Source: Blasia pusilla (lineage: Eukaryota). Taken from it: a DNA stretch of 64,000 nucleotides. Both the position numbers and the translations under genes were made by a program. Below the pieces are notes generated by a model. That model did no database searches, had not been told where the DNA came from, and was given only the letters and a program-made list of their open reading frames with translations. Of the stretch, positions 1-64,000 are shown piece after piece (the first letter of the stretch is position 1; each line of letters opens with the position of its first letter). Where the stretch lies: positions 1,426,001 through 1,490,000 of the forward strand of contig CM114271.1 in NCBI GenBank assembly GCA_050084515.1, in the 5' to 3' direction.

Positions 1-2880
1 TATATTGAACAAGTCAAACCTTCCCAAGACAGGCCCGGGAAGTCGTCCTCGTGCACAAAAAATAATCCGAGGAGAGAGTTGGAAGCGAGGATGCCAATGT
101 CATTTTTCAGTATCCAAACTGAAGTCTCCAATGCATGCGGCCAGAATAGTTTACAAACACAGATTGCACATAGACAAGGATGGAAAACCATGCCATGGAT
201 CTAATGATCCAACAAGTTTGGGAACTCCAACAATGTATTCTCCTAGGATCTCAAATGAGCTGAGATGCTACATAAAAGAGAGACTTCGTCTTGGGGTAAA
301 GCCCCACCAGATTATGTCGCAGCATGGCCTCATGCTAAAATATCGATCTGAAACATCTCTTGACTTTCAAAAAAGCATGATAAGGGATGATTTCATGCAA
401 ATGCATGATATTGCAAATGCAAAAAAGGAGTTGAATATGGAGACGTTCCAGTTTTGCATAGATGAGAATCAATCATTATGTGCATTTGTAAATCTCTATC
501 CAGAGAAGGTCTTTATTTATGAGCCTTATTTAGATGATGCCAGACCTTTCATATTGGGATTCCATAGCACTTGGCAGATGCAAGCGATGGTGAAATATGG
601 ACACAACAGATGTATTTGAGATGCCATTGCTACTTGTAAGAAACCTCATCTGTTGTATACTCTTGTGCAGTTTCCTTTGTACACTATTTTGGTGTTCGAC
701 GAGCACCATACTGGAATACCTGTAGCTTGGATTTTGACTAGTAGCTCAAAGGAGGTGCATTTGGTGAAATGGTTGCGGGCAGTGGCGGAAAAGTGTAGAC
801 TACAACAAAAATCTTGGGAGCCAAATGCAATCATAGTGGATGATGCCAACGCCGAGCAAAATGCATTAAGGTATTCTTGGGATCCTAAAGTTGCAGTATC
901 TTGCTGAAAGGGTACATCATACTTTTTTTAAAATGAAAAAACCTGTGTCAAATTTCCATCCAATTCAGATATTGATTACATTAGGAAAGGCATTCCGAGA
1001 CTGTTATCTCAATGAAAGTTAAGCACATGGTTATATTCACTTGCAAGGTAACTTTTGCAAAGTCAAATATCATACTTTGTCTTTGGTATGTACGCCATGA
1101 CTGGCTAAAGCAGCTAAAGCGGAAGGTCAGATGCGCGATAATGAGAGCTCACATGTCACGACGCCTAGGGGAGATTATGTATGTAAATCGATGTGGCACG
1201 TACACTAGAGGTGTGATCTTGGACAATGCGAGAATGATGTTGCATCAATTCTATGTAGACTTCAGGGATGAAGTGAAGTTCATCAACTATATACAGACTT
1301 ATTGGGAGCCAAAACTAGGTGGCTACAAACACTTTACCTTTTTTCCCCTTCCATAATTGTTCCCTTTTTTATCACACTTTCATTAACTTTGTGCCACTCA
1401 TTGCAAGGGCCAGCATGTACAAGATAAGGATGTGATTTGTTTTTGTGTGCAGACAAGTGGGTTAAAGCGGCGAGGGACTACCCTCATGCAAACCAGGACA
1501 AAAATGCTGCAATTGAAGCATATCATGGAAGCATGAAGGCAGTTCTAGCAGATGACAACAAAAGTATGTCTCAAAGAAGAGGAGACTACTTGGTTTGGAA
1601 GCTCAGTAGTTTTGTAGAGGCATGGTACTTCCATATACACTTGCTGAAAAAAAATGGGTTTGTTCGAAATGCAGTAGAGGAGCAATATGTGAATAATGCG
1701 ATTCAAGGGAAGAGAAATCCCCAGATGATGTGCAACTTACTGTAATCTAGGGGCAAGTTAGGATGGCACGGGTGAGGAGCCAAACCATACCCAATAAGTG
1801 GTATGAAGTCTACAACTATGACACTGAATGGGGCCATTGTGAGTGTCCTTGGTCACTAAAAGGAAACATATGCAAACATATGGTAAGAAAAAGGTTGGTT
1901 TGTCTTGGATAGCATAAAATTAAGCAATCTTGCACCTTTTTCTGCACGTCATTTTATTGATTGAATCTTTTCAATTGATTCCTTCCATTTCTTTGTTGAT
2001 TGCTGCTCTACTACGAGATGATTACAGCAAAGAGGACCTTGTGAAAATACTTGGGATGAGAGTAGGCACAAAGCATGGCGGAATTGCTCAATTAAAGATG
2101 AGCAGGACGGATTCAGTCACTCTTGACCTTCCATTGTCCAATCACATCCTAGACCTCAATGATACACAAGGTGAATGATATGGACACCATCTAAATTACT
2201 CATGATTCAAGGGGACACTTGTGAGGTTGCTTGTATATATATCGACGTGTGTTTTGGCAATTCATCACATTCTCATGTATTTATGCACTATTTGGTGTGA
2301 TTCAGGAGGCATTCCATATGAAGATATGGACACGGGCACTTTCACTCAAGATACACCAATACTTGAAGCACTGAACATCCCCAAACCAAGTAACAAGGAT
2401 ATGGATATGGACAAGTCAGACTGAGTTGCGGAATCAGTGTCAAGGAAATGAGTTATTTTTTACGATGGCGTCCAAAATGTTGAGAGAAATAAACGAGCGG
2501 ATTGAGAGCGCAAAAGTTATGTTTGTGAACGGCTTGACTAATCAGCCCGGAAATCCCTTCCAGATTTACAAGGACGGGTTCCAAAATAATAATTCGCTTA
2601 AACGAGTGAAGTCCAACATCGAAGGATGGTCTAAACAAGCAAACAGACGAGGTACACAATATGGAGCAGGACATACCAGAGTGATGGCTCAGCAGGGCCG
2701 AAACTTCAAGCAAGTTACCATGCTTTCCAAAGCCCAAAACAAAGAAGAAGAAGTTGGGACCACAAAGTCGAGTCGGACAAACAGCAATGTCGACCTTAAA
2801 CAATACGAGCCGAGTACTTGGTGGCACATAATGTCAGTGGTATTTTTCAGTTGTGGGAAGGTATGCCTATGCCCTGTAAA
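1..2880 (+). pseudogene. Mutator-like (MULE) DDE transposase with SWIM zinc finger; 5'-truncated by the window and disrupted
   Basis: Fragments KRGCQCHF..HIDKDGKPCHG, FPLYTILVFDEHHTGIPVAWILTSS, WEPNAIIVDDANAE, LCLWYVRHDW and NAAIEAYH. SWIM motif CECPWSLKGNICKH at 1838-1879 is followed by a GTAAG donor. Probable GT-AG introns near 870-1048 and 1319-1452. In-frame stop at 617-619. Confidence 0.8.
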
Positions 2881-3621
2881 TGATGCATTTCCTTACAATG
2901 AATATCATTGAATTTTTTTCCCACCACGAGTAGTGAATAATTAACGGAATGCCTTTCACGTTTGTCGTTAGGAAAGCATTCTTACTTTACAGTTCTTCAC
3001 CGCGTTGGATCGCGGAACCTAGCCTAACACAGCCGCCGGCCCTAGGCTTCCAAACTTGCAGGACGAGGCATTTTTTATGCGCGTGTAGGACCGGGACCAA
3101 GCCATTACCATTCAAGTTTTAAAGTTGTAAGGTCTAACACGATCAGGAGTGGCGTTTCGATTTCGTGGCATTTCGATTTCAGGGGGCCAATCTGCACGAG
3201 CTGGTATGGCTACTCTTAGACGCGCATTTCTGGATAGGAAATAGAAAAATTTTGGGCCACGGGGTTCTGTAATACTAGTGATATCGCAAGGAGAAATTGA
3301 GTGAACTGCTTCTTCAGGGAGAAACTTAGTGAGGAAGTATTCGACTCGCGCTCGTATCCTCCATTTTGGAGTTGCTCTGCCAAAATTTTGATTCCAATCT
3401 CAACAAATCCATTTTCATCAGCGACCATGGAAAGTATTGATGCAAGAAAGAGGACCAGAGAAGTTGTGATCGAGCTTGGCCAAGATTCCAAACCTGGATA
3501 AGCACTGGATGAAGGCGATAGAGGCAATTCATCACTTCAAGACATTGGGAAACGCCAGAGGAAATCCAACCACACCAATTCTTACTCTCCATTTTCTAGT
3601 ACCAATCTGTCTTAATCAGAT

Positions 3622-4053
3622 ATGAATAGGAACTTTGATGATGCATTTGTGAAGATTTTCATGCGCCTTGTAGGAAACAAGGCACCTAAATCTCATAAGG
3701 GAACATTTTCAGAGTTGCAAGAGTTGTCAACCAGGTTGAAAGTAATCTCAGATGTTTGCAATACAATGGAGTCTATTGTGAAGGGATTTCAGAATCAACG
3801 AATTTTGCTAGGCAAGCTAGAAAGTTACCGTTTAGAAAAAACCATTGATGGTTTGCCGGAAATCATTGAGAAGTTTGTGTTACAAGTGAAAGCTCTTTTG
3901 ACAGATGAGAGTATCGTACAATTGATGATGGCAAACAGCGAGTTTTTGCAATGTTTAGATCAGAATCGTAGTGCTTGGGAATTTCTACGAGCTCAGATTT
4001 CCTTTGATCTTTGCCCCAAGAAGTTTAGGCATCCAGTTCTTCATCAATCTTGA
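3622..4053 (+). CDS. 143-aa ORF of unknown function, possibly transposon cargo
   Basis: ATG-initiated ORF with protein-like helical composition; no motif recognised. Confidence 0.25.
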   Translation: MNRNFDDAFVKIFMRLVGNKAPKSHKGTFSELQELSTRLKVISDVCNTMESIVKGFQNQRILLGKLESYRLEKTIDGLPEIIEKFVLQVKALLTDESIVQLMMANSEFLQCLDQNRSAWEFLRAQISFDLCPKKFRHPVLHQS

Positions 4054-6269
4054 ATCCAGATTATCTCAAACGACATTTATTTGAGCTTTCTTTTGGTTGT
4101 AGGCTTGGCATACTTGGGAGATGATCTTATGTATCTATCTGTCACACAGATATTCTAATAACTTTATGATCAGAAATCAATTACAGAATCGTGTGTTTTC
4201 ATGATATTTCCTTTATCATATCCTATTCATGGTCTGCTAAGTCTGTATTGAAATACACCTACACATGCACTATACACACTATGCTTTTAGCTGAAAGCAC
4301 TGAACATGTTGAAGATGATTGAATAATGCCTTCCCTTCCATAAATTCCAAGTTGTTGGAGTACTTTATATTGCATACCATAATGGATCCAAAAAACATCG
4401 TGATACGTTAGATTTAGATAGCTAATCTCTTGAATAGTTTGGGTAAATTTGAGGATCTGCCCAACACATAGTCCAAATTGTATGAGCAAAATATTTACAT
4501 GGCTTGAAAAGCTAAATATTTTATGTATAAAAGGATTGATCACTAGCAGGTGTTTTGACATACAATGTCATAATACTTTCTGTTTTATACTTGCAATTGG
4601 AAATCCCATCTTCCAAGTGTTACATCCATCAAACCATCTTGCCCATATCACATATGGGACCGCCACTAAGAATATACGAAGCATATAAAGTATTTCCTCG
4701 ATGGGAATGCTATAATGCTTTCTTTCTCATGCCAAAATAATATCCGTCTGTGAGTTTGTGGCAAAGGTGGAATGTTCTTGTATTCTTTGACATGTTTGCC
4801 AGATATAACCATTCTTTATACAATTGCTTCATTTTATGCTTGGTATATCACATAAGGAAAGCCTACCAAATGGTCGGAACTTTATCCAATGTCAATTTAG
4901 GAAGTATGACATAATATGAATCACAAGGAAATTCACTCTTCAACTTAAGAGTTAACCCTCTCTCAAGCAGTAGTACTTTTTACTACGTACTACATCATTC
5001 TGCTAGACTACACTGACAAAATCTACAATTTCTTGTAATATGCCTCATTTTGGCGACCAAACCTTAATATTCCGCCACCTTTCCTCCTCCTCGTCAATTT
5101 TCTTCTTGTATCCGGAAAGTTGTTCTTTCCCATCGATTTTCCATACACCATGCTAGAGCTTTAGCCTCTCTTTTCCTCTTCCTCATCAATTGCACATTCG
5201 ATGTAGAACTTGCAACTTCCTCTGCAAATTGTTTTAACTCTTATTCCACTTCCTTAATTTTTTCCAGCTCTATCTCTTCCTCTATACTAGCTCTTCTAAT
5301 TCTCGACGGGGGGACTTTGTAGCCAAATTTTTTCATCCGATTCACTTGGAGGCATACGCCTTCAAGACGCACCCTTCATTGACAACATAAACAACACAAG
5401 TTAAAATATCACCACTACTCGTTAAAGCAAGTTTCAAGGTCTATAATGTATTTGAAGCAATTATCAAAAGAACAAATAATAGGATGATCAATTTTGACTT
5501 CATCAAAGAACAGTGGTGGTGTACATAGAAAATGGTTTGATTATAAACTAGTCCACTTCTAATAAATTACATTTGCCTCAATAGTATCTACACCATCACA
5601 AGGAATACATTCCAGCTATCTAAGTGATTGTTCACTCTAAATAACCTTCTCATAGGGTCGTCATGTGAGGGCTATCTCCTCATTCACGGACATTGTATTT
5701 TTGTGAGTGCTTCTCTTTCTTATGAGAACATATCAAGTAAAATCTAGTATTTGAGATAATATATCTCAACTCGCTTGATCATACCGGATTTAATGTGTTT
5801 TTCGACACATTCTTTCCAAAGTGGCTCTGCCTTCTCCTTAAAAATGATATATAACATTTACAATATTCACTCAATTGTATGTTACATACATATAGATCAT
5901 TTTATTCAAACATCACAAATGATAGCTTAATCCGCATAAGCATCTACCATTCAGAAAATCCTCTCTCATGAAATCGAAAGCATTATGATAGCCCCAAATT
6001 CGATAGATCGAAAGCACACCTCTTGCAACATGGTCACTTTTGGCATCCACACCCAACCCAAACAACTCAAAGATAACATAAGTGACATCCTATACAATGG
6101 CTCTTGACTTCCGTGATGAAAAACTCAGCCTAACAACGGAAGTAACATGATCAATTTATTGAACCCATGACTTGTATACGCATCGGTGGGGAGGGATCAA
6201 CATGTTCATAAATACGTTCGTCTTGTTCTGATATTCACAAATATATTGAACCCATGACTTGTAAATTTT

Positions 6270-8370
6270 CGTGGAAAGCATTCCGACATTGTCTAATGGG
6301 ATACTCGCAAGGCTTTGCACTTCAAATGAACTATGAACCGAAATCTCCCCACGACATACTAGGAGAATGATTCCATTCACAGGGTTGAAGGAATGAATAT
6401 GGACTAGACCATGCACAATAACACGCAATGAATAGAAAAGCCCATCGCATGCCAACCTTGAAAATGGAAACAATTCTAACTCTGTTCATGGAAAGCATTC
6501 CGACATTGTCTAATGGGATACTCGCAAGGCTTTGCACTTCAAATTAACTATGAATTGAAATCTCCCGACGACATACCAAGAGAATGATTCCATTCACAGG
6601 GTTGAAGGAATGAATATGGACTAGACCATCGCATGCCAACCTTGAAAATGGAAACAATTCTAACTCTGTTCATGGAAAGCATTCCGACATTGTCTAATGG
6701 GATACTCGCAAGGCTTTGCACTTCAAATTAACTATGAACCGAAATCTCCCACGACATACCAAGAGAATGATTCCATTCCACGGGGTTGAAGGAATGAATA
6801 TGGACTAGACCAGACCACCTAATGAATAGAAAAGCCCATGCCAACCTTGAAAATGGAAAAATTCGGACTCTGTTCATGGAAAGCATTCGACATTGTCTAA
6901 TGGGAAAGGCTTTGCACTTCAAATTAACTATTAACCGAAATCTCTCCACGACATAACAGATAATGATTCCATTCAGGGTTGAAGGAATGAATATGGACTA
7001 GACCATGCACAATGGCACCCAATGAATAACATGCCAACCTTGAAAATGGAAAGCATTCGACATTGTCTAATGGGATAATCGCAAGGCTTTGCACTTCAAA
7101 TTAACTATTAACCGAAATCTCCTCACGACATACCAAGAGAATGATTCCATTCACAGGGTTGAAGGAATGAATATGGACTAGACCATGCACAATGGCACCC
7201 AATGAATAGAAAAGCCCATCGCATGCCAACCTTGAAAATGGAAAGCATTCGGACTCTGTTCATGGAAAGCATTCCGACATTGTCTAATGGGATAATCGCA
7301 AGGCTTTGCACTTCAAATTAACTATTAACCGAAATCTCTCCACGACATAACAGGATAATGATTCCATTCACAGGGTTGAAGGAATGAATATGGACTAGAC
7401 CATGCACAATGGCACCCAATGAATAGAAAAGCCCATCGCATGCCAACCTTGAAAATGGAAAGCATTCGGACATTGTCTAATGGGATAATCGCAAGGCTTT
7501 GCACTTCAAATTAACTATTAACCGAAATCTCCCGACGACATACCAAGAGAATGATTCCATTCACAGGGTTGAAGGAATGAATATGGACTAGACCATGCAC
7601 AATGGCACCCAATGAATAGAAAAGCCCATCGCATGCCAACCTTGAAAATGGAAAGCATTCGGACTTTGTTCATGGAAAGCATTCCGACATTGTCTAATGG
7701 GATAATCGCAAGGCTTTGCACTTCAAATTAACTATTAACCGAAATCTCTCCACGACATACCATGATTATGATTCCATTCATAGGGTTGAAGGAATGAATA
7801 TGCACTAGACCATGCACAATGGCACCCAATGAATAGAAAAGCCCATCGCATGCCAACCTTGAAAATGGAAAGCATTCTAGCTCTGTCAAAACCAAGAGCG
7901 CCTCAATCGACCCTAAATTTGTGTGCTGCTAATTGTGCTTATGGAAGGCATTCCGGATTCGCAATAAGTATTGGAGCCCGGCTGTCAACCTCGGGCCAAA
8001 AAAACCTTCGTGGGTTTATCACAAGAGGTACCTTGTACACCTGTGAAATGATTGAACCCGTTTATGGGTAATACACATCGGTGGGGAGAAATGAACATCT
8101 TGATACACACGTTCGTCTTGATCTGATGTTCACAATTGTATTGAACCCATTACTTATAAATTTTCATGGAAAGCATGCCGGCATTGTGTAATGGGATACT
8201 CGCAAGGCTTTGCACTTCAAATTAACTATGAACCAAAATCTCTCCACGACATACCAGGATAATGATTCCGTTCACAGGGTTGAAGGAATGAATATGGACT
8301 AGACCATGCACAATGGCACCCAATGAATAGAAAATCCCATCGCATGCCAACCTTGAAATGGAAAGCATTC
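6270..8370. repeat. Tandem array of ~217-bp units (about 9 copies, some internally deleted)
   Basis: Anchor GCACTTCAAA recurs at ~6317, 6534, 6718, 6914, 7091, 7308, 7501, 7718 and 8212. Each unit carries GGAAAGCATTCCGACATTGTCTAATGGG and CAGGGTTGAAGGAATGAATATGGACTAGACC. Confidence 0.95.
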
Positions 8371-9260
8371 TAGCTCTGTCAAAACCAAGAGCGCCTCAAT
8401 CGACCCTAAATTCGTGCGTTGCCAATTGTGCTTATGGAAGGCTTTCCGGACTCGCAGTAAGTATTGGAGCCCTGGCTGTCAACATCGGGCCAAAATCTTC
8501 GTGGGTTTATCACAGGAGGTACGTCATAGACCTGCGCAATTCTATCTACTTACCCATCTAGTTACCTACCTGATACAGTCTGTGCAATGACGAACATGTT
8601 CATAAAATGTATACAAACCTCACCTTCACGTTGAGACAAAAAGAGGAGATTCAAAAATACATTTGAAGCCAATACAAAGCAATCCCACTCATGCCAAGAA
8701 GGAATAGGACCATGAACGGAACGAAGCTGGATCAGCAATATAGAGCCAACATGACCATGAACGAAGAAGTGGCATTTCGAATTTGACCAATGAACATGCA
8801 TATTAGAAAAGAAAACACCAATGGCTACATCTCTAAATAATATGCTAACGCGCGGAACCTCTTACACTTGGACGAGAATCGGATGAATAAAACAGTTGAT
8901 CCAAATCCCCTTAAGGCACGCAAATTGACCCTAAATTCGTGCGCTGCCAAATGTGCTTATGGGAGGCATTCCAGACTCGCAGTAAGTATTAGAGCCGCGG
9001 ATGTCAACATCGGGCCAAAATCTTTGTGGGTTTATCACTGGAGGTACCTTATACACCTGCGCAATGATTGAACCCTTCCTCTTGTTCTCATGTTCATAAA
9101 ATGTACACAAACCTCTCCTTCACGGACGGACAAAGGAGATTCAACAATGTTCGTATTGAAGCCGATACGAACAATCCCACTCGAGCCAATAAGGAATAGG
9201 ACCACGAAGCAGGATCATCAATATAGTGCCAACAGGACCATGAACGAAGAAGCCAAAACG
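7880..9260. repeat. Secondary repeat blocks flanking the array
   Basis: Block ACCCTAAATT..GTGCTTATGG..GGGTTTATCAC occurs at ~7880-8058, 8373-8540 and 8925-9075. Block ATGTTCATAAAATGT..GACCATGAACGAAGAAG occurs at ~8596-8770 and 9090-9252. Confidence 0.85.
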
Positions 9261-10389
9261 TTCAGAAATTAGCGCCTGTTGAAAAATGCAAATACGGAGC
9301 AGGTTGAGGCAACATGACCACGAATGAATTGCAAACAAGCTCCCTCAGGCCTCAACGAACGAATTGCATACAAAATCCCTCAGGGCAGGCGGGGTCACTA
9401 CCTCTCCAATGCGCCAAAGAATCTGAACAAAGCGGGGTCACTTTTCAGCGTGGAAGGTCGGAATGAGATTTGCCCAGTAGTGCTGCTGATTTATAGCGTA
9501 GTACATTTGAATTTCAAATCATCACGGTGCGATGGCATGCACTCACCATCCGCATGCCATTTACATGCATATGAGACCGCCATCCCACATAAGAACGGAT
9601 ATCCATCTTCGAATATCTGGTGCCGACCCTGAATAGTGCCGCCGCCGGAAAGTTTTACCACGGGCATTACTAGAGACGATCCCGATTCCGAGCAGGCAAT
9701 ACGGGTGAAAGGACCCGTCACTCAGACACGACCCACGAGGCATCAATAACACCTCTGATCTCTCGGACTATCGTGAGGCGGTCGAGAGAGGGGGATGGAA
9801 GAAGGAGCTCCAAGAACGCGGGCAGCTACATAGGGCAGCATGCCCGAACTTGAGTGCAGGGCTAGGAAAAGGGAGCGCAGGTTCACGGTCGTCCATGCCA
9901 AAAGGAAGAAGGGAGATGAGGAGAGTCATTATGACTCAAGGTCAGGAGTAACGGAGCTGGCAGCGGGTCAAAAGCAAAGCCGCATGCTCATAGGGAGCCA
10001 TGGGCGGAGGTAGGGAGTCGGGACGTGTGAGGGGCGGCATGTGTAGTGGAGGCCGGACGTGGTAAGGCACTAGGTAAACACAGTAGGACCGGACGTAGTC
10101 GTGGTAAATTGACTTACCAGGTTGGGAAGCGGATAAGGTGGAATGGCTTACATAGTTAGGAGAGCTATGTGGTTGAGCGGGCTTGTACGCAATTTTTCCG
10201 AGTGAGATTTTTCGGAGATTATTTTTGGAAGATCGAAGCGAGTGTCAGTGAGGTGGATGAGTTACACCGACAATTTGCAGGGGAGAGTTCATGATGGAGT
10301 GTCAGTGCGCATAATTCCGACGGATTGTCCGCATCTATTGACGGGAGGATCGACTTGCTATGCGAGGAGATGGTTGTGATGTAGAGGTT

Positions 10390-13300
10390 ATCGTGTCACA
10401 TGGAGGAGTCAAGGTTGACCATGCAGTAGGTTAATGACAGGCGTGATCAAGTTACCCATTCGAGTCCCTTTTCCTCCATTTTTCTCGTGTCATTGAGGGT
10501 GTTGGGTCAGGTAGTAGCAGGTGCTAGATGGGTGCAGTTATGGTGATAAGTGTAGACTCCTTTCTTGTGTAGCACGTTGGTGAATATACGGAGGTTTCTG
10601 AGTAGGGGTCACGTATATGACCCGAGGATGTCAGTAGTTTAGGTGAGTTAGTGGGAGGCTCATGGTGAGCCGAGTGTTGGGTGTGCGTGAGGCCGTGTGT
10701 GTCATCACGGGACTACCATTAGCGTCGGTGAGCTAGTGAGGAGAGTGGGAGACTCTTGGTAAGTTTGAGTGTTTGAGCGGGTGAGACAGGGTTATCATCA
10801 CGACGTTCTTCCATAGTTTGGAAGAACGGGTAGTACGAGTAGTGGTAGTGGAGTGACACGGAGTGGTGCAAGGTATCGAGGGGTTTCTAGTGAGGAACCA
10901 CCCGACTCCCATCCGTGGTTGGATCGTCATCACAAGACAGCGGGTATGGTGACGAGACCGTGGACACAAACAGTGTCACGTGGGGAGAGATGGACGACAT
11001 GGGCCATCAGGGCATGCAACGTTTCTCGGGTGCAATAGGCACCATAGATTTAGATGACTTTATCCAAGAGTTTGGCACGTGGTGCTGCTTCCAGGAGATT
11101 AGAACCCCAACGCGGTTCAACCCTTTCATGGCGTGGAAGGGTCTGTTCTAGCATTTAGAGGGTCCTTCGATGGATGACTACATGGAGTTCCGATCTCTAT
11201 ACTCTGTAGAGATCAATGCTTGGAGGGTGTATTGGCCTCTAGGGTATGTGTCCACTAGTGGCCTTGAGGCGTATGATGGTATAGTGAGGGCGGAGTGACC
11301 TTCACCATCAGCCCGGAGACTAGATGGAGAGGATGACATTGACAATGGTGAGGTGGCAGAGACCTCTCGGGGTAGAGGACCACCGAGTTTCAGTCCTACA
11401 GTGGAGTTCTTCTGATAGTTGGGAAGGAGCTACCAAGGCGAGCGGACCAACAAGCTGATCTCCGCTGAGTCTTTAGGATTCTCATTGGAGATTGGATGAG
11501 AGTCTGAGGGAGGCGTTCACGCGCATGCGACGGTTCATCGTTGCCACATATGGGGTGACTGAGGTGCAGTGAGTGCAGTATTGGTACGAGGTGCTAGATG
11601 AGGAGCTATGGAGGAGAGTTTGGGATGCAATATTGCTTCATACAGCGAAGCCCACATGAAGGTGGTCTTCGAGTTGTCTGAGCGGATAGAGCTCAACATG
11701 AGTGAGGAGCAAGTGGTGACCATGCTTTTCCGCGGGATATGACAAGTTGACGAGTAGGAGTAGACCCATAGGTACCCCAACATGCACTAGTACCATGGAA
11801 GTGAGCCGATGGGCCCAGAGATCAGGGCGGGTATCGTGAGTCGATGAGGTAACGGCCCGTACTGACACATGTTTCCAAGCAAGGACCAGGGTTTGCTTGT
11901 TGGACGTGTGGAGGGTCACATAGGCAGAGGGACTGCCCCCAACATGGGAGACCACCACGGGCTCTCTGATTGCTCAATAGCCAAAGAGGATGGCCCCACC
12001 ATAGTTGCACTGTGATCATTGTCATCGATATGGTCACACTAGGGATAGGTGTTACGATCTTCGTCGGGAGGTACTCCCAGAAGTAGGCAAAGGACTTGGG
12101 GGCGAGAGAGTTGGTGGAGATCGAGTAGTGGGTGATTGTGGTGGTAGAGTGCCATCACCAATCACAATAGATGGAGGACGTGCACCCGATATAGCACTCC
12201 TTATGCGTATTGATCAGTTGGAGCAGAGGATTGCTGCCATGACGATGATGCAGTTGCAGGCAGGCGCGGAGCTCAGAGTAGCTAGTGTGGCGCTTGCCTC
12301 CACATCTTACCACGATGCTGGTGAGGATTTTGCGGGGATGGGATTTATGTATAGTACGGGTCAGGTTGAGGCTGGTGCGGTGGTGACTTAGGTGTCTGCG
12401 AGAGTAACCAAGCCATCAAGAGGTGGGTTTGAGATTGACCCATAGGAGGGATTGACCCACAGGAACGCATGGGCGGCACACCAGAGTTCCCTAGTCATTC
12501 ACATTGTCGGAGGCACTACATACACCATTGATGGTGCCTTGACAACCACTATTTTCCATAGGTAGGACAGGTGCATCGACATCACAAGGAGTTGGAGAGA
12601 CAACTCCTATGCCGGCTCGGGAGGAGCCAGTGTCGACCATGTTGTTGGAGGTGGCTACTAGGGTGAGCCACAATCCATTTTTTTCTGCCATGGAGTTGGC
12701 GATATTGGGAGTCGGACTAGCGGAGGTGTTTCGGCTGGCCGCCATGTTGTGTGAGTGTGGAGAAGTGATTGCCTCTCGTTTAGAGGTAGTTGAGGAGGTG
12801 GTGGACTTGCCCTCAGAGTAGGTGCTCGGGACGTCCCCCACTAAGTCATGGCATGCGGCGGCGGTGAAGTTGGTAGATATGCTAGCTCGACCAGCGATAG
12901 AATGAGCCATGATCACACAAGGTGTGGTATTGTTGGATAACCAAGCAAGAGTTTTTCGCTTAGTTAGTCCCACAGGTACAGTGTACCACCTGCAGCGCGT
13001 CCTACTTGATTCGGGAGCGCAACCCTTGATGTTAGGGAAGGCGGCGTGTTTGGCGTTGGGTTTATGGAAAGGCAAGATTGAGCGTTGTCCCTTTCACATA
13101 CAGATGTCTATTGGGGGCGTCTCGCCCATGCAGTACATGACTCGACAAGAGTTGGTGGTTAGAATCCAACCAGAGCATGAGTCGGAATAGTGCAATGGTG
13201 TGCACTCAGGCGATTACGACACCGGAAGAGTCGTATGATGTGTTGATAGGGAGTACGGTGTTGTACCCTCTAGGTTTCATTCTGGATTTTTGGGAGGAGA

Positions 13301-14580
13301 CGATTTTGTATCGGCCAGGGTGGCGATGAGGTGATGGACGGGTGAGCCATCTACCGGTGTTGTTTGCAAGGAGTGGTGGTAGTCCACCACGTGAGGATAT
13401 GGTGATCACGTTGGCACCATTCACATGTGGTGTTCACTGATCAGGAGGGTTTGCGGAGAGGAGCACACATGCAGAGGACATTTCTGTAGCGGATAGTCCC
13501 ACGAAGAGACATGTCAAGGTGAGTGTCTCTTCCCATGGTGCAGAGTTGCTTTATTGTTGTTGGGGATGAGCGTTGAGATGCATGGAGTGCAGACAAGCTC
13601 GTGAGGCACGTGTGGAGCCATATCTTTGTTTGGAGTAGGGTACGAGAGTGTAAGATCTCTTTGGAGAGATCAACACGGCGAGTTGTTGTTGTGTGGCAGC
13701 ATTGTGGGGATAACGGCACCGATGGTGCTTGATGTGTGTAGGATAGGAGATCTTGTCGGGTATATATGTGTGTGCTATCTGGAGTTCGGGGGACCCAATT
13801 GCCAGCTAGGGGGGCGATTGTGGGGTCCCAGTGTATATGCGTGAGTTTGTTTGGTTATGTGTGGATCTACCCGTATGTTGGGGAAGATCGGTGTTGTGTG
13901 GTGTGTAGATGTGACCAGCGATGTGGGTTATGTAGCTATGTGTATGCGCACGATAGCTATCACATCTTATTTCGACGTAGGTAGAGTTCTCTCGTGTCAA
14001 GGGCATGGAGAGTCAACGGGCTGTTTGGGGGTAACTTCGTCCCGAGATATCGGATGAAGTTGGTGACAGGTCTTTTGTATCGAGAACGTTGTTTATGATG
14101 ATTTCCCTATTTTGGTTTTAGTCCGTCATGTGACCTGTTGACCAGGTCAACGGTCACTCGGTAATCTGTGCACGCAGGTTACCATTGGGAGGGTTATTTT
14201 TTGGGGAAGAGCTTTTTGGCTCTTCCCAAGGGTATAAGAGTGAGAGGGATGGCTTTCTCAAGCCATCTTTCTCATGTTGAGCCTTAAGAGCGCCTCTCTT
14301 GCATAGACGTGTGTGGATGTGTAGAAGTTAGGGTGATAGCATCCGGATTCCCTCATAGCAGAGGGTGGATGTGGTTCAATATGCCGATGTCGATTCATGA
14401 GTGGAGTTTTAGGCCGGGTGAGCCATTTTTACTACTCTTGATTTTGTTGTGGGGTCCCTAGTATGTATGCGTGAGTTTGTTTGGTTATGTGTGGATCTAC
14501 CCATATGTTGGAGAATATCAGTGTTGTGTGGTGTGTAGATTGATGTGACGAGCAATATGGGTTGTGTAGCGATGTGTATC
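10390..14580 (+). mobile_element. Degenerate Ty3/Gypsy copy C (DNMT-carrying family): gag, protease, DNMT motif-I remnant, internal deletion, PPT and partial 3' LTR
   Basis: Gag start MGHQGMQRFSGAIGTIDLDDFIQEF; zinc knuckles CWTCGGSHRQRDC and CDHCHRYGHTRDRC; protease RVLLDSGAQPL; GTRV*DLFGEINT at 13639-13677. Colinear with the minus-strand copy at 27.2-30.5 kb. Many stops. The 5' boundary is approximate. Confidence 0.85.
13819..14580 (+). repeat. 3' LTR (partial) of Gypsy copy C
   Basis: PPT AGGGGGGCGAT at 13808-13818 followed by TG. TATA-like GGGTATAAGAG near 14232. Homologous to the minus-strand fragment at 58935-59410. Confidence 0.7.
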
Positions 14581-14817
14581 CACGACAATGTGCAAGACCT
14601 ATAGAAGGTCCATCACAAGTAGAAGGTCATGTAGGAAATGATGGATCCCGCAGCTGCCCACAAGTACATGGGACCCCTTCTAATTGGCCTAAAAATATAG
14701 AACTACCCTTTTGCTACGTGCTACAGAGAAGCTCTCTAGACCTAATATGCCTATTGCACGAGGATAACCTCCTCAATCTGAAGGCAACTCTTGAGCAACT
14801 CGTCATTTTCTTGTCAT

Positions 14818-14907
14818 CTCCTCCTCCTCCTCCTCCTCCTCCTCCTCCTCCTCCTCCTCCTCCTCCTCCTCCTCCTCCTCCTCCTCCTCCTCCTCCTCCT
14901 CCTCCTC
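14818..14907. repeat. (CCT)n microsatellite, about 30 units
   Basis: Perfect trinucleotide run seen directly. Confidence 0.98.
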
Positions 14908-17334
14908 GCTATAGTAGGCATCATCTCAAGGGTTGAATTCCAAAATCCGATCCGATATATCCAAGTCCTCTTGGAGAAGGGTCACCATCAACATGAGGAA
15001 TGTCCAACTGCACACAGTTTGACTAATTTGCATTGGTATTATAAAATAATTTGAAAACACCTTGAACATAGAAACACCCTATAAGTTAGGAACTTATCAA
15101 GATTGTTAGGATATCCTAATTGGAGAATATGTCCTCTCACATCCTCTGACCCCGCCATAACCTTGGTAGTAGGGTATCTACCACACTTTGTGAACTACAA
15201 TACATACAAATAACGCTATCTCATGTAGAGAAGCAAAAAGTTACACCAGAGATGACTATAGGCCGTGTCCGGTCCCTTTTTTCTTGTACTATCTAGTGGC
15301 AAGTAGCTAGTTAAATACTTTTAAATGTCACTAACTCATAAATTCTTAGAATGTTAGCATATAAGGAATACTTGGAAAAATGATGGCAATGGAGGGGAAG
15401 GGGAGAAAACGAGGGGTCAAGAAGGAAGAGGAGGACTACGAGTAGGAATGTTCAAAGTCTTTGTTTCATTTTCATGTTCATATTGAATTTTCCTTTGTTC
15501 CAACCATTGGATTGTGTGGAAACATGGAAGATGCTTTTCAATTAAATTCCTTGCAAACTTCAACGGTTCATATGTGCCATTATGGCTCCCATACTTAAAC
15601 AAAAAGGGAAATGATTTTTAGGGTTTATGACTTTAATCTCCATGTGTGGGCGGTCATTTGAAGTCTTTATGTTCCTAGGCTTGGATTGCTTCTTTGAGAA
15701 ACTTTCTTGGTTTTTTTGGCTTGGATTGATTTTTTGGTTGGAAAAAATTGGATGATTTTTTAATCCCTAGCTTATGTGACACGTTGAATTTGATGTGGCA
15801 AGGTATGTGGCTTTGGGACATTGGGATTTGTAGGTTTTTTTAGTTCAAAATTCCCGCTTTTGAAATGTTAAGTACTCTGCTTTTTTTCTTCCCGACACAT
15901 CCAAGCCGTAGATCAAACGGAGCTCTACGTAAGTGCCAATCACTCAGAGAAGGAGAAGAAACATTCTAGCAGAATCATCGATGAGGAAGTAAAGCCAAGC
16001 AAGATTTGCAACAAACCGCGATCGGGTGGGTGTGGCTCGTATTCTTGCTCATCGGTTACACTCATTTCTCTATTTTGTTTTGATATGGTCGATCGAGGAG
16101 ACATTTCTCCGTCGCATGTGCATCTCAACCGTGAAAGAGAGAATGCGGTAAGTGCGTTAAGTTGAAAGAGAGAACATCAACAACAATAGGGAATGGAAGG
16201 GCAAGGATTTCAATTGATGGGGAAGAATCAGACAGTGCTTCTCACTATTTTTATGGATCCCGACTTGGGATGCGTATTTAGGTAGAACGAGTACAGGTTA
16301 GGAGTGATCGAATCATAATCAGCCAGCTTGGGATTTCTCTTCTTGTGATCCAGGGTTAGTGCCCTTTCTAGAAGCCGAGGAGATTTTGTAAAATGGGCAA
16401 TGTGCTAAACAAAAATGATGCCAATCGAATGCTTCAAATCTCTGTTCAGAGGCTCCTTCTTTTGAGTCTCCGCTCCTTTCCTCCATCAAAATTTCTTGAT
16501 TCCAACAACCTTCTCTGTCTTCGAGGATCTCTAAGGCCAAATTTTATGATTGATTTTGCTCTGTCCAAAATTTGCTCGATCAATTTGATAACATCCATGC
16601 TTTTCCGTCAATCAAATTTTCTCTGAGTTGATCCATGTGCCCCCCCTCATAGCCGCCGAGTACCCAAATATTTGATGCCTTCTAATGCTTTCTTGATCCC
16701 GACCAGGGATGAGGAATTATTGCCCGCAGATTATCCTTCACCTAGACTAGCTCTCTCAATCCTGCGTAGAAAATAGAAAATTACAAAAGAAACACCATCC
16801 TGACATTGTGGGCAAACAAGTTTGTACATGTTCAAACAAAAGTCATGCTATTGATTTCGACTGCCATAGAGATATGTAAACGATTCTCTTATGTATGGTT
16901 GGTGTAGAGAGACAACACTCATCAAGTAGTGCCTGTCGTAGCCTTGTGACCATAGACCCAGCGTCTAGGTTGGACAGTGCTAGAGACTAGGATGGGTGTA
17001 GAGAGAGGAAAACGTTAGGAAGGTATCATGAGGAGGGAGGCACTCTTGTATAGTTTGAGTGCAGACCATACAAAGTGCCAACTGGAAGCTGCTTACACCA
17101 CTATCTATATTACCTGATTCGAATCCCCAATACACATTACTTACCAGTGTGGCAACTTTGGATTTGTGAAGAGAGAGAAAGAATGAATGATTGAAGTGAT
17201 TTATTGTCTATGGGGACCCAAACTGAGTCATGGGACTTGGATGCGCAAATTCTGCAACCATGGAGGAGGAAGAACACAAACAAAGAGGTTCCACAAGATC
17301 CTTGATCCAGGTGTTGTTCTCTCTTCGCACACTT

Positions 17335-18467
17335 GTGTAAGAATTTAGGATTTTTTCTTAATGCAATACTTCCTTTGTTGTCAACCTGTAAGGATGTAGG
17401 AGTCATCTGTTCATATCCAAGATCATTCAATAAGCTCCTCAACCATATCACCTCTTGAGCAGCAAGAGAAAGCGCCATGTACTCTGCCTCAGTTGTAGAG
17501 ACTGCAATAGTTCTTTGTTTCTTACTACACCAATTGATCACCCCTCCACTTAACAAGAAGACATATCCACTTGTTGATCTTCTTTCATCAGTAACATCTC
17601 CCCAACTTGCATCTAAGAACCCTTCCAAGATTGGTCCATTTTCTTGATGCCTGTATTCCAAGTATGTTCTTGTTGTGCCACGCAAATATCTGAATATTCT
17701 CTTCAAACATTTCCAATATTCTATTATAGGTTTTCTGGTGTACTTGGCTAAGACACCAACTGGGTATGCTAAATCTGCTCTGACACCAACCAATGGTCTT
17801 TCTACCAGGTGGCAAATCTACAAACTCCCATGTCTCATTTTTCTCTAATGAGACCTTTTTCCCCACTGCTGCTCCCACTGTTTCGAATCATTCCTACTCA
17901 TAGCCTCACTCAAAGAGTTGGGCTCTACAACTCCTTCTTCAATAGCATGAGCTTCATTTATCCCCAATCTTTCTACAGGTTTGGAATTTTTTCCAGATCT
18001 CCTTTGCTATGAGATCTCCTTGATCACTCCCTCTGTGGACTCATGTGCCTCTATAACTTGCTTGGCTGCACTTCTCCTTTGTACACCTTCATAGGTTGAC
18101 TATTTTCAACATGATCTTCCTCTCTTACACCTTGGGTGCAAGTATCTAATCCTCCACTACATTCTGCAAGTGTATCCTTTGATACTTCCTCCTTATCAGC
18201 ATCTTGATGTGAGTTTGACACTACAGGGATGATTACAAGAGTGACAACAGAAGTGATTACTGGCACCACTTTGGTGACCATTGACTCTTTGTGCTCAGAG
18301 TCTTTCAAAAAACTCTTCTCATCAAAAGTCACATCATTGCTTGGAATTGCCTTGCAGGTTCTAGGATTATACAACATGTATCCTTTCAGACCTTCTTCAT
18401 ACCCAACAAATAATGGTGAACAATTCTGGTGTGTTACTAAACTGGGTTTGTGCATATAGGCTAGTGA
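17335..18467 (-). mobile_element. Ty1/Copia pol fragment (integrase C-terminus, deleted RT, RNase H)
   Basis: SLAYMHKP, FVGYEEGLKGYMLYNP, SNDVTFDE, SLEKNETWEFVDLPPGRKTIG and RADLAYPVGVL..DASWG..RRSTSGYVF..STTEAEYMA..VDNKGSIAL..NP. The RT core is deleted at ~17790. Confidence 0.9.
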
Positions 18468-18657
18468 ATGTGTTGAAAAGTTTTGGTGTTACCAAAACTT
18501 GTCAGCATAAATCTGATTGCACATGCTGGCATTCTATTTGTGCAGGGTGTATTGAAGGAGACCATAGGGAAGTGATTGCCCTATTGGAGGCCATTGGATT
18601 TGACAACTAGTGGATTGCTGGTCCTTTTTGCGCATCATAGAGAGTCATTGTGGGTGA

Positions 18658-19383
18658 TTGTTCTCTGCCGTGGGTAAGAATTGCGTACACACATACACAA
18701 TGGCAAATGTTCCCCTATTAGATCAGTACTCATATGTTGAGCATCACCGGATGGATCCCCCATGCTGCTTTTCTTGTGATGAGGGAGGTGATGTTATATT
18801 TTGTGATGGTGTTTGTGGTCATCATTTTCATTGGATTGGAGGTGGCATGCCCACCAACCCAGATAGTGGCAAGGGTAAGACGTGCATCCCTGTTGTGCTG
18901 CCTGGAAATCACAATTGGAGTGGACCTTGGGTATGTGATCTATGTGTTGATGATAGAGCCATTTGTTTCTCTTGTGGGCTGGTTGGTCGTGTTGTTGGGC
19001 ATACTGAGTTTGAGACACGACTCATCAAGTGTGCTCACCCGGATTGTTATTCCTTTTATCACCCGGGATGTGTGAAGACCCGCTTGCTTATCAGAGGACT
19101 CTCGCAGGCTCACACAATGCAAAGCCCTCTTGTTGCTCCTGATGCACTCATCTACTCACGTCACTATTGTGATGCGTGCAAGATATATCAGGCGGGTATA
19201 TATGACTTAGTGCAGTGTCGTAGATGCCCCCGTGCTTGGTGTTATGATCAAACTCCAGGAGGCAAGAGACACTTGCATAAAGGCTGTGATGTTAATGGCA
19301 TGTGGAATTTTGGTGAGTGGCGACTTGTGTATTGCCGTCGTCATATAATTCCAGAGGGCCAGTCTGTACCTACTCGGGATTAA
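18658..19383 (+). CDS. Tandem atypical PHD zinc-finger ORF resembling the EDM2/NSD PHD cluster; probably cargo of the adjacent DNA transposon
   Basis: Uninterrupted 241-codon frame: CFSCDEGGDVIFCDGVCGHHFH..WVCDLC..CFSCG..CAHPDCYSFYHPGC..HYCDAC..QCRRCPRAW..YCRRH. Confidence 0.75.
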   Translation: MFSAVGKNCVHTYTMANVPLLDQYSYVEHHRMDPPCCFSCDEGGDVIFCDGVCGHHFHWIGGGMPTNPDSGKGKTCIPVVLPGNHNWSGPWVCDLCVDDRAICFSCGLVGRVVGHTEFETRLIKCAHPDCYSFYHPGCVKTRLLIRGLSQAHTMQSPLVAPDALIYSRHYCDACKIYQAGIYDLVQCRRCPRAWCYDQTPGGKRHLHKGCDVNGMWNFGEWRLVYCRRHIIPEGQSVPTRD

Positions 19384-19671
19384 ACCTATATTCGTGTAAT
19401 ACATGCAAGAGAGACTTTAATGTCAATTGATTTAGCGGGTTTGGCCAATAGATTTTGCGATTTAGGATTGAGGATTTAGAAGAAAATATTTGCCCTGTGG
19501 TGGCTTTAAACGCAATATCTTAAATTAAGGAGGTGACATCAATGTGTATACTCCTATGGCGTCCAAAATGCTATAACCTCTCGTAAAGAATTGCTTTGGA
19601 TCTTATCTGTGGTGTTGTATTCTTTGTTGTGGTTTGTATAAGAGGTTCTGTGTGTATCCCCATAGTTTCCA

Positions 19672-22600
19672 ATGTTGACCTGTACTAGAGCTAGTATCAG
19701 ATTGGTTGAAAAGAGGGGTGAAGGAGAGAATGATGAGTCTATTTGTGTCTTAGGTTACTTAGATGGGCAGACTCTAGCAGATCTACGTATGAAATGTTCT
19801 GCAATTGTGGAATTTGATTTTGATTTCCTGGACTTCAGGCTCCCTCGTAGAACGCATCAGAATGCAGAGAAGGTAATTCTGCTGATGGAATTGGATGGTA
19901 TAGTAGGTGTCATTCAACAATTACCTATAGGCCCTTATGGGAAGACAACGCATCTCAATCTTCTGCAACCACCATGTCTATTGTAGACGAGACTGTAGCA
20001 CGTTCAGCTCCTATGTCTCGAAACCATACTGAAATTGAGGCACATCCGATGGGTTCAATTGATATCTCAAACCAAGGTTCTGTTTGGGCCTGGTTTGAGT
20101 CAATGTTGATGGCAGATCCAACTGCAAAATGCTGGAATGATGAGTTCATCAGATTAGGGAAGCGGGTTGAGAAGAATGGATACAAAGACCACAATTGGAG
20201 GGTGAGGACATGGGATGATGGAACAGATGTGAGAGGACACCTAGAGTGTTTGGAGTGTAGAGTGAACTATGGGAATGCAGAGAATTCCCAAAATGTGAAA
20301 GGTATTGCAAATTGCTTTAGCAACTTTAGGACAAAGCATCTAGTTAACCCGAAACACAAGTATAGTTTTTGTAAGAGAAGAAAATTTCCTACATCATTGA
20401 TGGAGCCTAGTGATGTTGTTCACAAACCTCATTTTGATCATGGTGAGGCCATCTCTAGAAGACTAGAGATTGTCTCCCAATTGAATGAGGATGTTGGGGG
20501 TGATAGGGAGGTGTTCTTTGTGACACCATCTCCCACAAATCCTCAGTATGCCAATATGTCATACCTATTTAAGGTCAGGTGTAGGGTCTGTGGAAAGTTG
20601 CATATAGACATGTGCCCAAAGAAACTGAATTTGGATCATAATTTGAGACAACGCATGGTTAACCGGGATCACTTGGATGCCTCTGAGGTCAAGGAGGCTT
20701 CTGTGGAGATTGCATTGAGGTCTGGGAAGAGAGGAAGACCAAGGAAAGCAGATACTAGGGATCACCACCCATCACAAGGATCAATCCTGAGGTTCTTTAC
20801 AGGAGATAAGTTCAACGTTGGGAGCTCTTCAGGGAAAGGTGGGTCAGATCCAGAATAGATCCAGGACTAAGTTTGCTTTCGCTGGGGATTGTGGGATGAA
20901 ATGGTAAAGTGGAGAGGAGATTGGATGGATGTCAAGGCTATTCTTGATGATCAAGAGGGAGGGGCCTTGTGGGATTGTGAGTTAACTTGTTGTGTACAGG
21001 TTTACAATCCTACTCTAGAGTCTATAGTGACCATTCATGGTTGTTACCATTCATTGAAAGGTTGTCTTACAATGGTGGCGGGTTTATGAACCTAACGTGT
21101 AGTAAATGTGAGTCAGTAAAGCGATTGGATGATTTCTGTGGTCGGGTGCATAGGGAAGTAAAAGCTTTAGTGCCAAGAGGATCCAGAGATACCAGTGGGG
21201 GGATACGGTTGGATTTTCTTACCAAGACAGAGCACAAAAAGCACGTTGCAAATTTAACTTCCAAATTCAAAAAGCAACGATGGCTTCTATCACAGTATGC
21301 TGCCAAAGTAGCTGCCTTGAGTACTAGGTGGAGGAAGCTAGAGGAATTTTTAGGAGTAGCTACAGATAGGAAGGATCTGAGACTGTTCCTTAGGAATATA
21401 GTGAATGGGCATAGGACTGGAGCATTTGGTGGCAAAGAAGGGTTATGGGATTTCATGACAGATGTTGCTAGAAATCTAACCAAGGCTGCCAAGGGTTTTA
21501 GGTACTGTAAGAGAACCAAAGCCATAGCCCAAGCAATGCTATAATTTGGTGGTAGGCAAGTGGCCCATTGCTTTCAGAAGAACTTAGGTGGTCCAAGTCT
21601 AAAAATATTGAAGCGAGATAGAGCCAAGTTACCACCCTTCAGAGTTGGATTACGCAAAGAGATATTTGTGGAGGTTGGCAGAATTTTGTCTGCATCAAAG
21701 CAAACTCTTGGAATTGAAGGAGATGTCCTTGTAATATTTGCAGAGGATGAAACAAGGATTAAGGAGAGGCCCAGGTGAGTGTTTGAGATTCAATACAAAA
21801 AATTATAAGTGAGATTCAATACAAAAAATTATAAGCGAGATTCAATACAAAAAATTATAAGCGAGATTCAATACAAAAAATTATAAGTGAGATTCAATAC
21901 AACAAATTATAAGCCTTTGAGCAATTTTTTCCTCGTGAATACAACCTAACATTAAAGAGTCATGGCTGACAAATGGGAGGCCAAGTATGATACCGTGATT
22001 GGGTTTTGTGGGCCCAAAGAGGCACACCAATGTTCATATGGAATGGAAGTACTAGTCGGGGAGGGTGATGAGGGCTACCACAAGATTGTAAGTACTTTTT
22101 AGGGTTATTGTAAAGGCATATATGCAAGAGTTGTTATTGTAAATCCTCTTCATGAATCTATGTCTAAATTGGCCATCTGTGTTACTGCCACATGTAACAA
22201 GTTCATTGTAGAGTGGGTGAGACAACAGTGGGTGCAGTTGAAAGAAATGTGGGATGAGTATTGTCGGCTTGATGTCGGGCCGTTATTAGGACATGCCAAT
22301 GACGGGATGCTCGTTGTAGAAAACTAAAGATGGAGGATTTTAGGGGTGTTAACTCTACTGCACGTAGGTATAGTGTGGGGTGGGAAGGATGGCAATATTC
22401 TGTCTCTATTCTTCCTAATGGTGATCTCTATGGCTTCGGAGACCAAGATGCACCTCACAATGGGAAGAAAGAAATTAATCCATTAGAAAGATGCTCAACT
22501 ACTTGTGTCCTTGTAAATCAGCATGCATCTTTGTCATATGTGACAAATGTCTATAACCACTACAAAATTCACGAGCATGGCTTGAAGTGGGATGATGTGA

Positions 22601-24306
22601 ATAGGACTGATAGGAAAAATTGGGCTAGGCCTCAATGAATTGCTTCAAAGAGAGTGCAAGCTTGTTTGCAGGATATGTTTGAGAGAATGGATGTTCGCCA
22701 TGACAGAAGCCTAGGGACCCAACTATACTTGGAGGTTTATGGTAATTACATTGATATTTTCTTCTCACATAAGCATGACTTGAGGATTCGTGTAGTTTTG
22801 GCATCTAAAGTGTCGTGGTTCTTTCGACTCTGGAGACTTTGGCTGAGACATGGTGATCATTCTATGACAGGGAGTGTAGGACATGTGATAGAGAAGAACA
22901 TGATATCAGTGCAAGCTTTCCATGATATCAACATGTCTTTCCATTTTATTGTATTACTAATGTGTGCTTTCCGTGACAAGTATCCATACTTGCAAGTTCC
23001 ATTTCACCTCCTAGGATCTGATTGTTGTGAGATCTTCTTCAGCAAGGTAGGTGGAATGAGTGGCCATGAATGGAACTATGATTTTTGGTCTTTGTTGGAT
23101 AGTGCAGTGGGGTTGAATAGACTGGCTAGCTTGGAATTTGGACCAGAAGGATTGAAGATTGGCCGGTCTCATCCAAAGCAAGATCACGTGTGGGGAACTC
23201 TCCATCCGTTAGGTATAGGAGAAGATGCTCCTAATCTGTTTGACTATTCATTAATTCAGACTAATGAGATGGTAGTTCATGCCCTTAAAGAGGCTTTGGA
23301 TGAAGCAAAATCAATATTGAGCAGGTTGAGTATCTCTCCTAGGTCCTTTTTGCCTACAGGTCAGAGGCGATGGTGGTTGCATCCACAAGATGTGGAGGCA
23401 GAGACGTGGCCTGATTCTGCTATTATAAATGAGGCAGTTGCATGTGATGACTTTGAGGATTTCGTTGAACATAGACCAAAAGTAGGCCCTTGCCCACCCG
23501 AGGAGTCTAGAGTTGATGAAACAGAAATTGATAACCCAATGTAGAGGGATTTCAATAGTCTTGATGCTTGGGAAAGTGATGCACCAACCTTTGTTGAGTT
23601 TAGAGTGATTGGTGAGGACTTGGCTGAGGATGCAGATAACAATCCATCCATAGAGACATAAATATTGGGACATGAGGTAAGGCATGTATTCAGTTAAATT
23701 CTGCATGAGTGCACAGATGGAGTTCCTTGTCAAGTTGTGCCTACTGTGACATTTGAAGGCAGAATATACTCCAAGGCCACTTTGGTGAGTGATTGGGCCT
23801 GCAATCCTTTTATTTCTAAAGATAGGCTAACACGGATGTCACAGAAAACATATTACACTACAGGTAAGGTAAAAGAACCAAGTAATCTAGATTGCCCAAC
23901 TTGTTATGTTGACATTGGAAGTGATTTAGCTATTTTTTTTGAGTTTACTACACAAGTTGGACCTACTACTAGATCAAGTAAGTCAAAGAAGAGAAAACAA
24001 AAAGATTTGGATGAGAATAGAATAGACCCTACAAAAGAGTTTTGGTTAGGTCGTCTTTTGGACCGACCTGTCCCAAAAGATGGATAGATATGCAGTGTTT
24101 GTCAGATATTATGCAATTGGTATCGGCGCACAGGTAAGAGCAACACCTTGTTCACATATGATGCATGTGATGGCCAATATATTGACATTGAAATGGTAAT
24201 TTCAAATGTGAAACCAAGTCTTACATCCAGGATATATGAATTGGATAACAGTGATTTACGAGCGATCAATGATTACATCCGCAGCGTGTCGTCTTCTGCC
24301 AAGTGA
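19672..24306 (+). pseudogene. P-element/THAP9-like DDE transposase with N-terminal C2H2-like fingers and AT-hook; disrupted
   Basis: CLEC..KHLVNPKH, CRVC.., GKRGRPRK. Candidate catalytic motifs FAEDET (~21737-21754), HANDG (~22292), DQDAPHNGKK (DxxH, 22441-22470), DRKN and LGSDCCEIFFS (~23011-23043). GT intron from 21775. Several stops and frameshifts. Confidence 0.65.
21785..21913. repeat. 26-bp minisatellite, 5 copies, in the transposase intron
   Basis: GAGATTCAATACAAAAAATTATAAG(T/C) at 21785, 21811, 21837, 21863 and 21889. Confidence 0.95.
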
Positions 24307-25134
24307 TGTGCATGTTATAGTGTGAAGTCATTTTCTGAGTTTATGATAGGCTAGTTTTGGGAGGGGATAGATTAGGGGGATGAAGGCGTGGCCATATGAG
24401 CATCCTGCCCATACAGAGGTTCAATTCCTCTCCGTCATAGGTGTCAAAGTAATGGGGAAAGTGGAAGTTGCACTAAATATTGATTCAATGGAAACATGCA
24501 GATAATTCCACCACATATCATATATTTTGATAGCCTGAAAGCTTTTGATAGCCTATTATCAAGTGCAACAATACAAGACCGCCGCGCGAAGGGGTACTTA
24601 TCTTTACCCCTAAACAAATCAAGGACAAAATTTACTTAACAAAATATAGGGATCATAATTTTAAAAAAATTGCGATTTTAAAGTAAGTAAGGGGGAGGAA
24701 AAAAAAAATTCACTTATAAGTTAGGGGTTTCCGACCCCAAAACGTCGTAGATGATGTAGGAGGTATACATAGAGTGTCCCCCCCCGAGCCTCGTGGCTCT
24801 GTGTAGGATCCGATCCCGCTCCCTAGCACTCACTGTGTTGGCTATGACGCCACGCCAGTGCACAAGAACTCCACAACCTCCACGTCGTCATGGATATCAC
24901 GACCACCTATCGCCTCCTCATTGACCTCCGGATCCAAAGATTAATCATCCAACCCCACCACTGGAGTCATCACCTGCGACTGACCTACCATAGTCAACCA
25001 ACAAAGATAGGCAGATGCATGCCAACCGGACACCATCTCCTCATCACTCTCTCCATGCCATCGAGCTCTTGTGTCGTCTCTCTAACTCGAACATTGGTTA
25101 CAACTCAACCTCCGCCACCTACTTCAGCCGACCT

Positions 25135-28100
25135 GGCCTATGAACCACCTCAAACTCATACTCATGTAGTAATAGAGCCCGCTTGGCAAGCTTTTCCGTA
25201 AGCTTTCGGACTCCATCAACCACCTTGACAGCTGATGATCAGTGATAAGGGTGAAAGGGTTGTCGATTAAATACACGTGAAATGTGCCATGGCCCACACT
25301 ATAGCCAAGCACTCTCCCTCGTAAGAACTGTACTTTGCCTCTGCAATGTTGTTTGATCGGCTTGCGTAAGCCACAACGAACTCCCTCTCCTTGTCATCCC
25401 TCTGAGTACGCACTACTCCTAGACCCAACATGCTCCAATCCGTATGTAATTGGAATGGGCCACCCCTAACCGATCTCTATCAAATGGGTGAGGATGTCAA
25501 CTTGTCCTTGAGCTCCTGAAATGCTCGCTCATTATCATCTCCCCACAACCAAACCTGATCAAGTCTCGTCAACAAGGTCAAAGACTTTGTGATCGCACTA
25601 AAACCCTTGACATACCATCGATAGAAGTTTTCCAGTCCAAGAAATGCTTGAACTCGACTCAGATTTGTAAGGTGTGGAATCTCCGCAATAGCCTCCACCT
25701 TTGTCTGTTGAACGCCTAACCCACTCGGGTATATGGTGTGTCCCAAGTACTCAATCTGCCTGAAAGAATTTGCACTTGCCTCCGCTCCATATCAGAATAC
25801 CTGTAGGGTCGACGAAAGATAGGCGTATCACTAGCCAACTCAATCAGTATCCCGTGACCCTTCAGCGTACCCAAGTCTCTCATACTGAAGGAAAAAAACC
25901 GACATGCCCTCTCAGAAATATATGAACTTGCCATCGTTCTACTCATGTCAACATGAGACCTATCACACGCTCCCAAGTCTCCATCGTGACCTCACTCGGA
26001 GAGGACGCAACCTCCGGCTTTGGTTGCTATGTAGCAACCCTAGCCACCTCCGCAACATCCACTCCACTCTGACCTCCTACACGAGGCTCCCCATCCAAAA
26101 ATGAATATGTGCTGCTCTCGACGCCTTCGCACTCTCCGCTCGAAGGACGTCCCAAGAAGTCCATGGGTGCCTATCTCTCCTCGTCATGCCCCTAGCCAAT
26201 GCCTCTACATACCTTATAGGCAATGGTCCAACTCGTGGACGTGACAACATGGATAACACTCACATCCATCTGTGCTCAGCCATACCTAGGCTGACTATCC
26301 ATGTGAGACAGTTGAGGTCCATCGCCTGCCCCAAAACCTGTCTGTGTGATGCCTCAGTCATACCTGGCACTGCCGTAGTACCCGTAAAGAACCCCATGGC
26401 GCGCTCATGCTCATTTGCTGTAGGCTTCTCCAATGCTCAGGTCACCTCATCCCAAATCATGCCTAGCCCTCCTTGACAAAAGGCATGGGATGCTAGGAAG
26501 CTCACCAACGTAGGTAAGGCTGCCCTCAACTCCCCCATCCTATTGGCCATCGCCAAGGGTGGTCTATCATCCCGCGTCACCACCAGAGATCGACGCTTTG
26601 AGCCCAAAATAGCATCCACAATGAGATGTGGTGCTCTCTGGACTCCATTGTATGCTCGACTCAGTACCTCTGATCGTATCAGGTTCGTCCACAACAGTCG
26701 TGGACGATGGGCGCGTGATCCAACTCTCGCTGCATCTAACAACATAGCAAGTCCCAACCAGGACCTCACTTGATGCACACTCGTCATCACACGTGCTCGA
26801 GTGTCTCCCAAAAATGGCACGTTCTCCAAAATGTACGCCGAAGAACATGTCGACTCTCCTGCAAGTGTCGTACTACTCGTAGCATCTCCCAAAACATGCT
26901 TGACCTCGGATTCTGCAATCCAAAGCCTCGGTTAGCTGATGAATGACCCTGACATGGCCATGCAGCAATCATCAAATGAATGGTGCCAACTCCATCTAGA
27001 TCTTGCGCCCCCACCAAAGAGATGTCGGCGGGTAGTGTATGCTAATATCTTTGTATTGCAGATACTGGAAATAACTCAGTATACCTCTGGACCAATCTTG
27101 CTACGTAACGTAATGATATTTGCCATGCAGTCTCATCTCTTTCCACATAAAGGTACTAATGCACCCGTATGCCCGCCTGCAATACCACTGCCAATCCTGT
27201 GCTAATCCCTCCAAAGAGATCTAATACCCTAACACCCTCCTCTGGACACTACCACACAACGGGTGTGGTATCCAGTGGGGTCAATGTCTCCACTCTAGGG
27301 GCCCAATCGCCACCTGACTCTCCTTGCTCCGGGATAAAAGCATGACTCCACGCCTGCCTAACGAGGTTGTCGGCACTCCTCTGTAGCTCTCGAGTTGAAT
27401 CCCACAATGGTGAAGAGGTCTCGCCAACATGGGAAGAGACACACGCCATGGCCTCTCTCTCCGTAGGACTATCCGCTACTAGAACATCCTCCGGATGTGC
27501 GTTCCCCTCCAACAACTCTCCCTGTGAAGGTTGCCAACGTGAAGGTTGCTAACACTACCTGTGAAGGTTGCCAACGTGGTCATAAACTCGTCTCGTGATC
27601 GACCTCCTCATCCTACTAATTGCATGGGTAATTGACTCATCCGGCCGTCACCTGACCGCCACCTTGGCAGATAAGCAACGGTCTCCTCCCATAAGTCAAG
27701 GATGAATCCTAGGGGATATAACACTATACTCCCTACCAACACATCATATGACCCAGCTGGTATCGTAATCGCACGTGTGCGTACCATAGCACTATCCATC
27801 GCATGCTCTAGCTGGACTCTAACAACTATCTCCTGTCGAGTCATATACTTTTTGGATGACATGCCCCCAATCGAGAGGTCTGTATCTGGAAGGGACAAGG
27901 CTCAATGTCGGGCTTCTCTAACCCCAACGCCAAACACGCCGGCTTCCCTAACATCAAGGGTTGTGCTCCCGAATCAAGAAGGACGCGCTGCAGGTGGTAT
28001 ACTGTCCCCGTCAGACTAACCAAGCGAAATACTCCAACTCGGTTATCTAGTAAAACTACTCCAGGTGTCACCACTGCTCGCTCTATGGCCGGTCGAGCTG

Positions 28101-30060
28101 GCATATCTACCAACTTCGCCGCCACCGCATGCCATGACTCTGTGGGGGACGTCTCAGGCACCCGCTCTGAGGGCAAGTTGACCACCTCCTCAACTACCTC
28201 TAAACAAGAAGAAATCACCTCTCCACGCTCACACAATGTGGGGGCCAGCCGGAACACCTCAGCTGGTCCAACTCCCAACGTGGCCAACTCTATGGCGGAA
28301 AATAGTGGAGTTTGGCTCACTTTGGTGGCCACCTCCAACACTATGGTTGACACTGACTCCACTCAAGCCGACATAGGAGTTGTCACTCCAACTCCTCATG
28401 ACGTCAACGAACCTGCCTGACGTGTAGGCATCGCTGCTCGTTGAGGCACCAGCGATGGCGGTGCCTCCAACAATGTGAATGATTGTGGAACCCTGGCCTG
28501 CCGCCCATGTGTCCCCTTCGCTTGGTCAATCTCAACTCCACCTCCGGATGGCTTAGTGTGTCTCGCAACACCCCGAGTCACCATTGCATCCACCTCAACC
28601 TGAGCTGCACTACACATAAAACCCATACTAGCGAGATCCTCACCCGGGTCAGGGTGAGAGGTAGAAGCTGGAGCCACACTAGTTGCTTGCGGCTCCGTGC
28701 CTTCCCTGAGCTGCATCATTGTCATGGCAGCAATCCTCTACTCCAACTGATCGATGCGTCAGAGAAGTGCCAGCTCTAGTGCTCCTGCTCCATCTCCTCT
28801 GGTTGGTGGTGGTCCTCTACCACCACGTCTAGGAATAACTCCCCAACCTCCTCCAGGACGACCACCCCTAGGCCCTCGGCCTACCTCTGGACGTGCCTCT
28901 TGACGAAGGTCAAAACATCTATCCCTAGTATGACCATATTTGTGGCAATAGTCACACTGGTACTGTGGTGGGGCCATCCTTTGTGGCTCCTGAGCAATTG
29001 GAGGCGCTCGTGGTCCTCTCCCATGCTGTGTGCAATCTCTCTGCCTATGGGCCCCTCCACACATCCAACAAGACAACATCGGTCCGTGATGGGCAACATA
29101 TGTAGGTACGGGTGGTTGCCTCATAGGCTCACAGTACCTACCTTGCTCTCTGGGCACAATGGCTTGCTCCCGTGGTACTGGAACTCCTTGTGGCACATGT
29201 GAGATCATCGTCGCTCGTGGACCCGTCGACTCTCTAGAAAGTCCAGCGGTCACTACTTGCTCCTCACTCATGTTGAGCTCAATACGCTCAGCACCGCATT
29301 TCGGACTCTCCTCCGTAGTTCTCGATCCAGAACCACGTACCAATACTGGACTGACTGCACCTCAATCACTCCATACATAGCAATGATCAGCCTCCTCATG
29401 CGCATGAATGCCTCTCTCAGACTCTCACCCGATCGTCATTGAAAATTCTGTAGACTCTTCATCTTGTCAGTACGTACACCCTGGTAGCTCTTCCCCAACT
29501 ATCGGAAGAACTCCACTGTGGGACTGAAGCTGGGTGGCCCTCTACCACCAGAGGTCTGTGCCACATGGCCAGTCTCACTGCCCTCCTCTCCATCTAGTCT
29601 CTAGGCTAATGATCTGGGTCTCTCTCCTTTCAAGATCCCATCATATACCTCGCGACCACTAGTGAACACATACTCTGGAGCCCAATACATCCTCCAGGCA
29701 TCAATCTCTATGGAATATAGTGATCGAAACTCCATGTATCATCCATCGGAGGACCCTCCAAGTGTTGGAACAACCCCTTCCACACCATGAAAGGTTTGAA
29801 CCGAGTCGGGGTCCGTATCTCCTAGAAGTCGCATCACGTGTCGTACTCCTGGATAAAATCATCTAAGTCAATGGTGCCCACTGCATCCGAGAAACAACGC
29901 ATGCCCCGATGGCCCATGTCGTCCACCTCCTGCCAAGTGATACTGCCTCCATCTGCGATCTCGTCACCAGACCCGGTGTCTTGTGATGACGATCCAACCA
30001 CGGGTGGATGTCGAGGTAGCTCCTCACTTGTTACCACTCTGTATCTCACTACACTCCATG
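25135..30060 (-). mobile_element. Degenerate Ty3/Gypsy copy A: gag, protease, C5 DNA methyltransferase, internally deleted RT, RNase H
   Basis: Gag IDLDDFIQEYDT; knuckles CWMCGGAHRQRDC and CDYCHKYGHTRDRC; protease VLLDSGAQPL; RT start PIFRRPYRYSDMER fused to GKCKFF..YLGH; AFLGLENFYR; RNase H TDW..VAYASR..FTLITDHQ. Confidence 0.9.
26290..27240 (-). pseudogene. Retrotransposon-encoded DNA (cytosine-5)-methyltransferase domain
   Basis: Motifs in canonical order: I VRVLDLFGGISTG, II YVERD, IV AAWPCQGHS (PCQ at 26949-26957), VI YILENVP (ENV at 26818-26826), VIII AHRPRLLWTN, X RQVLGQAMDLNCLTW. Stops and a frameshift are present. Confidence 0.88.
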
Positions 30061-31425
30061 TCACACCACTACTACTGCTAGCACTACCCCGTTCTTCTGA
30101 ACCGTGGAAGAACGTCGTGATAACAACTCTGTCTCACCCGCTCAAGCACTCACACTCACCGAGAGTCTCCCACACTCCTCACTACCTCACCTATGCTAAC
30201 ATCAATCCCATGATGACACGCCCAATCTCACGCACTCTCAACACTCAGGCTCACCATGAGCCTCCCACAAACTCACCTAACCTACCGACACTCTCGGATC
30301 ACATATGCGACCCCTACTTGGCAACCGTCGTATATCCACCAACATGCTACACATGAAAAGAGTTTACACTCGTCACCATCATTGCACCCACCTAGCATCA
30401 ACACTCTCAATCACATAAGATAAGTGTGAGAAAAGGGACTCAAACGGGTAACCTGATCACGCCCACCAACCTACTGTACCGTCAACATCCACTCCTCCAC
30501 ATGATATGAAAACCTCCGCAGCACAACACTCTCCTTGACCACCACGTCAAACCTCTCGTCAGCATCGGTGTGTATGCCTCCATCATAATCCCCGCAAACC
30601 CCAGCCATGCCCGAAATAGATCACATCCCGAATATCTCTCTGCCAGCCCCAGATGCATATCGTGCGCATACACATCGCTACACAACATACATCGCTATCA
30701 TCGAGCACACACGATCCCATGCTAACTCATGGCATCCCTACATAGAGGCAAGAAGTACCAAAATATCTCAAATCTCATTCTCTCTTTGTAAAGTAAGATC
30801 CAATCTCTCTCTACACCATCTCACACCGTAGCTCTCAAAGGTGTGCACTCTCTCTCATGGCAAACCAAACCCTCTCCAAGAGAGAAGTTTGGGTTACACT
30901 CACAAGGCAAGGGACCATAGCTCCGCCGCCTTATGCCAAGAGGTTCAACAAAGAGAGAATGAACTCTCTAGCTCTCTCTTGGAGATATACCCCCTTCCCT
31001 CTCCCAAGCACTCTCAACGGTAACCTATGCTTGCAGGTCATCTCCTTGGCTCTTGATCTGATGTAGTGGATCAAGGGCCACTTCCCAAAGTGGAAATTCA
31101 GCTATCCCTAATATGGGAACTTACCGGAAATAGTAAGTTTCTCTATATGGCTCCAAATGAGCCGAAACGAAGGGGAAACCTACTCTCTCAGGTTTCTCGA
31201 GGCCTCAATAGGTCATCCTTGACCTCCTAGGCCTGTCCTCCACTACTCGTGCAGACGCTTTGCTAGATCCCGCCGATCTATCCTAACAGTCGTGAAAACT
31301 GTCGTGCGCATACACATCGCTACACAACATACATCGTTGTCATCGAACACACACACAAACACACACGATCCCATGCTAACTCATGGCATCCATACGTAGA
31401 GGCAAGAAGTACCAAAATATCTCCA
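30050..31425 (-). repeat. LTR between Gypsy copy B (upstream) and copy A (downstream)
   Basis: Starts with TG at 31425 after PPT AGGGGGGCGAT (31426-31436). TATA-like GGGGTATATC near 30990. The inner part (30050-30500) matches the region 5' of gag in copy C. Inner boundary uncertain. Confidence 0.65.
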
Positions 31426-34400
31426 ATCGCCCCCCTAGTTGGTGGTTAGGTCCCTCTAACTCTAGATAGCCATCTATCCCTACCTACCACGACATACATC
31501 TCTAGGATGCTAAGAGCAGAAAGGCCGGGTGCTCATGTGGCCCCATCGTTGATCGCCTTCATGTCTTCCATGTCATAAAAAAATCGGAATCGAAACCTAC
31601 CTAGTATCTCCTCTATGTACATGTGGGACACATCCATCGTCCCTGAGGAACCCTAGTGAGAGGTGGCGTCAGACATGCCATATGCCAACCTCTCGAACAT
31701 CCATCACAGACTAGCATCGTGGCCGTACCACGAGCAGAACCACACAGCATACAACGCAAGCCTGCAAAAACTACTGTTGAGCTTGGATCTACTGTTCCAT
31801 CAATGTTAGGAAGGTGACATGGCACACAATTACGCACATGGTCCTTCCACACTATACCATCGCGTCCCTCCAGCAAGAGAACACCACATGGCAAAATGTC
31901 ACACACTTTCAAGAGAGTGCGCCCTGCAGTCACATCCAACGTCATCGGTGCCTTCAGCTACAAGTAGACATAATCTCCCTGATGAAACCTCTGGATAGTT
32001 GGTTGATAACCACCACCCCAAATAGTCGCATACCTCAACGTATCCCGATGTTGCGCAATCGCCAAGTTCTCGAACGACATGGGCATCACTCTCCAAAACA
32101 ACTCAGCCCTCTGAGAACATCCTTGCATCCATACATCTGGGTCATCAAGGTCCAGCACCTCAACAGCATCTCGACGAATGGCCGTAGGTAAATCTGGCTC
32201 TCGGCCATAAAGTAGCAAGTACAGTGAAAAAGACGCTAAGGATTCCTGCCTGCTAGATCTTTATTCCATCGCCAACCACGGCAACTAGAGGTCCCAATCT
32301 CCTAGGTGACCTCTCTATAAGCCATACTTGCATAAACTCCTCTTCACCGTCTACACAACTCTCTCCGCTAATCCATCCGCCTCGGGATGATCTCGCGAAG
32401 TCGTGCGGTGTTCGATCATCAACTAATCACACAAGGTCTGGAACTCATCGCGTAACTCGGTACCCTGGTCTATCAACACCTCAGCCGATGCGCCATAATG
32501 ACTCAAAACTCTCTCAAGTAAGGCATAAGCTACTCCCTCACTCGCTTTGTCAAGCAATGCAACCAACTCGATCCACTTTGAGAAGTGCTCGACCATCACC
32601 AACACATAACGACTTTCACACTCTGTCAAAGGCAAAGGTCCTGCAAAATCCAAACTCCATCTTTACCCTAAGCCCATGATTGGTAATGGATGCAACTATG
32701 GAGTCGGAGCATTGAACGATGCTTGGACCTGATCGCACACCATGCACCTGGCAACAAATTTTTGAACGTCAGTCTGCATGCCTCGCCACCATACTAAATC
32801 TGGAGCAAGTTGTACGTCCGCATCACCCCAAATTGACCCAACTCCTCGTGGGCATGTTGCACTAGTCATGCTCTCTTCAAAGGATTTGGCACTACGCATA
32901 CTCTACCATCCTCCCAAATCCTCAAAACATGTGTCCCCTCCCAACGGAACTGTCTGGCCCGCTGTAGCATCCGATCCCGCTCTCTAGCACCCATGGTGCT
33001 TGCAATGCTGCCAGTACGAAGGTACTCCAAGACTACTCCATCATCGTGAATATCTCGGCCACGTGTCGTCTCCTCACTGGCCTCGGGATCCAAGGACTCT
33101 CCACTAGACCTCGCCATCGAAGTCTCCACACTCTGGCTCTCCATAGCCAACATGCCTAAATAGGCTGACGCGTGCCAAGCTTCCCTGTAAATCTTGTCGG
33201 ACTCCATCAACCACTTCAATGGTTGATGATCAGTGATGATGGTAAAGGGGCTGCCGAATAAGTAACACTTGAAATGCACGACAACCCACACTACAGCCAA
33301 ACACTCACCCTCATATGAGTTGAACTTTGCCTCTGCAACATTGTTCGAGCGACTAGCGTAAGCCACCATGAACTCTCTACCCTCATCATCATGTTGGTTG
33401 AGCACCGCTCTAAGCCCCAACATGCTCCAATCTGTGTGCAAGTGGAAAGGACGCCCCTTGATCTGTCTCCTCAAGATGGACACGGACGTCAACCTATTTA
33501 TGCTCGCTCCTACTCATCCCCCCAGTGCCACTTATGCTCAACCTTGGTCAGTAAGGTTACCGACTTCGCAATCGAACTAAATCACTTGACGTACCACCGA
33601 TAGAAGTTTGCCAATCCCATGAATGCGAGAATATGGCTCACATGTGTAGGGCATGGAATGTGTGAGATAGCCTCTACCTTTGTCTGCTAAACACCAAGGC
33701 CCCCTGGGTATATCATATGACCCAAGTTCCCAATCTGGTCGTAGAAGAACTTGCACTTGCCTGGATGTAGCGTCAGCCCATGTAATTGCAATCGTCAAAA
33801 CACCTCCTCTAGATGTCGCTCATGCTTCTCAACCATGGCGCTAAAGACTATATATATAACACCTAGCAAAATCTAGACCAGCCAAGATCCCATCCATGAT
33901 CCTCTGAAACTCAGCCGGGGCGTTCTTAAACCCAAATGGTAAGAACCGCCACTGGTACAAACAATCCTTCCCGTGAGGATCGATGCCCCAAAATGCCGTC
34001 TTCTGCATGTCCTCCAATTAATCTAATAGGCAACTGATGGTATCCGGCTCGCAAATCCAATGAACTGAAGACCTTTTCCTGACCAATCGCATCAAAGATC
34101 TCCTCAGGGATGGGCATGGCATACTTATTGGACTTCGTCTCCCGATTGATAGGTCGGTAATCCCCACACATCCTTCTATCCGTCCAGTTGCCATGCACAT
34201 CCTCCTTGGCGGGCATGACAATGGCAGATGCATACTCCCCATATGACATCTCCACTAGTCCTGCTCTGACCAAGTCCTGTCTCCTACTCTGAATCAGAGT
34301 CCTCTCCATATCAGTGTACCTGTAGGATCATCGGAAGATCGACGTATCACTCGACAACTCAATGCGGATCCCCGGTCCCTTCAGCATACCCAAATCCTCC

Positions 34401-34465
34401 ATGCTAAACGCAAAGCAACTCCTATAACTCTTGAGGAACTGATGTATCCGGCGCCGCTCTCCTCT
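31426..34465 (-). mobile_element. Ty3/Gypsy copy B pol: RT, RNase H, integrase, C-terminal PHD finger
   Basis: RRMCGDYRPIN, FSSLDLRAGYHQ, LHTDWS..VAYASRS..TDHQPLKWL, integrase DFAGP..IDQGTE, PHD finger. Many stops. Confidence 0.92.
31616..31753 (-). other. PHD finger at the integrase C-terminus
   Basis: CMLCGSARGTATMLVCDGCSRGWHMACLTPPLTRVPQGRWMCPTC gives a full C4-H-C3 pattern. Confidence 0.92.
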
Positions 34466-36879
34466 GGGGGCTGGTATTCTGGCAGGAGAGAGTAAGAGAG
34501 GAGAGGAAGAGAGGAAGAGAGGAGAGTCTCTCTTCAAAAAAAAGGGCCAAATCCGCCTCCTCTCTTCAAAACTTTATGACATATTTGAAATTTTTGTTTG
34601 CTTTCAAATCCATGAAAACTTTAGAAGAGAGTAGGTAGTGGTCCACATTTGGTCCTAAAAAAACCTCCTTTTTCCTTGGGGCGAAAAAAAAATAGACATC
34701 ATAAGACCACTACAAACATTTTTCATCTCCTCATCTCGGTCAACAAAAAGCAATGCCCTTGGTATTTTTGTTGGAGGACCACCGGATGCCAACCCTAAGC
34801 ATCTACTCCAAGGCATCTTGCTGACATTTCTACCTCATCTACTTCGAACCTGCCTAACTAAAGCCTCTTGAGCAACATTGATGGCATAGGCTCGACCTGT
34901 CTCTTGGACATGCTTGAAGGTGAGATCTACCTCTATATTCTTCCCATGCTTGCTTCTTCTCAATCTGGTTCGAGCCCCGCCCTCAGTTCACACCTCCACT
35001 TAGCTCCACCTAGACAAATCTTCCAGAAATCACTCCTTGGATCCTCTCAACTCCATAGATCTCTCCCTTGGATTCTCAAGCTTTATGGCCTTCAAATGAG
35101 GTCCTCTAGGCTTCCATGAGGAATATTCTAGCCCACAAGAGTCCAAGCATTTGAGCTCAGCCTCCATTGACCTCTTCTTAGCCCCTTATTCTTCATTTCT
35201 TGGCCCTAACAATCAGATCCACCCCCTTGGTTCAAACCCTCCTCTACAACAGCAATCAAGCACTCTATCTCCTTCATTGGATACCCTGGAGACTCCCTAG
35301 TGCCTACACCATCTCCCTTGTCTCCTCTAGGCTTGAGGTCAATGGAGTGACTTGGCTGCATTATCACCTTGTACAATCTTCTTGACTTGTTCTTGGACAG
35401 CGTGCTGCTGGGCCTTTCTCTTGCACCACCTCCACAAGTCCAAAAAACATATTCCAGAAAACTTTTACAAAAACCATTATGGGTTCAAAAAATCTCGTCC
35501 TTTATTACCTCCGAAGGAACCTCGAAAATGTACATTGAACCTAGTCTATGATTTCTTCAGCCTCGTCATCTACAAATTTACTCCTAACTCTCCTCGGTGG
35601 CATGATACCAAAGGAATGTCCTGGGATTCAAGTGGCTCCTCGGCGGTTGTAGACGGGGATCGAAAATGTTGGCGATTTGAGAGCCTTGGCCCCCCCTAGG
35701 TACACCATAACGGTCCCATGTAACTGTCTCGAGTCCCACCGCCTTCCTCGGTATACCTTGTACGCTCGCAATGTGACACCCATCCAAGTATCAATATCGC
35801 TCCGTCCCGGTAATACCACTATGGCAACCGCAGGTAGAAGGAATCCAACACGTCGAGAGAAGAAAAAAGCCCTCGCTGCCTTTACGAGTTGAGGGGAAGG
35901 TGCCAAGGAAGAAGCCCGCCAGGATCGCCTCATCCGAAAGGGTCCGATCAGGCAACCTGTCGGAATCGACATGGTTTCTGGAGGTGGTAAAAGGGTCCGA
36001 TGGTCAAAAGCGAAAAGTTGAGGAGAAATCCGACGGTTGCGTGGTCATAAAGTGAAAATTGCAAGCGGGAGAAATCCGACGGGTTGCAAAGTAGAAGACC
36101 GTGGAGTACATAGATGATCACATTCGAAAAGACAAAATGATCACCAAACATTTACAAGCACCACCATCGATTGAAAAAATCTTTACGCTTTATATCATCC
36201 GAAAAAAGCTCGGAATCAGACATTTGATCTATTCTATGAAATCTTTTGCCAAATTATCAAAAACTCCCTACTCCAAAGCAGCTGCAGTCAAGTTGGGTCG
36301 TTGAGTTCTTTGAACTCACTCGTCATCGCCCGAGAGCTCTTGCAAAATCACTTTCGGCCTTGCCCCCGATTTTGGGAATCGTTGGAAGTGACGATGGACT
36401 CACTACCAAGGGTGGCTCGAACCGAGCTCTCGGCCCGGTGGAGAGTTGTACGCCCAACGAGCCTTTCAGATTCTGCCTTTGCCTCCTTGCAAAGGTCAAG
36501 CGATTCTGCTTTCCTCGAGCGGAGAATGTTCTGCCACTCTGCCAGCGCCTCGATACTCGCCCTGAAAGGCCCACTAAGTCGAACACCAAGTCACCCGGCC
36601 TTGAGCAGAGCTCGATGAGCGTTGCATCGGTCGGGCGACTTTTCCCTTCCTCCCGAAGCGGGTATGTCTTGCATGTAAATTCCGAGGGGAATTGTACAAA
36701 CTATCTAAGCTGTACCCATCGGGCATGGATCCACAGGATCCTGGATCTTGAACACTGGAAATTGTGCTCGGGCCAAATGAAGCAAGACACGTAGGAGTGG
36801 TCCATCGTAAATCAAGACAAAACAATGTCGAAACTAAAGAAGTCGCTTGAGAAGATTTTCAATAATCGACTTTGGATCA

Positions 36880-37250
36880 ACTTTGTCGGAGTCCGACGGG
36901 TTGTTTTGTCCCGGACCCACCCGTTGGAACCCGGACGGGTTGCGATTCTTTTGGGTTTTCCAAGTTGATTTTGGTTTTTTTCGGATGCAACCCGTCGGAA
37001 GCGGACGGGTTCCGCCTAGACCAGCCCATGCTCTTTGAGAGAAACCCGTCGATAGCAACCCGTCGCTATTAGGCGGGTTGCATCCAAAACAAAATCAATC
37101 GCAACCCGGAACCCGACGGGTTGCGGTACACCGCATGTGTTTTCCCCGTATGTGGGAAAGATGCAACCCGCCGGAAACCGACGGGTTGCTCACCGAGCAT
37201 GGGCTGCTCTAAGCCGACAACCCGTCGCCTTCCGCGGGTTGCTCACGAAA
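36880..37250. repeat. Palindrome cluster 1 (about 7 copies, intronic)
   Basis: Variants of GCAACCCGTCGGA-N-TCCGACGGGTTGC at ~36885, 36918, 36987, 37055, 37101, 37163 and 37218. Confidence 0.9.
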
Positions 37251-39558
37251 AAAACCAGGCATCGACTCTCATTCTACACATCATTATAAGATAATTGAAA
37301 TTATTGTATAGAATATAGCCTTACCGAATCGACTCGTTGCGGATCGAGTGGGTACTCGCTTTTTATGATCCATGATTGTGCCGTCCTCCACTTTAGCGAC
37401 CTCTTGACGCACTAGAGGTTGAAGAGCTCGTCCTCGCTCCCTCGATCCAACACCAAGAAGCAGCCCTGTCACTTAGATAGGCGTCGCAAAGGAGAACAAA
37501 AGTGCAATCGGTCATAAGTGAGCGGCAGATTCCACTCAGGTACCTCGTCCGCCGGATTTTCGCCCCAAAGTCGCAACCCCGAGGGCAGATCGGCGATCAA
37601 GAGATCCACCGCAACCTCTTCCACCACTCCATTCACCGTCCAGGCAGCGTGCCCGTTTCATTGGAGCTTCCTTCCCAGCGTTGTCACTTTTTCGATAGCA
37701 GTTGTCGACGCTTGAGAACTGAAGTTGTTCAGCTCATCCAGTAAAGAGGTGAACTGAAGGAGGACGCTTGTCCGGGTCATTGTTTGTCTGTGTCTTCCCA
37801 AGGATGATGGGCTGTATTCTCCTTGGGACAACCCGAGCACCTCTCGCTTCCGCTTCTCTCTAGTCTGGGGACGGCTTGTCGGGGTTTCGATGACCTCGGA
37901 TTCTGGTGGCGTTTTCTTGGCCGAGGACCTGGTCCGACCCTCTCTTCCCGCTCGTCCGGATGATTCCGCCTCTGGCCTCTCATCTTCAGGCTCTCTTTGG
38001 GAAGTCTCGGCCTCTGAATTTTTCCCTCCCCTCGCCTTGCCTTTGAGACCCGCTGTGGATTTGTCTTTGGCTGTCCGGACCTTGGAAGCCAACTCAGTTG
38101 TCTCGTGGGCCTGCTCTTCTGCATCTCCTCCGAAGAAGTCTTCAGGCTGGACAAAATTGGGGATGTCGTCTTGTCCTGAGGCCACTGCATCATGAAGCAC
38201 TCGTAAGTCCTTATCCGCGATGTCTTCAGGGTCGTTGAAGTCGAGCCAAATGGGGCAATTCTCCACCTCCCAATCCGACATGTGCTGACCCATCTCCACG
38301 TCATTCATGGAGAATGTCTCTGCATCCGGCGGCGAAGCCCACAATTTCAAGGCTACCGGCAATTTTCCCCATGTACCTGCGTTCTTACACTGGACGAGGT
38401 ACCTGAATACCATCCGTTGGGCAGATTTTAGTCAAACATTATCGGCCGTCTGCTCCTGTAGATCTCGCTTCTTCTTCGCTTGATCCCGTTTGTTACCCTC
38501 TACTTCTATGTCAAGCTCTGCCTGAGGGAGGACGCAAACCTTGAACATGGTCTTGAATCCAGGGTTCTTGGTTGGCTTGTCCCGGATGTCGTCGAGCCAA
38601 ATCTTGTAATCTCCAGAACTTTCAAGGTTTGCTTCCGGCGGAATGGGCTCTAATCTTCGAGCTCGCTTGCGGACCCGTCAAAGACGGACTTCCCGATTAC
38701 CGCGGGCGTCCCGAAAGGACCATTGGCGTAGCCAATGCGAGATCACTGGATCGGACACACCTGGAGGATGGTGTGCCGCCCTCTTCCGGGCCCTCGAGCC
38801 CGAGATCGATTTTCATCCATCGTATCCTCTGAACTTCGCTAATCCCGGATAACGCAAAATGATGCACGCGATCCAGCGACACTTTCTCCCCAATCCGACC
38901 ATGCGGATCTTCATCCCTCTTCGCGACGCTTGATAATCGCCTTGAGCTCCTTGTAGAACTCCGGACCAAGTTCGGGGTTGAGAATCTTGATGTATCGCTG
39001 CATCTTGCTCGCCGTGTATTTTGTTGCAACAGATCTGGCGGCTTGGATGAATTTGGCGCTCAGACGCAGATACCTTCTCCCCGCTCGGCTCGGTCGGCGC
39101 TTTTCTTGCGGCCTGTATCTTCGACCAACAAAGGATGGTGAATGCCGGTAAGCATCTTGAGAAATAAACTTGTTTGCCCAAGTTTTCTTCTTAATTTGAG
39201 CACCGGAGGGAATGTTACCCACCATCTGATTGACAAGGGCATCTTGCAAAGGGTGCTCAAATTAAGAAGAAAACAAACCTCAAGATACTCATCCTTTGTT
39301 GGTCGAAGATGCGTGAAGAAAAGCACCTTCCTCACGGAGGGAGAAGGTATCTGCGTGATCCTGGATCCAATGGTGGGTAACATTCCCAAGATCCGATACA
39401 ATTCTCAACCCCGAACTTGGTCCAGTTCCAAACTCAACGTCAGAAGAGGGATGAAATTACATTGGGTTCCGCATCCCGTTATCCGGATTAGCGGTTCAGA
39501 GGTCGATCATGAAAATCGCTTCGAGGGTCGGATTCTAAGAGGGCAACCATCCTAAATG

Positions 39559-39950
39559 ATGCAACCGTGAGTCCGCTACGGGTTGCATTCAGATTTGCTA
39601 ATGCAAGGTAAGCAACTCGCCGGACTCGACGGGTTGCCGGCTCGCACGCTTTTTCGGATGTTTTTAAGATTGCAACTCATCGGACTCCGACGATTTGTAT
39701 GATTGAACATATATTTAACTAGTTGTTGGCCCAAAGCAACCCGTCGGACTCCGACGGTTTGCTTTTGGGCCAAAACTAGTTAAATCTATGTTCCATCAAA
39801 CAAGTCGTCGGAGTCCGAAAGTGTCAATCTTAAAAGACATTCGAAACCGTCGATCTAGCAACCCGTCGGAGTCCGAAGAGTTGCTTTCTGCCTAAACAAA
39901 CCTAACCCATTCATCAATCGAGCAACTCGTCGGAGTCCGACGAGTTGCAA
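39559..39950. repeat. Palindrome cluster 2 (7 copies, ~60-bp period, intronic)
   Basis: Copies at ~39561, 39612, 39672, 39736, 39800, 39858 and 39922. Confidence 0.92.
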
Positions 39951-41417
39951 AAGTGTTAAAGATACTTACGTGTTCATGGCATGCATTGCCATCTCCACCG
40001 TCGCCATGTGATGAGGGTATGGGTGAAGGACCCGCCTTGCACGCAGAAATGTGCCTCAATGAGTTGGGGCTCCTCCATAAACTTGGTCCACGCCATGAAC
40101 TTGTGATTTCCATCCCGGATGAAGAAATGCAGATTCCTCATCCGGCTGAATTCCGTGCCCTCAACTTGCTCTTCAAGTCCTGGTCTCGCATCCTCCGAAT
40201 GTGTCGAGATTTTCCAAGTCCTCCTCAGTAACGAGCTTGGGTTCCATGCTCGTCGTGAAGGCTGAACATAGAAGGGAGGAAAATTGTCCACGAGGATCTT
40301 TGTCGCCGCCGATTGTTTTAGCTTTGCGATGTCCTCGTCGGATCAGTATTTGCGGACGTATTCCATTGTCCTTAATGGCGAGTGGAATCCTCGGGCGTTG
40401 TGGCCCTCCATGAGTGCCATCCGCTTTACCACCTGTCGAACCGGGACAAGAGGAATAAGCTACACTGAAATCCCAATGAATTGCAATTCACATAATTAAA
40501 AAACCGAACCTCTCTTACCCGCTTGAAAATGGAGTCGGTTTCTTGACCAGCTAACTTGTATGCGAGACAGGGGTGGCAAATCGATCGGGAACTCGTCGAT
40601 CCGATAGAGGTCGATGTCCTCCGCCGGGCTTGGAGTCGAATGACCTCTCTCCGGCTTCTTCCGCCATGTCCACCATCTCCACACGTTGGCGGTCCTCATG
40701 ACCTCGTCGTCATCAAGTTGAACAGTGTTGTTTCCACTATGTTGATTGTGTCCCGGACCGTGGGGACATTTCCGCATCTCAACACTTGTGGTTGGACGGG
40801 CTGGGCTATCGTCAATGGCTATCTCTTTTTCCCGCCTCGCTTTAGCCAATTCCGCCCTCCTCAACGACGCGTCCAGACGCTTCTTTTCTCTCTTTTCGTC
40901 AGCGATCCTTTTCTTCAAGGCCTGCGACGTCTCGGCCTCTTCGTTCTGTTTATCTAGCGCCGCTTGATTAAGTCTCGCCAGAAGCACTTGGTTGTGCATC
41001 TCCGCTTCCCTTTCCCGCTCCTCGATTTCCTGCTGCCTAATTTCATTCGCCAAACGAGGCGCAGGAGAAGCTGACGCAGGAGTTATAATGGACTTGGGAG
41101 TGAAGCTCCCGGACTTGTTGGCTTGTGTTTTTTTCCTCATCATTTTTGCCGGAAATGCCTCCGCCTATGTCCACGACGAATCCCTTGATCAGTCGCCTTG
41201 CTGATGTCGAGATGGGAGCTCGTCTCGCCTTGGTGGTTAGCTCGAATCGTCCCGATATCGCTCGGTCAAACCGTCTCGCTCTCGTTCCGTCCTATCGACT
41301 CGCAATGTGTCGCCGTGTGAAATGCTCCTTCGTATCTGATCAGTTGCTGCGCGGGAGAGTGAGGAGTGAGGAATGAAGATCGTGAAATGAGAAACCGGAA
41401 ATGAGCGACTTCTGCCC

Positions 41418-41425
41418 TATTTATA
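41418..41425 (-). promoter_or_regulatory. Candidate TATA box of the ParB/MTase-like gene
   Basis: TATAAATA on the minus strand, ~275 bp upstream of the ATG at 41143. Confidence 0.5.
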
Positions 41426-41509
41426 CTTTTCTAGCCGTTGGGCTGACCGTTGGGTCCCGTCGTCCTTTCGACGGCGACGTGCCGAATCTTACGGAAGTCC
41501 GGACGTGAA

Positions 41510-42185
41510 AAATCGCAACCCGTCGGAGTCCGACAAGTTGCGCGGCTCCGCCATCCTGGGTACGTCGCCACGTGCGCGAGCAACCCGTCGGAGCCCGACG
41601 GGTTGAGCGCCTCCGTCGTCTTCGGAAAAGAACGCGAGGTACCCGCGCAACCCGTCGGAGACCGACATGTTGCGTGCCTCCGCCAACGGCGTCGCCGCCG
41701 TCGCTTGAGCACCCGTCGGAGACCGACGGGTTGAGCGCCTCCGTCGTCTTCGGAAAACAACGCGAGGTACCCGCGCAAGCCGTCGGAGACCGACATGTTG
41801 CGCGCCTCCGCCGTGTTTGGGACGGGAACGGGACGTATTTTGGGCAATCCGTCGGAGACTGTTGGGTTGCATGCTTCCCTTATCAAGGGTTAGGAACGAT
41901 GGCTTCCCGTGCAAGTCGTCGGAGTCTGGCTGGCTGCACCACAAGGCGACGCCCTTGCGCAACCCGTTGGACGGCGACGGGTTGCACGCCTCGCCGGGAA
42001 CAGACGGTTTGCACGCCTCCGGCATCTTCGAGCAAGAAGGAGCGGTATCCCAGCAAGTCGTCGGAGAGCGACGGGTTGCTCGCTTCGACAATGTTTAGCA
42101 GAAGCGTGCAACCCGTCCGATGCCGACGGGTTTGCAAGCCGTAAGCCGGGTAATTTCGAGTTACCAAGACTCCGACGGGTTCCAA
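41510..42185. repeat. Palindrome cluster 3 (about 12 copies) in the divergent promoter, including a ~129-bp tandem duplication
   Basis: Copies at ~41515, 41580, 41647, 41709, 41775, 41844, 41911, 41959, 41986, 42053, 42108 and 42168. Confidence 0.92.
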
Positions 42186-42323
42186 GTGATGCGCAACCCT
42201 CGCTTCCCAAACGGGAACATATTGCAACACAATTGAATGTGTTCTGGTGGATCCATTGTGTCGACAATCTCCCCACCGAATTCATCTTGTCAAAAAATCA
42301 TCAGAGTATCATTTCCTATTCAC

Positions 42324-42330
42324 TATAAAT
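42324..42330 (+). promoter_or_regulatory. Candidate TATA box of the MULE transposase
   Basis: TATAAAT just downstream of palindrome cluster 3 and upstream of the transposase frames. Confidence 0.4.
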
Positions 42331-42544
42331 TAAATATTCTCATTCTCATTCTCGTCTCCTCCGTAGGAATCTTCTTGGAATGGATAATTATGTTAAGCTC
42401 ACTTGTGGGAGTCATCCGCGGCCCTTCCTCAATCAAAATCATTCGACCCCAAGCTCGTGAGTCTTTCGTAGTAGTGGATGAAAATTTTTCATCATTCGAT
42501 TTCTTCTTCAAATTGGAACCATCTTTGTATCCAAAGATGTTAGG

Positions 42545-45500
42545 GTGGAAGGTACGGAAGACATAATAGGTGAGACGATCCAGCCTGTGACCTCGCACCG
42601 TAAAGTATGGAATCTCCTACCATGCCGCAAATGGTCAATACAGAGTTTATGGCCTGCCCTTGAATTCGTCTGTTTCCCAAGTAGCGGTCTAGAATTTCCT
42701 AGTGCTCCGAGCTCACGTTTGCAACTCCAAGCTCTGCAGATCCGGCCGACTCCAACCGACGCTCAGAACAATGTTGTTCTTCCCTGAAGAGATTACGGAT
42801 GTTATCAACCTCGGCGGATCGTCGGACACCAATCGGGCCTGTGTCCGCCTACGTTCCTCTTGCGAGTATCGGCAATAGTTTGCTTTCGTCTCGCCCTTGA
42901 AAATGTTCAAGCATATTCTTGTCGACGAGTTGCCGCCCACGCACGATGGTAATCGCATTTTTGAGTTGCCTCCACTTGCCGCTCTGCTCAAAAGAAGGAT
43001 GGAGGGCGCTGAAGGGTATGGGAGAAAGTCGATTGTCATCGATGGTGCAGCTTCAACGGACGGTGCTTCCATCCGAGATGGTCCTTGGATTGTCTCCCCC
43101 GCCGCCAATGCGTGGGAGCCTTGGAGTGTAGAAGTCCAACATGCCCGTATCTAGAGCGCAACGGGCGAGTCAATACGCCGTAATTCCCCCAAGAATGCAG
43201 AAACTCCATACGAGGTGGGTGCCACAATACCGCCGGGAGGCCATCGATGTCCTCATTGTCGCATCGCCTTCGCGTTGGAGCGTGTCCTGCATACATATTT
43301 TCATTGTCCATGACTTGGGCTCCACGCCGGTGAATACAAGGTCGGGCAGTTCATGTTGGCTCCCACACTCATCCCTGTGACCGATGCAATTCAAAGACAC
43401 ATCAAGGAGGATGTGGCAAAGAAAGTAGCCGAGGTCTTCAGAAACTCTCCGGGTTCAAAGCCCGGGGTGATCAAGCTCACAACGGCATCACAAATTTGTG
43501 AACAATTTCTTGGAATTCCTGGACAGGGCGAGATCACGGCGGTTGAGGAGAAACAACTCTGGGAAAATCTCGCATTTCTCGCTGATCATGAATGCTTCAG
43601 GAATTTGCTGCGTGAGATACGAGTTCTGGATGGAAAGACGGCCGAAATGGATGCCATCGCCAGAATCAAGGCCAACTCCAGGTTTCCATTCATTCAGAGA
43701 TGGTAGTTCATGGGCCAAGGAGGCGAGGGATCCAGGGCCTATGTCTTCAAAATGTCAACCACAGGTCCGTCGAGTGGCCTCGATCTTATAGATCGAATGA
43801 GGGAAGGGGAAGATCTTTACGGGAGTTGGGTCAGCTTTGATATTTGCTACAGAGTGCTGAACGGATGGTTGACAATGGGTGCTCACGTTTATGACCATGT
43901 GGAGAAGGGACTCAAAACTATATTTGTGTGTGAAGTAAAGGCAAAAGATGTTGGCAGTTTGAAGATGTGCTGGTTACTCTTATTGGAGGTGGTGAAGGAA
44001 AACAAAAGGCCACCTCCGGAAATTTATGGGTTCATGGCGGACAATGCACAACCTGGGTGGATTGCTATCCGGGAAGTGTTCTGGGGTGGAGAGGTTCAAC
44101 TTGAGAGGGAAAGGTCGGATGCTTTCCATTGGCAACAGTCTGTGACCCGGTACACCAAATCTTGCCATCAAGGAGAATAAGAGGACGGAGCATGTCACTC
44201 TACTCCAACGCTGCAAGGACAAAAAACCTTGAAGCGAGGCCATGGACCGCCAGAAGAACTTCATGGGTGGTGGAGGAAGCATGCGATTGAGGGGAAGTAC
44301 AAAGAGTTGTGCTCTTGGTTGAGTTGGTGGACTGTACGTATGAGACAATGGGGAAACTTCATGCGGTAGGTGAGTTCACTATTTTGTCTTGTCAAGCTCA
44401 CGCTGAGAATTGTTTGTAAAGTTGTAGCTCAGGGTGAGAAGTGTGGGAATTATATGGATTTCAAACCCAAGAGACCAAGCAAAGTTTGATGCGACGGGTT
44501 GCCCGAGGTTGCCCGAAACCGACGGGTTGCCGAGTGTGCAACCCGACGGAAATTGACGGGTTGCATCCACATGTTTGGTGTCATCTCGGTGTGCAACCAT
44601 TCGGGACCCAACGGGTCATAGAGTCGTTCATGGGATGCTCGCCTTGCAACCCATCGGGTTCTAAGGAGTTGCGTGAGGTGGGTTTAAGGTTACAACACGC
44701 CGGGACCGACGGGTCGAGAGTCGTTCATGGGATGCTCGGGCCGCAACCCGCCTGGTTCCGGCAGTGGCTTATTTCTTTGACTCTTGGGTTATTTTCGTTC
44801 CCTTCTAACATTGCCGCTGCAGTGGATTGAACGTTCATGAAAATGCCCTCTGCCCCAACACAAGTGGAGCAGAAAGTGTTCATTCCTCTTGGAGGTCGTC
44901 ACAAGCATGCCAACGAATTTCACTTGTGGAGGCATGCCAACAAGACCAGGCAAGAGCAATGCTGATCTGCCTGCAAAGATCCCATATCTTTCTCACAAAA
45001 GGCATAACAAAAAAAAAAAAAAAGGGCCGTCGATCTACGAGCTCTATGTTAGGGCGGCTGTGAGATCTGGTGATGAAAAATTGTATGTCGAAGCCTTCAA
45101 CCGGTGCGTAGCTGGAACTCCACTCGAGCAAGACGTACACATAGGTGGGGATATTCGTGGGCGGGTTTCAAGACGTCCCATACAGATGGTGGTAGAGCAA
45201 TTAAGACTTATCGAACGAGACTCGTGGAGACCAGATAAGTATCTTGACTTCAGGCAGGTGAAGAGGCAGATCGAGGAACAAATCCGGTGATTGATTTGGA
45301 TGAGGAAATTACACCGCCCAGGTATTCGGGGACCCCGGACCCGTCCCAAATCCGTGATGGAGTTACTTCTCCAAAATCAGTGAATGTTTTATTTCAAAAG
45401 CCCTCCGTTGCTGGAAGTTCGCAACATCCCGCATCCACCGGGTGGTTCAACAATATGGGATTCGGTAATGGAGGTGGATTGCAACCTAAAACGGTGGCAT

Positions 45501-46340
45501 ATATCTTGGAGCAACCTAGGACGTGGACCCACTGCGGGCAGGCAGGATCTGATGGCATTAGGAGAGCATGCGGCACTTTCCTAAATAAGAATCTGCACAA
45601 GGATCGACGACCACCGCTCGGGTTTTGGGGACTCAAAACCTTTGATCGTTTCACGAGGACCGGGGATCAATTGAAGTACTTCTTCTGCCCAAATGAATCT
45701 TGCCCTTTCCGGAAGTCTTATCCGGCTGCCATTGGAGGTCCCGGGAATACCCCCACGATTTGGCCCATCGCCGCAGGCACAAACTGCACTCAAGACGAAG
45801 TGGACAATCTTACAAGTGCCGGTTTCGCACTCAGAGACGGGGAAGTTCGAGCATGTTCAGCATTTAGAGACCTTTGCATTTCGTATTCAACCCAAGATTG
45901 ATGTCAACATGTACCCGGAGAAGGTGGATGATCTCAATCCATTATTTTTTTTTGAGTCTAGAAATGGGGTGAAGAGAAACAGAATGTGTAGGCCAACGGT
46001 GGAGAGAGCAAAACAAATTGCAACAGCTCGGGAGGCAAAAATGGAGATCATCGCCACGAAAGATGTCCTGAGTGGCAATGGAATAGGAAGGATGTATTGG
46101 GTCACGAACAACACTGTAAATTCAAGTGTCACAGGGGTGTATGTGGTGCACATCTGTTGCTTTCCCACATGTTCATGTGATGACTTTGTCCAAAGAGAGA
46201 CAAGTGGCAAAAGGTATTTCCCTTGTAAGCACATGTACTATGTGTTCTTTGGTAGTTTTAAGAGAGTCGAGGTAGGAGTAGGAATCCACCAACCAGTGTC
46301 CCTCAAAGAAGTTCAAAGTATTTTAAACAAACCACTTTGA
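42545..46340 (+). pseudogene. MULE DDE transposase with C-terminal SWIM finger; frameshifted
   Basis: SWVSFDICYRV, GFMADNAQPGW, DAFHWQQSV, WLSWW, TSGAESVHSSW and SWIM CSCDDF..PCKHMYYVF. Intron 44370 (GTGAGT) to 44822 (TGCAG). Start position approximate. Confidence 0.85.
44490..44770. repeat. Palindrome cluster 4 (about 6-7 degenerate copies) in the transposase intron
   Basis: CGACGGGTTGC, GCAACCCGACGGAAATTGACGGGTTGC and related variants between donor 44370 and acceptor 44822. Confidence 0.8.
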
Positions 46341-46741
46341 GGATGCAAAATGAAGTTTAAGATTGTACTTTTATTTTTTTCTCAACCTTCACTTTGTGAG
46401 CTTGAACTCTATTCAGCCGCGGCAAATGATAGATTTTTTCCAGACCTTGGATGGAAAAAGTGATTGGTTCCACACTTATGATTCCACTGATTTCTCTGTT
46501 TTGTAAATTTTGTGCAATTTGCAACTTTCTTCGGACTCAAAGGGTTGCCAAAATATGGAAGAAAAAAAAAATGTGGGATTGTTTAATAAATGAACAAAAA
46601 GTGCAAAAAAATCACACAAAAAGTTTCCTCTCTTCAACCCAACGGAAACTCTCTTCAAAAAAAAGTATCTATTTCGGTTGAAGGTAGTTTCCTCTCTCCT
46701 CTCTCCTCTCTTCCTCTCTTCCTCTCCTCTTACCGCACCTC

Positions 46742-47090
46742 CTCTCCTCTTGTCAACTTAGGGCCCATATCTGGCTCCCAAGTCTCCATCGTGACTACAG
46801 TAGGACTCTTCGGCGCGGATATCGGTGGTTGCTATGGTGCAACCGCGTCTCAAACAACAACACTTGGCCGCTCTCCTCCAGCCAACTGCAAACTTAGATC
46901 TCCTCCATGTGCAGTGCCCGGAACCACGCTCGATGTTGTGGCTATCATCTCCTAGCGTACCTGCAAAACATCCCAAGAAGTCCAAGGGTATCTCTCTTGA
47001 TCTCCCCTATTGTGTAGATCTCCTCGGGTCTCACCCCCAGCCACTGCCTCCGCCATGTTGCACTCAATGTTCTCGGCGGTCCTAAAAACA
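46742..47090 (-). mobile_element. Upstream remainder of Gypsy copy B (pre-RT linker)
   Basis: VVTMETWEPDMGPKLT matches EVTMETWERVIGLMLT in copy A (~25945-25992). Confidence 0.8.
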
Positions 47091-47114
47091 TCTCTCAATG
47101 TAGGGGAGGTGTTC

Positions 47115-48135
47115 TATAGTAAAGGATTTCTATCAAGAGTTTAACAAGAAGTATCAATTGATCTGAATTCGTTCCCTTTAAGAATAGGATCTGGATTAGA
47201 AATTACATTTAAAGATTTTGAGTTGATTCTGTGTAGTCTATGCATCAACAAAGCATAAGGTGGATTTAACAGTAGCACCAGACGTGTACAACTGAACAGG
47301 ATTTTAACTATAAGGAGGTGAACTCCTCCTAAAACAGAATTAAATCGAAGGGAATGTCAAATTCTAGAGACATGGTAGTACATAAGTATTTTCGACACGA
47401 AAAAGAGACTGCGGTGAGACATATGATCTCCCTCTGCCAAACTCATTCGAAACAGAGATGTGTGGAGAAATGATTCTCAATTAATACGTCGGCTCTTTAC
47501 TTTTGCTTGAAGATACTGTTGTCATTCTCCAACTCCATCCTCAAAGCCATCAATAACAAGTGAGACTGATTCGGGGGTTCAAAGAGAAATAATTCTTCAT
47601 TCCAAGAAGAGCAACTACTGTTGATTCGATGGAATGGGTCAGTTTCGTTCTTCAATGGCCGATCTCTAAGGGCGAGAGTCTTCTGTCACAAGAGCTACTC
47701 TTCCTGGTAAGTATCTGACTATGAAAATGGAAAAAAGACCCTTCTTCGACTCCCGGCCTATGGTTCAAGGGGTCGAAAGCTTACATTCCTAACTGTAATT
47801 ATGTTTAACTTCTTCCTAAAGCTACCAACCGTTCAACTCCTGCAGTGTTCATCGAATCAATATCTTCACTAAAAACTGTCACGTAACTGTCAAAATTGTG
47901 AACTCGTGGAAAGGCAAACTCGTGATCCCTTGAGCTCAGAATTAATTCCCAATGATTTAAGTGGGCTAATAACTGAACGTTCCTAGTTTCAAATAGATTC
48001 CAATTTATTCTTATTTCCTAATATGTATTCCCTATTCCTAAATCTAAGTGGAATATTCTTAACTAAGGGAATTATTGCCTAGATGTATCTAAAATCGTCT
48101 AAAATCTCTACAACTTAAGAAAGGTGCATATCACA
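47115..48135 (-). repeat. 3' LTR (1021 bp)
   Basis: Starts TGTGATATGC at 48135 on the minus strand after the PPT (48138-48148). Near-identical to 57369-58370. Confidence 0.93.
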
Positions 48136-49499
48136 TAGCTCTCCTCCCAAATGTGAAGCAACTCACGAACTTCAGAAGTTCAAAAACAGCCGAGGCCCTA
48201 GATCTTGACATTATAAATTTCTGAGAGGAATATTCTCGCGGAACATTATCAAGAAATGGAGAGTATTATATAGATAAGGAACCCTGATGTCGGAATAATA
48301 CCTCGTCATCAATGAAGTAATGGTTCAGATGTCAGGAAAGTTTATAACGCACTTGATTGGAATGAGCGAAAAACTCAGGTTATTCCGTTCCTGTCACCAT
48401 TGTTCCCTTAGCCACAGAGGGGTTTCAATATGAATTGGTTGTTTTGGAGCCTCTGGGCTATACTTGTGGTCTTCAGATATTTCTTTCTTTAGCTATCTTA
48501 AGAACTGGTGTATAAAACTAAGTGTATAAGCGGGTAATTTTCCGAACGGCATATAAAAATTGTCCGCAGAAGAGAGTCCAGAACGTCATGTGAGACCGTG
48601 GTGGCCAAGATAGGAGCATAAGGGCCAGGTTTCTTCTTGAGGGAGGCATTGAGCAAGGAGATCATAGTTGTCCGATCTTGGAGTACATCTGGGTCTAGTC
48701 TGGCCATTGAAGCTTTTCACCTTCTCTTTTCTTCTGAGGAGTTTTTGAACTAGGGGGAACAGTGTGATCTTCCAAGTCCTGTCCATCAATATCCCCGGCT
48801 TCATTTGTATCACCATGCTCCCACCAGGAAACCTCATGTTCAGGAACTGTAGACTGTTGTTCCTCTGAGCTAGAAGAGATCTCCCTTGTTCTTTCCTCCG
48901 GGGACTTTTTGTGAGAAAAGCAGAAAGTGACTAAATCACTGAAATCTTTACAAAACTTAGAGATACAAAGTGGCCTAGTCCGTCCGTGCGCTCACAAAAG
49001 AGCTTTGATGGAACCTGAACTGGGAGATAACTCGACATCTGAGAATGCGCTATCCGCTGCGGCTCCCGACTATTTGACTACTCGGGAAAACTAGGTTTTT
49101 ACCTATTTTTCTTCGTTTCTATTAATAGAAAGAATTTTCCCCGGACCCATGTTGGATAAAAGGGAAGCGACGCATCAGGGTGCCCCCATGACACCTGATG
49201 CAATATAGGTTAGATAAACCTAGTAACGCTTACTGTGCTTTGAAAAACCACCTACGCCATATTACTATGACTCCTTCGACGTCTAAGTCGGAACCATCGA
49301 TCTAGGCTTCTCCTCATACAAGGGGGCCGATCAAATCAATGGTGCTCAGAGGAGTGGATGTTGAGAATCCAATACTTTTCTTGTCTTAATTATCTTAAGT
49401 ATATATCTTAAGTAAGTATATATATATATATAGACAGCTTCTGCATCTCTTTTCCAAAAGGCAGCGACTCGATGTCTTTTAGTGGGATTCCTTATTCAA

Positions 49500-52400
49500 A
49501 GGACGCGGAAGGATAGTATTTTTTCACTCTAGCCCCATTGGTCCTGGTAGGTAATTCTTCCCCTTCCATATCAACAAGTTGGAGACTTCCATTCTCCTAT
49601 ATATTAAGAACTTGATATGGGCCCATCCACCTGGTATGTAATTTTCCCGGAAACTTGGTAAACCTGTTATCATACAGTAATACCCAATCCTTAGCCTGAA
49701 TATTTGTATGTTTTAACTTCTTGTCATAAGCTTTCTTTCTCTTGGCTTTTTGAAGATAAGTTTCCTTCAGGGCATCATCTGGTCTTCCTCTACCTGTTCC
49801 GATTGTTGCAGGCAATGCAATTCACTCTCTTCTACCCCGGATCTTCTTTGATTCATAACACGGTAAGTGGGCAGGTCAAACTCAATAGGAATCACTGAGT
49901 CCATACCATAAGTCAGGTAAAAAGGGGTTCGCCTTGTTGTAATCTTTTCTGCTGTGCAGTAAGCCCATAAAATTGATGCCAACTTGACATCCCAATCAGT
50001 CTTATGTGCAGACACAATCTTGGTAAGTATCTTACACAGCAATCCATTGGCTCTCTCTGTAAGACCATTGGCTTTTGGATTATAGGGTGTAGTTGGGCGA
50101 TGTTTAATGAAGTAAAAACTAGTCACAGCTTCAATTGTAGAATTAAGAAAGTGTGTGCCTCTGTCACTAACCAGCTCCAGGGGACAACCAAACCGAGTGA
50201 TAATGTTGTCAAAAGAAAATGGGTTGTTACCTATGCATCATTAGTCTTGAGGGCAATAGCTTCAACCCACTTGGTTGCATAATCTGTAGCGACAAGAATA
50301 TATCGGTTCCTTTACGCTTTGTGACGGGTTGGATGGGGCCTACAAAGTCAATGCCCCACTTTTCAAAAGGGGCTAATGGAAGGATGGGTATCAAGGGCCA
50401 CCTCCCTGACATTAAAGGCTTTCCCTGCCTTTGGCAAGGATCACAACTTCTAATGAATAAATGTACATCCTTATGCATGGTCAGCCACCAATATCCCGCA
50501 TCGCGAATTTTGGCCATTGTTGTGTGAACAGCATAATGTCCACCAGCATTCCCCTGATGGAGAGCGCTGATGACTCTCAAAATCTCCCTTTTCTCTAAAT
50601 ATCTCTTCAACTTCTGATCAGGAGTTAGCTTATATAATGTATTCTGAAGCAAGGTATAGGGTCTTGCTTTGTGGACAAAAACAGCTCTCTGCTCTACAGA
50701 CAGCTTGGCAGGAATGATTCCACGCTACAAGTATTGGACTATATCAAAGTATAACGAATCCGCTCCTTCAATGTGGAACACGGCTTCATTTGGGAAAGAA
50801 TCAGAAATCTCAGCTAAAGGTCCCACTCCTGCAATCTCGAAAGGTAATCAGCATTGGCATGGGACTTACCCGGCTTCACTTGTACTTCAAATGAAAATTC
50901 TTGGAGAAGGAGTACCCATCTTGCTATGCGCTTGGATAGATCAGCCTGATTAAATAAATATTTCAAGGCATTATGATCCGTATGGAAGACAGTATCATAC
51001 CCTAGCAAGTAATGGCGAAAATTTTTGCAAGCATATACTATGCCTAAGGCTTTCCTTTCTGTTGTTGAGTAATTCTTCTCCGCAGGATTAAGCTTCCTGC
51101 TCGCGTAGTAGATGGGATGGTCCATCCCTTGAGAATCTTTCTATCCAAGGACAAGGCCTATGCAAAACTTGGAAACGTCAACATCCATATGGAAGGATTT
51201 GTTCCAATCTGGAGGTTGTAACACAGGTGCATGCATGAGCTTGTCCTTGAGGGCTTGGAATGCCACCTGTCTTTCTTCAGTCCACAAGTACTCAGCATCC
51301 TTCCTCAATAACTGAGTAAGACTGGCGGCAGTTCGAGAGTAGTCCTTAACAAAACGCCGGTAGTACCCCACACAGCCAAGGAATCCTCGTAATTCCTTCA
51401 GATTTGTTGGGATTTCCATAGCCAATATAACGGAAATTTTGTCATAATCTACCTTGATACCTTGTTTGGAAATCTTGTGGCCCAATAAAATACCTTCTAT
51501 CATCGCTAAGAAACATTTTTGTGCTTGTAGGGACAAGCGTGCCCATCCGCATCGTTCAAAGGTTTTTCGGAGATGTTCAATGTGATCCTCTGTTCGTCCA
51601 TATACACAGAAGTCATCGATGAACATTTCCATATACTCTCTTAGGAAGTCTTTAAATATGATCATCATTGTTTGTTGAAAAGTGGCTAGTGCATTGCATA
51701 GTCCAAAAGGCATCCGATTGAATGCAAATGTCCCCCAATCGGTTGTAAAGGTGGTCTTGCTCTAGTCCTCCTTCCTAATGTGAATCTGATTATAACCTGC
51801 ATATCCATCTAAGAAACATAATCTCTCACTGCCTGCTACTTTATCCAGAATCATATCAGTAAAAGGCAAAGGATGATGGTCCTTTCTGGTAGCAGCATTG
51901 AGCTTCCTATAATCTTGGCACAACCGGATCCTATATTCTCCATTGAGACCTGGGGGTTTAGGAGCAACTACTATTGGGGACACCCACTCACTAGACAGGA
52001 CAGGATATATGAAGCCTGCCTCCAGGAGTTTATCCAGCTCCTTCTTCACTAAGGAAGAAGATTTGGGATTTAACCTATACTGTCTCTACCTAACTGGCAC
52101 AGCTCCTTCTAATAAATCGATTCGATGTTCTGCTATTTCAATCGGAATCCCTTTCAAATCTTTGTGAGATTTAGCAAAAACATCTTCAAATTCAGTCAAG
52201 AGTTCAGCATACAGCTGCCTCTCCTGATTCTGTATGGTTACACTCATATTAAACTTTTTACCTCCCTTGATCACTAAGGGAGAATATTGTTCTAATCTAA
52301 ACATCCGCTCAGACATACTCTTTGTCTCTTCAAAGTAGGATCGGCTGTTTCCCAATCCCACTTCTATATTCTTACTATTCAGTGGTTGCTACTTCAGGTG

Positions 52401-55400
52401 CTTGGAGCCGATCGGTTCTTCCTTGGGATCAGTTGCTTTCCCGAGCTCCTGGGTCGAGTCTGTTCAGCTCCAATTTGGATCGTCATCTCTGTTTGATCCT
52501 TTGAAATAGGAGAGTTCACTGTCCGAGATCGCCCTTCTGTGAACCTGCCAGATCGCTAATCCCCCCTTCAAGAGTACTAGTCTCTTCGACAAATGTCGGT
52601 GTCTCTTGGAATAAAGAGGAGATGTCCAAATCTTCTGATAATGACAAAAAATTTCTTCTAGACTGCTGTTCGACATCTATCCATCTACTGTCCAAAGTGG
52701 AGTCACTAACTCCCGATGTATATCCTGAATCCGTGGAGGAGGTCTCTCCTTCATGGCCCACTGTCTCCCACGTAATTGTGGTCTTGGGAGATCCAAAGGT
52801 AAAACTTTTCCTCCCCCAACTTGTTTGAACCCAAGCCTTATATAACCAGGGTCTTCCTAGTAACATTGGGTAAGTAGAAGGAGTAGGGGGGTCGATGACT
52901 ATGAAATCCAACCTAAAGGGCTTATCCCCTATCACTACTGACAGATTAGCCAACTTCCCTATAAGAACTACTCTAGACTGGTCTCCCATGCATAAAATTT
53001 TTGGGGTGGATTCAAACTTTGTGAATCCCAATGCTTTTGTTGTATCAGTGATCATTATGTTCACCCCAGAGCCTCCATCTATAGGGACTTTTTAAACTAA
53101 ACATCCTCCTACCTGCACTTCTATGTCTGGTGGTTCTAAATCTTCAACGATGTCTCCTACTTGGTTTACAGTTGTGGCAGGAAGCTTATATTTCCGCTTC
53201 CTCCCTGTTATTAAAGGTCTAATCTGTTTTCTATAAAAGGAATTCTCCCTAAGTAACTTGTGATACCCACAATTTTGTAATTCGGAATAAATTTATCTTT
53301 TTATTTAACAAAGACTCTTGTACATTAGATTTTTTATTATTATATACTATTATGGAGAAGAAAGAGTAAGATTAAAGTGAATCACGAAGCTCCTAGGACA
53401 AGGCAAAGAGATGGAAGATCAAGGATTTGCCTTAGAGGAGAAGCAAATGCAATAACGAAGTCTAAAGGACCAACGCGAAGCTTAACGAAGCTTAACGAAG
53501 CTTAACGAAGCATAACGAAGCCTGCAGAAGAAGAGAAGTGAGTATTTCGCTCTTATACAAAGCACGAAGAGCGAAGCACGAAGCACGAAGCAATTGAAAA
53601 GAGAACGAAGAATGAAGAGCTTCGTCCTCAAGAAATCCAGCGCAGCAAAGCTCAGTATGATTGTGATTCGAACCGGCACATAGTTAAAACAGTTAGACTA
53701 GGAAAGGGCGCAACCCTTTGTATCAAATTGGTAGTTAGAACAGTTTTGTACCGCGGATTCATAGGGATCATAGGAAAAGGAAAGCACACCATAGATCTAG
53801 GTAGTTACAAATATTGAAGAGACATCAACTTCATCAAGAACGCTTCGGATCTTGGAAACGCTCCTAACTCAGAGAATATTTAAGAAGTATGACAGAAGCT
53901 ACAATCATCATTCGCTCATGAAGTCCTTATGATGTAGGAATGGTCCAAGCAAGAGAGTAGTACCCTCTCGAGCTTGTATACACTTTGAAGTCTTCCCATT
54001 CTTGATGGAATAATAAAACACTCATTCATTCATTCTGATGTGCGATGCTTACGTTTGGGTAGTCTTTTTGGGTCTGTAGCGTGAAGAGTGAAATCAGACA
54101 AACCTTTCTCATCAATGGAATAATCAACATGGAGTTGTATGAAATCTGTTTGATAGAGAGTAGCCTGCCAAGACGGATTGAGTTCCGAAAGTAGGAGAAG
54201 CCAACCTTCTTGTTGAGATCTCTGTGAGGTTCCTAGATGTCGGGAGAACAATTTGCCTGAGCGTGATTTAAATTCCACTAGAGAGAATTGAAGAAGAAAA
54301 TATTGGTAGTGAGAAGGATCGGAAGATGTTACTGGAATACAACATTTGAATTACATAATCAACCACACTACTTTTACAACATAATAATCACTTTACCCCC
54401 TCTTTTCATCCAACAATGATCCTCTTGGGGATCGAACTCACTAAAATGACTGTAAACTAGAAACACTTGTACATTACATAACTCACCAATGGTTACATTT
54501 GCCTTTGTCTCCGATACATCCTTCAGAATGTCATATCCTTGTTTTCCATCTATCTTGACTCCTTCAAAATTCTAAGTCTTCAATATCTGGTCAGGCCGAT
54601 CTAGCGAAGTAGCGATTTCACGAACTCGTGAGTTTGTGTTTTCAGGTCCTTTGGCTTGACTTTGCTCCTCCTAGATTAGATCCTGTACTTCTCCCTTGAT
54701 ATCCCCTAGAAAGTACTTAGGGTCATTCCTGTCATAGCCTGGATCCAATTCCTTTGGGATCCCTTCACTTTGCTTGCCCCCTGGCTTCTCCTCCTTCTTC
54801 TTTGACGCCCGGCTTTCCTTTCTTTTGGACATGTGGTCTCGCAATTCCTAATAATCTTTCTTCTTCATACTCCTGGTTGATGCCTTGAAGACTTCTCCTT
54901 CCACAAACTCCACCTCTTGGCAGTGATTAACTTCCTCCGGAGCGGCCTCCTCCATATAAATTAGCCTAACCTCTGCCTCCACTTTCGCATCAGGATCCCT
55001 TACATACTTTACAAGCATCTTAGGCTGAACTGGGTTTGGACATTCTAGAGGGGTGTGTCCTCCAACCCCACAATTCCCACATAGGATTTGCACAGGTTTT
55101 GGGGCCCTCGGCCATGGGCAGGATGGTGAATAGTGGCAAGGGTCTCCACAATTATAACAAGTGCCCTTTACTCGAGGTTTGTTGGGATCTGGATACCCTC
55201 CCGGGGTTCCATAGGGGGCCTTGGTACGGGTTTAGTACCCATCGGACCTGTACCTCTCCCAATTCCTTGTGGTCGGGCTCCATATATTCTGGGTGGTGCC
55301 TGAGGTACTGTTGTCTGCACTAACCTCCACTGGACTTCCTCCATCTCATCAGTCCAAAAAATCTCTTGCATCTCCTCTTCCTCTGCTTCTATGTATCTCA

Positions 55401-56460
55401 TATCCTCAGGACATTTAGCTGGATAATGTCCTCTCTTCCTACAAGTAGTGCACCAAACTCCTGGCCTCTGTAGTGGGACAGGGCGTCTACGAGCCCTGTT
55501 TTCAGCCAGGTTTACTGCTAGCTTATCAAACTTGCCAGCTAGATCATCTATAGTTTTCTGAAAACTTTTCTTGGAGTCTGGCTCCCTAGCTCTTTTGAAG
55601 TTCCTCTTATCTTCTCCTCTCTTCTTCCTCCGCCTGGTCTCCTCAGAGCTACTAGAGGACCTCGACGAAACTGAAATTGAGCTGCTTGAGTCATCCCCAG
55701 AGGTATCATCTCTGTATCCTCACTACTCGTTACGTATTTCTTGGAGTGGCCCCTGGATTTTCCTTTCTTCTTTTGCTCCTCTTAGCCTCAGCTCTTTCTT
55801 CCTTCCGTAACTCCTTTTCTTGGGATTGCTCCACATCCATAAACTTATGACCCCATTTTATGGCATCTGCAATGGTAAGAGGCTCTTGCTGTCTTACAAA
55901 TTTGTTCATTTCTTTAGGCAGTCCACCTATGAAGTATTCAGCCTGCATCTCCGCACTTGGAGGGGGGTTAATCTTGTCCAGAAGTATCCGTACCCTCCTA
56001 CCAAAACTTCTGGTGGACTCCCTATCTTTCATCTTAATACTCTTGAGTCGGGCCATAATCCTGGACATTGACTTTTCTTTTCTGAAAGCCTGTAAAAAAG
56101 AGTACTTATCAAGCCCCAATCGGCCCTGATGGCTGGAGTGAGGTCATTATGATACTAGTGCATGGCATCCTCTTTCATCAGTCCAAGAAATATGCGCAAG
56201 AGTTATGGTTCCGCATCCTCCTTGTTAGTTAGTGCTGTGTCCAAGAATCCCATCATCCAGTCATCGGCATCCTGCTTTCGTCCATAAAACTTAGAATATT
56301 TTAACTTCGTAGAACCCATTGCAAGGTTCGGAAGCAGATTGCTAATGAAAATGCCCTTTTGTGCAACAGATTGAGCACTGGGGGTACTTGCTCCAATGGT
56401 CGGGGGTAAATTTGCAGCACTTGGAGGATTGTTTTGATTCAATGCACTCCCTACCACTAT
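49500..56460 (-). pseudogene. gag-pol of the Athila/Tat-like element; disrupted by stops and a solo-LTR insertion
   Basis: Ordered gag, PR, RT, RH and INT fragments in the ORF track, separated by premature stops and frameshifts. Confidence 0.9.
53259..54478. mobile_element. Solo LTR (1220 bp) with 5-bp TSD
   Basis: TGTGAT...ATTACA ends; TSD TAACT at 53254-53258 and 54479-54483. Removal restores in-frame NVTIGEL-LRENS. Internal CGAAGCTTAA-type repeats at ~53476-53520. Confidence 0.93.
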
Positions 56461-57339
56461 ATGGGACTAAAATTTGGTATCAAGGAGTCTAATGAACGCC
56501 CAGGATGTTCTGGACTTGCTTTGTGGGTCCTTCCTGATCTGGGTCCAATATTCAGTATAGCTGGACGGGATTTAGCCGGCCTATCTAGTGTTCCCGAGGT
56601 GGAGGTTTCTCCTAAGGTTCTTGATCGGAAAGGACTGGTTACATTCTTGTCTCCCAAAGGATCGGCTAAGTTCAAATAAGCAGGAAGGGTACTTCTGTTA
56701 ATACGGGATTTGAAATTGGCAGAATTTCCTGGGTAGGAAGATCTAACTGACGTGCTTCTGTAGACACACTACTCTGTATGTCTTTGGAACGTCTCTTAGC
56801 CCTCCTTTTTGCTCGTAAATCTCTTTCTGCCCTTTTATCCTTGGACCTTCTTCCGAAGGGGAACATAAAGCTATTTCTTCCCAGACTCTCTGTTCTTGGG
56901 CAGGGACATTCTCAATTCCTTCCCATTCTCCACCCCAATATCTCAAAGTGCTCATAAGGTACTCCCTTGCATGTAATTACACACCGCAAACGAGACGAGG
57001 TTGTCCTTGTCCAGCCTCGTCCTCTTGGGTTCTCTGCTTCTTCTTTGTTCTGGAACTTGTCCCTTATGGATCTTGCCAAGAACCATCTGCATATGATCCG
57101 TCTATGATCCAAGCAGCTGAAGTAGCATGATCCTTCACCGCTTACCCCAATCGATGTCGCGATCCTGCCACACTTCCACTCTGCTGCTGCGTGAAATTGC
57201 AAAATCTTTGGGTAATCCCCTTTCTTTAAACTTTCCTTCTGCTGATTGCGATCCTCTTATTGCATCTGAGTGTGATTCTCCCTTTTGGATCTCTCTCAGT
57301 CTATTCTTTTTCAGGTAATCTCTCTTCCAGATGATCTAT

Positions 57340-57357
57340 TCCCCGGCAGCGGCGCCA
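57340..57357 (-). promoter_or_regulatory. Primer-binding site (Athila-type TGGCGCC.., usually assigned to tRNA-Asp)
   Basis: TGGCGCCGCTGCCGGGGA lies 11 nt inside the 5' LTR. Confidence 0.8.
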
Positions 57358-57368
57358 AAAAGAAGCTA

Positions 57369-58370
57369 TGTAGTAAAGGATTTCTATCAAGAGTTTAACA
57401 AGAAGTATCAATTGATCTGAATTCGTTCCCTTTAAGAATAGGATCTGGATTAGAAATTACATTTAAAGATTTTGAGTTGATTCTGTGTAGTCTATGCATC
57501 AACAAAGCATAAGGTGGATTTAACAGTAGCACCAGACTGAGTGTTTAACGTGTACAACTGAACAGGATTTTAACTATAAGGAGGTGAACTCCTCCTAAAA
57601 CAGAATCAAATCGAAGGGAATGTCAAATTCCAGAGACATGGTAGTACATAAGTATTTTCGACACGAAAAAGAGACTGCGGTGAGACATATGATCTCCCTC
57701 TGCCAAACTCATTCGAAACAAAGATGTGTGGAGAAATGATTCTCAATTAATACGTCGGCTCTTTACTTCTGCTTGAAGATACTGTTGTCTGTCTCCAACT
57801 CCATCCTCAAAGCCATCAATAACAAGTGAGACTGATTCGGGGGTTCAAAGAGAAATAATTCTTCATTCCAAGAAGAGAAACTACTGTTGATTCGATGGAA
57901 TGGGTCAGTTTCGTTCTTCAATGGCCGATCTCTAAGGGCGAGAGTCTTCTGTCACAAGAGCTACTCTTCTTGGTAAGTATCTGACTATGAAAATGGAAAA
58001 AAGACTCTTCTTCGACTCCCGGCCTATGGTTCAAGGGGTCGAAAGCTTACATTCCTAACTGTAATTATGTTTAACTTCTTCCTAAAGCTACCAACCGTTC
58101 AACTCCTGCAGTGTTCACCGGATCAATATCTTCACTAAAAACTGTCACGTAACTGTCAAAATTGTGAACTCATGGAAAGGCAAACTCGTGATCCCTTGAG
58201 CTCAGAATTAATTCCCAATGATTTAAGTGGGCTAATAACTGAACGTTCCTATTTTCAAATAGATTCCAATTTATTCTTATTTCCTAATATGTATTCCCTA
58301 TTCCTAAATCTAAGTGGAATATTCTTAACTAAGGGAATTATTGCCTAGATGTATCTAAAATTGTCTAAAA
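57369..58370 (-). repeat. 5' LTR, missing its first ~31 bp
   Basis: Matches 47115-48104. Ends ...TTTACTACA at 57369 on the minus strand. Similarity stops abruptly at 58370. Confidence 0.93.
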
Positions 58371-58934
58371 CATCCCTATGGACAAGGCTGTTAATGCGAG
58401 GGGGGGCGGCCAAGGTGGCTCGCCGCCCTATGCTCCCAACCTCTCTCTTTCGGCTCAGGACCCCCAGCCGCGGCTTCACACTCTTGGTACGCATCTGACT
58501 CTATATACCTTGGAAATTTGTACTCTCGTCCGTATTTGAACAACCCACTTTGTACATACGACCTAGCTCCGCCCTACTCCAGTGAGCTACGACCTAACCC
58601 TAGTCTCTAGCCGCCTTTACTTGATAGCCCCCCGGCGGCTGCAAGGCTAAGCTCTCCTTTCCCTCTCCTTCCCGATATCTTGTCGTTCTCCCATCAACAC
58701 TACACTCTATGCTACACTCCAGCACCCTGTCTGCCACTCTGTTGCTGCTCTACTCTACAATCTGCATCTGCGAAATCTATGAAAAATGGACAACGCTTCC
58801 GCCCACGGTCTTCCGAACATAAAAATGACCAACAAAATGCCAACCAATGTCTCCAAGGGCTCCCCACTGAGGCAACTTGCTTGCCTACCTGCAAACAACA
58901 AATTCCCACCAGCCCCCTGACATCTTTCTCATGT

Positions 58935-59410
58935 AAAATAAAGAGTAGTAAAAATGGCACACCCGGCCTAAAACTCCATTCCTCAATCTACATCGGCATA
59001 TCGAGCCTCGTCCATCCTGCGCTATCAAGGAATCCGGACACTAGCACCCTAGTCCTATCTCACACACAGACAAGAGAGATGTCCAACGGCTCAAGATGAG
59101 AAAGATGGCTTGGGAAAGCCATCTTCCTCCCTTATATAGGGTTGAGAAGAGCCAAAAGGCTCTTCCCTAAAAATAGCTATCCTCTAAGTAACCTAAGCGC
59201 AAAGGTTAGCAAGGGCGGATGACCTGGTCAACAAGTCACCCGGTTGTGAAAGACCTCAACAAAAAAGTTGTCAGAAATGACGTTCCTAACACAACGGACC
59301 TATCCTCAACCTCATCCAACACCGTGGGACAAAGTTACACTCAAGACAATCCGCTAGCTCCTACGCCCTATCCACGATAGATCTCGGCCTATCGGCTACT
59401 CAGGTGTGAC
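58935..59410 (-). repeat. LTR fragment related to the Gypsy copy C LTR
   Basis: The reverse complement shares TTGACCAGGTCA, GGGAAGAGC.TTTTGGCTCTTC, AAGCCATCTTTCTCAT and GGAGTTTTAGGCCGGGTG with 13970-14445. Confidence 0.8.
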
Positions 59411-59699
59411 AGCTTGTTTGAGTCCATAAAGAGCCTTCCTTTGTTTGCATACTAGAGAAAGATAATTAGGATAATCAAATCCAAGGGGTTGGATTATGTA
59501 AGAAATGAATTCTTGAAATCCATCCAAATATTCTTGATCTTTTTCCAACTACCACTACTACAAAATGTTTTATTATCACTATCTTGACTTCATGATTATA
59601 AAATGTCTTATCATAATCCAATTCTTAATGAGGAGTAGTGCCATTACCTTTAAGAACACACAATTGATGAATTTTTCCATACATTCTTACTAATGCTTC

Positions 59700-62400
59700 A
59701 CTTCCCTATATATAGGTATGCCCAAATGAGAGAACCCATATGGAGTAGTGTCATTGCATTTAGACATAGAAGTTGCTCTCACGAGCAATATAAAATATGA
59801 TATCTTGCACAACATTGTAGGTGGCTATCCTCTCATCCGTAAATGGACAATGTGCCAAATGCAAACCAAGAGAAACCAAGCTCCAATAACACTCATAATG
59901 TGTTAAACCAACCACATCTGGTTGGAAGAGGCCGACACAAAATCGCATCACTATGGTAAATATAAGCGCTACGACATAGAATGGAAAATGGAATGTCTAC
60001 TTGCTTTAAGAGAAGAATATAGAGGAAATGAGCCATAATCTACCAAAGACATATTGTAGTAGGAGGGTTTTGTCCTTAACAAAGAATCTATAGCAAACAA
60101 GGAAAACTTTTCGAGTCTAACCATGGTTGCACCAAAACGGACAAGTTCGTTCAAAGGACGTACATCGATGACAAATTTTTGATATATCTACAAACATGGA
60201 TTGCAAAAGGTGGGGCCCAAACTTATAGTTCATGGTGGAAGATAGGGAAAAGGCGGGGGGGAAGGAGGGAGGGAGTGGAGGTGGGAGAAACGAGAAAGTA
60301 TGGATCACGGAAGCAAGTTCAAGGGGGGGATGAGAAAGAAGGGAGAGATGGGGCCTACATGGACAAGTCCTTCTACAGGAAGGACGAAGTCCATAGACAT
60401 GTCCGCGGACACAGACTTTGTCCATATGCAACCTTGGGTCTAACTCCATAAAAAACCTAAAGGGACCATTGACTCTATCAAGAGAAAACCCACATTGCCA
60501 AAGATAATCAAGCAAGAGGATTTTCGGCGAGCCAGAGCACCTATGGGGCATCCATAGGTGTCCAAACCTAAAAGATATCCAAACATTGGAACTATCCCCC
60601 TATCAAAAATCCAAGGAGATGACTATAAATCCACACAATCCTAGTTAGGTAACCATGACATCGACAAAAAAAAAGGAGTGGATGTCGAAAGGCACTTAAG
60701 GATCACCAATTCTGATGAGATAATTCATGTGAAAAAATTCCTCAGTAAGTGTTGTTGTAATGAAGCTAAAAAAATAATTATCACTACTCCAAAGATGCAC
60801 ACCTCCATTAAGTGTCATAAATCCATCAAGTAAATGAAAGTCGTAAGGTAGACTAGATGGGGACTATGCATTGCACTTCCCTATCTTTACCTCAAGGTAG
60901 ACACATGCCAAATGAGTAATAAAATATTGGAATGCAACACAACTAGATCTCTCGTACCAATAATATGAGTCTCACTCGCTAATTATGAAAGCCCTCCATT
61001 GCAAGGAAAACTTCTTAGTAATGAGCCAATGTAAAGAGGGTGCTACTAAGAGGATCTCTTTGATGAGTATTTGTAGCACAATCCAAAAAAACCTTCTTAG
61101 ACCATTCATGGTGGAAATAGAGGGCAAACGGGGCACATACATAGAAATCCCCAAAAAAAGGGAATGAGATTTCCAATGCGGCTATCTGCATCCATAATCT
61201 CCAAAAAGATAGCTACAAGGGACAATGAGTTAAAGGTGTTCTCAACATCTACTTGTAAAACCAAAAACTTTGGATGTGTATCAAGAGAATCTCTTAAACC
61301 AAGTGCAACCATCTCCCAACCAGTTGGAGTGGCCACTCCAAATTGGTGTTGACTTTGGAAGGCCTCACGGTGTTGCAAAGCAATAATGCCACTCACCAAC
61401 CATAGAAGTACCTCAAGAGATGGTGATCAAATGAATCCCTCTCTCTTCCTTTGACAATGCTAAGAGTTGCGTCCTCACCCCCAACACTTATGCCAATGCT
61501 ACTAGAACTGTCCCTTGAGCTAGGCAAGAAGAAACTTGGATCAACTCAAATAAGCCACTAGCAGGATCCTCTAAGGAGAAAATAATCCAAAAGGAATTCT
61601 TACACCATGCATGAAAAATCTCTAGAAGTAAGATGTGGAGGTTGTCCAAATGCTTGTGCAAAGAGGGTTGAGTCTAGGGAAATGACCATGTCAGGATGGA
61701 AGTTATGTATAAAGGAGGAATGTCAACCACTCGGCAAGGATGTAGCTTCATAAGGGTTTCAATAATATCAACTTTTGGAGGCGTAATAACCAAAGGGAAA
61801 AGAGCATGCACCTCTTGAAAGTACTCATAAGCATGTTCTTGTGTCCAACACCTTTGCAATTTGGCTACTGCAAGGCCATACGATAGGAAATCAAGTCACT
61901 TGCTACCTTTGATGCAAGTTACAATCTCACTCCAAAAAGACTCCCAATTACCTTCATAAAACCGCCTCAATTAGGTCAATACCTCCCTATGGCCAGCCTT
62001 CCCACCTCAAGTATAATGGAGACATAAATATGGAAGGAGAAGTAGTAGATACCAAGAGAGCTCATCCATAAAGTCAAGTGTAATCCTAGATAGGGGGAGA
62101 AGAAAAACATGGTGCGAGGTCATTGCGGACGGAAAATGGGATCTTATTGAATAATCTTGGGTAGAAAAAAGTTATCTCAAAGAGACCTCTGATGCCTCCA
62201 ATGTGAGACCTCAACAACATTAATGACTTAAGAGGGGATGATGTTGCAAAAAGCACCAAAGAGCATCCATGGTTGACTTGAGGGATCACCCATCCACATA
62301 TATCAAAGTTAGGATGTTTTGCCGCCAATTAGTTCTAGACTATGGAACGTGTGAAGAAGCCAGAACAAGAAGGGCCTCAGAGAGACATGACTTGCTCCAT
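59700..62400 (-). mobile_element. Highly decayed non-LTR retrotransposon of CRE/R2 type (RT plus CCHC/restriction-like endonuclease region)
   Basis: QHQFGVATPTGWEMVALGLRDSLDTHPKFLVLQVDVENTFNSLS (RT), FFMELDPRLH, and GLHLAHCPFTDERIATYNVVQD..IARES. Boundaries approximate. Confidence 0.7.
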
Positions 62401-64000
62401 CATACCCATAGAGAGATAACCCACACAAAAATCTCACACATCTTCCCCTTCCAACAAGCAATCATGGCGGTCAAATCTCTTCATTTCCTCACTAATGATC
62501 CACTCTAACTTTGCTAACTACAAAAGTCTCAACTTAGAAACTCTCAAACTCAAACCCTTGTCTCAAATACCTGGATATGGAGGCATGTTGGAAAATAGGG
62601 ATGTGGGAGTCTATAGGGAAACAAAGACCTAGGTGGTCAATAACAAAAGTATACTTTAGAGAGAAAGGGTGCTAAACAATGTTTTGGGATACTTGTATGA
62701 AGTCAAAACGAGTGGAAATTTTAAGGGGAAAAAATATGGCACACCATATATTCATGTAGCGAGCAAGGAGCAAGAGTAATTTGAAGTAGAAGGAAGAAGA
62801 GGAAAGTTGCATAAAAATCATTGTAATGATATATGAAACCCTAATATTACTTATAGTCAAATAACATGCAATAAAAAAGAAATTAAGTCATCATAGGGAT
62901 TGATGCACGTAAAAAAATGAAGACCATCCAAGATGATTGTTTTGATATCCCACACTCTCCATAAGTTACCATGTTGCATGTATATTCCTCATAACTTCGT
63001 TCTCTCGTCTTAAATCCTCATGCTCCATGCCGCCTCCGCTCCTCTCCATCCTTTGTCTCTCCATCTCTGATTAATGGAAAGTAAGGTACAAGCAATAATA
63101 GAGTCCACATTTCACCATGGAATGGGCATCTGAGTGTGCCAACAAGAAATTACATTTGGACAACGAGTAATCTATCTTTTTCCAAGTGTTACAAAATGAC
63201 AAGATGCTTCTATAGTAACTTCCAAAATTTCAAGATTCTTATATAATAGCTTGATCCCACCCACTCATGCTAACTTGGGATGAGATAATGAGAAGAATCC
63301 ATGCCTCTTGGTCATGTTTTGGGATTACAATTTGCAGAAGATCGATGAATGCTTCTTGCTCCCAAAAATTACATGTGCTTTGGATCTTGTTGCCATGGGT
63401 GTGGACTATGAAGTATGTTCTAATAAGTTTGGGTGGTTGTAACATGATCTTATCAACGGATGAAAAAACTTATAGATCCCATAGGTCTTACCATGCATTA
63501 ATTTTTTCTTTAGACTTTTGATGATTGGTGGTGATTTGGTTCAATAGAGGAGATACCATGAAGGATCCATGACCTTTCATATCTATCCCTCTTATGGTTG
63601 GCTTTCTCCTTGCATTGGAGGGTTTTAACATGGAAGAATTATAATAGATGACATTGCATGCATGCTTATATATAATATATAACTTTGAGAAAACAAGATA
63701 TCAAGCACAGATTTTTCTTGCATATCCTACCACTTTCAATTATCCTTTGGATTGAAGTTAGTTGTCAACTATTTCTAAAGATAGTCCACAATGTAGGGAG
63801 CATAAAGCCATATATTGGCACTATTAGATCACTTTTCATCACCTCTTTGTTGTGTGGGTTTTGGACATGCAAGAGCCATAGTGTTGGGAAGAATGAGTAG
63901 CTTCGAGAAGATAGTAGGTGGAGTAGGACATCATCGTCTCGAATGCTATGCATTATACATTGACAATTTACAATCAATGCAAGCCCTGAGTGTAGAAGGA

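What the first reader, a model, noticed from the sequence alone, without database searches (positions are those of the whole stretch)
26290..27240. C5 cytosine methyltransferase embedded in a Ty3/Gypsy polyprotein between protease and RT
Motifs I, II, IV (PCQ), VI (ENV), VIII and X are visible in order and colinear with pol. Retrotransposon-borne DNMTs are established for dinoflagellates and the charophyte Klebsormidium. If this genome is a land plant, the lineage persisted in or entered embryophytes. A plausible role is methylating the element's own cDNA (inference).
Basis: partly seen in the sequence, partly recalled or inferred. Interest (0 to 1): 0.8.

Follow-up and report, generated by a model that had tools for sequence, protein, structure and literature searches.

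The report
Methyltransferase-carrying jumping gene in a bryophyte-like genome
The stretch is a broken, old copy of a jumping gene whose own coding region includes a DNA cytosine methyltransferase; such elements were described only from a green alga and dinoflagellates, but close relatives turn out to be common in liverworts and mosses.

Summary
On the minus strand, about 27245-26263, lies a DNMT3-type C5 cytosine methyltransferase domain with motifs I, IV, VI, VIII, IX and X in order. It is colinear with gag and protease upstream and RT/RNase H downstream.

This copy is dead. It has five in-frame stops and a frameshift inside the domain, a deleted RT core, and no integrase.

The domain belongs to the element. 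Gene models from Marchantia, Calypogeia and Sphagnum carry gag-protease-DNMT, some running on into RT. Reads of the window's own species cover DNMT as deeply as gag-protease: 56,596 of 12.4 million sampled reads lie on the 5.4 kb.

New anatomy: a conserved in-frame stop (TAG/TAA followed by CAA CCN) separates gag-protease-DNMT from RT-RNase H-integrase-PHD. It is present in 42 of 43 metagenome copies and in the window. DNMT is therefore the C-terminal domain of the first reading frame.

Deep pairs of copies give dN/dS 0.19 for the domain. The catalytic Cys and Glu are nearly invariant.

A second architecture, RT-RNase H-DNMT-integrase-PHD, is abundant in chlorophytes. One complete relative has A-coding-B-A-B repeats, as published for the Klebsormidium element.

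Verdict: a new, land-plant member of the known Gypsy-DNMT3 kind. Enzyme activity and its role are untested.

The parts
28900..29908 (-). gag of the element, with a CCHC zinc knuckle (CDYCHKYGHTRDRC at 28956-28915)
   Evidence: tblastn of Marchantia P0004 residues 9-214 and onward, 46-67% identity. Knuckle position. The frame changes three times in this part.
27557..28362 (-). aspartic protease region, active-site LLDSGA at 27981-27964
   Evidence: tblastn P0004 residues 229-779 and motif position. Pfam finds no protease here. It does find PF13975/PF13650 at the aligned place of the relative P0033.
27246..27556 (-). linker between protease and DNMT, conserved in relatives, no known family
   Evidence: Translation P0001 residues 1-100. 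It aligns to P0004 786-868 and to the consensus of alignment A1.
26263..27245 (-). DNMT3-type C5 cytosine methyltransferase domain, broken. In-frame stops at 27251-27249 (just before it), 27158-27156, 27044-27042, 26439-26437 and 26262-26260; frameshift near 26851.
   Evidence: All 10 key residues checked (F, G, G of motif I; P, C of IV; E, N, V of VI; R, R of VIII) are kept.
26030..26262 (-). tail of the first reading frame after the DNMT domain, with a further frame change
   Evidence: Three-frame translation. It aligns to P0004 up to residue 1246.
26021..26029 (-). conserved in-frame stop with its two following codons (TAG CAA CCA): the boundary between gag-PR-DNMT and RT-RNase H-integrase
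   Evidence: The same place holds a stop in 42 of 43 metagenome contexts and in 30 of 30 full-span alignments.
25782..26020 (-). N-terminal part of the RT frame (ETWERV... PIFRRPYRYSDMER)
   Evidence: tblastn of L027 ORF3 residues 1-85 and motif positions.
24791..25781 (-). end of RT and RNase H, following an internal deletion of RT residues 86-269. The element breaks off before the integrase.
   Evidence: tblastn of L027 ORF3 residues 270-605. Pfam RT_RNaseH 61-64 bits. The junction shows against the second copy at 25781. 890 reads run on unlike at 25785.

Best explanation
The stretch is a decayed, non-autonomous copy of a Ty3/Gypsy-type retrotransposon family of bryophytes. The family's own coding region contains a DNMT3-type cytosine-5 DNA methyltransferase.

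Shown:
- The family's order is gag (CCHC) - protease - DNMT - conserved in-frame stop - RT - RNase H - integrase - PHD finger.
- DNMT is the C-terminal domain of the first frame, not a nested insert.
- The family is very abundant in the window's own species.
- The domain evolved under purifying selection with its catalytic residues kept.
- This particular copy is dead.

Inferred, with my odds:
- About 0.6: RT-RNase H-integrase is made by read-through of the stop. Gag-PR-DNMT would then be made in excess over RT and integrase and would travel with Gag into the particle.
- About 0.35: the enzyme is active on DNA and methylates the element's newly made cDNA or its fresh insertions.
For: Identity of the domain:
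- PF00145 is above its cut-off.
- The intact relative P0003 hits DNMT3A at E 8e-11. DNMT3B/3C, tobacco DRM (4e-7), DRM2 (2e-4), bacterial M.HaeIII/HhaI and DNMT2 follow.
- The Atlas's own model of P0003 305-635 matches animal DNMT3A/B clusters at TM 0.74-0.75.

The domain is integral to the element:
- Marchantia, Calypogeia and Sphagnum proteins align colinearly to the window.
- Of 16 hits, 13 bear bryophyte names.
- 15 Marchantia gene models have DNMT parts 82-100% identical to Mp_4g09160.
- In the tree of 103 DNMT domains the window copy sits in a clade of 8 with those proteins (SH-aLRT 100).
- Reads of the species: 56,596 of 12,431,861 sampled reads lie on the 5.4 kb at 80% likeness or more. 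By my averaging's bins, depth is about 1190 over DNMT, 1090 over gag-PR and 1380 over RT/RNase H.

Domain order in fuller relatives:
- L027 and L056 give CCHC, DNMT, RVT_1, RNase H, integrase; L056 adds a PHD finger after the integrase (L027's contig ends inside it).

The stop:
- 42 of 43 contexts hold TAG (30) or TAA (12), followed by CAA CCC or CAA CCA.
- It is present in 30 of 30 full-span alignments. The next commonest stop column has 7 of 30.
- The window keeps TAG CAA CCA.
- By my count's list, ten predicted proteins end 44-69 residues after the domain on a similar tail: 6 Marchantia, 1 Calypogeia, 3 unnamed.

Selection:
- NG86 dN/dS of DNMT falls from 0.85-0.90 (dS under 0.1) to 0.54-0.55 (dS 0.2-0.5) to 0.19 (97 pairs with dS over 1).
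- The median over 1117 pairs is 0.58, against RT 0.36 and protease 0.64.
- Catalytic Cys: 44 of 48 type-A and 185 of 185 type-B domains. Glu of ENV: 47 of 48 and 185 of 185.

Decay of this copy:
- Stops and frameshifts.
- At the frameshift place, 574 of 766 reads differ from the window by a one-base indel.
- The window has T or A where reads have C or G at 287 places, against 126 the other way. This is what loss of methylated C produces.
Against: - No activity is shown for any Gypsy-borne DNMT3. The Klebsormidium domain gave no methylation in yeast; the authors call this inconclusive because human DNMT3B also failed (PMC5890265, section 10).
- Read-through is inferred from conservation alone. 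The following codons match the plant-virus signal as I recall it (CAR YYA) only in the CCA variants: the window and 2 of 43 contexts. The other 41 contexts have CCC.
- No convincing RNA structure follows the stop: -11.6 kcal/mol, covariation term -1.1.
- Some relatives (P0027, P0343) have no stop and run from gag to integrase in one frame.
- Nearly all copies seen are broken. Only 2 of 51 metagenome DNMT stretches are free of stops, so present-day activity is not shown anywhere.
- dN/dS over dS 1 is near saturation for the method.
- No terminal repeats or target-site duplication could be found for this copy.
Confidence: 0.85

Rival explanations
1. The DNMT part is a separate piece that landed in this one copy: a nested insertion, or a host DNMT3 pseudogene caught between retrotransposon fragments.
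For: The copy is heavily rearranged (RT core deleted, 3' end missing). The window is a patchwork of element fragments.
Against: - The same order is found in frame in named bryophyte gene models and in 80 metagenome loci.
- Read depth over DNMT equals that over gag-PR in the species' own reads.
- No flanking repeat brackets the domain.
Confidence: 0.02
2. The domain is conserved but does not methylate DNA. It would be a binding or scaffolding module, or it acts on RNA.
For: - KnitGypsy-Dnmt3 gave no DNA methylation in yeast (inconclusive).
- In type B the Pro of the Pro-Cys pair is Glu in 119 of 185.
- The authors of PMC5890265 raise RNA methylation for the LINE-borne DNMT.
Against: In type A the catalytic set is kept: Cys 44 of 48, ENV Glu 47 of 48, both Arg of motif VIII 44-45 of 48, motif I Phe 46 of 48. 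This is hard to explain without catalysis. The nearest solved relatives are DNA enzymes.
Confidence: 0.2
3. The conserved stop is a true end. RT-RNase H-integrase would be made some other way (spliced or subgenomic RNA, re-initiation) or supplied in trans, not by read-through.
For: - 41 of the 43 contexts have CCC, not the CCA of the recalled read-through consensus.
- No supported downstream RNA structure.
- Gene predictors splice the stop out in Sphagnum P0018 and Marchantia P0010.
Against: - The two frames are in the same register in all 30 full-span alignments, with coding-like conservation running straight through the stop.
- UAG followed by CAA is kept across lineages as far apart as L027, the moss-like loci and the window.
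Confidence: 0.35
4. The family reached bryophytes by horizontal transfer rather than by descent from charophyte ancestors.
For: - No vascular-plant or hornwort name appeared among the hits.
- Moss and liverwort DNMT domains are fairly alike (Sphagnum 52% and Calypogeia 76% to Marchantia).
- Relationships inside the clade of 8 are unresolved.
Against: - Type A (PR-DNMT) also occurs in the zygnematophyte Closterium.
- The published Klebsormidium element shares the A-coding-B-A-B repeats.
- The bryophyte rows form one clade.
- Absence elsewhere is weak evidence: the name-bearing searches need shared 5-letter words and cover limited lengths.
Confidence: 0.25

Closest known systems
KnitGypsy-Dnmt3 of Klebsormidium nitens (de Mendoza et al. 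2018, PMC5890265; sections 9-11 and passages read)
   Same: - A non-rearranged DNMT3-type domain inside the coding region of a Gypsy-type element.
- Purifying selection on the domain (their Ka/Ks under 0.2; here 0.19 for deep pairs).
- Repeats in the order A-coding-B-A-B, which the paper gives for DIRS and for the K. nitens element, found here in L056.
- The B..B pair alone is also found in L037 and behind the second copy in the window.
   Different: - The hosts are land plants (liverworts, mosses), not an alga.
- The family is very abundant in the window's species, while the paper stresses few copies in K. nitens.
- I could not see the paper's figure 4c or any K. nitens sequence. I therefore cannot say whether that element also has DNMT before RT, the conserved stop, or the PHD finger.
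SymbioDIRS-Dnmt3 and SymbioLINE-Dnmt of Symbiodinium (same paper)
   Same: Retrotransposon-borne C5 DNMTs. SymbioDIRS also carries a DNMT3-type domain and A-coding-B-A-B repeats. SymbioDIRS domains methylate CG in yeast.
   Different: Those elements use a tyrosine recombinase or an endonuclease, not a DDE integrase. Their RT lineage and host are unrelated.
Type B elements found here: RT-RNase H-DNMT-integrase-PHD in chlorophytes (Scenedesmus sp. PABB004 'pol' KAF8056149, Haematococcus lacustris, Monoraphidium neglectum) and many unnamed contigs
   Same: The DNMT domains are related (38-42% identity to the bryophyte ones). The integrase is followed by a PHD finger. RT and RNase H are of Gypsy type.
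   Different: - DNMT sits between RNase H and integrase.
- These domains form their own clade (64 rows, SH-aLRT 94).
- Motif IV mostly reads Glu-Cys instead of Pro-Cys.
- My paper searches, none of which used chlorophyte terms, turned up no description of these.
EpiLTRs of Cymbomonas and Euglena (bioRxiv 10.64898/2026.05.21.726589; passages read)
   Same: LTR elements that carry a cytosine DNMT together with a chromatin-reader domain.
   Different: Their DNMT groups with DNMT4. It is appended at the 3' end of pol and comes with an adenine methyltransferase and a chromodomain. That paper treats the streptophyte Gypsy-DNMT3 as a separate acquisition.
Gag-pol stop-codon read-through of murine leukaemia virus and the leaky UAG of tobacco mosaic virus (recalled, from no call)
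   Same: An in-frame UAG separates an abundant upstream product from the polymerase. UAG CAA is the start of the tobamovirus signal as I recall it.
   Different: - Protease and DNMT lie upstream of the stop here.
- The third codon is mostly CCC.
- No pseudoknot is supported.
- Read-through is not tested.

Membership tests
C5 cytosine DNA methyltransferase, DNMT3 type | Pfam PF00145 above its gathering score | tested here: met
   24.7 bits against a cut-off of 22 on 26787-27041. Only the motif IV-VI part scores in the broken copy. Relatives score 45-49 bits.
C5 cytosine DNA methyltransferase, DNMT3 type | Motifs I, IV (Pro-Cys), VI (Glu-Asn-Val), VIII (Arg-x-Arg), IX and X in the unpermuted order (not the DRM order) | tested here: met
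   Positions. All 10 key residues are kept. The alignment to DNMT3A runs from motif I to motif VIII in order.
C5 cytosine DNA methyltransferase, DNMT3 type | Nearest solved and modelled relatives are DNMT3 rather than DNMT1, DNMT2 or bacterial enzymes | tested here: met
   P0003: DNMT3A 8e-11, DRM 4e-7 to 2e-4, M.HaeIII 4e-4, DNMT2 9e-3. Atlas model TM 0.74-0.75 to DNMT3A/B clusters. No tree with cellular plant DNMT3 could be made, because no such sequences were at hand.
C5 cytosine DNA methyltransferase, DNMT3 type | Open reading frame and methyl transfer to DNA | tested here: not met
   The window copy has five stops and a frameshift. Activity of intact relatives cannot be tested with these tools.
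Ty3/Gypsy LTR retrotransposon | gag with CCHC, aspartic protease, then RT - RNase H - integrase in that order | tested here: met
   The full order is seen in relatives L027, L056 and P0343. The window copy has gag, protease, part of RT and RNase H, and lacks integrase.
Ty3/Gypsy LTR retrotransposon | Two long terminal repeats and a target-site duplication | tested here: not met
   No repeat pair flanks this copy; its 3' end is missing. The complete relative L056 has A-coding-B-A-B, not two simple LTRs.
Gypsy-DNMT3 retrotransposons (KnitGypsy-Dnmt3) | DNMT3-type domain inside the element's own coding region, present across copies | tested here: met
Gypsy-DNMT3 retrotransposons (KnitGypsy-Dnmt3) | Repeats arranged A-coding-B-A-B | tested here: inconclusive
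   Met in L056. B..B pairs are seen in L037 and at 31428-30660 behind the second copy in the window. It cannot be seen for the DNMT-bearing copy itself.
Gypsy-DNMT3 retrotransposons (KnitGypsy-Dnmt3) | [quoted passage not shown] | tested here: met
   dN/dS 0.19 for 97 deep pairs and 0.58 overall, falling with divergence. Measured on metagenome relatives, not on the window's species.
Gypsy-DNMT3 retrotransposons (KnitGypsy-Dnmt3) | Sequence kinship with the K. nitens copies | not testable with these tools
   No K. nitens name appeared. Figures and supplements of the paper are not held.
Programmed stop-codon read-through | In-frame stop at a fixed place, with coding continuing in the same frame | tested here: met
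   42 of 43 contexts. 30 of 30 against 7 of 30 for the next column.
Programmed stop-codon read-through | Known stimulating context or structure, and a read-through product | tested here: inconclusive
   UAG/UAA CAA CCC in 40 contexts and CAA CCA in 2 plus the window. Downstream fold is weak. The product cannot be tested here.

The most novel reading that the evidence does not exclude
Liverworts and mosses, including the laboratory model Marchantia polymorpha, harbour a large, vertically kept lineage of Gypsy elements that make a Gag-protease-DNMT3 fusion at Gag level, upstream of a leaky stop. The methyltransferase would be packed into the particle and mark the element's own cDNA before or at integration. 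Because the family makes up about half a percent of sampled reads in one species, element-borne DNMT3 could also be a real source of de novo methylation in bryophyte cells. Together with the chlorophyte RT-RNase H-DNMT-integrase-PHD elements, this would be one ancient green-lineage clade of 'epigenetically armed' retrotransposons in which the DNMT module moved within pol.
Probability: 0.2. Interest if true: 0.8.

Novelty: new member of a known kind. Interest (0 to 1): 0.6.

Why it matters
Retrotransposons that carry the enzyme normally used to silence them were reported in 2018 from dinoflagellates and one charophyte alga. What the enzyme does for the element is still open, and the charophyte domain was inactive in the only test.

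If the family is as shown here, three things follow.
- The question becomes testable in a tractable land plant. At least 15 Marchantia polymorpha gene models carry the DNMT part, and the family is at high copy in another bryophyte-like genome.
- The conserved stop that puts DNMT at the end of a Gag-protease protein gives a concrete, checkable idea of when and where the enzyme acts.
- These gene models can be mistaken for host DNMT genes in counts of plant methyltransferases.

Tried and rejected
- Whole-genome search: no genome is held for this window. Intact copies in the same genome could not be searched directly, so I laid reads instead.
- Earlier notes of the scan: none for this place or this sequence.
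- Pfam and PDB on the C-half of the broken domain: nothing.
- Terminal repeats of this copy: none.
- RNA structure after the stop: weak, and the one conserved hairpin lies in a conserved peptide, so I do not claim it.
- The same stop context upstream of the second copy (34330-34800): not there; that copy is cut off near the start of its RT frame.
- The extra stop of L027 between protease and DNMT is private to that locus, not a second recoding site.
- Naming the window's organism: run names are coded. The window copy is 41-66% identical to every relative, named or not, so it sits near no named species.
- Naming Klebsormidium relatives: three look-ups of 30 representatives gave only Marchantia, Calypogeia, Closterium and Scenedesmus names.
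- Literature: six searches and passages of six papers gave no report of DNMT-bearing retrotransposons in bryophytes. Subscription journals and supplements were not searchable, so a mention there is possible.
- I did not fold the protein myself; the Atlas's own model was used.
Full report
**What is there**

All the reading frames of interest lie on the minus strand.
- Read from 29908 downward, Marchantia polymorpha protein Mp_4g09160 (P0004, 1278 aa) aligns colinearly. gag with a zinc knuckle, protease, a linker and a methyltransferase run from 29908 to 26137 in six pieces, with a summed E of 2.8e-158.
- The start of an RT follows at 26020-25782, then the end of RT and RNase H at 25781-24791.
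- Motifs I, IV (PCQ), VI (ENV), VIII, IX and X stand in the unpermuted order.
- Pfam PF00145 passes its cut-off on the motif IV-VI piece (24.7 against 22 bits).
- The C-half has no Pfam or PDB hit of its own. It aligns to the open DNMT frame of locus L027 at 55-65% identity.

**State of this copy**

The copy is dead.
- Three TAG and two TGA codons interrupt the domain, and the frame shifts near 26851.
- The frame changes at least seven times between gag and RNase H.
- RT residues 86-269 are deleted, and the element ends before its integrase.
- Even so, all ten key catalytic and cofactor residues that I checked are still in place.

**Is the domain part of the element?**

Yes, on three independent grounds.

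1. Named gene models.
- A search for longer relatives of the read-through N-half gave 16 proteins: 9 from Marchantia polymorpha, 2 from Calypogeia fissa, 2 from Sphagnum and 3 unnamed.
- They carry gag-PR-DNMT. Mp_6g11220 and a Sphagnum fallax model run on into RT, the latter into integrase as well.
- A second search with the DNMT part of P0004 gave 61 proteins. Among them are 15 Marchantia models whose DNMT parts are 82-100% identical to it.

2. Metagenome loci.
- 114 metagenome stretches encode relatives, and 80 were kept as loci.
- L027 and L056 show the order CCHC, DNMT, RVT_1, RNase H, integrase; the PHD finger after the integrase is seen in L056 (L027's contig ends inside the integrase).

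3. The species' own reads.
- I laid a whole-genome run carrying the same species label as the window's best holders on 24700-30100 at 80% likeness.
- 56,596 of 12,431,861 sampled reads lie on it.
- Depth is even: about 1190 over DNMT, 1090 over gag-PR and 1380 over RT/RNase H (my averages of the bins).
- A domain private to one copy would show a deep dip there.
- No single-copy control was laid, so this is a share of reads (0.46%), not a copy number.
- Most reads are under 90% alike (37,899), so the window copy is an old member of a diverse family.
- At the frameshift place, 574 of 766 reads differ from the window by a one-base indel.
- 890 reads run on unlike at the RT deletion junction.
- The window has T or A where reads have C or G at 287 places, against 126 the other way. 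That is the direction expected from decay of methylated cytosines.

**What kind of methyltransferase**

- The intact relative P0003 (Calypogeia) hits solved DNMT3A at 8e-11.
- DNMT3B and 3C follow, then plant DRM (4e-7 to 2e-4), bacterial enzymes and DNMT2.
- The alignment runs from motif I to motif VIII without the DRM rearrangement.
- The Atlas's own model of residues 305-635 matches animal DNMT3A/B clusters at TM 0.74-0.75.
- I had no cellular plant DNMT3 sequences, so the place of these domains among plant DNMT3 genes is not tested.

**A conserved stop between DNMT and RT**

Aligning a Sphagnum stretch that spans the end of DNMT and the start of RT to the loci showed the following.
- The gene model had spliced out 38 codons that hold an in-frame stop.
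- The stop is at the same place in 42 of 43 contexts (TAG 30, TAA 12, one GAG). CAA CCC follows in 41 contexts and CAA CCA in 2.
- In the 30 full-span alignments it is present in 30. The next most frequent stop column has 7. The worst column of the DNMT alignment has 13 of 51.
- The window keeps TAG CAA CCA at 26029-26021.
- Ten predicted proteins end 44-69 residues after the domain on a similar tail: six Marchantia, one Calypogeia and three unnamed (names).
- Other type-A clades and the Closterium protein also end 54-136 residues after it.

So the family has two frames in one register: gag-PR-DNMT, then RT-RNase H-integrase-PHD.

I infer read-through, as in some retroviruses and plant viruses (recalled). 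This is not shown.
- The CCC third codon is not the recalled consensus.
- The downstream fold is weak.
- One clade (P0027, P0343) has no stop at all.

If read-through is right, DNMT is made with Gag and in excess of RT and integrase.

**Selection**

- Of the 80 loci, 51 gave a single DNMT alignment of 85% or more of the domain. Only 2 of them are free of stops.
- Pairwise NG86 dN/dS has a median of 0.58 for DNMT (1117 pairs), 0.36 for RT (167 pairs) and 0.64 for protease (512 pairs).
- For DNMT it falls with divergence: 0.85-0.90 below dS 0.1, 0.54-0.55 at dS 0.2-0.5, and 0.19 for 97 pairs above dS 1.
- This is the pattern of neutral decay after insertion laid over constraint along the active lineages. 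The last bin is close to saturation.
- In random disjoint pairings, about 23 of 24 pairs have dN below dS.
- Across 267 domains the catalytic Cys is kept in 44 of 48 type-A and 185 of 185 type-B. The ENV Glu is kept in 47 of 48 and 185 of 185.

**A wider family with two architectures**

- An exhaustive search with P0003 found 4631 representatives at E 0.001 or better, and 281 at 1e-30 or better.
66 have PR-DNMT or DNMT-RT (type A).
- Pfam on 24 long ones confirms both orders, and a PHD finger after the integrase in many.
- Named type-B hosts are chlorophytes: Scenedesmus, Haematococcus and Monoraphidium.
- Named type-A hosts are Marchantia, Calypogeia, two Sphagnum species and the zygnematophyte Closterium.
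- In a quick maximum-likelihood tree of 103 domains (36 type-B rows drawn at random plus six named or long ones, from 158 non-redundant ones), the window copy falls in a clade of 8 with the named bryophyte rows (SH-aLRT 100). Its best identity is 66%, to Calypogeia.
- Type B with unplaced short rows forms one clade (64 rows, SH-aLRT 94). Type A is several clades at the unrooted base.
- Whether one capture was followed by a move inside pol, or there were two captures, is open.

**Repeats**

- L056 has A at 3065-3401, then the coding region, then B 11699-11813, A 11818-12154 and B 12154-12268.
- L037 has two B-like copies 498 bases apart at its 3' end.
- In the window, a second, DNMT-less fragment (RT-RNase H-integrase-PHD, 34462-31616) is followed by two 115-127-base copies at 31428-31302 and 30774-30660.
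- The 2018 paper describes A-coding-B-A-B for DIRS elements, and says the K. nitens Gypsy-DNMT3 has the same repeat structure.
- This is the one feature that ties the bryophyte-type elements to the published alga element beyond the domain itself.

**Literature**

- De Mendoza et al. 2018 (PMC5890265; sections 9, 10 and 11 and passages read) describe KnitGypsy-Dnmt3 as an acquisition 'in the K. nitens lineage'. The paper does not mention Marchantia, mosses or liverworts.
- Its DNMT gave no methylation in yeast, which the authors call inconclusive.
- Sarre et al. 2025 and a 2026 preprint cite only that work for streptophytes (passages).
- Six searches found no report for bryophytes.
- Supplements, figures and subscription journals were out of reach.

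**Verdict**

- The thing in the window is an ordinary dead copy. The family it belongs to extends a known, rare kind of element into land plants.
- Its anatomy (DNMT at the end of the Gag-protease frame, before a conserved stop) and its breadth (a sister architecture common in chlorophytes) did not turn up in the literature I could search.
- Function remains inferred.

Noticed in passing
window 31616-34462 (-) and 30660-31428: A second, related element fragment (about 72% DNA identity to the first in RT/RNase H) with RT, RNase H, integrase and a C-terminal PHD finger. It is cut off near the start of its RT frame, so it shows no DNMT. Two 115-127-base direct copies follow it about 640 bases apart (a B..B pair). 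It abuts the 5' side of the DNMT-bearing copy head to tail.
   Followed up: partly
window 10924-13488 (+): A third relative, gag and protease only (34-44% identity to Marchantia and L027 proteins). It breaks off about 70 residues before the place where DNMT would start. It therefore says nothing about DNMT-less family members.
   Followed up: partly
window 47117-57847: A younger Gypsy element with direct repeats 98-100% identical (47117-47581 and 57371-57847) and RT, RNase H and integrase on the minus strand at 49767-53091. No DNMT. RT is 35% identical to that of L027.
   Followed up: partly
window 19851-24306 (+): A run of long open frames (335, 187, 111, 301 and 129 aa) with no Pfam family, in lower-GC DNA (0.42), lying just below where the DNMT element breaks off (homology ends near 24791). 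Possibly an unknown mobile element that cut it.
   Followed up: no
window 17137-19383: A Copia-type fragment on the minus strand (SH3_retrovirus, weak RVT_3), and a PHD-finger frame on the plus strand at 18658-19383.
   Followed up: no
window 6215-9065 and 41514-42090: Two tandem-repeat arrays, with units of about 193-217 bases and about 128-142 bases.
   Followed up: no
proteins P0060, P0257, P0266 and about 190 others: Chlorophyte and unnamed environmental Gypsy polyproteins with DNMT between RNase H and integrase and a PHD finger at the end. Motif IV reads Glu-Cys instead of Pro-Cys in 119 of 185. The searches run here did not turn up a description of them.
   Followed up: partly
proteins P0247 and P0320: Two of these eukaryote-type polyproteins are labelled in NCBI as coming from bacterial metagenome bins (Minisyncoccia, Spirochaetia). 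This is most likely mis-binned eukaryotic DNA.
   Followed up: no
PMC12344493, section 5: That paper cites the 2018 work as 'LTR Copia and DIRS families'. The 2018 paper itself says Gypsy, and the domain order seen here is Gypsy.
   Followed up: yes

What the first reader, a model, noticed from the sequence alone, without database searches (positions are those of the whole stretch)
34466..46741. Mutator-like element carrying a ParB-like plus amino-methyltransferase-like gene and arrays of a candidate palindromic target
Seen in sequence: a TSD-bounded 12.3-kb MULE with a transposase, a divergent multi-exon gene with DGNH and methyltransferase-like motifs, and about 30 copies of GCAACCCGTCGGA-N-TCCGACGGGTTGC in non-coding parts. 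Established: ParB-N6/N4 methylase fusions are common in phages and bacteria; ParB proteins load at palindromic parS sites; Arabidopsis VANDAL MULEs have poor TIRs and encode VANC proteins that bind motif arrays in their own non-coding regions to escape silencing. Inference: this could be a self-recognition or anti-silencing module built from prokaryote-like parts, in which the protein binds or marks the palindromes. I do not know of a description of this combination, but I cannot search the literature.
Basis: partly seen in the sequence, partly recalled or inferred. Interest (0 to 1): 0.93.

Follow-up and report, generated by a model that had tools for sequence, protein, structure and literature searches.

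The report
Dead Mutator-like transposon with palindrome arrays
A decayed 12.3-kb cut-and-paste transposon of the Mutator kind carries dozens of copies of its own 27-base palindrome in its introns and between its two genes, probably docking sites for one of its own proteins, but the proposed ParB-plus-methyltransferase identity of its second gene finds no support.

Summary
The structure is real. A 12,276-bp insertion (34466-46741) sits in a Gypsy pol gene. It has a 9-bp target duplication and terminal inverted repeats. It has a plus-strand transposase gene with distant relatives, one named from a liverwort, and a divergent minus-strand gene.

The half-site GCAACCCGTCGGA occurs 37 times inside the element and once outside (0.68 expected). 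It forms 19 degenerate full palindromes in four non-coding clusters.

The ParB-plus-methyltransferase reading is not supported. Pfam, PHROGs, NCBIfam and PADLOC give no such hit, even on read-through frames. A phmmer scan of 1.84 billion proteins finds no true relative of the DGNH exon. No methyltransferase motif exists. The fold model was unusable.

The closest relative that covers the same intron carries a different palindrome there, three times. This fits family-specific self-recognition sites, as in VANDAL/VANC.

This copy is dead: it has premature stops in both genes.

Verdict: a new variant of a known kind, of moderate interest.

The parts
34457..34465 (.). Left copy of the 9-bp target-site duplication CTCTCCTCT
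   Evidence: Alignment of both flanks to the uninterrupted paralog at 25760-26020; sequence read
34466..34526 (+). Left terminal inverted repeat (outer 11 nt, 20-nt insertion relative to the right end, then a 30-nt perfect GA-rich core at 34497-34526)
35952..37242 (.). Palindrome cluster A, in the non-coding arm downstream of the minus-strand gene: 5 degenerate full palindromes plus lone half-sites
37658..41143 (-). Second (accessory) gene, divergent from the transposase. The product has no detectable relatives. This copy is decayed
   Evidence: ORFs; sequence and splice signals; read-through frames; no homologs
40556..41143 (-). Putative exon 1 (ATG 41143; basic N-terminus and coiled-coil-like Lys/Glu-rich stretch), ending at donor GTTAGC
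   Evidence: sequence read directly; the splice site is inferred
40040..40333 (-). Putative exon 2, in frame with exon 1 across a 222-nt intron. It holds DGNH (40103-40114), the only ParB-like feature
   Evidence: no profile or sequence hit
39574..39948 (.). Palindrome cluster B, in the intron after exon 2 (donor GTAAGT at 39969-39964): 5 full palindromes, including a 139-nt long inverted repeat centred at 39749
   Evidence: RNA fold -98.1 kcal/mol, z -16.2
37658..38677 (-). Last exon of the second gene: one frame of 339 codons, interrupted by one in-frame stop at 38429-38431
41515..42183 (.). Palindrome cluster C, between the two divergent genes: 8 full palindromes in 67/128-bp tandem units. 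The ~200-aa ORFs on both strands here come from stop-free palindromes
43200..46340 (+). Transposase gene (approximate start): decayed zinc-finger region, DDE-type core, SWIM-like C-terminus
43374..44369 (+). Transposase core exon. It holds the invariant D (FDI/V), the second D (FMADNA) and ERSDAFH. In-frame stops lie at 43704-43706 (TAG), 44178-44180 (TAA) and 44367-44369 (TAG)
44370..44822 (+). Transposase intron (donor GTGAGT, acceptor ...TGCAG) holding palindrome cluster D (44490-44755: 1 full palindrome plus 6 half-sites). It is homologous to the palindrome-bearing intron of relative L002
44823..45063 (+). Exon with the NTSGAES motif, the likely third catalytic residue
   Evidence: tblastn to L002 1399-1533; assignment of the motif is inferred
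45993..46340 (+). C-terminal exon with a CxC...CxH (SWIM-like) zinc finger
   Evidence: tblastn to L003, L004, L007-L009; Pfam SWIM only E 0.14
46701..46741 (-). Right terminal inverted repeat
46742..46750 (.). Right copy of the target-site duplication CTCTCCTCT

Best explanation
This is a decayed copy of a two-gene DNA transposon of the Mutator superfamily. It belongs to a divergent clade whose only named relative is from a liverwort, and it inserted into a Gypsy pol gene. It was probably moved in trans. Its four clusters of a 27-bp palindrome lie in an intron of each gene, in the shared upstream region and in one non-coding arm. They are most likely arrays of binding sites for a dimeric DNA-binding protein made by the element family itself, either the transposase (through its N-terminal zinc finger) or the orphan second protein. 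Such arrays would let the family recognise its own copies, for transcriptional control or anti-silencing, as VANC does in VANDAL elements and TnpA does in Spm.

Shown: the insertion, the genes, the arrays, their restriction to the element, and a different palindrome at the same intron in a relative.

Inferred: that a protein binds the palindromes, which protein it is, and what follows from binding.
For: Insertion and ends: empty-site paralog, 9-bp TSD and TIRs.

Transposase family: 5 homologs at E 8e-66 to 8e-46, with invariant D...FMADNA...ERSDAFH. Intact relatives have a zinc finger ending HNHP, a C(2)H motif and a SWIM-like CxC...CKH. The top Foldseek hit is the ISCth4 transposase, whose PDB molecule name is 'Mutator family transposase'.

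Arrays: 37 of 38 half-sites lie inside the element. There are 19 full palindromes in four clusters with unrelated flanks, all outside supported exons.

Relative L002 (about 50% identical transposase) has three copies of a different 22-26-nt palindrome, against 0 expected, in the intron at the same exon end WGN(F/Y)xR. That palindrome is absent from the window.

Literature: VANC21 sits on motif arrays in introns, intergenic and terminal non-coding regions, and related families carry different motifs. A MULE transposase binds DNA sequence-specifically and activates cognate copies.

CpG observed/expected is 1.0-1.2 across 36-42 kb against 0.26-0.84 elsewhere in the window. This is compatible with a hypomethylated core, but a CG-rich motif also explains it.
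Against: No binding data exist.

Co-variation rests on one relative. The other close relative, L001, has no intron at that site and no palindromes. Among the 12 more distant loci only modest or single-copy motifs were seen (these were chosen post hoc).

No half-site with <=2 mismatches lies within 1.4 kb of either end, where transposases usually bind.

No Pfam MULE, FAR1 or significant SWIM hit was found for the window or for intact relatives. Superfamily placement therefore rests on architecture and two weak structural signals: the model has pLDDT 53.6, Foldseek E is 6.5e-3, and hmmsearch against PDB gives E 2.2.

The second gene has no relatives in any search and is absent from all 15 related loci.

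Palindromes can also spread by slippage without any function.
Confidence: 0.5

Rival explanations
1. The second gene encodes a very divergent ParB/Srx-fold protein that loads at the palindromes as ParB does at parS. That would make this a land-plant counterpart of the ParB-like transposon accessory proteins reported in algae.
For: By eye, the exon 1 end plus exon 2 reads like the ParB N-domain layout, with IDLYRIDEFP...LSRIQ | DIAKLKQSAATKILVDNFPPFYV ... FFIRDGNHKFMAW. The ParB pattern is recalled, not tested. Protein-language-model neighbours of the exon include 2 clusters with ParB_N on 11% of members, score 0.91 (a lead only). In print: an opposite-strand ParB-like plus MTase gene in a brown-alga Sola1 element, and ParB-like PAG3 beside tandem arrays of inverted repeats in red-alga Plavaka. 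There ParB was seen only by HHpred at E 0.29 and not by InterPro.
Against: No ParB hit at E <= 1 to 10 in Pfam, PHROGs, NCBIfam or PADLOC, including a read-through that spans both exons. phmmer against 1.84 billion representatives gave only 3 repeat-driven false hits. No PDB sequence hit at E <= 10. tblastn against phages gave no ParB. About 45 residues separate the two ParB-like boxes, far more than I recall for ParB. The motif has K where ParB has R. The palindrome core is absent from 185,579 prokaryotic genomes and from IMG/VR.
Confidence: 0.15
2. The full first-reader model: the second gene is a ParB-N6/N4 amino-methyltransferase fusion that marks the palindromes.
For: Only the published precedent in algal transposons.
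Against: PF01555 or any other methyltransferase family is absent from all three minus-strand frames of 34466-46340 and from the plus frames of 34466-37299 and 41400-46340. None of the single ORFs scanned gave one either. The second gene has no (D/N/S)PP(Y/F/W/H) motif. In the red alga InterPro did find PF01555 in PAG2, so this domain is normally detectable.
Confidence: 0.03
3. The palindromes are functionless by-products: hairpin-prone short inverted repeats that spread inside non-coding DNA by slippage and unequal exchange, and are tolerated only where no exon is disrupted.
For: Cluster C is a 67/128-bp tandem array. Many copies are degenerate: 110 mismatches in 59 half-sites, 34 of them C>T or G>A. 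Relative L001 has none.
Against: The same 27-nt unit recurs in four separate clusters whose flanks are not alike. A relative has a different palindrome at the homologous intron. Positions 2-5, 7, 8, 10 and 11 of the half-site are kept in 51-59 of 59 copies.
Confidence: 0.2
4. The arrays act as RNA: intronic and 5' hairpins are diced into small RNAs that silence, or self-limit, the family.
For: The stretch 39670-39830 folds into a near-perfect 160-nt hairpin, -98.1 kcal/mol, z -16.2. Clusters B and D lie in introns and are therefore transcribed.
Against: Most units are 13-bp stems with a 1-nt spacer, too short for dicing. No Rfam family matches. Cluster A lies outside both genes. No small-RNA data could be examined.
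Confidence: 0.1

Closest known systems
VANDAL21 (Hiun) Mutator-like elements of Arabidopsis with the anti-silencing protein VANC21 (PMC5735166, passages read)
   Same: A MULE with more than one gene. A short motif is arrayed at high density in introns, intergenic and terminal non-coding regions, often as tandem repeats. Related families carry different motifs.
   Different: The motif here is a 27-bp palindrome, not a 9-bp motif arrayed in one orientation. No VANC-type protein was detected (no Pfam hit in any frame). The TIRs are clear. No methylation or binding data exist.
ParB-like accessory proteins of algal DNA transposons: Sola1-1_Ec32 of Ectocarpus (ParB-like + N4C/N6A methylase; PMC12477816) and PAG3 of red-algal Plavaka (ParB-like + 2OG oxygenase beside tandem arrays of inverted repeats; bioRxiv 10.1101/2025.02.11.637652)
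   Same: An accessory gene on the strand opposite the transposase, with arrays of inverted repeats next to and inside it. Homologs of these accessory genes are reported in print in Mutator elements of Chondrus.
   Different: No ParB, methylase or oxygenase domain could be detected here. The host is a land-plant-like genome, not an alga. The sequences of the algal proteins were not available to me (supplements closed), so no direct comparison was made.
En/Spm (CACTA) TnpA and its 12-bp subterminal motifs (recalled; TnpA as a transposase-derived regulator in 10.64898/2026.08.24.746577, abstract read)
   Same: An element-encoded regulator with many copies of a short motif, some as inverted pairs, used for self-recognition.
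   Different: Spm motifs are subterminal; here they are internal. The superfamily differs (3-bp TSD in CACTA, as recalled, against 9 bp here).
Autonomous MULEs with FAR1/WRKY-type zinc finger, DDE core and SWIM finger (Jittery/FHY3-type architecture, recalled) and bacterial IS256
   Same: 9-bp TSD, TIRs and the domain order zinc finger (…HNHP in relatives), D…D…[C/D]xxH…E, then CxC…CxH. The top structural match is the ISCth4 'Mutator family transposase'.
   Different: No Pfam MULE, FAR1 or Transposase_mut hit, even for an intact 519-aa relative. This is a clade not covered by current profiles.

Membership tests
Mutator superfamily (MULE) DNA transposon | Target-site duplication of 9-11 bp (definition recalled) | tested here: met
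   9-bp CTCTCCTCT at both ends, fixed by alignment to an uninterrupted paralog
Mutator superfamily (MULE) DNA transposon | Terminal inverted repeats | tested here: met
   30-nt perfect core plus partly matching outer 11 nt
Mutator superfamily (MULE) DNA transposon | Transposase matches the MULE / Transposase_mut profiles | tested here: not met
   No Pfam family for the window's read-through core, for 5 homologs, for an intact 519-aa relative, or for six-frame read-throughs
Mutator superfamily (MULE) DNA transposon | DDE core with a [C/D]xxH motif after the second D (definition recalled) | tested here: met
   Invariant D176, D243 (FMADNA) and ERSDAFH in 6 of 6 sequences. L001 has CKFH. The NTSGAES exon follows. 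This is a pattern match only; catalysis was not tested
Mutator superfamily (MULE) DNA transposon | C-terminal SWIM zinc finger | tested here: inconclusive
   CSC…CKH is present and conserved in L003, L004 and L007-L009, but Pfam SWIM gives E 0.14, below the cut-off, and gives none for relatives
Mutator superfamily (MULE) DNA transposon | Fold like IS256/Mutator-family transposases | tested here: inconclusive
   The model has pLDDT 53.6. Foldseek's best hit is ISCth4 at E 6.5e-3, TM 0.27, and no hit reaches E <= 1e-3. Profile against PDB sequences gives E 2.2
ParB/Srx (ParB_N, PF02195) | Match to the family profile | tested here: not met
   No hit in Pfam, PHROGs, NCBIfam or PADLOC for 9 ORFs, the two-exon read-through, or three-frame read-throughs
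ParB/Srx (ParB_N, PF02195) | Signature DGxHR / GxxRxxA box (recalled) | tested here: inconclusive
   DGNHK at 40103-40114. It is four residues with K in place of R, compatible with chance
ParB/Srx (ParB_N, PF02195) | ParB/Srx fold | tested here: inconclusive
   The single-sequence AlphaFold2 model has pLDDT 31.4 and was unusable, so no fold search was made
N6_N4 amino-methyltransferase (PF01555) | Match to the family profile | tested here: not met
   None in any scanned frame
N6_N4 amino-methyltransferase (PF01555) | Motif IV (D/N/S)PP(Y/F/W/H) and motif I FxGxG (recalled) | tested here: not met
   The six-frame regular-expression search gave none in the second gene
VANDAL/VANC-type self-recognition system | Family-specific motif arrayed in the element's non-coding regions | tested here: met
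   Four clusters hold 37 of the window's 38 half-sites
VANDAL/VANC-type self-recognition system | Related families carry different motifs | tested here: inconclusive
   Seen in 1 relative (L002). L001 has none. The other 13 loci are short, distant, or show only weak post-hoc motifs
VANDAL/VANC-type self-recognition system | A VANC homolog that binds the motif and causes loss of methylation | not testable with these tools
   No Pfam family in the second gene. Binding and methylation need experiments
Algal ParB-type transposon accessory genes (Sola1-1_Ec32, PAG3) | Accessory gene opposite the transposase, with adjacent arrays of inverted repeats | tested here: met
   compared with the passages
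Algal ParB-type transposon accessory genes (Sola1-1_Ec32, PAG3) | Sequence or HHpred similarity to those proteins | not testable with these tools
   Their sequences were not on hand (supplements closed) and no HHpred is available. The phmmer scan of 1.84 billion proteins found nothing

The most novel reading that the evidence does not exclude
A land-plant (bryophyte-type) Mutator lineage carries an orphan accessory protein with a cryptic ParB/Srx-like fold. This protein recognises lineage-specific palindrome arrays inside its own element. That would extend the ParB-type transposon self-recognition so far reported only in algae to land plants, and would show that protein and palindrome co-evolve between subfamilies.
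Probability: 0.12. Interest if true: 0.75.

Novelty: new variant of a known kind. Interest (0 to 1): 0.45.

Why it matters
Only a few transposon families are known to recognise their own copies through arrays of short motifs: VANDAL/VANC, Spm/TnpA, and by inference the ParB-like accessory genes of algal transposons.

A Mutator clade outside current profile libraries has palindromic arrays at a conserved intron position, and their sequence differs between subfamilies. Such a clade would be a tractable second system for asking how protein and target co-evolve in a transposon. It would also show whether the central CpG-rich core escapes methylation.

This particular copy is dead, so its value is as a pointer to the family.

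Tried and rejected
1. Whole genome: none is held. Genome-wide occurrence of the palindrome and other copies of the family could therefore not be examined.

3. Sequencing runs: no RNA holder was listed. The single read-laying run returned no result, so there is no expression, splice or copy-number evidence.

4. Homologs of the second gene: none for the DGNH ORF among longer proteins. phmmer of the 100-aa exon against 1.84 billion representatives gave 3 hits, all internally repetitive unrelated proteins. None for the 257-aa ORF.

5. tblastn of all element ORFs >= 50 aa against 15 related loci hit only the transposase region.

6. Protein atlas (leads only, not used as evidence). For the DGNH ORF the neighbours were unnamed clusters; among named ones, DUF3723 (on 31% of one cluster's members; 8 hits) and ParB_N (11%; 2 hits). 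For the 257-aa ORF, Transposase_28 scored 0.86. No paper links DUF3723 to ParB. DUF3723 is discussed as a Starship accessory gene (listing only).

7. Structure: the transposase model is weak (pLDDT 53.6). The model of the DGNH region is useless (pLDDT 31.4).

8. A ParB profile from control genomes could not be built.

9. PDB sequence search and phage tblastn for the DGNH region gave nothing relevant.

10. The exact palindrome core gave 0 matches in prokaryotic genomes and 0 in IMG/VR.

11. Rfam: no family.

12. Literature: a search on Mutator-like elements, liverworts and palindromes found nothing specific. I did not search for this transposase clade by any name.

13. A first translation for the fold was in the wrong frame and was redone.

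14. Not scanned against Pfam: the plus-strand frames of 37300-41399 and the last 400 nt of the element.


Full report
WHAT IS THERE.

The window is eukaryotic, repeat-rich DNA. Fragments of Gypsy pol (RNase H at 32866-33513, minus strand) flank the feature.

A blastn of the flanks against the window found a diverged paralog at 25781-25990 that runs uninterrupted across the insertion point. A three-way alignment fixes the insertion at 34466-46741, 12,276 bp. It has a 9-bp duplication, CTCTCCTCT, at 34457-34465 and 46742-46750; the paralog reads TTCTACTCA there.

The ends carry inverted repeats. The outer 11 nt match at 7 positions. A 20-nt indel follows, and then a 30-nt perfect GA-rich core.

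TRANSPOSASE.

The plus strand from about 43.2 to 46.3 kb encodes the transposase. Read through its stops as X, the core 43314-44369 (P0001) found five homologs at E 8e-66 to 8e-46 and 36-44% identity. One of them is named by its source as a Calypogeia fissa (liverwort) protein.

The alignment has an invariant D, a second D in FMADNA, and ERSDAFH.

A scan of metagenome contigs gave 15 related loci. An intact 519-aa ORF in L001 and ORFs in L003, L004 and L007 show the full layout:
- a zinc finger ending H-x-G-x-HNHP;
- the D…D…C/DxxH core;
- an N…ES motif;
- a C-terminal CxC…CKH finger.

No Pfam model matches the window copy, the five homologs, the intact relatives or the six-frame read-throughs. 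The only exception is a sub-threshold SWIM hit at E 0.14.

A six-sequence AlphaFold2 model is weak, with pLDDT 53.6. Its best Foldseek match is the ISCth4 transposase at E 6.5e-3 and TM 0.27, with nothing at E <= 1e-3. A profile search of PDB sequences lists the same protein, named 'Mutator family transposase', at a non-significant E of 2.2.

I therefore place the element in the Mutator superfamily with good but not complete confidence, in a clade outside current profiles.

THIS COPY IS DEAD.

The homology-supported core exon has in-frame stops at 43704, 44178 and 44367. The zinc-finger region is interrupted by a stop and has lost the HNH residues (one search compared).

The intact TSD and the perfect TIR core suggest a fairly recent insertion. 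From that I infer mobilisation in trans.

SECOND GENE.

The second gene runs on the minus strand from ATG 41143:
- A 196-codon first exon ends at a GTTAGC donor (40555).
- A putative second exon (40333 to about 40040) lies in the same frame after 222 nt. It contains DGNH at 40103-40114.
- A GTAAGT donor lies at 39969, but the frame closes 5 nt before it.
- Later coding segments lie in different frames.
- The 339-codon last exon (38677-37658) has one in-frame stop.

So this gene is decayed too.

The 257-aa ORF exceeds the longest ORF in all 200 shuffles of the element (maximum 240, mean 156). The 222-aa ORF does not.

PARB AND METHYLTRANSFERASE.

None of the following gave a ParB or methyltransferase hit:
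- Pfam on 10 ORFs and then a further 10 ORFs;
- PHROGs and NCBIfam on 9 minus-strand ORFs;
- PADLOC on 7 queries;
- Pfam on a read-through spanning both exons, at E <= 10;
- Pfam on all three minus-strand frames of 34466-46340 and the plus frames of 34466-37299 and 41400-46340.

A six-frame motif search found no (D/N/S)PP(Y/F/W/H) or FxGxG in the gene.

phmmer of the DGNH exon against 1.84 billion representatives returned three hits. All are internally repetitive, unrelated proteins. Word-based searches for the DGNH ORF and for the 257-aa ORF found nothing. PDB sequences and phage genomes gave nothing relevant.

The fold could not be tested, because the single-sequence model has pLDDT 31.4.

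The only pointers towards ParB are two. One is my reading by eye of a ParB-like order of boxes around DGNHK. The other is a language-model neighbour list in which 2 hits carry ParB_N on 11% of their members. Both are leads, not evidence.

The methyltransferase half of the claim is close to refuted for this copy. The ParB half is unsupported but not excluded.

PALINDROMES.

With <=2 mismatches, the half-site GCAACCCGTCGGA occurs 38 times in the window. Of these, 37 lie between 35952 and 44658; shuffles give 0.68 +/- 0.85. With <=3 mismatches, 59 of 67 hits lie in the element. They form 19 full palindromes, with spacer 0-2 and mostly 1, plus 21 lone half-sites.

They lie in four clusters:
- A, 35952-37242, downstream of the second gene;
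- B, 39574-39948, in its intron;
- C, 41515-42183, between the two divergent genes, as 67/128-bp tandem units;
- D, 44490-44755, in the transposase intron 44370-44822.

Between clusters, only the palindrome plus a few bases is shared.

Cluster B contains a 139-nt inverted repeat that folds at -98.1 kcal/mol, z -16.2.

The core is absent from one genome each of 185,579 prokaryotic species and from IMG/VR.

RELATIVES.

None of the 15 loci has the window's half-site, apart from one 2-mismatch hit in L002. None has anything like the second gene.

L002 is the closest relative, with 51% identity over 144 residues of the transposase core. It has three copies of a different palindrome, TTGCTAGCGCCGGCGCTAGCAA, against 0 expected. 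One copy extends to a 60-nt hairpin. They lie in the intron that starts right after the homologous exon end WGNYIRL. In the window the exon ends WGNFMR-stop and is followed by cluster D.

That palindrome is absent from the window.

L001, the other close relative, has no intron at that point and no palindromes.

More distant loci show weaker features. One is a 10-mer enriched 25 against 9.4 +/- 3.0 in L004, chosen post hoc. Another is a single palindrome with a 23-nt core shared by L004, L005 and L007-L009.

MECHANISM.

The best reading is that the palindromes are arrayed binding sites for a dimeric protein of the family. The transposase zinc finger and the orphan second protein are the candidates. 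The sites would serve self-recognition, that is, transcriptional control or anti-silencing.

This is inferred from layout, from the L002 comparison and from published systems:
- VANC21 sits on motif arrays in introns, intergenic and terminal non-coding regions, with different motifs in related families (PMC5735166, passages).
- A MULE transposase binds its own TIRs and activates cognate copies (bioRxiv 10.64898/2026.08.24.746577, abstract and section 7).

CpG observed/expected is 1.0-1.2 over 36-42 kb. It is 0.44 in the left arm, 0.62 in the transposase exon and 0.26-0.84 in the rest of the window. This fits a core that escapes methylation, but the CG-rich motif itself inflates the value.

The rivals are a cryptic ParB-like loader, functionless hairpin-prone repeats, and a hairpin small-RNA source.

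WHAT IS KNOWN.

I could, and the idea is in print for algae.

[quoted passage not shown] Red-algal Plavaka elements carry PAG3, which is ParB-like by HHpred at E 0.29 only and also has a 2OG oxygenase domain. Tandem arrays of inverted repeats lie beside it. They also carry PAG2 (PF01555 plus SET). Homologs are reported in Mutator elements of Chondrus (bioRxiv 10.1101/2025.02.11.637652, passages).

Two searches for further reports added none beyond these two: one for ParB, MULE, transposable element and eukaryote, the other for ParB, DNA transposon, accessory, N6-adenine and inverted repeats.

VERDICT.

The ParB-plus-methylase label is not supported. The self-recognition idea remains plausible and has one piece of comparative support.

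It is a new variant of a known kind: a motif-array-bearing, multi-gene DNA transposon. It belongs to an unprofiled Mutator clade, and this copy is dead.

Noticed in passing
window 25781-25990: A diverged paralog (77-79% identity) of the Gypsy pol stretch that the element interrupts. It served as the empty site.
   Followed up: yes
window 47117-48104 and 57371-58370: A 1-kb direct repeat at 97.4% identity, with RT/RNase H ORFs between the copies (51141-51761, minus strand). It looks like the LTR pair of a second, nested LTR retrotransposon just right of the element.
   Followed up: no
window 36000-42000: CpG observed/expected is 1.0-1.2 here, the only CpG-undepleted stretch of the 64-kb window (elsewhere 0.26-0.84). 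The element's own arms and its transposase exon are depleted. No explanation was tested.
   Followed up: partly
window 41489-42144, both strands: ORFs of 201 and 211 aa on opposite strands across palindrome cluster C. They are most likely artefacts of a stop-free palindromic repeat, not genes.
   Followed up: no
window 34527-34575 and 46625-46670: The motif CTCTCTTCAA occurs twice near each end, in the same plus-strand orientation at both ends rather than inverted (read by eye).
   Followed up: no
window 18658-19383 (+) and 12491-13093 (-): ORFs with NSD-type PHD fingers (E 3.6e-7) and DUF5852 (E 4.9e-6) elsewhere in the window.
   Followed up: no
L004 1527-9488 (also L006, L005): The motif ATGTTTCAAT occurs 25 times with <=1 mismatch against 9.4 +/- 3.0 expected. 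Some copies form inverted pairs, and most (23 of 25) lie upstream of the transposase core. It was picked post hoc as the commonest 10-mer.
   Followed up: partly
L004 11426, L005 5263, L007 4938, L008 6880, L009 6920: A shared palindrome, GAGTCAAATTG-S-CAATTTGACTC (23 nt; extending to about 36 nt in L004), lies between the core and SWIM exons of these distant relatives, one copy each.
   Followed up: no
L002 1272: Just before L002's third palindrome lies a 13-mer two mismatches from the window's half-site. It could be coincidence or a trace of shared ancestry.
   Followed up: no
window 39974-40342 (-): Language-model neighbours of the DGNH ORF are mostly unnamed fungal clusters and DUF3723, a Starship accessory-gene family. 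No sequence-level link was found.
   Followed up: partly

Follow-up and report, generated by a model that had tools for sequence, protein, structure and literature searches.

A decayed high-copy repeat in Blasia pusilla points to a liverwort gene family with a putative PF01555-derived, probably non-catalytic domain

A two-exon gene copy on a high-copy repeat

The window, a stretch of 64,000 nucleotides of Blasia pusilla contig CM114271.1, contains a methyltransferase-like gene copy at 36.3-39.0 kb on the minus strand (Table 1). What lies there is a single decayed member of a high-copy repeat. In DNA run X1, 14,735 contig pieces map on 3 kb of the locus, with 4000 at an identity of at least 99%, 5384 at 95-99% and 5351 at 90-95%. 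The repeat is probably a transposable element. Neither a reverse transcriptase (RT) nor a recombinase linked to the gene was found in the window. The nearest RNase H and integrase, at 32.4-33.5 kb, are part of a separate truncated element, and no RT was found between that element and the gene.

Table 1 Features of the methyltransferase-like gene copy, in window coordinates
Feature	Position	Strand	Basis or remark
N-terminal homology block (..ILNPELGPEF..)	38956..39009	minus	tblastn of P0002 and P0005 against the window
Exon 1 main body, single frame	37325..38911	minus	sequence and Riccia alignments
Exon 1 stops, TGA	38815-13, 38680-78, 38434-32, 37660-58, 37471-69	minus	sequence
Exon 1 stop, TAG	37414-12	minus	sequence
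Motif IV-like strand and loop, VDLLIADLPSG	37577..37609	minus	aligns to ..VDLIfADPPYN.. of methyltransferase profiles
VPEWN, family-specific V-P-x-W-N	37529..37543	minus	invariant V409, P410, W412 and N413 in alignment A1
Exon 1 end	37326..37352	minus	loose-end consensus at 36806 compared by eye with the window sequence
Intron	36807..37324	minus	RNA joins; zero RNA depth
MITE-like palindrome-rich insert	36972..37257	.	inside the intron; inverted repeat I11, family D1
Exon 2	36323..36806	minus	RNA depth in bins 36303-36807; transcribed in sister copies
Motif X / motif I-like KSRPTD..TLIELCSRPGDLVFDLVGLSG	36560..36643	minus	compare HPTQKP..L..I..S..GD.VLDPF.GSG of PF01555

Exon 1 encodes, in order, a conserved N-terminal region (including ..AQRMVFRY.. 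and ..WEVENCPIWLDF..), a charged low-complexity linker and the N-half of the methyltransferase-like domain. The N-terminal homology block lies in another frame than the main body, so a frameshift falls between the block and 38911. The main frame holds six in-frame stops in 529 codons, which is why the open reading frame track missed the gene. The initial annotation was right that the frame is unlisted, although what went unlisted is a dead repeat copy and not an overlooked gene. One of the stops, the TGA at 37660-58, is CGA in sister copies: A>G at 37660 was seen in 3/3, 4/4 and 4/4 RNA reads and at a DNA depth of 393/406. A further frameshift lies near the exon 1 end, where the window copy changes frame because two single bases present in an expressed sister copy are absent.

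That an intron joins 37325 to 36806 is supported by RNA reads that stem from diverged sister copies. Three such reads, from run X20, have a loose end at 36806 that carries on into sequence similar to, but diverged from, the stretch ending at 37325, and none of the three RNA runs has any depth over the five bins spanning 36808-37312. The donor reads G/GTAAGG, with GT at 37324-37323, and the acceptor bases 36808-36807 of the window copy are AC where AG is expected. The exon 2 frame from 36805 is open for 161 codons, bar one TAG at 36703-01, and ends with a TGA at 36325-23. By our own count, variants between copies are not in excess at the third codon position, which weighs against our reading of the locus: the three positions have 7, 8 and 4 variants in exon 2, and in exon 1 each has 5. 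The intron insert has inverted ends of 32 nt, three motifs of the GCAACCCGTCGG-N4-CCGACGGGTTGC type and a self-blastn match of 80% over 82 nt, and its DNA depth (124-631) is much below that of its flanks (thousands). CG-rich GCAACCCGTCGG-N4-CCGACGGGTTGC palindromes also flank the gene.

The window copy is dead and makes no protein: it carries six stops and frameshifts, its acceptor has lost the AG, and a repeat sits in its intron. That the locus is instead a working gene of the Blasia pusilla genome would fit the low RNA depth over exon 1 and exon 2. However, the RNA reads aligned at the locus in the three RNA runs (45, 51 and 65) are mostly 90-95% alike to the window copy (40/45, 40/51 and 52/65) and seldom at least 99% alike (1/45, 0/51 and 6/65), which indicates that they come from other copies. 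Taken with the stops, the frameshifts and the AC acceptor, this makes a working gene here practically negligible as an explanation. The window copy is only a fossil, of interest for the gene family to which it points.

The initial annotation had quoted a series of minus-strand peptides as a methyltransferase domain. VDLLIADLPSG, VPEWN, KSRPTD (36643-36626) and TLIELCSRPGDLVFDL are indeed present, the last contained in PGDLVFDLVGLSG at 36598-36560. LFSFAxAYLSDxG was not found, and the second frame reads ..FVLLCDAYLSDRAAS.. instead. The change of frame proposed after VPEWN is wrong, since the alignments with Riccia proteins follow the first frame through the TGA (..RRLSK*QGCFLVLDRGS..). An intron exists, though not the one that had been assumed: the join lies about 160 bases upstream of the second block that had been quoted. 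GAS..SGRxIL would require further frame switches. DLPS (37591-37580) occupies the position of DPPY/SPPY. At the position of SAM motif I, D-P-F-x-G-S-G-T-T in PF01555, the window has F-D-L-V-G-L-S-G, read in one decayed copy only. Downstream of GLSG, the exon 2 frame bears no resemblance to motifs II and III.

A liverwort protein family

The read-through of 37469-38431, used as the query of an exhaustive phmmer search, returned four proteins at E <= 0.001. Three of them are Riccia sorocarpa hypothetical proteins, with E values of 1.4e-10, 1.9e-5 and 3.0e-5 and full-length alignments. These three (KAL3687003.1, KAL3676456.1 and KAL3694591.1), the sole relatives detected, are about 500 aa long and match the window by tblastn at E values of 1.4e-13 to 7.6e-11. 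The four-sequence family alignment has 24 invariant columns, and the window copy shares its ..RRAKR..FRY.., W-E-x-x-N-C/S-P and D-x-P-x..VP-W-N blocks. None of the three Riccia proteins has a methyltransferase Pfam match at E <= 10. Judged from these alignments, the two-exon gene on the repeat belongs to a protein family that is restricted to liverworts and had no name before. The family is transcribed, as the RNA reads of sister copies show. The family is newly described here, from a window copy that is itself dead.

The catalytic tetrapeptide is DLPS in the window copy and DLPT, DIPT and DMPI in Riccia. The initial annotation had called it non-canonical, and this holds for all aligned family members: of the tetrapeptide, 4/4 sequences keep just the D and the second P, followed by the invariant VP-W-N. 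The fourth position is aromatic in 0/4 members, and a catalytic (D/S/N)-P-P-(Y/F/W) is absent from all four. DLPS is thus a family trait and not a product of decay, because D-[L/I/M]-P-[S/T/I] is common to all four sequences.

The Riccia gene models go no further than the end of exon 1, which leaves the decayed window copy as the one place where the C-terminal half is visible. In-frame splicing, on which the initial annotation depended, fails in this copy, where the frame across the join meets a stop after 40 codons, counted from 7 codons upstream of the join. In the sister copy it appears intact. With the two extra bases, a hand translation of its exon 1 reads ..PLRSATSQI (compare ..PMRSATKQF at the end of P0002), and hand translation of the 36806 loose end enters the frame with the motif I-like string. 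P0002 ends in ..KQFKVTKT, which may be intron read-through at the same position, a conjecture from the protein alone.

Relationship to PF01555-type methyltransferases

Direct searches did not reveal methyltransferase homology. Six window frame pieces gave no Pfam methyltransferase match at E <= 10, and the family profile gave no match to PDB sequences at E <= 10. Among 2646 window pieces compared with our own methyltransferase HMM, the exon 1 piece ranked 4 (E 6) and the exon 2 piece ranked 21; a frameshift-aware Viterbi alignment to the HMM extends over one motif only. AlphaFold2, run on P0002 with the four-row alignment, gave a mean pLDDT of 36.8 and a pTM of 0.22, too poor for use, and all structure rows of the Atlas search had TM < 0.52, beneath the tool's bar. 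These results favor the view that the methyltransferase likeness is due to chance or convergence and that the C-terminal domain is unrelated. The same view gains from the motifs of the window copy being selected evidence, because the initial annotation chose the locus for its methyltransferase look.

Profile-profile comparison argues against this view. The C-terminal columns of the family alignment matched two of our own PF01555-type profiles by hhalign (P 6.2e-5 over 90 columns, and 8.9e-5), covering the motif IV half of the PF01555 enzymes. Without the window row, the Riccia-only profile, which lay outside the view of the initial annotation, still matched over motif IV and the next strands (P 1.5e-4 and 8e-5). 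None of 70 column shuffles reached the real scores: the highest shuffle gave 25.9 where the family scored 38.0, and 20.0 where it scored 35.5. Reversed-sequence controls scored 14.4 and 12.3. The hhalign probabilities are only 55-80%, from a family alignment of four rows. The match is specific to PF01555-type profiles. A profile of five bacterial MT-A70 (PF05063) sequences aligned only to an unrelated stretch (P 0.045), and one of three phage Dam (PF05869) sequences gave P 0.47 and 0.67. As a positive control, our own PF01555 and MT-A70 profiles match each other (P 9e-8). A likeness beyond chance is thus supported by the Riccia relatives and the profile-profile comparison, and not by the window copy against the HMM alone. 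We regard chance or convergence as very unlikely.

The match extends into exon 2. When exon 1 and exon 2 were read through together, hhalign gave P 1.4e-5 and a probability of 80% over 172 colinear columns spanning motifs IV through I (query 17-198 against profile 50-256, ..DLLIADLPSG.. to ..GDLVFDLVGLSG). The permuted order, with motif IV N-terminal to motif I, is seen in this colinear alignment, and together with the exon 1 matches this bears out the earlier assignment to the beta class. The score fell from 44.0 to about 27 with either other exon 2 frame, and 0/40 shuffles reached it. On its own, the motif I-like frame of exon 2 gave P 8.7e-4 at profile columns 179-256, the other two frames P ~0.65, and again 0/40 shuffles reached its score.

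The family might nonetheless have only the motif IV-side half of the domain, with the motif I-like string of exon 2 a chance occurrence in untranslated sequence. This would agree with the three Riccia models ending at the exon 1 end and with the early stop after the join in the window copy. A model of the C-half also did not set exon 2 apart, scoring 18.9 against 19.0 for the best random block among 252 window blocks; two other C-half scores were 22.1 and 21.3 against a best random block of 21.3. Against a half domain stand the frame dependence of the exon 2 match, the colinearity of the joint alignment with a spacing near that of real enzymes, the entry of the sister-copy exon 1 into exactly the motif-bearing frame, and the possibility that the end of P0002 is intron read-through. 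The Atlas feature search with the exon 2 motif stretch named PF01555 in 30/30 of its named hits (top score 0.90). Half of a class I methyltransferase fold is not known to occur as a stand-alone domain. We therefore consider a half domain unlikely.

Catalytic state and comparison with known systems

Bacterial-type amino-methyltransferase domains are rare among eukaryotes. We think it likely, on the alignments above, that the locus is a decayed repeat copy from a liverwort family with a PF01555-derived, probably non-catalytic domain. The family protein consists of the conserved N-terminal region, the charged linker and a methyltransferase-like C-terminal domain that probably descends from, or shares ancestry with, beta-class PF01555-type N6A/N4C DNA methyltransferases. 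Exon 1 would encode motif IV and the subsequent strands and exon 2 motif X and the motif I region, with (D/S)PPY replaced by D-[L/I/M]-P-[S/T/I] in all family members seen. Loss of the aromatic residue and of the first proline makes it most likely that the intact proteins do not transfer methyl groups, a conclusion drawn from the motif alone. They would more likely act as a DNA- or base-binding pseudo-enzyme module serving the element. METTL14 is a catalytically dead methyltransferase fold of the MT-A70 type with an EPPL motif, encoded by a host gene and acting on RNA. It likewise keeps the fold with a degenerate tetrapeptide, for binding and not catalysis. The liverwort family is not matched by the bacterial MT-A70 profile.

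Active amino-methyltransferases with an unorthodox D-x-P-[S/T/I] site would be in keeping with the invariant D and second P and with the transcription of the family. However, no member has the fourth-position aromatic, and the motif I-like loop is VGLSG and not F-x-G-S-G. In the published account of bdelloid N4CMT, replacement of the S and Y of SPPY by A (APPA) abolished 4mC addition (PMC8885841). Activity of the intact members is therefore quite unlikely in our judgment, and a non-catalytic domain remains the preferred reading.

As in the beta-class PF01555 enzymes, represented here by E. coli YhdJ, CcrM-like and Bacillota enzymes, motif IV precedes motif I. The alignment takes in the hydrophobic strand leading into the catalytic loop, the helix and strand that follow, and the ..PGD.V.D..G.SG block, all at similar spacing. 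The liverwort family differs in lacking a Pfam match, in its altered tetrapeptide, in the invariant VP-W-N and in placing the domain behind an N-terminal eukaryotic region of about 370 aa, split by an intron and carried on a high-copy repeat. Bdelloid N4CMT is likewise eukaryotic, and its intron-containing gene fuses a PF01555-type domain to a eukaryotic module; by its published description the enzyme is active, with SPPY, a chromodomain and a single gene copy with alleles (PMC8885841), none of which is seen in the liverwort family. Another liverwort, Marchantia polymorpha, has a beta-class methyltransferase domain of bacterial type in MpDN4MT1a/b. As the preprint describes them, they are a two-copy host gene of late spermiogenesis with reported 4mC, and their TSPPY sets them apart from the repeat-borne family without PPY (bioRxiv 10.1101/2021.02.12.428880). 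The DAM domains of DIRS and DAM-LTR elements resemble the present case as prokaryote-like amino-methyltransferase domains on eukaryotic repeats. As described there, they have Asn-Pro-Pro plus an aromatic residue, reside on RT- or tyrosine-recombinase-encoding elements and are of undemonstrated activity too (bioRxiv 10.64898/2026.05.21.726589); here the motif is degenerate, the PF05869 profile gives P 0.47 and the window holds no linked RT or recombinase.

Two PF01555 cases have been studied in eukaryotes, bdelloid N4CMT and Marchantia DN4MT1, and each began a new line of 4mC research. The present family would add a second PF01555-like liverwort lineage, high in copy number and degenerate in its catalytic motif. 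This raises the questions of whether the liverwort 4mC enzyme derived from, or seeded, a repeat-borne gene, and whether dead methyltransferase folds serve transposable elements as DNA-binding or anti-silencing modules. A very unlikely extension would be a liverwort transposable element family whose domesticated, catalytically disabled PF01555 protein binds the element's own palindromes as a shield or decoy against host methylation, including 4mC, and whose lineage is the source or an offshoot of DN4MT1. Three Pfam-blank Riccia sorocarpa 'hypothetical proteins' gain a name and a testable domain hypothesis.

The liverwort protein family and its tetrapeptide

We searched 1.84 billion representative proteins exhaustively with phmmer, using as query a 321-residue translation of 37469-38431 in which one internal TGA was read through as X. 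Four proteins were recovered at E <= 0.001. Three of these, annotated as hypothetical, come from the liverwort Riccia sorocarpa (488, 512 and 562 aa) and gave E values of 1.4e-10, 1.9e-5 and 3.0e-5 against the query. The fourth, P0003 (7220 aa), matched in 13 stretches on a charged linker; this match seems compositional, and the protein was left out of the alignment. The Riccia proteins and the window copy can be aligned along the full protein length, and by this four-row alignment they constitute a conserved liverwort family. The common N-terminal region contains ..RRAKR..FRY.. and W-E-x-x-N-C/S-P and is followed by a charged linker, and the common C-terminal block takes the form D-x-x-x-x-D-x-P-x ... 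V-P-x-W-N ... L-L-D-D-x-G-x-x-I-I. As aligned, the tetrapeptide in this block is degenerate in all members, reading DLPS, DLPT, DIPT and DMPI. All four rows share the D and the second P of the tetrapeptide, and VP-W-N is likewise invariant. Thus, DLPS is a family trait and not damage to the window copy. None of the three Riccia proteins matched a Pfam methyltransferase at E <= 10.

Copy number, splicing and decay of the locus

We mapped reads from three RNA runs, together with contigs from one DNA run, to 36000-39000. This region is a high-copy repeat: the 3 kb was matched by 14,735 pieces of DNA contigs, of which 4000 had an identity of at least 99%, 5384 one of 95-99% and 5351 one of 90-95%. 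The window overall is eukaryotic DNA rich in repeats and contains retrotransposon ORFs, and no second copy of the gene region was found within it. RNA depth over the locus is low and almost wholly of one orientation. Since most of the RNA reads (40/45, 40/51 and 52/65 in the three runs) are just 90-95% alike, the RNA derives from sister copies of the repeat, which are transcribed. The TGA at 37660-58 is private to the window copy and is CGA in the sister copies, A>G at 37660 being carried by 3/3, 4/4 and 4/4 RNA reads and by 393/406 of the DNA depth.

RNA depth falls to zero across 36808-37312 in all three RNA runs, and in three reads of RNA run X20 the match breaks off at 36806 and is followed by a divergent form of the sequence that ends at 37325. 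The read join and the zero-depth gap therefore place the intron at 37324-36807, in contrast to the intron drawn in the initial annotation, which was not borne out. This intron is spliced. In the window, the donor at the end of exon 1 reads G|GTAAGG, and the acceptor is AC in place of AG. In a sister copy, three reads contain two extra bases at the end of exon 1. Hand translation of these reads gives an exon 1 ending in ..PLRSATSQI, matching ..PMRSATKQF at the end of the Riccia protein P0002, and continuing into an exon 2 frame that starts at 36805. From there, 161 codons are open except for one internal TAG, and the frame includes a string resembling motif I, the SAM-binding motif. In the window copy, the join-crossing frame reaches a stop after 40 codons, with the count starting 7 codons ahead of the join. 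Read-through of an intron at the same position may account for the C-terminal residues of P0002 (..KVTKT), a conjecture from the protein alone.

With the Riccia proteins as tblastn queries, a single frame carries the homology from 38911 to approximately 37346 when stops are read through, as in ..RRLSK*QGCFLVLDRGS.. against ..LLDDNGHVIILHSGS... Over 529 codons, the main exon 1 frame is interrupted by six stops, of which five are TGA and one is TAG. Thus, the locus in the window is a dead copy of a high-copy repeat, a fossil. The strings that had been read from the sequence alone, VDLLIADLPSG, VPEWN, KSRPTD and PGDLVFDLVGLSG, were located on the minus strand, whereas the third string of that reading is absent in the form given. 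At its place a second frame reads ..FVLLCDAYLSDRAAS.., which by the later evidence is not the coding frame. Among the sister-copy variant places listed in 36000-39000, transitions are commonest (A>G 9, C>T 5, G>A 5 and T>C 4 in the DNA run X1); this pattern, together with five of the six stops being TGA, would be consistent with deamination of methylated CpG as the route of decay.

Features of the locus and its surroundings, in window coordinates
Feature	Position	Strand	Remarks
Long ORF run (241, 335, 187, 301 aa)	18658-23544	plus	first ORF with NSD-type PHD fingers, E 3.6e-7
LTR retrotransposon fragment	31616-33513	minus	
PHD finger	31616-31957	minus	downstream of integrase; E 8.5e-12
Integrase core	32426-32662	minus	E 9.8e-9
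RNase H	32869-33513	minus	E 1.6e-27
Palindrome clusters	35951-36085, 36986-37187, 39671-39946, 41514-42132		
PGDLVFDLVGLSG	36598-36560	minus	translation
KSRPTD	36643-36626	minus	after gap
Palindrome-rich insert with inverted ends	36972-37257		inside intron; DNA depth far below flanks
VPEWN	37543-37529	minus	translation
DLPS	37591-37580	minus	inside VDLLIADLPSG
VDLLIADLPSG	37609-37577	minus	translation
N-terminal homology block	39009-38956	minus	separate frame from main body; tblastn with Riccia proteins
Lysine/glutamate-rich ORF (222 aa)	40499-41164	minus	no Pfam family; upstream of gene, between two palindrome clusters
Three ORFs (157-221 aa)	43707-46340	plus	
Integrase, reverse transcriptase, protease and gag-like ORFs of another LTR retrotransposon	49767-55719	minus	by eye, from ORF list only

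Remote homology to beta-class amino-methyltransferases

Taken alone, the window copy resembles methyltransferases no more than chance motif hunting would yield somewhere. Six frame pieces of the window had no Pfam match at E <= 10. Against PDB sequences, the exon 1 piece retrieved just ribosomal eS26 (E 0.14 or worse), the exon 2 piece retrieved motif I of a precorrin methylase as its top match (E 0.29), and the family profile had no match. A word-indexed protein search scored 0/1857 candidates for the read-through protein and 0/26 for residues 1-60 of exon 2 when longer proteins were the target, and returned P0002 itself and nothing else for the family alignment. Two metagenome scans gave no relative. 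In a tblastn search of the window with E. coli YhdJ, the best HSP was this locus, at E 1.1. A beta-class profile was built from 80 YhdJ/CcrM-type loci and YhdJ; when the 2646 stop-to-stop pieces of the window were all scored with its HMM, the exon 1 piece ranked 4th (E 6) and that of exon 2 ranked 21st, neither being significant. A frameshift-tolerant chain score with stricter penalties ranked the locus first of 86 blocks under all three penalty sets, by small margins (26.0 vs 22.2, and 20.4 vs 20.0 twice) and with spurious segments included in the trace. Viterbi alignment with true HMM gap costs reached no further than one motif. With a model of the C-terminal half, exon 2 ranked second among 252 blocks with one profile and first and third with the other, which equals the best random block.

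Profile-profile comparison of the family matched its C-terminal columns to the beta-class profile with P 6.2e-5 over 90 columns. The aligned parts are motif IV (the catalytic (D/S)PPY motif), the helix and strand after it, and an I-I-W-x-K-like strand. P was 8.9e-5 with a wider profile, comprising 29 Bacillota PF01555 domains and 13 others, and 1.5e-4 and 8e-5 when the window row was left out of the family profile. None of 70 column shuffles came close (maximum 25.9 vs 38.0 observed, and 20.0 vs 35.5 observed), and reversed sequences, used as a control, scored 14.4 and 12.3. A joint query of exon 1 (37657-37325) and exon 2 (36805-36323), with X at stops, produced one local alignment running from ..DLLIADLPSG.. 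to ..GDLVFDLVGLSG over 172 columns (P 1.4e-5, probability 80%), where hhalign probabilities overall were 55-80% and the C-terminal half is known from one decayed copy alone. Exon 2 by itself, in the motif I frame, gave P 8.7e-4 at profile columns 179-256, compared with approximately 0.65 for the other two frames, and exon 1 scored approximately 27 vs 44 when its partner was another frame or a shuffled exon 2. In the exon 2 and the joint tests, the observed value was reached by 0/40 shuffles each. In the language model Atlas, taken as a lead only, 30/30 named-cluster matches of exon 2 residues 1-52 were to PF01555 (top 0.90); for the C-terminus of the Riccia protein P0005, methyltransferase families including PF01555 were recurrent, all under the tool's bar.

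The match is specific to PF01555-type profiles. A bacterial MT-A70 profile (5 sequences) matched the family at P 0.045 on an unrelated stretch and a phage Dam profile (3 sequences) at P 0.47, and the PF01555 and MT-A70 profiles match each other at P 9e-8. AlphaFold2 on P0002 with the four-row alignment returned a model of unusable quality (mean pLDDT 36.8). Remote homology supports a derivation of the domain from a beta-class amino-methyltransferase, whose two halves would lie on two exons.

The closest enzymes to the family are bacterial PF01555 methyltransferases, and among eukaryotes Marchantia DN4MT1a/b and bdelloid N4CMT come nearest. DN4MT1a/b retain TSPPY and are host genes, whereas the family has a degenerate motif and is carried by a high-copy repeat; N4CMT retains SPPY and is active, in contrast to the D-x-P-x of the family (PMC8885841). 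Among repeat-borne cases, the DAM domain found in DIRS and LTR retrotransposons comes closest; it retains Asn-Pro-Pro and an aromatic residue where the family has its degenerate tetrapeptide (bioRxiv 10.64898/2026.05.21.726589). As so described, the family is unlike DN4MT1, N4CMT and retrotransposon DAM in motif, architecture and carrier, its separation from DN4MT1 being by description. Literature searches gave no description of the family, though supplementary lists of papers could still contain relevant entries. The tetrapeptide has lost its first proline and the aromatic residue at position four in 4/4 members, and in N4CMT, replacement of the S and Y of SPPY with A eliminates activity (PMC8885841). 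From this we infer that the intact protein would not transfer methyl groups, which makes a binding role an economical guess.

Elements around the locus

Palindromes of the type GCAACCCGTCGG-N4-CCGACGGGTTGC, 26-28 nt in length, occur 19 times in 35951-42132, flanking the gene on either side and recurring within its intron. In the last of their clusters they form a tandem array with periods of 67 and 128. We considered the gene as part of the neighbouring LTR element, which lies on the same strand with RNase H and integrase at 33.5-32.4 kb, and rejected this because the stretch upstream of the RNase H/integrase fragment, up to the gene, yielded no reverse transcriptase. A C5-methyltransferase-like ORF at 26437-26931 was likewise rejected, being without Pfam support. 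The last three ORFs of the long plus-strand run belong to no Pfam family, and the run may be the gene of a large DNA transposon. The last of the three ORFs at 43707-46340 combines a C-x-C...C-x-H pattern with a weak match to the SWIM zinc finger (E 0.14, below the cut-off); there are hints that these ORFs are a Mutator-like transposase remnant.

Follow-up and report, generated by a model that had tools for sequence, protein, structure and literature searches.

A 27-bp palindrome arrayed in the non-coding DNA of a decayed, putatively Mutator-like transposon: candidate binding sites for an element-encoded protein

The 64-kb window, i.e., the whole stretch of DNA that was analysed, contains a decayed DNA transposon whose non-coding parts hold many copies of a 27-bp palindrome, grouped in five clusters that all lie inside this one element. 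What the five clusters share is the motif and not the surrounding sequence. Combined with the avoidance of coding sequence, the distance from the transposon ends, and the lack of convincing target-site duplications of individual clusters, this is the pattern that a selected protein-binding site in an active ancestor would leave behind. We consider the chances about even that the palindromes are arrayed inside the element as dyadic binding sites for a protein that it encodes itself, comparable to the targets of the VANC proteins of VANDAL transposons. The sequence establishes the motif, where it occurs, the borders of the transposon, and how the arrays were duplicated; that a protein binds, which protein this is, and that its role is regulatory we infer from a single decayed transposon copy, which is the source of all motif arrays described here.

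The transposon and its two genes

The borders of the transposon (34467–46742; 12,276 bp, ends ±1 bp) are defined by a paralogous empty site. The element interrupts a gypsy-like retroelement within its reverse-transcriptase region, and a paralogous copy of this retroelement provides the empty site: positions 25781–25944 align to 34300–34464, and 25938–26057 to 46743–46862. The 9-bp target-site duplication (34458–34466 and 46743–46751) is identical at eight of nine positions, and both flanking 9-mers correspond to one 9-mer in the empty site (25938–25946). The ends carry imperfect, GA-rich terminal inverted repeats of approximately 45–60 bp (left, 34467–34526, plus strand; right, 46701–46742, minus strand), which include a perfect inverted match of 30 nt (34497–34526 and 46701–46730) and are free of the palindrome motif. 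Local alignment of the two ends yielded a score of 78 compared with a mean of 44.9 (sd 5.0, maximum 63.5) in 300 shuffles, a test that is weakened by the low complexity of the sequence. The rest of the window (51.7 kb) is itself rich in mobile elements.

In the standard classification, target-site duplications of approximately 9 bp (8–11 bp) are characteristic of the Mutator superfamily. The duplication of 9 bp and the terminal inverted repeats fit this superfamily, and on these features the transposon is classified as apparently Mutator-like, with no Pfam match to the MULE or Transposase_mut profiles at E ≤ 1 for the transposase homologs P0001–P0003 or the 144 ORFs of the window.

The transposase gene (42380–46340, plus strand) is decayed and is 52–54% identical to P0001–P0003; tblastn matches support it at 42837–44375 and 45024–46334. 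It encodes the motifs WVSFD, GFMADNA, and DAFHW, the motif ES(V/I) after an intron, and a C-terminal SWIM-like CxC...CxH finger; D, D-[D]xxH, and E motifs were recognized by eye only. The CxC...CxH pattern is located at approximately 46150–46250, and the window ORF reached 12.2 bits for the Pfam SWIM domain (E = 0.14), compared with a cut-off of 19.6. This ORF has 63 relatives; three of the 16 that were scanned carry SWIM at scores near the cut-off, and five of ten relatives looked up by name were annotated as “SWIM-type domain-containing protein” from Riccia sorocarpa. The nearest named relatives of the transposase are found in the liverwort Riccia. In-frame stops occur at 43152–43154, 43311–43313, and 43704–43706, and the frame changes near 44165–44235. 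The alignment to the homologs ends at 44366–44375 and coding sequence is found again by 44839 (P0006, E = 6e-10), which places an intron at approximately 44367–44822; GT and AG signals are present, the homology of P0001–P0003 stops at the same point, and the intron position is common to the three homologs.

The second, divergent gene (36323–41143, minus strand) is likewise decayed, with an in-frame stop at 40343–40345 and several frame changes. Its family was not recognized: searches yielded no Pfam family and no homolog, and the Atlas provided a weak lead only. This transposon copy is dead. An inverted, internally deleted partial exon copy (39252–39600), derived from 38729–39204 of the minus-strand gene, abuts cluster 2. 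Among the 144 ORFs, no DNA-binding domain was recognized by Pfam, the only matches, both sub-threshold, being Zn_ribbon_IS1595 (E = 0.007) and the above-mentioned SWIM domain, and the VANC domains DUF1985 and DUF287 were found neither in these ORFs at E ≤ 1 nor in a separate scan of 14 ORFs.

The palindrome, its clusters, and their duplication history

The palindrome, GCAACCCGTCGG-N3-CCGACGGGTTGC, consists of two 12-bp halves separated by a gap of 3 bp. With at most three mismatches, the 27-bp pattern has 13 full matches in the window, all at 36987–44564, whereas 100 dinucleotide-preserving shuffles contained none (0 expected); the 12-bp half-site, with up to two mismatches, has 52 matches, whereas the shuffles averaged 2.14 and never exceeded 6. 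The palindrome reported in the preliminary description is thus real. Five clusters with a summed length of 1,855 bp hold 50 of the 52 half-sites (35952–36087, n = 2; 36893–37228, n = 11; 39575–39948, n = 10; 41515–42183, n = 19; 44491–44754, n = 8). One of the two strays, at 42922, lies within the transposase coding sequence, and the other, at 10317, is the sole half-site outside the transposon. The same scan reproduced the coordinates given previously for four clusters and for partial copies at approximately 35950–36090, which correspond to the two half-sites at 35952–36087. Conservation spans all 12 positions of the half-site, each consensus base being present in 41 to 52 of the 52 sites; CCGAC occurs in every half-site and ACCGAC in several units. 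Altogether, 33 dyads were tabulated, many of them with one decayed half.

Cluster 0 (35952–36087) comprises two decayed dyads with one good half-site each and lies downstream of the minus-strand gene. Cluster 1 (36880–37257; seven dyads) lies in what is probably an intron of this gene or else non-coding sequence at its 3′ side, with the GT of GTAAG at 37324–37323 as candidate donor, and cluster 2 (39559–39950), whose seven dyads constitute a palindrome of approximately 390 bp, is situated in another probable intron with the GT of GTAAGT at 39969–39968 as candidate donor. In cluster 3 (41515–42183), which is located between the two divergent genes, eleven dyads follow one another as direct repeats with 67- and 128-bp periods. 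The cluster is flanked by the minus-strand ATG at 41143 and a candidate plus-strand ATG at 42380, with TATA-like boxes on either side (41418–41425, minus; 42324–42330, plus), and the region presumably represents the promoter of both genes. Cluster 4 (44491–44770; six dyads) lies inside the transposase intron. Three introns had been assigned to the clusters in the preliminary description; the one that contains cluster 4 is verified, whereas those proposed for clusters 1 and 2 show splice-like signals only. The clusters do avoid recognized exons, as a single half-site out of 52 falls in homolog-supported coding sequence, and they are not subterminal, the outermost dyads being 1498 and 1986 bp away from the transposon ends.

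In clusters 1 and 2, repeated units are arranged as inverted repeats that leave hardly any loop or none at all, and the arms of these long inverted repeats are 82–83.5% alike. The self-inverted match of cluster 2 extends over 285 bp (83.5% identity), and the long inverted repeat of cluster 1 (36972–37257) has its centre near the dyad at 37110. The predicted RNA folds have energies of −223 kcal/mol (z = −18.1) for cluster 2 and −184 kcal/mol (z = −15.5) for cluster 1. A duplication seeded by the palindrome predicts a symmetry centre at a dyad, and the centres of both clusters fit this prediction (cluster 2, 39748 versus a dyad at 39749; cluster 1, 37114.5 versus approximately 37110). Clusters 3 and 4, by contrast, consist of directly repeated units and form no long hairpin; the higher-order copies within the 67/128-bp tandem array of cluster 3 are 88–96% identical.

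Between clusters, the flanks of the units are no more alike (identity 0.288 in 343 unit pairs) than the null expectation (0.291, sd 0.063), whereas the cores reach an identity of 0.618; this comparison covers 30 of the 33 dyads, those at 37110, 42170, and 44510 having been omitted on account of a shifted or missing half. With the cores masked, no similarity at E < 1 was found across the five clusters, and 9 of 27 spacers had a detectable relative within their own cluster. In recently duplicated segments (five segment comparisons, two of them overlapping), the cores showed no significant excess of identity over the spacers (228/258, 88%, versus 265/315, 84%; Fisher p = 0.15). The earlier observation that half-sites are conserved while spacers diverge applies between clusters. 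The spacing of the units (median 61 bp, range 38–94, 27 spacings) agrees with the distance reported before, but the suggested constraint to six helical turns is not detectable: phasing at 10–11 bp was detected neither among all 27 spacings (Rayleigh p = 0.57–0.78) nor among the 18 without visible duplication kinship (p = 0.94–0.97). For the most part, clusters 2 and 3 owe their regular 60–67 bp spacing to one inverted and one tandem duplication of whole units.

Possible origins of the arrays

If the palindromes are sites for an element-encoded protein, a sequence-specific DNA-binding protein from the transposon itself would dock on the dyads upstream of both genes, in the transposase intron, in the probable introns of the second gene, and in the stretch downstream of the latter. 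The binder might be the N-terminal, cysteine-rich portion of the transposase or the protein encoded by the divergent second gene. The dyads are absent from the termini and therefore are not end-recognition sites for cutting; they might tag the copies of the family for regulation by their own protein, be it trans-activation, anti-silencing, or autoregulation. The arrays were enlarged by local duplication, with tandem copying producing clusters 3 and 4 and palindrome-seeded fold-back (inverted) copying producing clusters 1 and 2. Selection for a dimeric protein site, as proposed in the preliminary description, is favored by the core being the only shared sequence, the avoidance of exons, the distance from the ends, and the lack of convincing target-site duplications belonging to the clusters themselves; the six-turn spacing and the cores of recent duplicates do not support it, and a dimeric DNA-binding protein was not identified among the ORFs. 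Exon avoidance would also be expected of neutral or tolerated inserts in an element obliged to keep its genes, and the long hairpins of clusters 1 and 2 also suit an RNA-level role or an origin from foldback elements.

The arms of foldback elements and MITEs can consist of sub-repeats, and clusters 1 and 2, as hairpin-forming long inverted repeats of repeated units, resemble such elements. Nevertheless, it is unlikely that the clusters arose by nested insertion, with short foldback- or MITE-like non-autonomous elements from a different family, whose arms are built of the palindrome, settling in tolerated non-coding places. Independent MITE insertions had been named beforehand as the competing possibility, recognizable by target-site duplications of their own, but in five boundary sets no cluster has a convincing one. 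A candidate 9-bp duplication flanks cluster 1 (36865–36873 and 37261–37269, eight of nine positions identical), but with approximately 0.3 expected per set it is at chance level, and the other four sets lack a flanking repeat of 8–10 bp. Moreover, no terminal or spacer sequence is common to the clusters, their symmetry centres lie at the motif dyad and not in arbitrary internal DNA, and no array exists in the remaining 51.7 kb, full of mobile elements as it is. The ends of the host transposon lack the motif, and the clusters are therefore not its own deletion derivatives either. Similarly improbable is an origin of the arrays as neutral by-products, in which a hairpin-prone 27-bp palindrome without a protein partner was spread locally by template switching and slippage. 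The inverted duplication of cluster 2 centred on the palindrome, the tandem array of cluster 3, and the lack of a significant difference between cores and spacers in recent duplicates would all be explained in this way. Local duplication, however, would copy the spacers together with the cores, yet the spacers of most neighboring units are unrelated and the five clusters have only the core in common, so that five sites up to 8.8 kb apart would require either transfer of the bare 27-mer or long retention of the core during randomization of the spacers.

We regard it as very unlikely that the arrays function at the RNA level, with the long intronic hairpins feeding small-RNA production as a trigger of host silencing or as a miRNA-like precursor. 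The folds of clusters 1 and 2, the adjoining inverted exon duplicate, and sub-threshold Rfam matches to plant miRNA precursor models point in this direction, but clusters 3 and 4 form no long hairpin and a hairpin does not require a conserved 27-bp core. The Rfam scores fall short of the gathering thresholds (MIR9408, about equal on both strands with 47.0 and 46.5 bits versus 90; MIR6140, 42.1 versus 140), and the MIR9408 matches look like generic hairpins because, in the two alignments examined, the identity is mainly in paired columns. Finally, the CCGAC of the half-sites is also the core sequence that AP2 factors of the DREB type bind in the DRE/CRT element. Together with the ACCGAC of several units and the position of the largest array (cluster 3) upstream of both genes, it might indicate clustered sites for such a host transcription factor and a stress-responsive expression of the transposon. 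We give this explanation the least credence, as conservation over all 12 half-site positions extends well past a core of 5–6 bp, the DRE is not characterized by strictly inverted pairs spaced 3 bp apart, and the arrays fill introns, too.

Comparison with known systems and implications

To our knowledge, transposon-encoded regulators that recognize repeats in their own non-coding DNA are so far known mainly from Arabidopsis, namely VANC, TnpA, and the AtMu1 transposase. In VANDAL21, the short motif to which VANC21 binds is repeated in tandem within introns, between genes, and in terminal non-coding DNA (PMC5735166). VANDAL elements are Mutator-type transposons with more than one gene and imperfect terminal repeats, as the element described here appears to be, and in both local duplication builds and remodels the arrays (PMC5735166, PMC10398659). 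A short motif is amassed in introns and in intergenic and upstream non-coding DNA, and not at the cutting ends, in both cases; family specificity is a property of VANDAL, whereas the present arrays come from one copy. The motif designs differ, as a 27-bp dyad is found here but an 8–9-bp asymmetric word in these accounts of VANDAL, where the arrays are tandem, whereas two arrays here are inverted duplications. MuDR/AtMu1 elements are also Mutator-like, and in AtMu1 it is the transposase that serves as a sequence-specific regulator of cognate copies; its sites lie in the terminal repeats (10.64898/2026.08.24.746577), in contrast to the motif-free terminal repeats found here. The present element has no DUF1985/DUF287 (VANC) domain and its transposase no Pfam MULE match, and it is likened to VANDAL by layout, on sequence alone. 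Its host is liverwort-type, whereas that of VANDAL is an angiosperm (Arabidopsis).

CACTA elements have CACTA ends, a 3-bp target duplication, and TnpA motif arrays that begin no more than a few hundred bp from either end. The transposon does not fit En/Spm (CACTA) in its 9-bp duplication, its GA-rich ends, and the location of the nearest dyads, which at 1498 and 1986 bp lie at least 1.5 kb inside. A TnpA-like domain was not found by Pfam in the 144 ORFs. The Spm arrays are nevertheless similar in that a 12-bp unit occurs in many copies, partly as inverted pairs, with unrelated spacers. In phage Mu, the internal activation sequence (enhancer/operator) is a cluster of transposase/repressor sites between divergent promoters and away from the ends. 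This arrangement is reminiscent of the present one, but Mu is a bacteriophage in which the sites form one cluster, arrays in introns do not occur, and the sequence is unrelated to that of the element described here. The En/Spm units are bound by an element-encoded regulator, TnpA, that requires high-density motif clusters (10.64898/2026.08.24.746577).

A more far-reaching reading, which we consider tentative and rather doubtful, is that of a liverwort-type Mutator-like family with a self-recognition system of its own, in which a dimeric non-VANC protein would act on a 27-bp dyad multiplied in promoter and introns and would switch on or shield cognate copies, as an independent origin of the VANDAL/VANC strategy. 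If the arrays are neutral or foreign inserts, they represent ordinary transposon debris. As seen here, a short palindrome can seed inverted duplications by which a site array becomes a long hairpin, and a hairpin of this kind could draw RNA-based silencing. If the self-recognition reading is true, such systems would reach back to near the base of land plants. A bryophyte-type element that combines the layout of VANDAL with another motif design and lacks a VANC domain would point to an arms-race strategy that is older or recurrent, and the 27-bp dyad would provide a clean motif for testing.

Distribution of the palindrome and borders of its carrier

The palindrome has the consensus GCAACCCGTCGG-N3-CCGACGGGTTGC. 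Its 3-bp gap is mostly A-G/C/A-T/A, and the ideal unit is therefore a 27-bp palindrome about a single central base. With up to three mismatches allowed, the full pattern was found 13 times in the window, exclusively within 36987-44564, and never in 100 dinucleotide-preserving shuffles. The 12-bp half-site (≤2 mismatches) occurred 52 times, compared to a mean of 2.14 and a maximum of 6 in the shuffles. The clustering noted in the preliminary description is borne out, as 50 of these half-sites fall into five clusters: cluster 0 at 35952-36087 (two half-sites), cluster 1 at 36893-37228 (11), cluster 2 at 39575-39948 (10), cluster 3 at 41515-42183 (19), and cluster 4 at 44491-44754 (8). The two others are single sites at 42922, in coding sequence, and at 10317. 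A position-weight scan of the window, as proposed in that description, gave the same distribution as the mismatch counts. In total, 33 dyads were tabulated. The clusters are CpG-rich, at observed/expected ratios of 1.09-1.45; the window as a whole has 0.64 and the transposase exons have 0.71-0.75. Deviations from the consensus form a mixed, uninformative spectrum (C>T or G>A in 42 of 118 mismatches).

In metagenome contigs the motif was found at 116 loci, with one exact match apiece and at most two half-sites per locus. The best 25 of these 116 loci have GC contents of 0.58-0.77, and we take the metagenome loci to be chance matches in GC-rich DNA. Viral contigs contained eight single matches, and no peptide traces of the motif were present among 68 fetched proteins.

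All five clusters lie in one DNA transposon. To its left are minus-strand pieces of gypsy-like retroelements (RT_RNaseH and PHD domains), where the copy at 30.6-34.4 kb has a paralog at 25.2-30.5 kb. The paralog segment 25781-25944 aligns to 34300-34464 and the next segment, 25938-26057, to 46743-46862. Both alignments are colinear, and therefore 34467-46742 (12,276 bp, ±1) is an insertion in the retroelement. One 9-mer of the paralog, TCTACTCAT, matches TCTCCTCTG in the left flank and TCTCCTCTT in the right flank; these flanking 9-mers are a 9-bp target duplication. The element ends in imperfect GA-rich inverted repeats that include a 30-nt perfect inverted match (alignment score 78; the best of 300 shuffles reached 63.5). 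Together with a SWIM-type transposase, the 9-bp duplication and the terminal repeats are consistent with the Mutator superfamily; its transposase did not match the Pfam MULE profile. A 17-nt exact direct match connects 34528-34544, just inside the left terminal repeat, with 46649-46665, ~35 bp in from the right terminal repeat.

The surrounding DNA is rich in other repeats. Two minus-strand gypsy-like copies extend across 25180-34466 and 46743-47100, the second being split by the 12.3-kb transposon, and the ORF at 31613-31957, downstream of the RNase H region, encodes a PHD finger (E 8.5e-12). A third, inverted copy at 10365-13355 shares 76-78% identity over ~3 kb with 27627-30535. A direct repeat pair of ~1 kb (47117-48104 and 57371-58370, 97.4% identity) probably marks the two LTR ends of a younger, ~11.3-kb retrotransposon inserted 370 bp beyond the right end of the DNA transposon. 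Furthermore, the window contains a complex satellite at 6176-8540 (nested periods of 184, 217, and 410 bp; 77-91% matches), a perfect (CTC)30 microsatellite at 14818-14907, and five copies of a 26-bp unit at 21784-21913 (97%).

Coding capacity and placement of the clusters

The plus strand encodes a decayed transposase-like protein at 42.4-46.3 kb. Coding support from tblastn with fetched relatives, taken from 12 chosen proteins, covers 42837-44375 and 45024-46334, and with one relative, P0006, support for the second block reaches back as far as 44839 (E 6e-10). This is a dead gene, interrupted by three in-frame stops (43152-4, 43311-3, 43704-6) and by changes of frame near 44165-44235. Its ORF at 43707-44180 has relatives (P0001-P0003) at 52-54% identity, and the C-terminal ORF with a CxC...CxH finger has 63 at E≤1e-3, 23 of them at E≤1e-10; a comparison of the SWIM ORF with proteins of "near" length gave no relative. 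Five of ten relatives looked up are the "SWIM-type domain-containing protein" of Riccia sorocarpa, and the element is therefore of a liverwort type. No Pfam family reached the threshold for the window ORFs or P0001-P0003, with SWIM (E 0.14) and Zn_ribbon_IS1595 (E 0.007) as sub-threshold traces. The conserved motifs WVSFD, GFMADNA, DAFH(F/W) and, past the intron, (A/I)ES(V/I) presumably correspond to the signature of Mutator-type transposases (D, D-[C/D]xxH, E). For P0001, AlphaFold gave a poor model (pLDDT 43); the fold search returned generic helical and ubiquitin-like matches only, at a background Z of 6-8, and a profile search against PDB sequences gave no hits. Protein searches for related loci found none in viral contigs or prokaryote genome contigs. 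In the Riccia sorocarpa relative P0010, the conserved N- and C-terminal regions are separated by a stretch with four peptide repeats in tandem, each of ~24 residues (residues ~205-300), equivalent to a DNA period of ~72 bp. The gene model may here have read through a repeat array that is non-coding; the middle of P0018, another relative, is similarly repetitive.

A second gene diverges from the transposase gene on the minus strand, from an ATG at 41143 down to ~36.3 kb, and also carries stops and frame changes. It belongs to no family recognisable by Pfam, Atlas, or homolog search: its 257-aa ORF had no relative among proteins of "longer" length, and a 116-aa ORF yielded nothing in Atlas. A weak Atlas lead, at 0.86, pointed to Transposase_28 but went unconfirmed by Pfam, and this assignment was rejected. 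Exon sequence of this gene (38729-39204) has a partial copy in inverted orientation and with an internal deletion (39252-39600), which adjoins cluster 2, and the two could form a hairpin. Mu killer is an inverted duplication that silences MuDR, and we take the exon copy to be reminiscent of that type.

The arrays occupy 1,855 bp of the element, whose non-coding share is ~37% on a rough exon map. As described previously, they are not subterminal: the terminal repeats and nearby DNA are palindrome-free, and the outermost dyads lie 1498 bp inside the left end and 1986 bp inside the right end. Cluster 3 is located between the start codon at 41143 and a candidate start codon at 42380, and also between two TATA-like boxes, so that its placement in a divergent promoter is plausible. 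Of the three introns initially proposed to contain clusters, that of cluster 4 (~44367-44822) is well supported, as coding support ends at 44366-44375 and is back by 44839, GT and AG signals are present, and the homology of three homologous proteins stops exactly at this point. The introns of the minus-strand gene that would contain clusters 1 and 2 are putative, based on stretches without ORFs and on preceding donor-like sites, GTAAGT for cluster 2 (GT 39969-39968) and GTAAG for cluster 1 (GT 37324-37323). Cluster 0 lies downstream of this gene.

Origin of the arrays and alternative explanations

Motif placement in the candidate promoter and in introns, and the fact that the arrays have only a long dyad in common, fit binding sites for a protein of the element. 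One alternative is that the clusters are foreign foldback inserts, and the preliminary description had likewise considered MITEs with their own target site duplications. For each cluster, ~2,600 boundary pairs were scanned for flanking repeats of 8-10 bp (≤1 mismatch) or exact ones of 6-7 bp. The sole 8-10-bp candidate flanks cluster 1 (36865-36873 and 37261-37269, 8/9 identical), where chance alone would give ~0.3 per set, and the other four boundary sets had none, which argues against independent insertion. The 9-bp length of this candidate is what a Mutator-type insertion would make. Another explanation is an RNA hairpin role. RNA folding gives long hairpins for cluster 2 (z -18.1) and cluster 1 (z -15.5); Rfam gave sub-threshold matches only, to models of plant miRNA precursors, with MIR9408 scoring about equally on both strands. 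The palindromes might also be DRE-like sites of the host. Their confinement to one bounded element and absence from its ends fit arrays bound by an element-encoded protein.

Neutral, palindrome-driven expansion is a further alternative. The inverted duplications are seeded at a palindrome. Unmasked, cluster 2 contains a 285-bp self-inverted match (83.5%) centered at 39748, on the dyad at 39749, and cluster 1 contains 83-nt arms (82%) centered at 37114.5, adjoining the dyad at ~37110. In cluster 3, the repeats have periods of 67 and 128 bp, and higher-order copies share 88-96% identity. With cores masked, no blastn match between clusters was found below E=1, and within clusters 9 of 27 spacers have a relative: one inverted pair each in clusters 1 and 2, and, in direct orientation, a family of three copies in cluster 3 and a pair in cluster 4. 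The limited spacer similarity and the whole-segment copies indicate that the arrays consist of old units with randomised spacers and of later segment duplications. The earlier observation that half-sites are conserved while spacers diverge holds between clusters, where cores are 61.8% identical and the flanks (2x18 bp, 343 pairs) 28.8%, vs. 29.1 ± 6.3% for random element sequence (30 of 33 dyads used). It does not hold for recent duplicates, in which cores (228/258 identical, 16 gap columns) and spacers (265/315, 49 gap columns) are similar in five comparisons, two of them overlapping (Fisher p 0.15). Such parity would be expected of a dead copy and would be neutral on earlier selection. The 27 dyad spacings have a median of 61 (mean 58.9, sd 11.5). 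Rayleigh tests for periods of 10-11 bp detected no phasing (p 0.57-0.78 for 27 spacings, 0.94-0.97 for the 18 independent ones), and a constraint to six helical turns, as previously suggested, can therefore not be demonstrated.

Comparison to known systems

Judged from sequence, and from one decayed copy of the element, the clusters fit putative binding-site arrays of a protein encoded by the element. Neither the motif nor the element was found described in print, liverwort and Marchantia transposon literature included and supplements aside. Motif strings turned up in 81 papers, and the 20 of these judged by title were unrelated. TnpA of Spm depends on motifs clustered at high density, and for AtMu1 the transposase by itself is sufficient to activate cognate copies (10.64898/2026.08.24.746577). 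Among documented cases, the best parallel is VANC, the anti-silencing protein of Arabidopsis VANDAL elements, in VANDAL21. VANC is found there at introns and at intergenic and terminal non-coding regions; its target is a 9-base motif in fast-evolving tandem repeats, situated within introns of both VANC21 and VANB21 as well as upstream of VANA21 (PMC5735166). VANDAL terminal repeats are degenerate (PMC10398659). Membership of the Blasia element in the VANC system fails because the VANC domains DUF1985 and DUF287 are absent from it. By analogy, its arrays would work like VANC targets and not as members of the VANC system.
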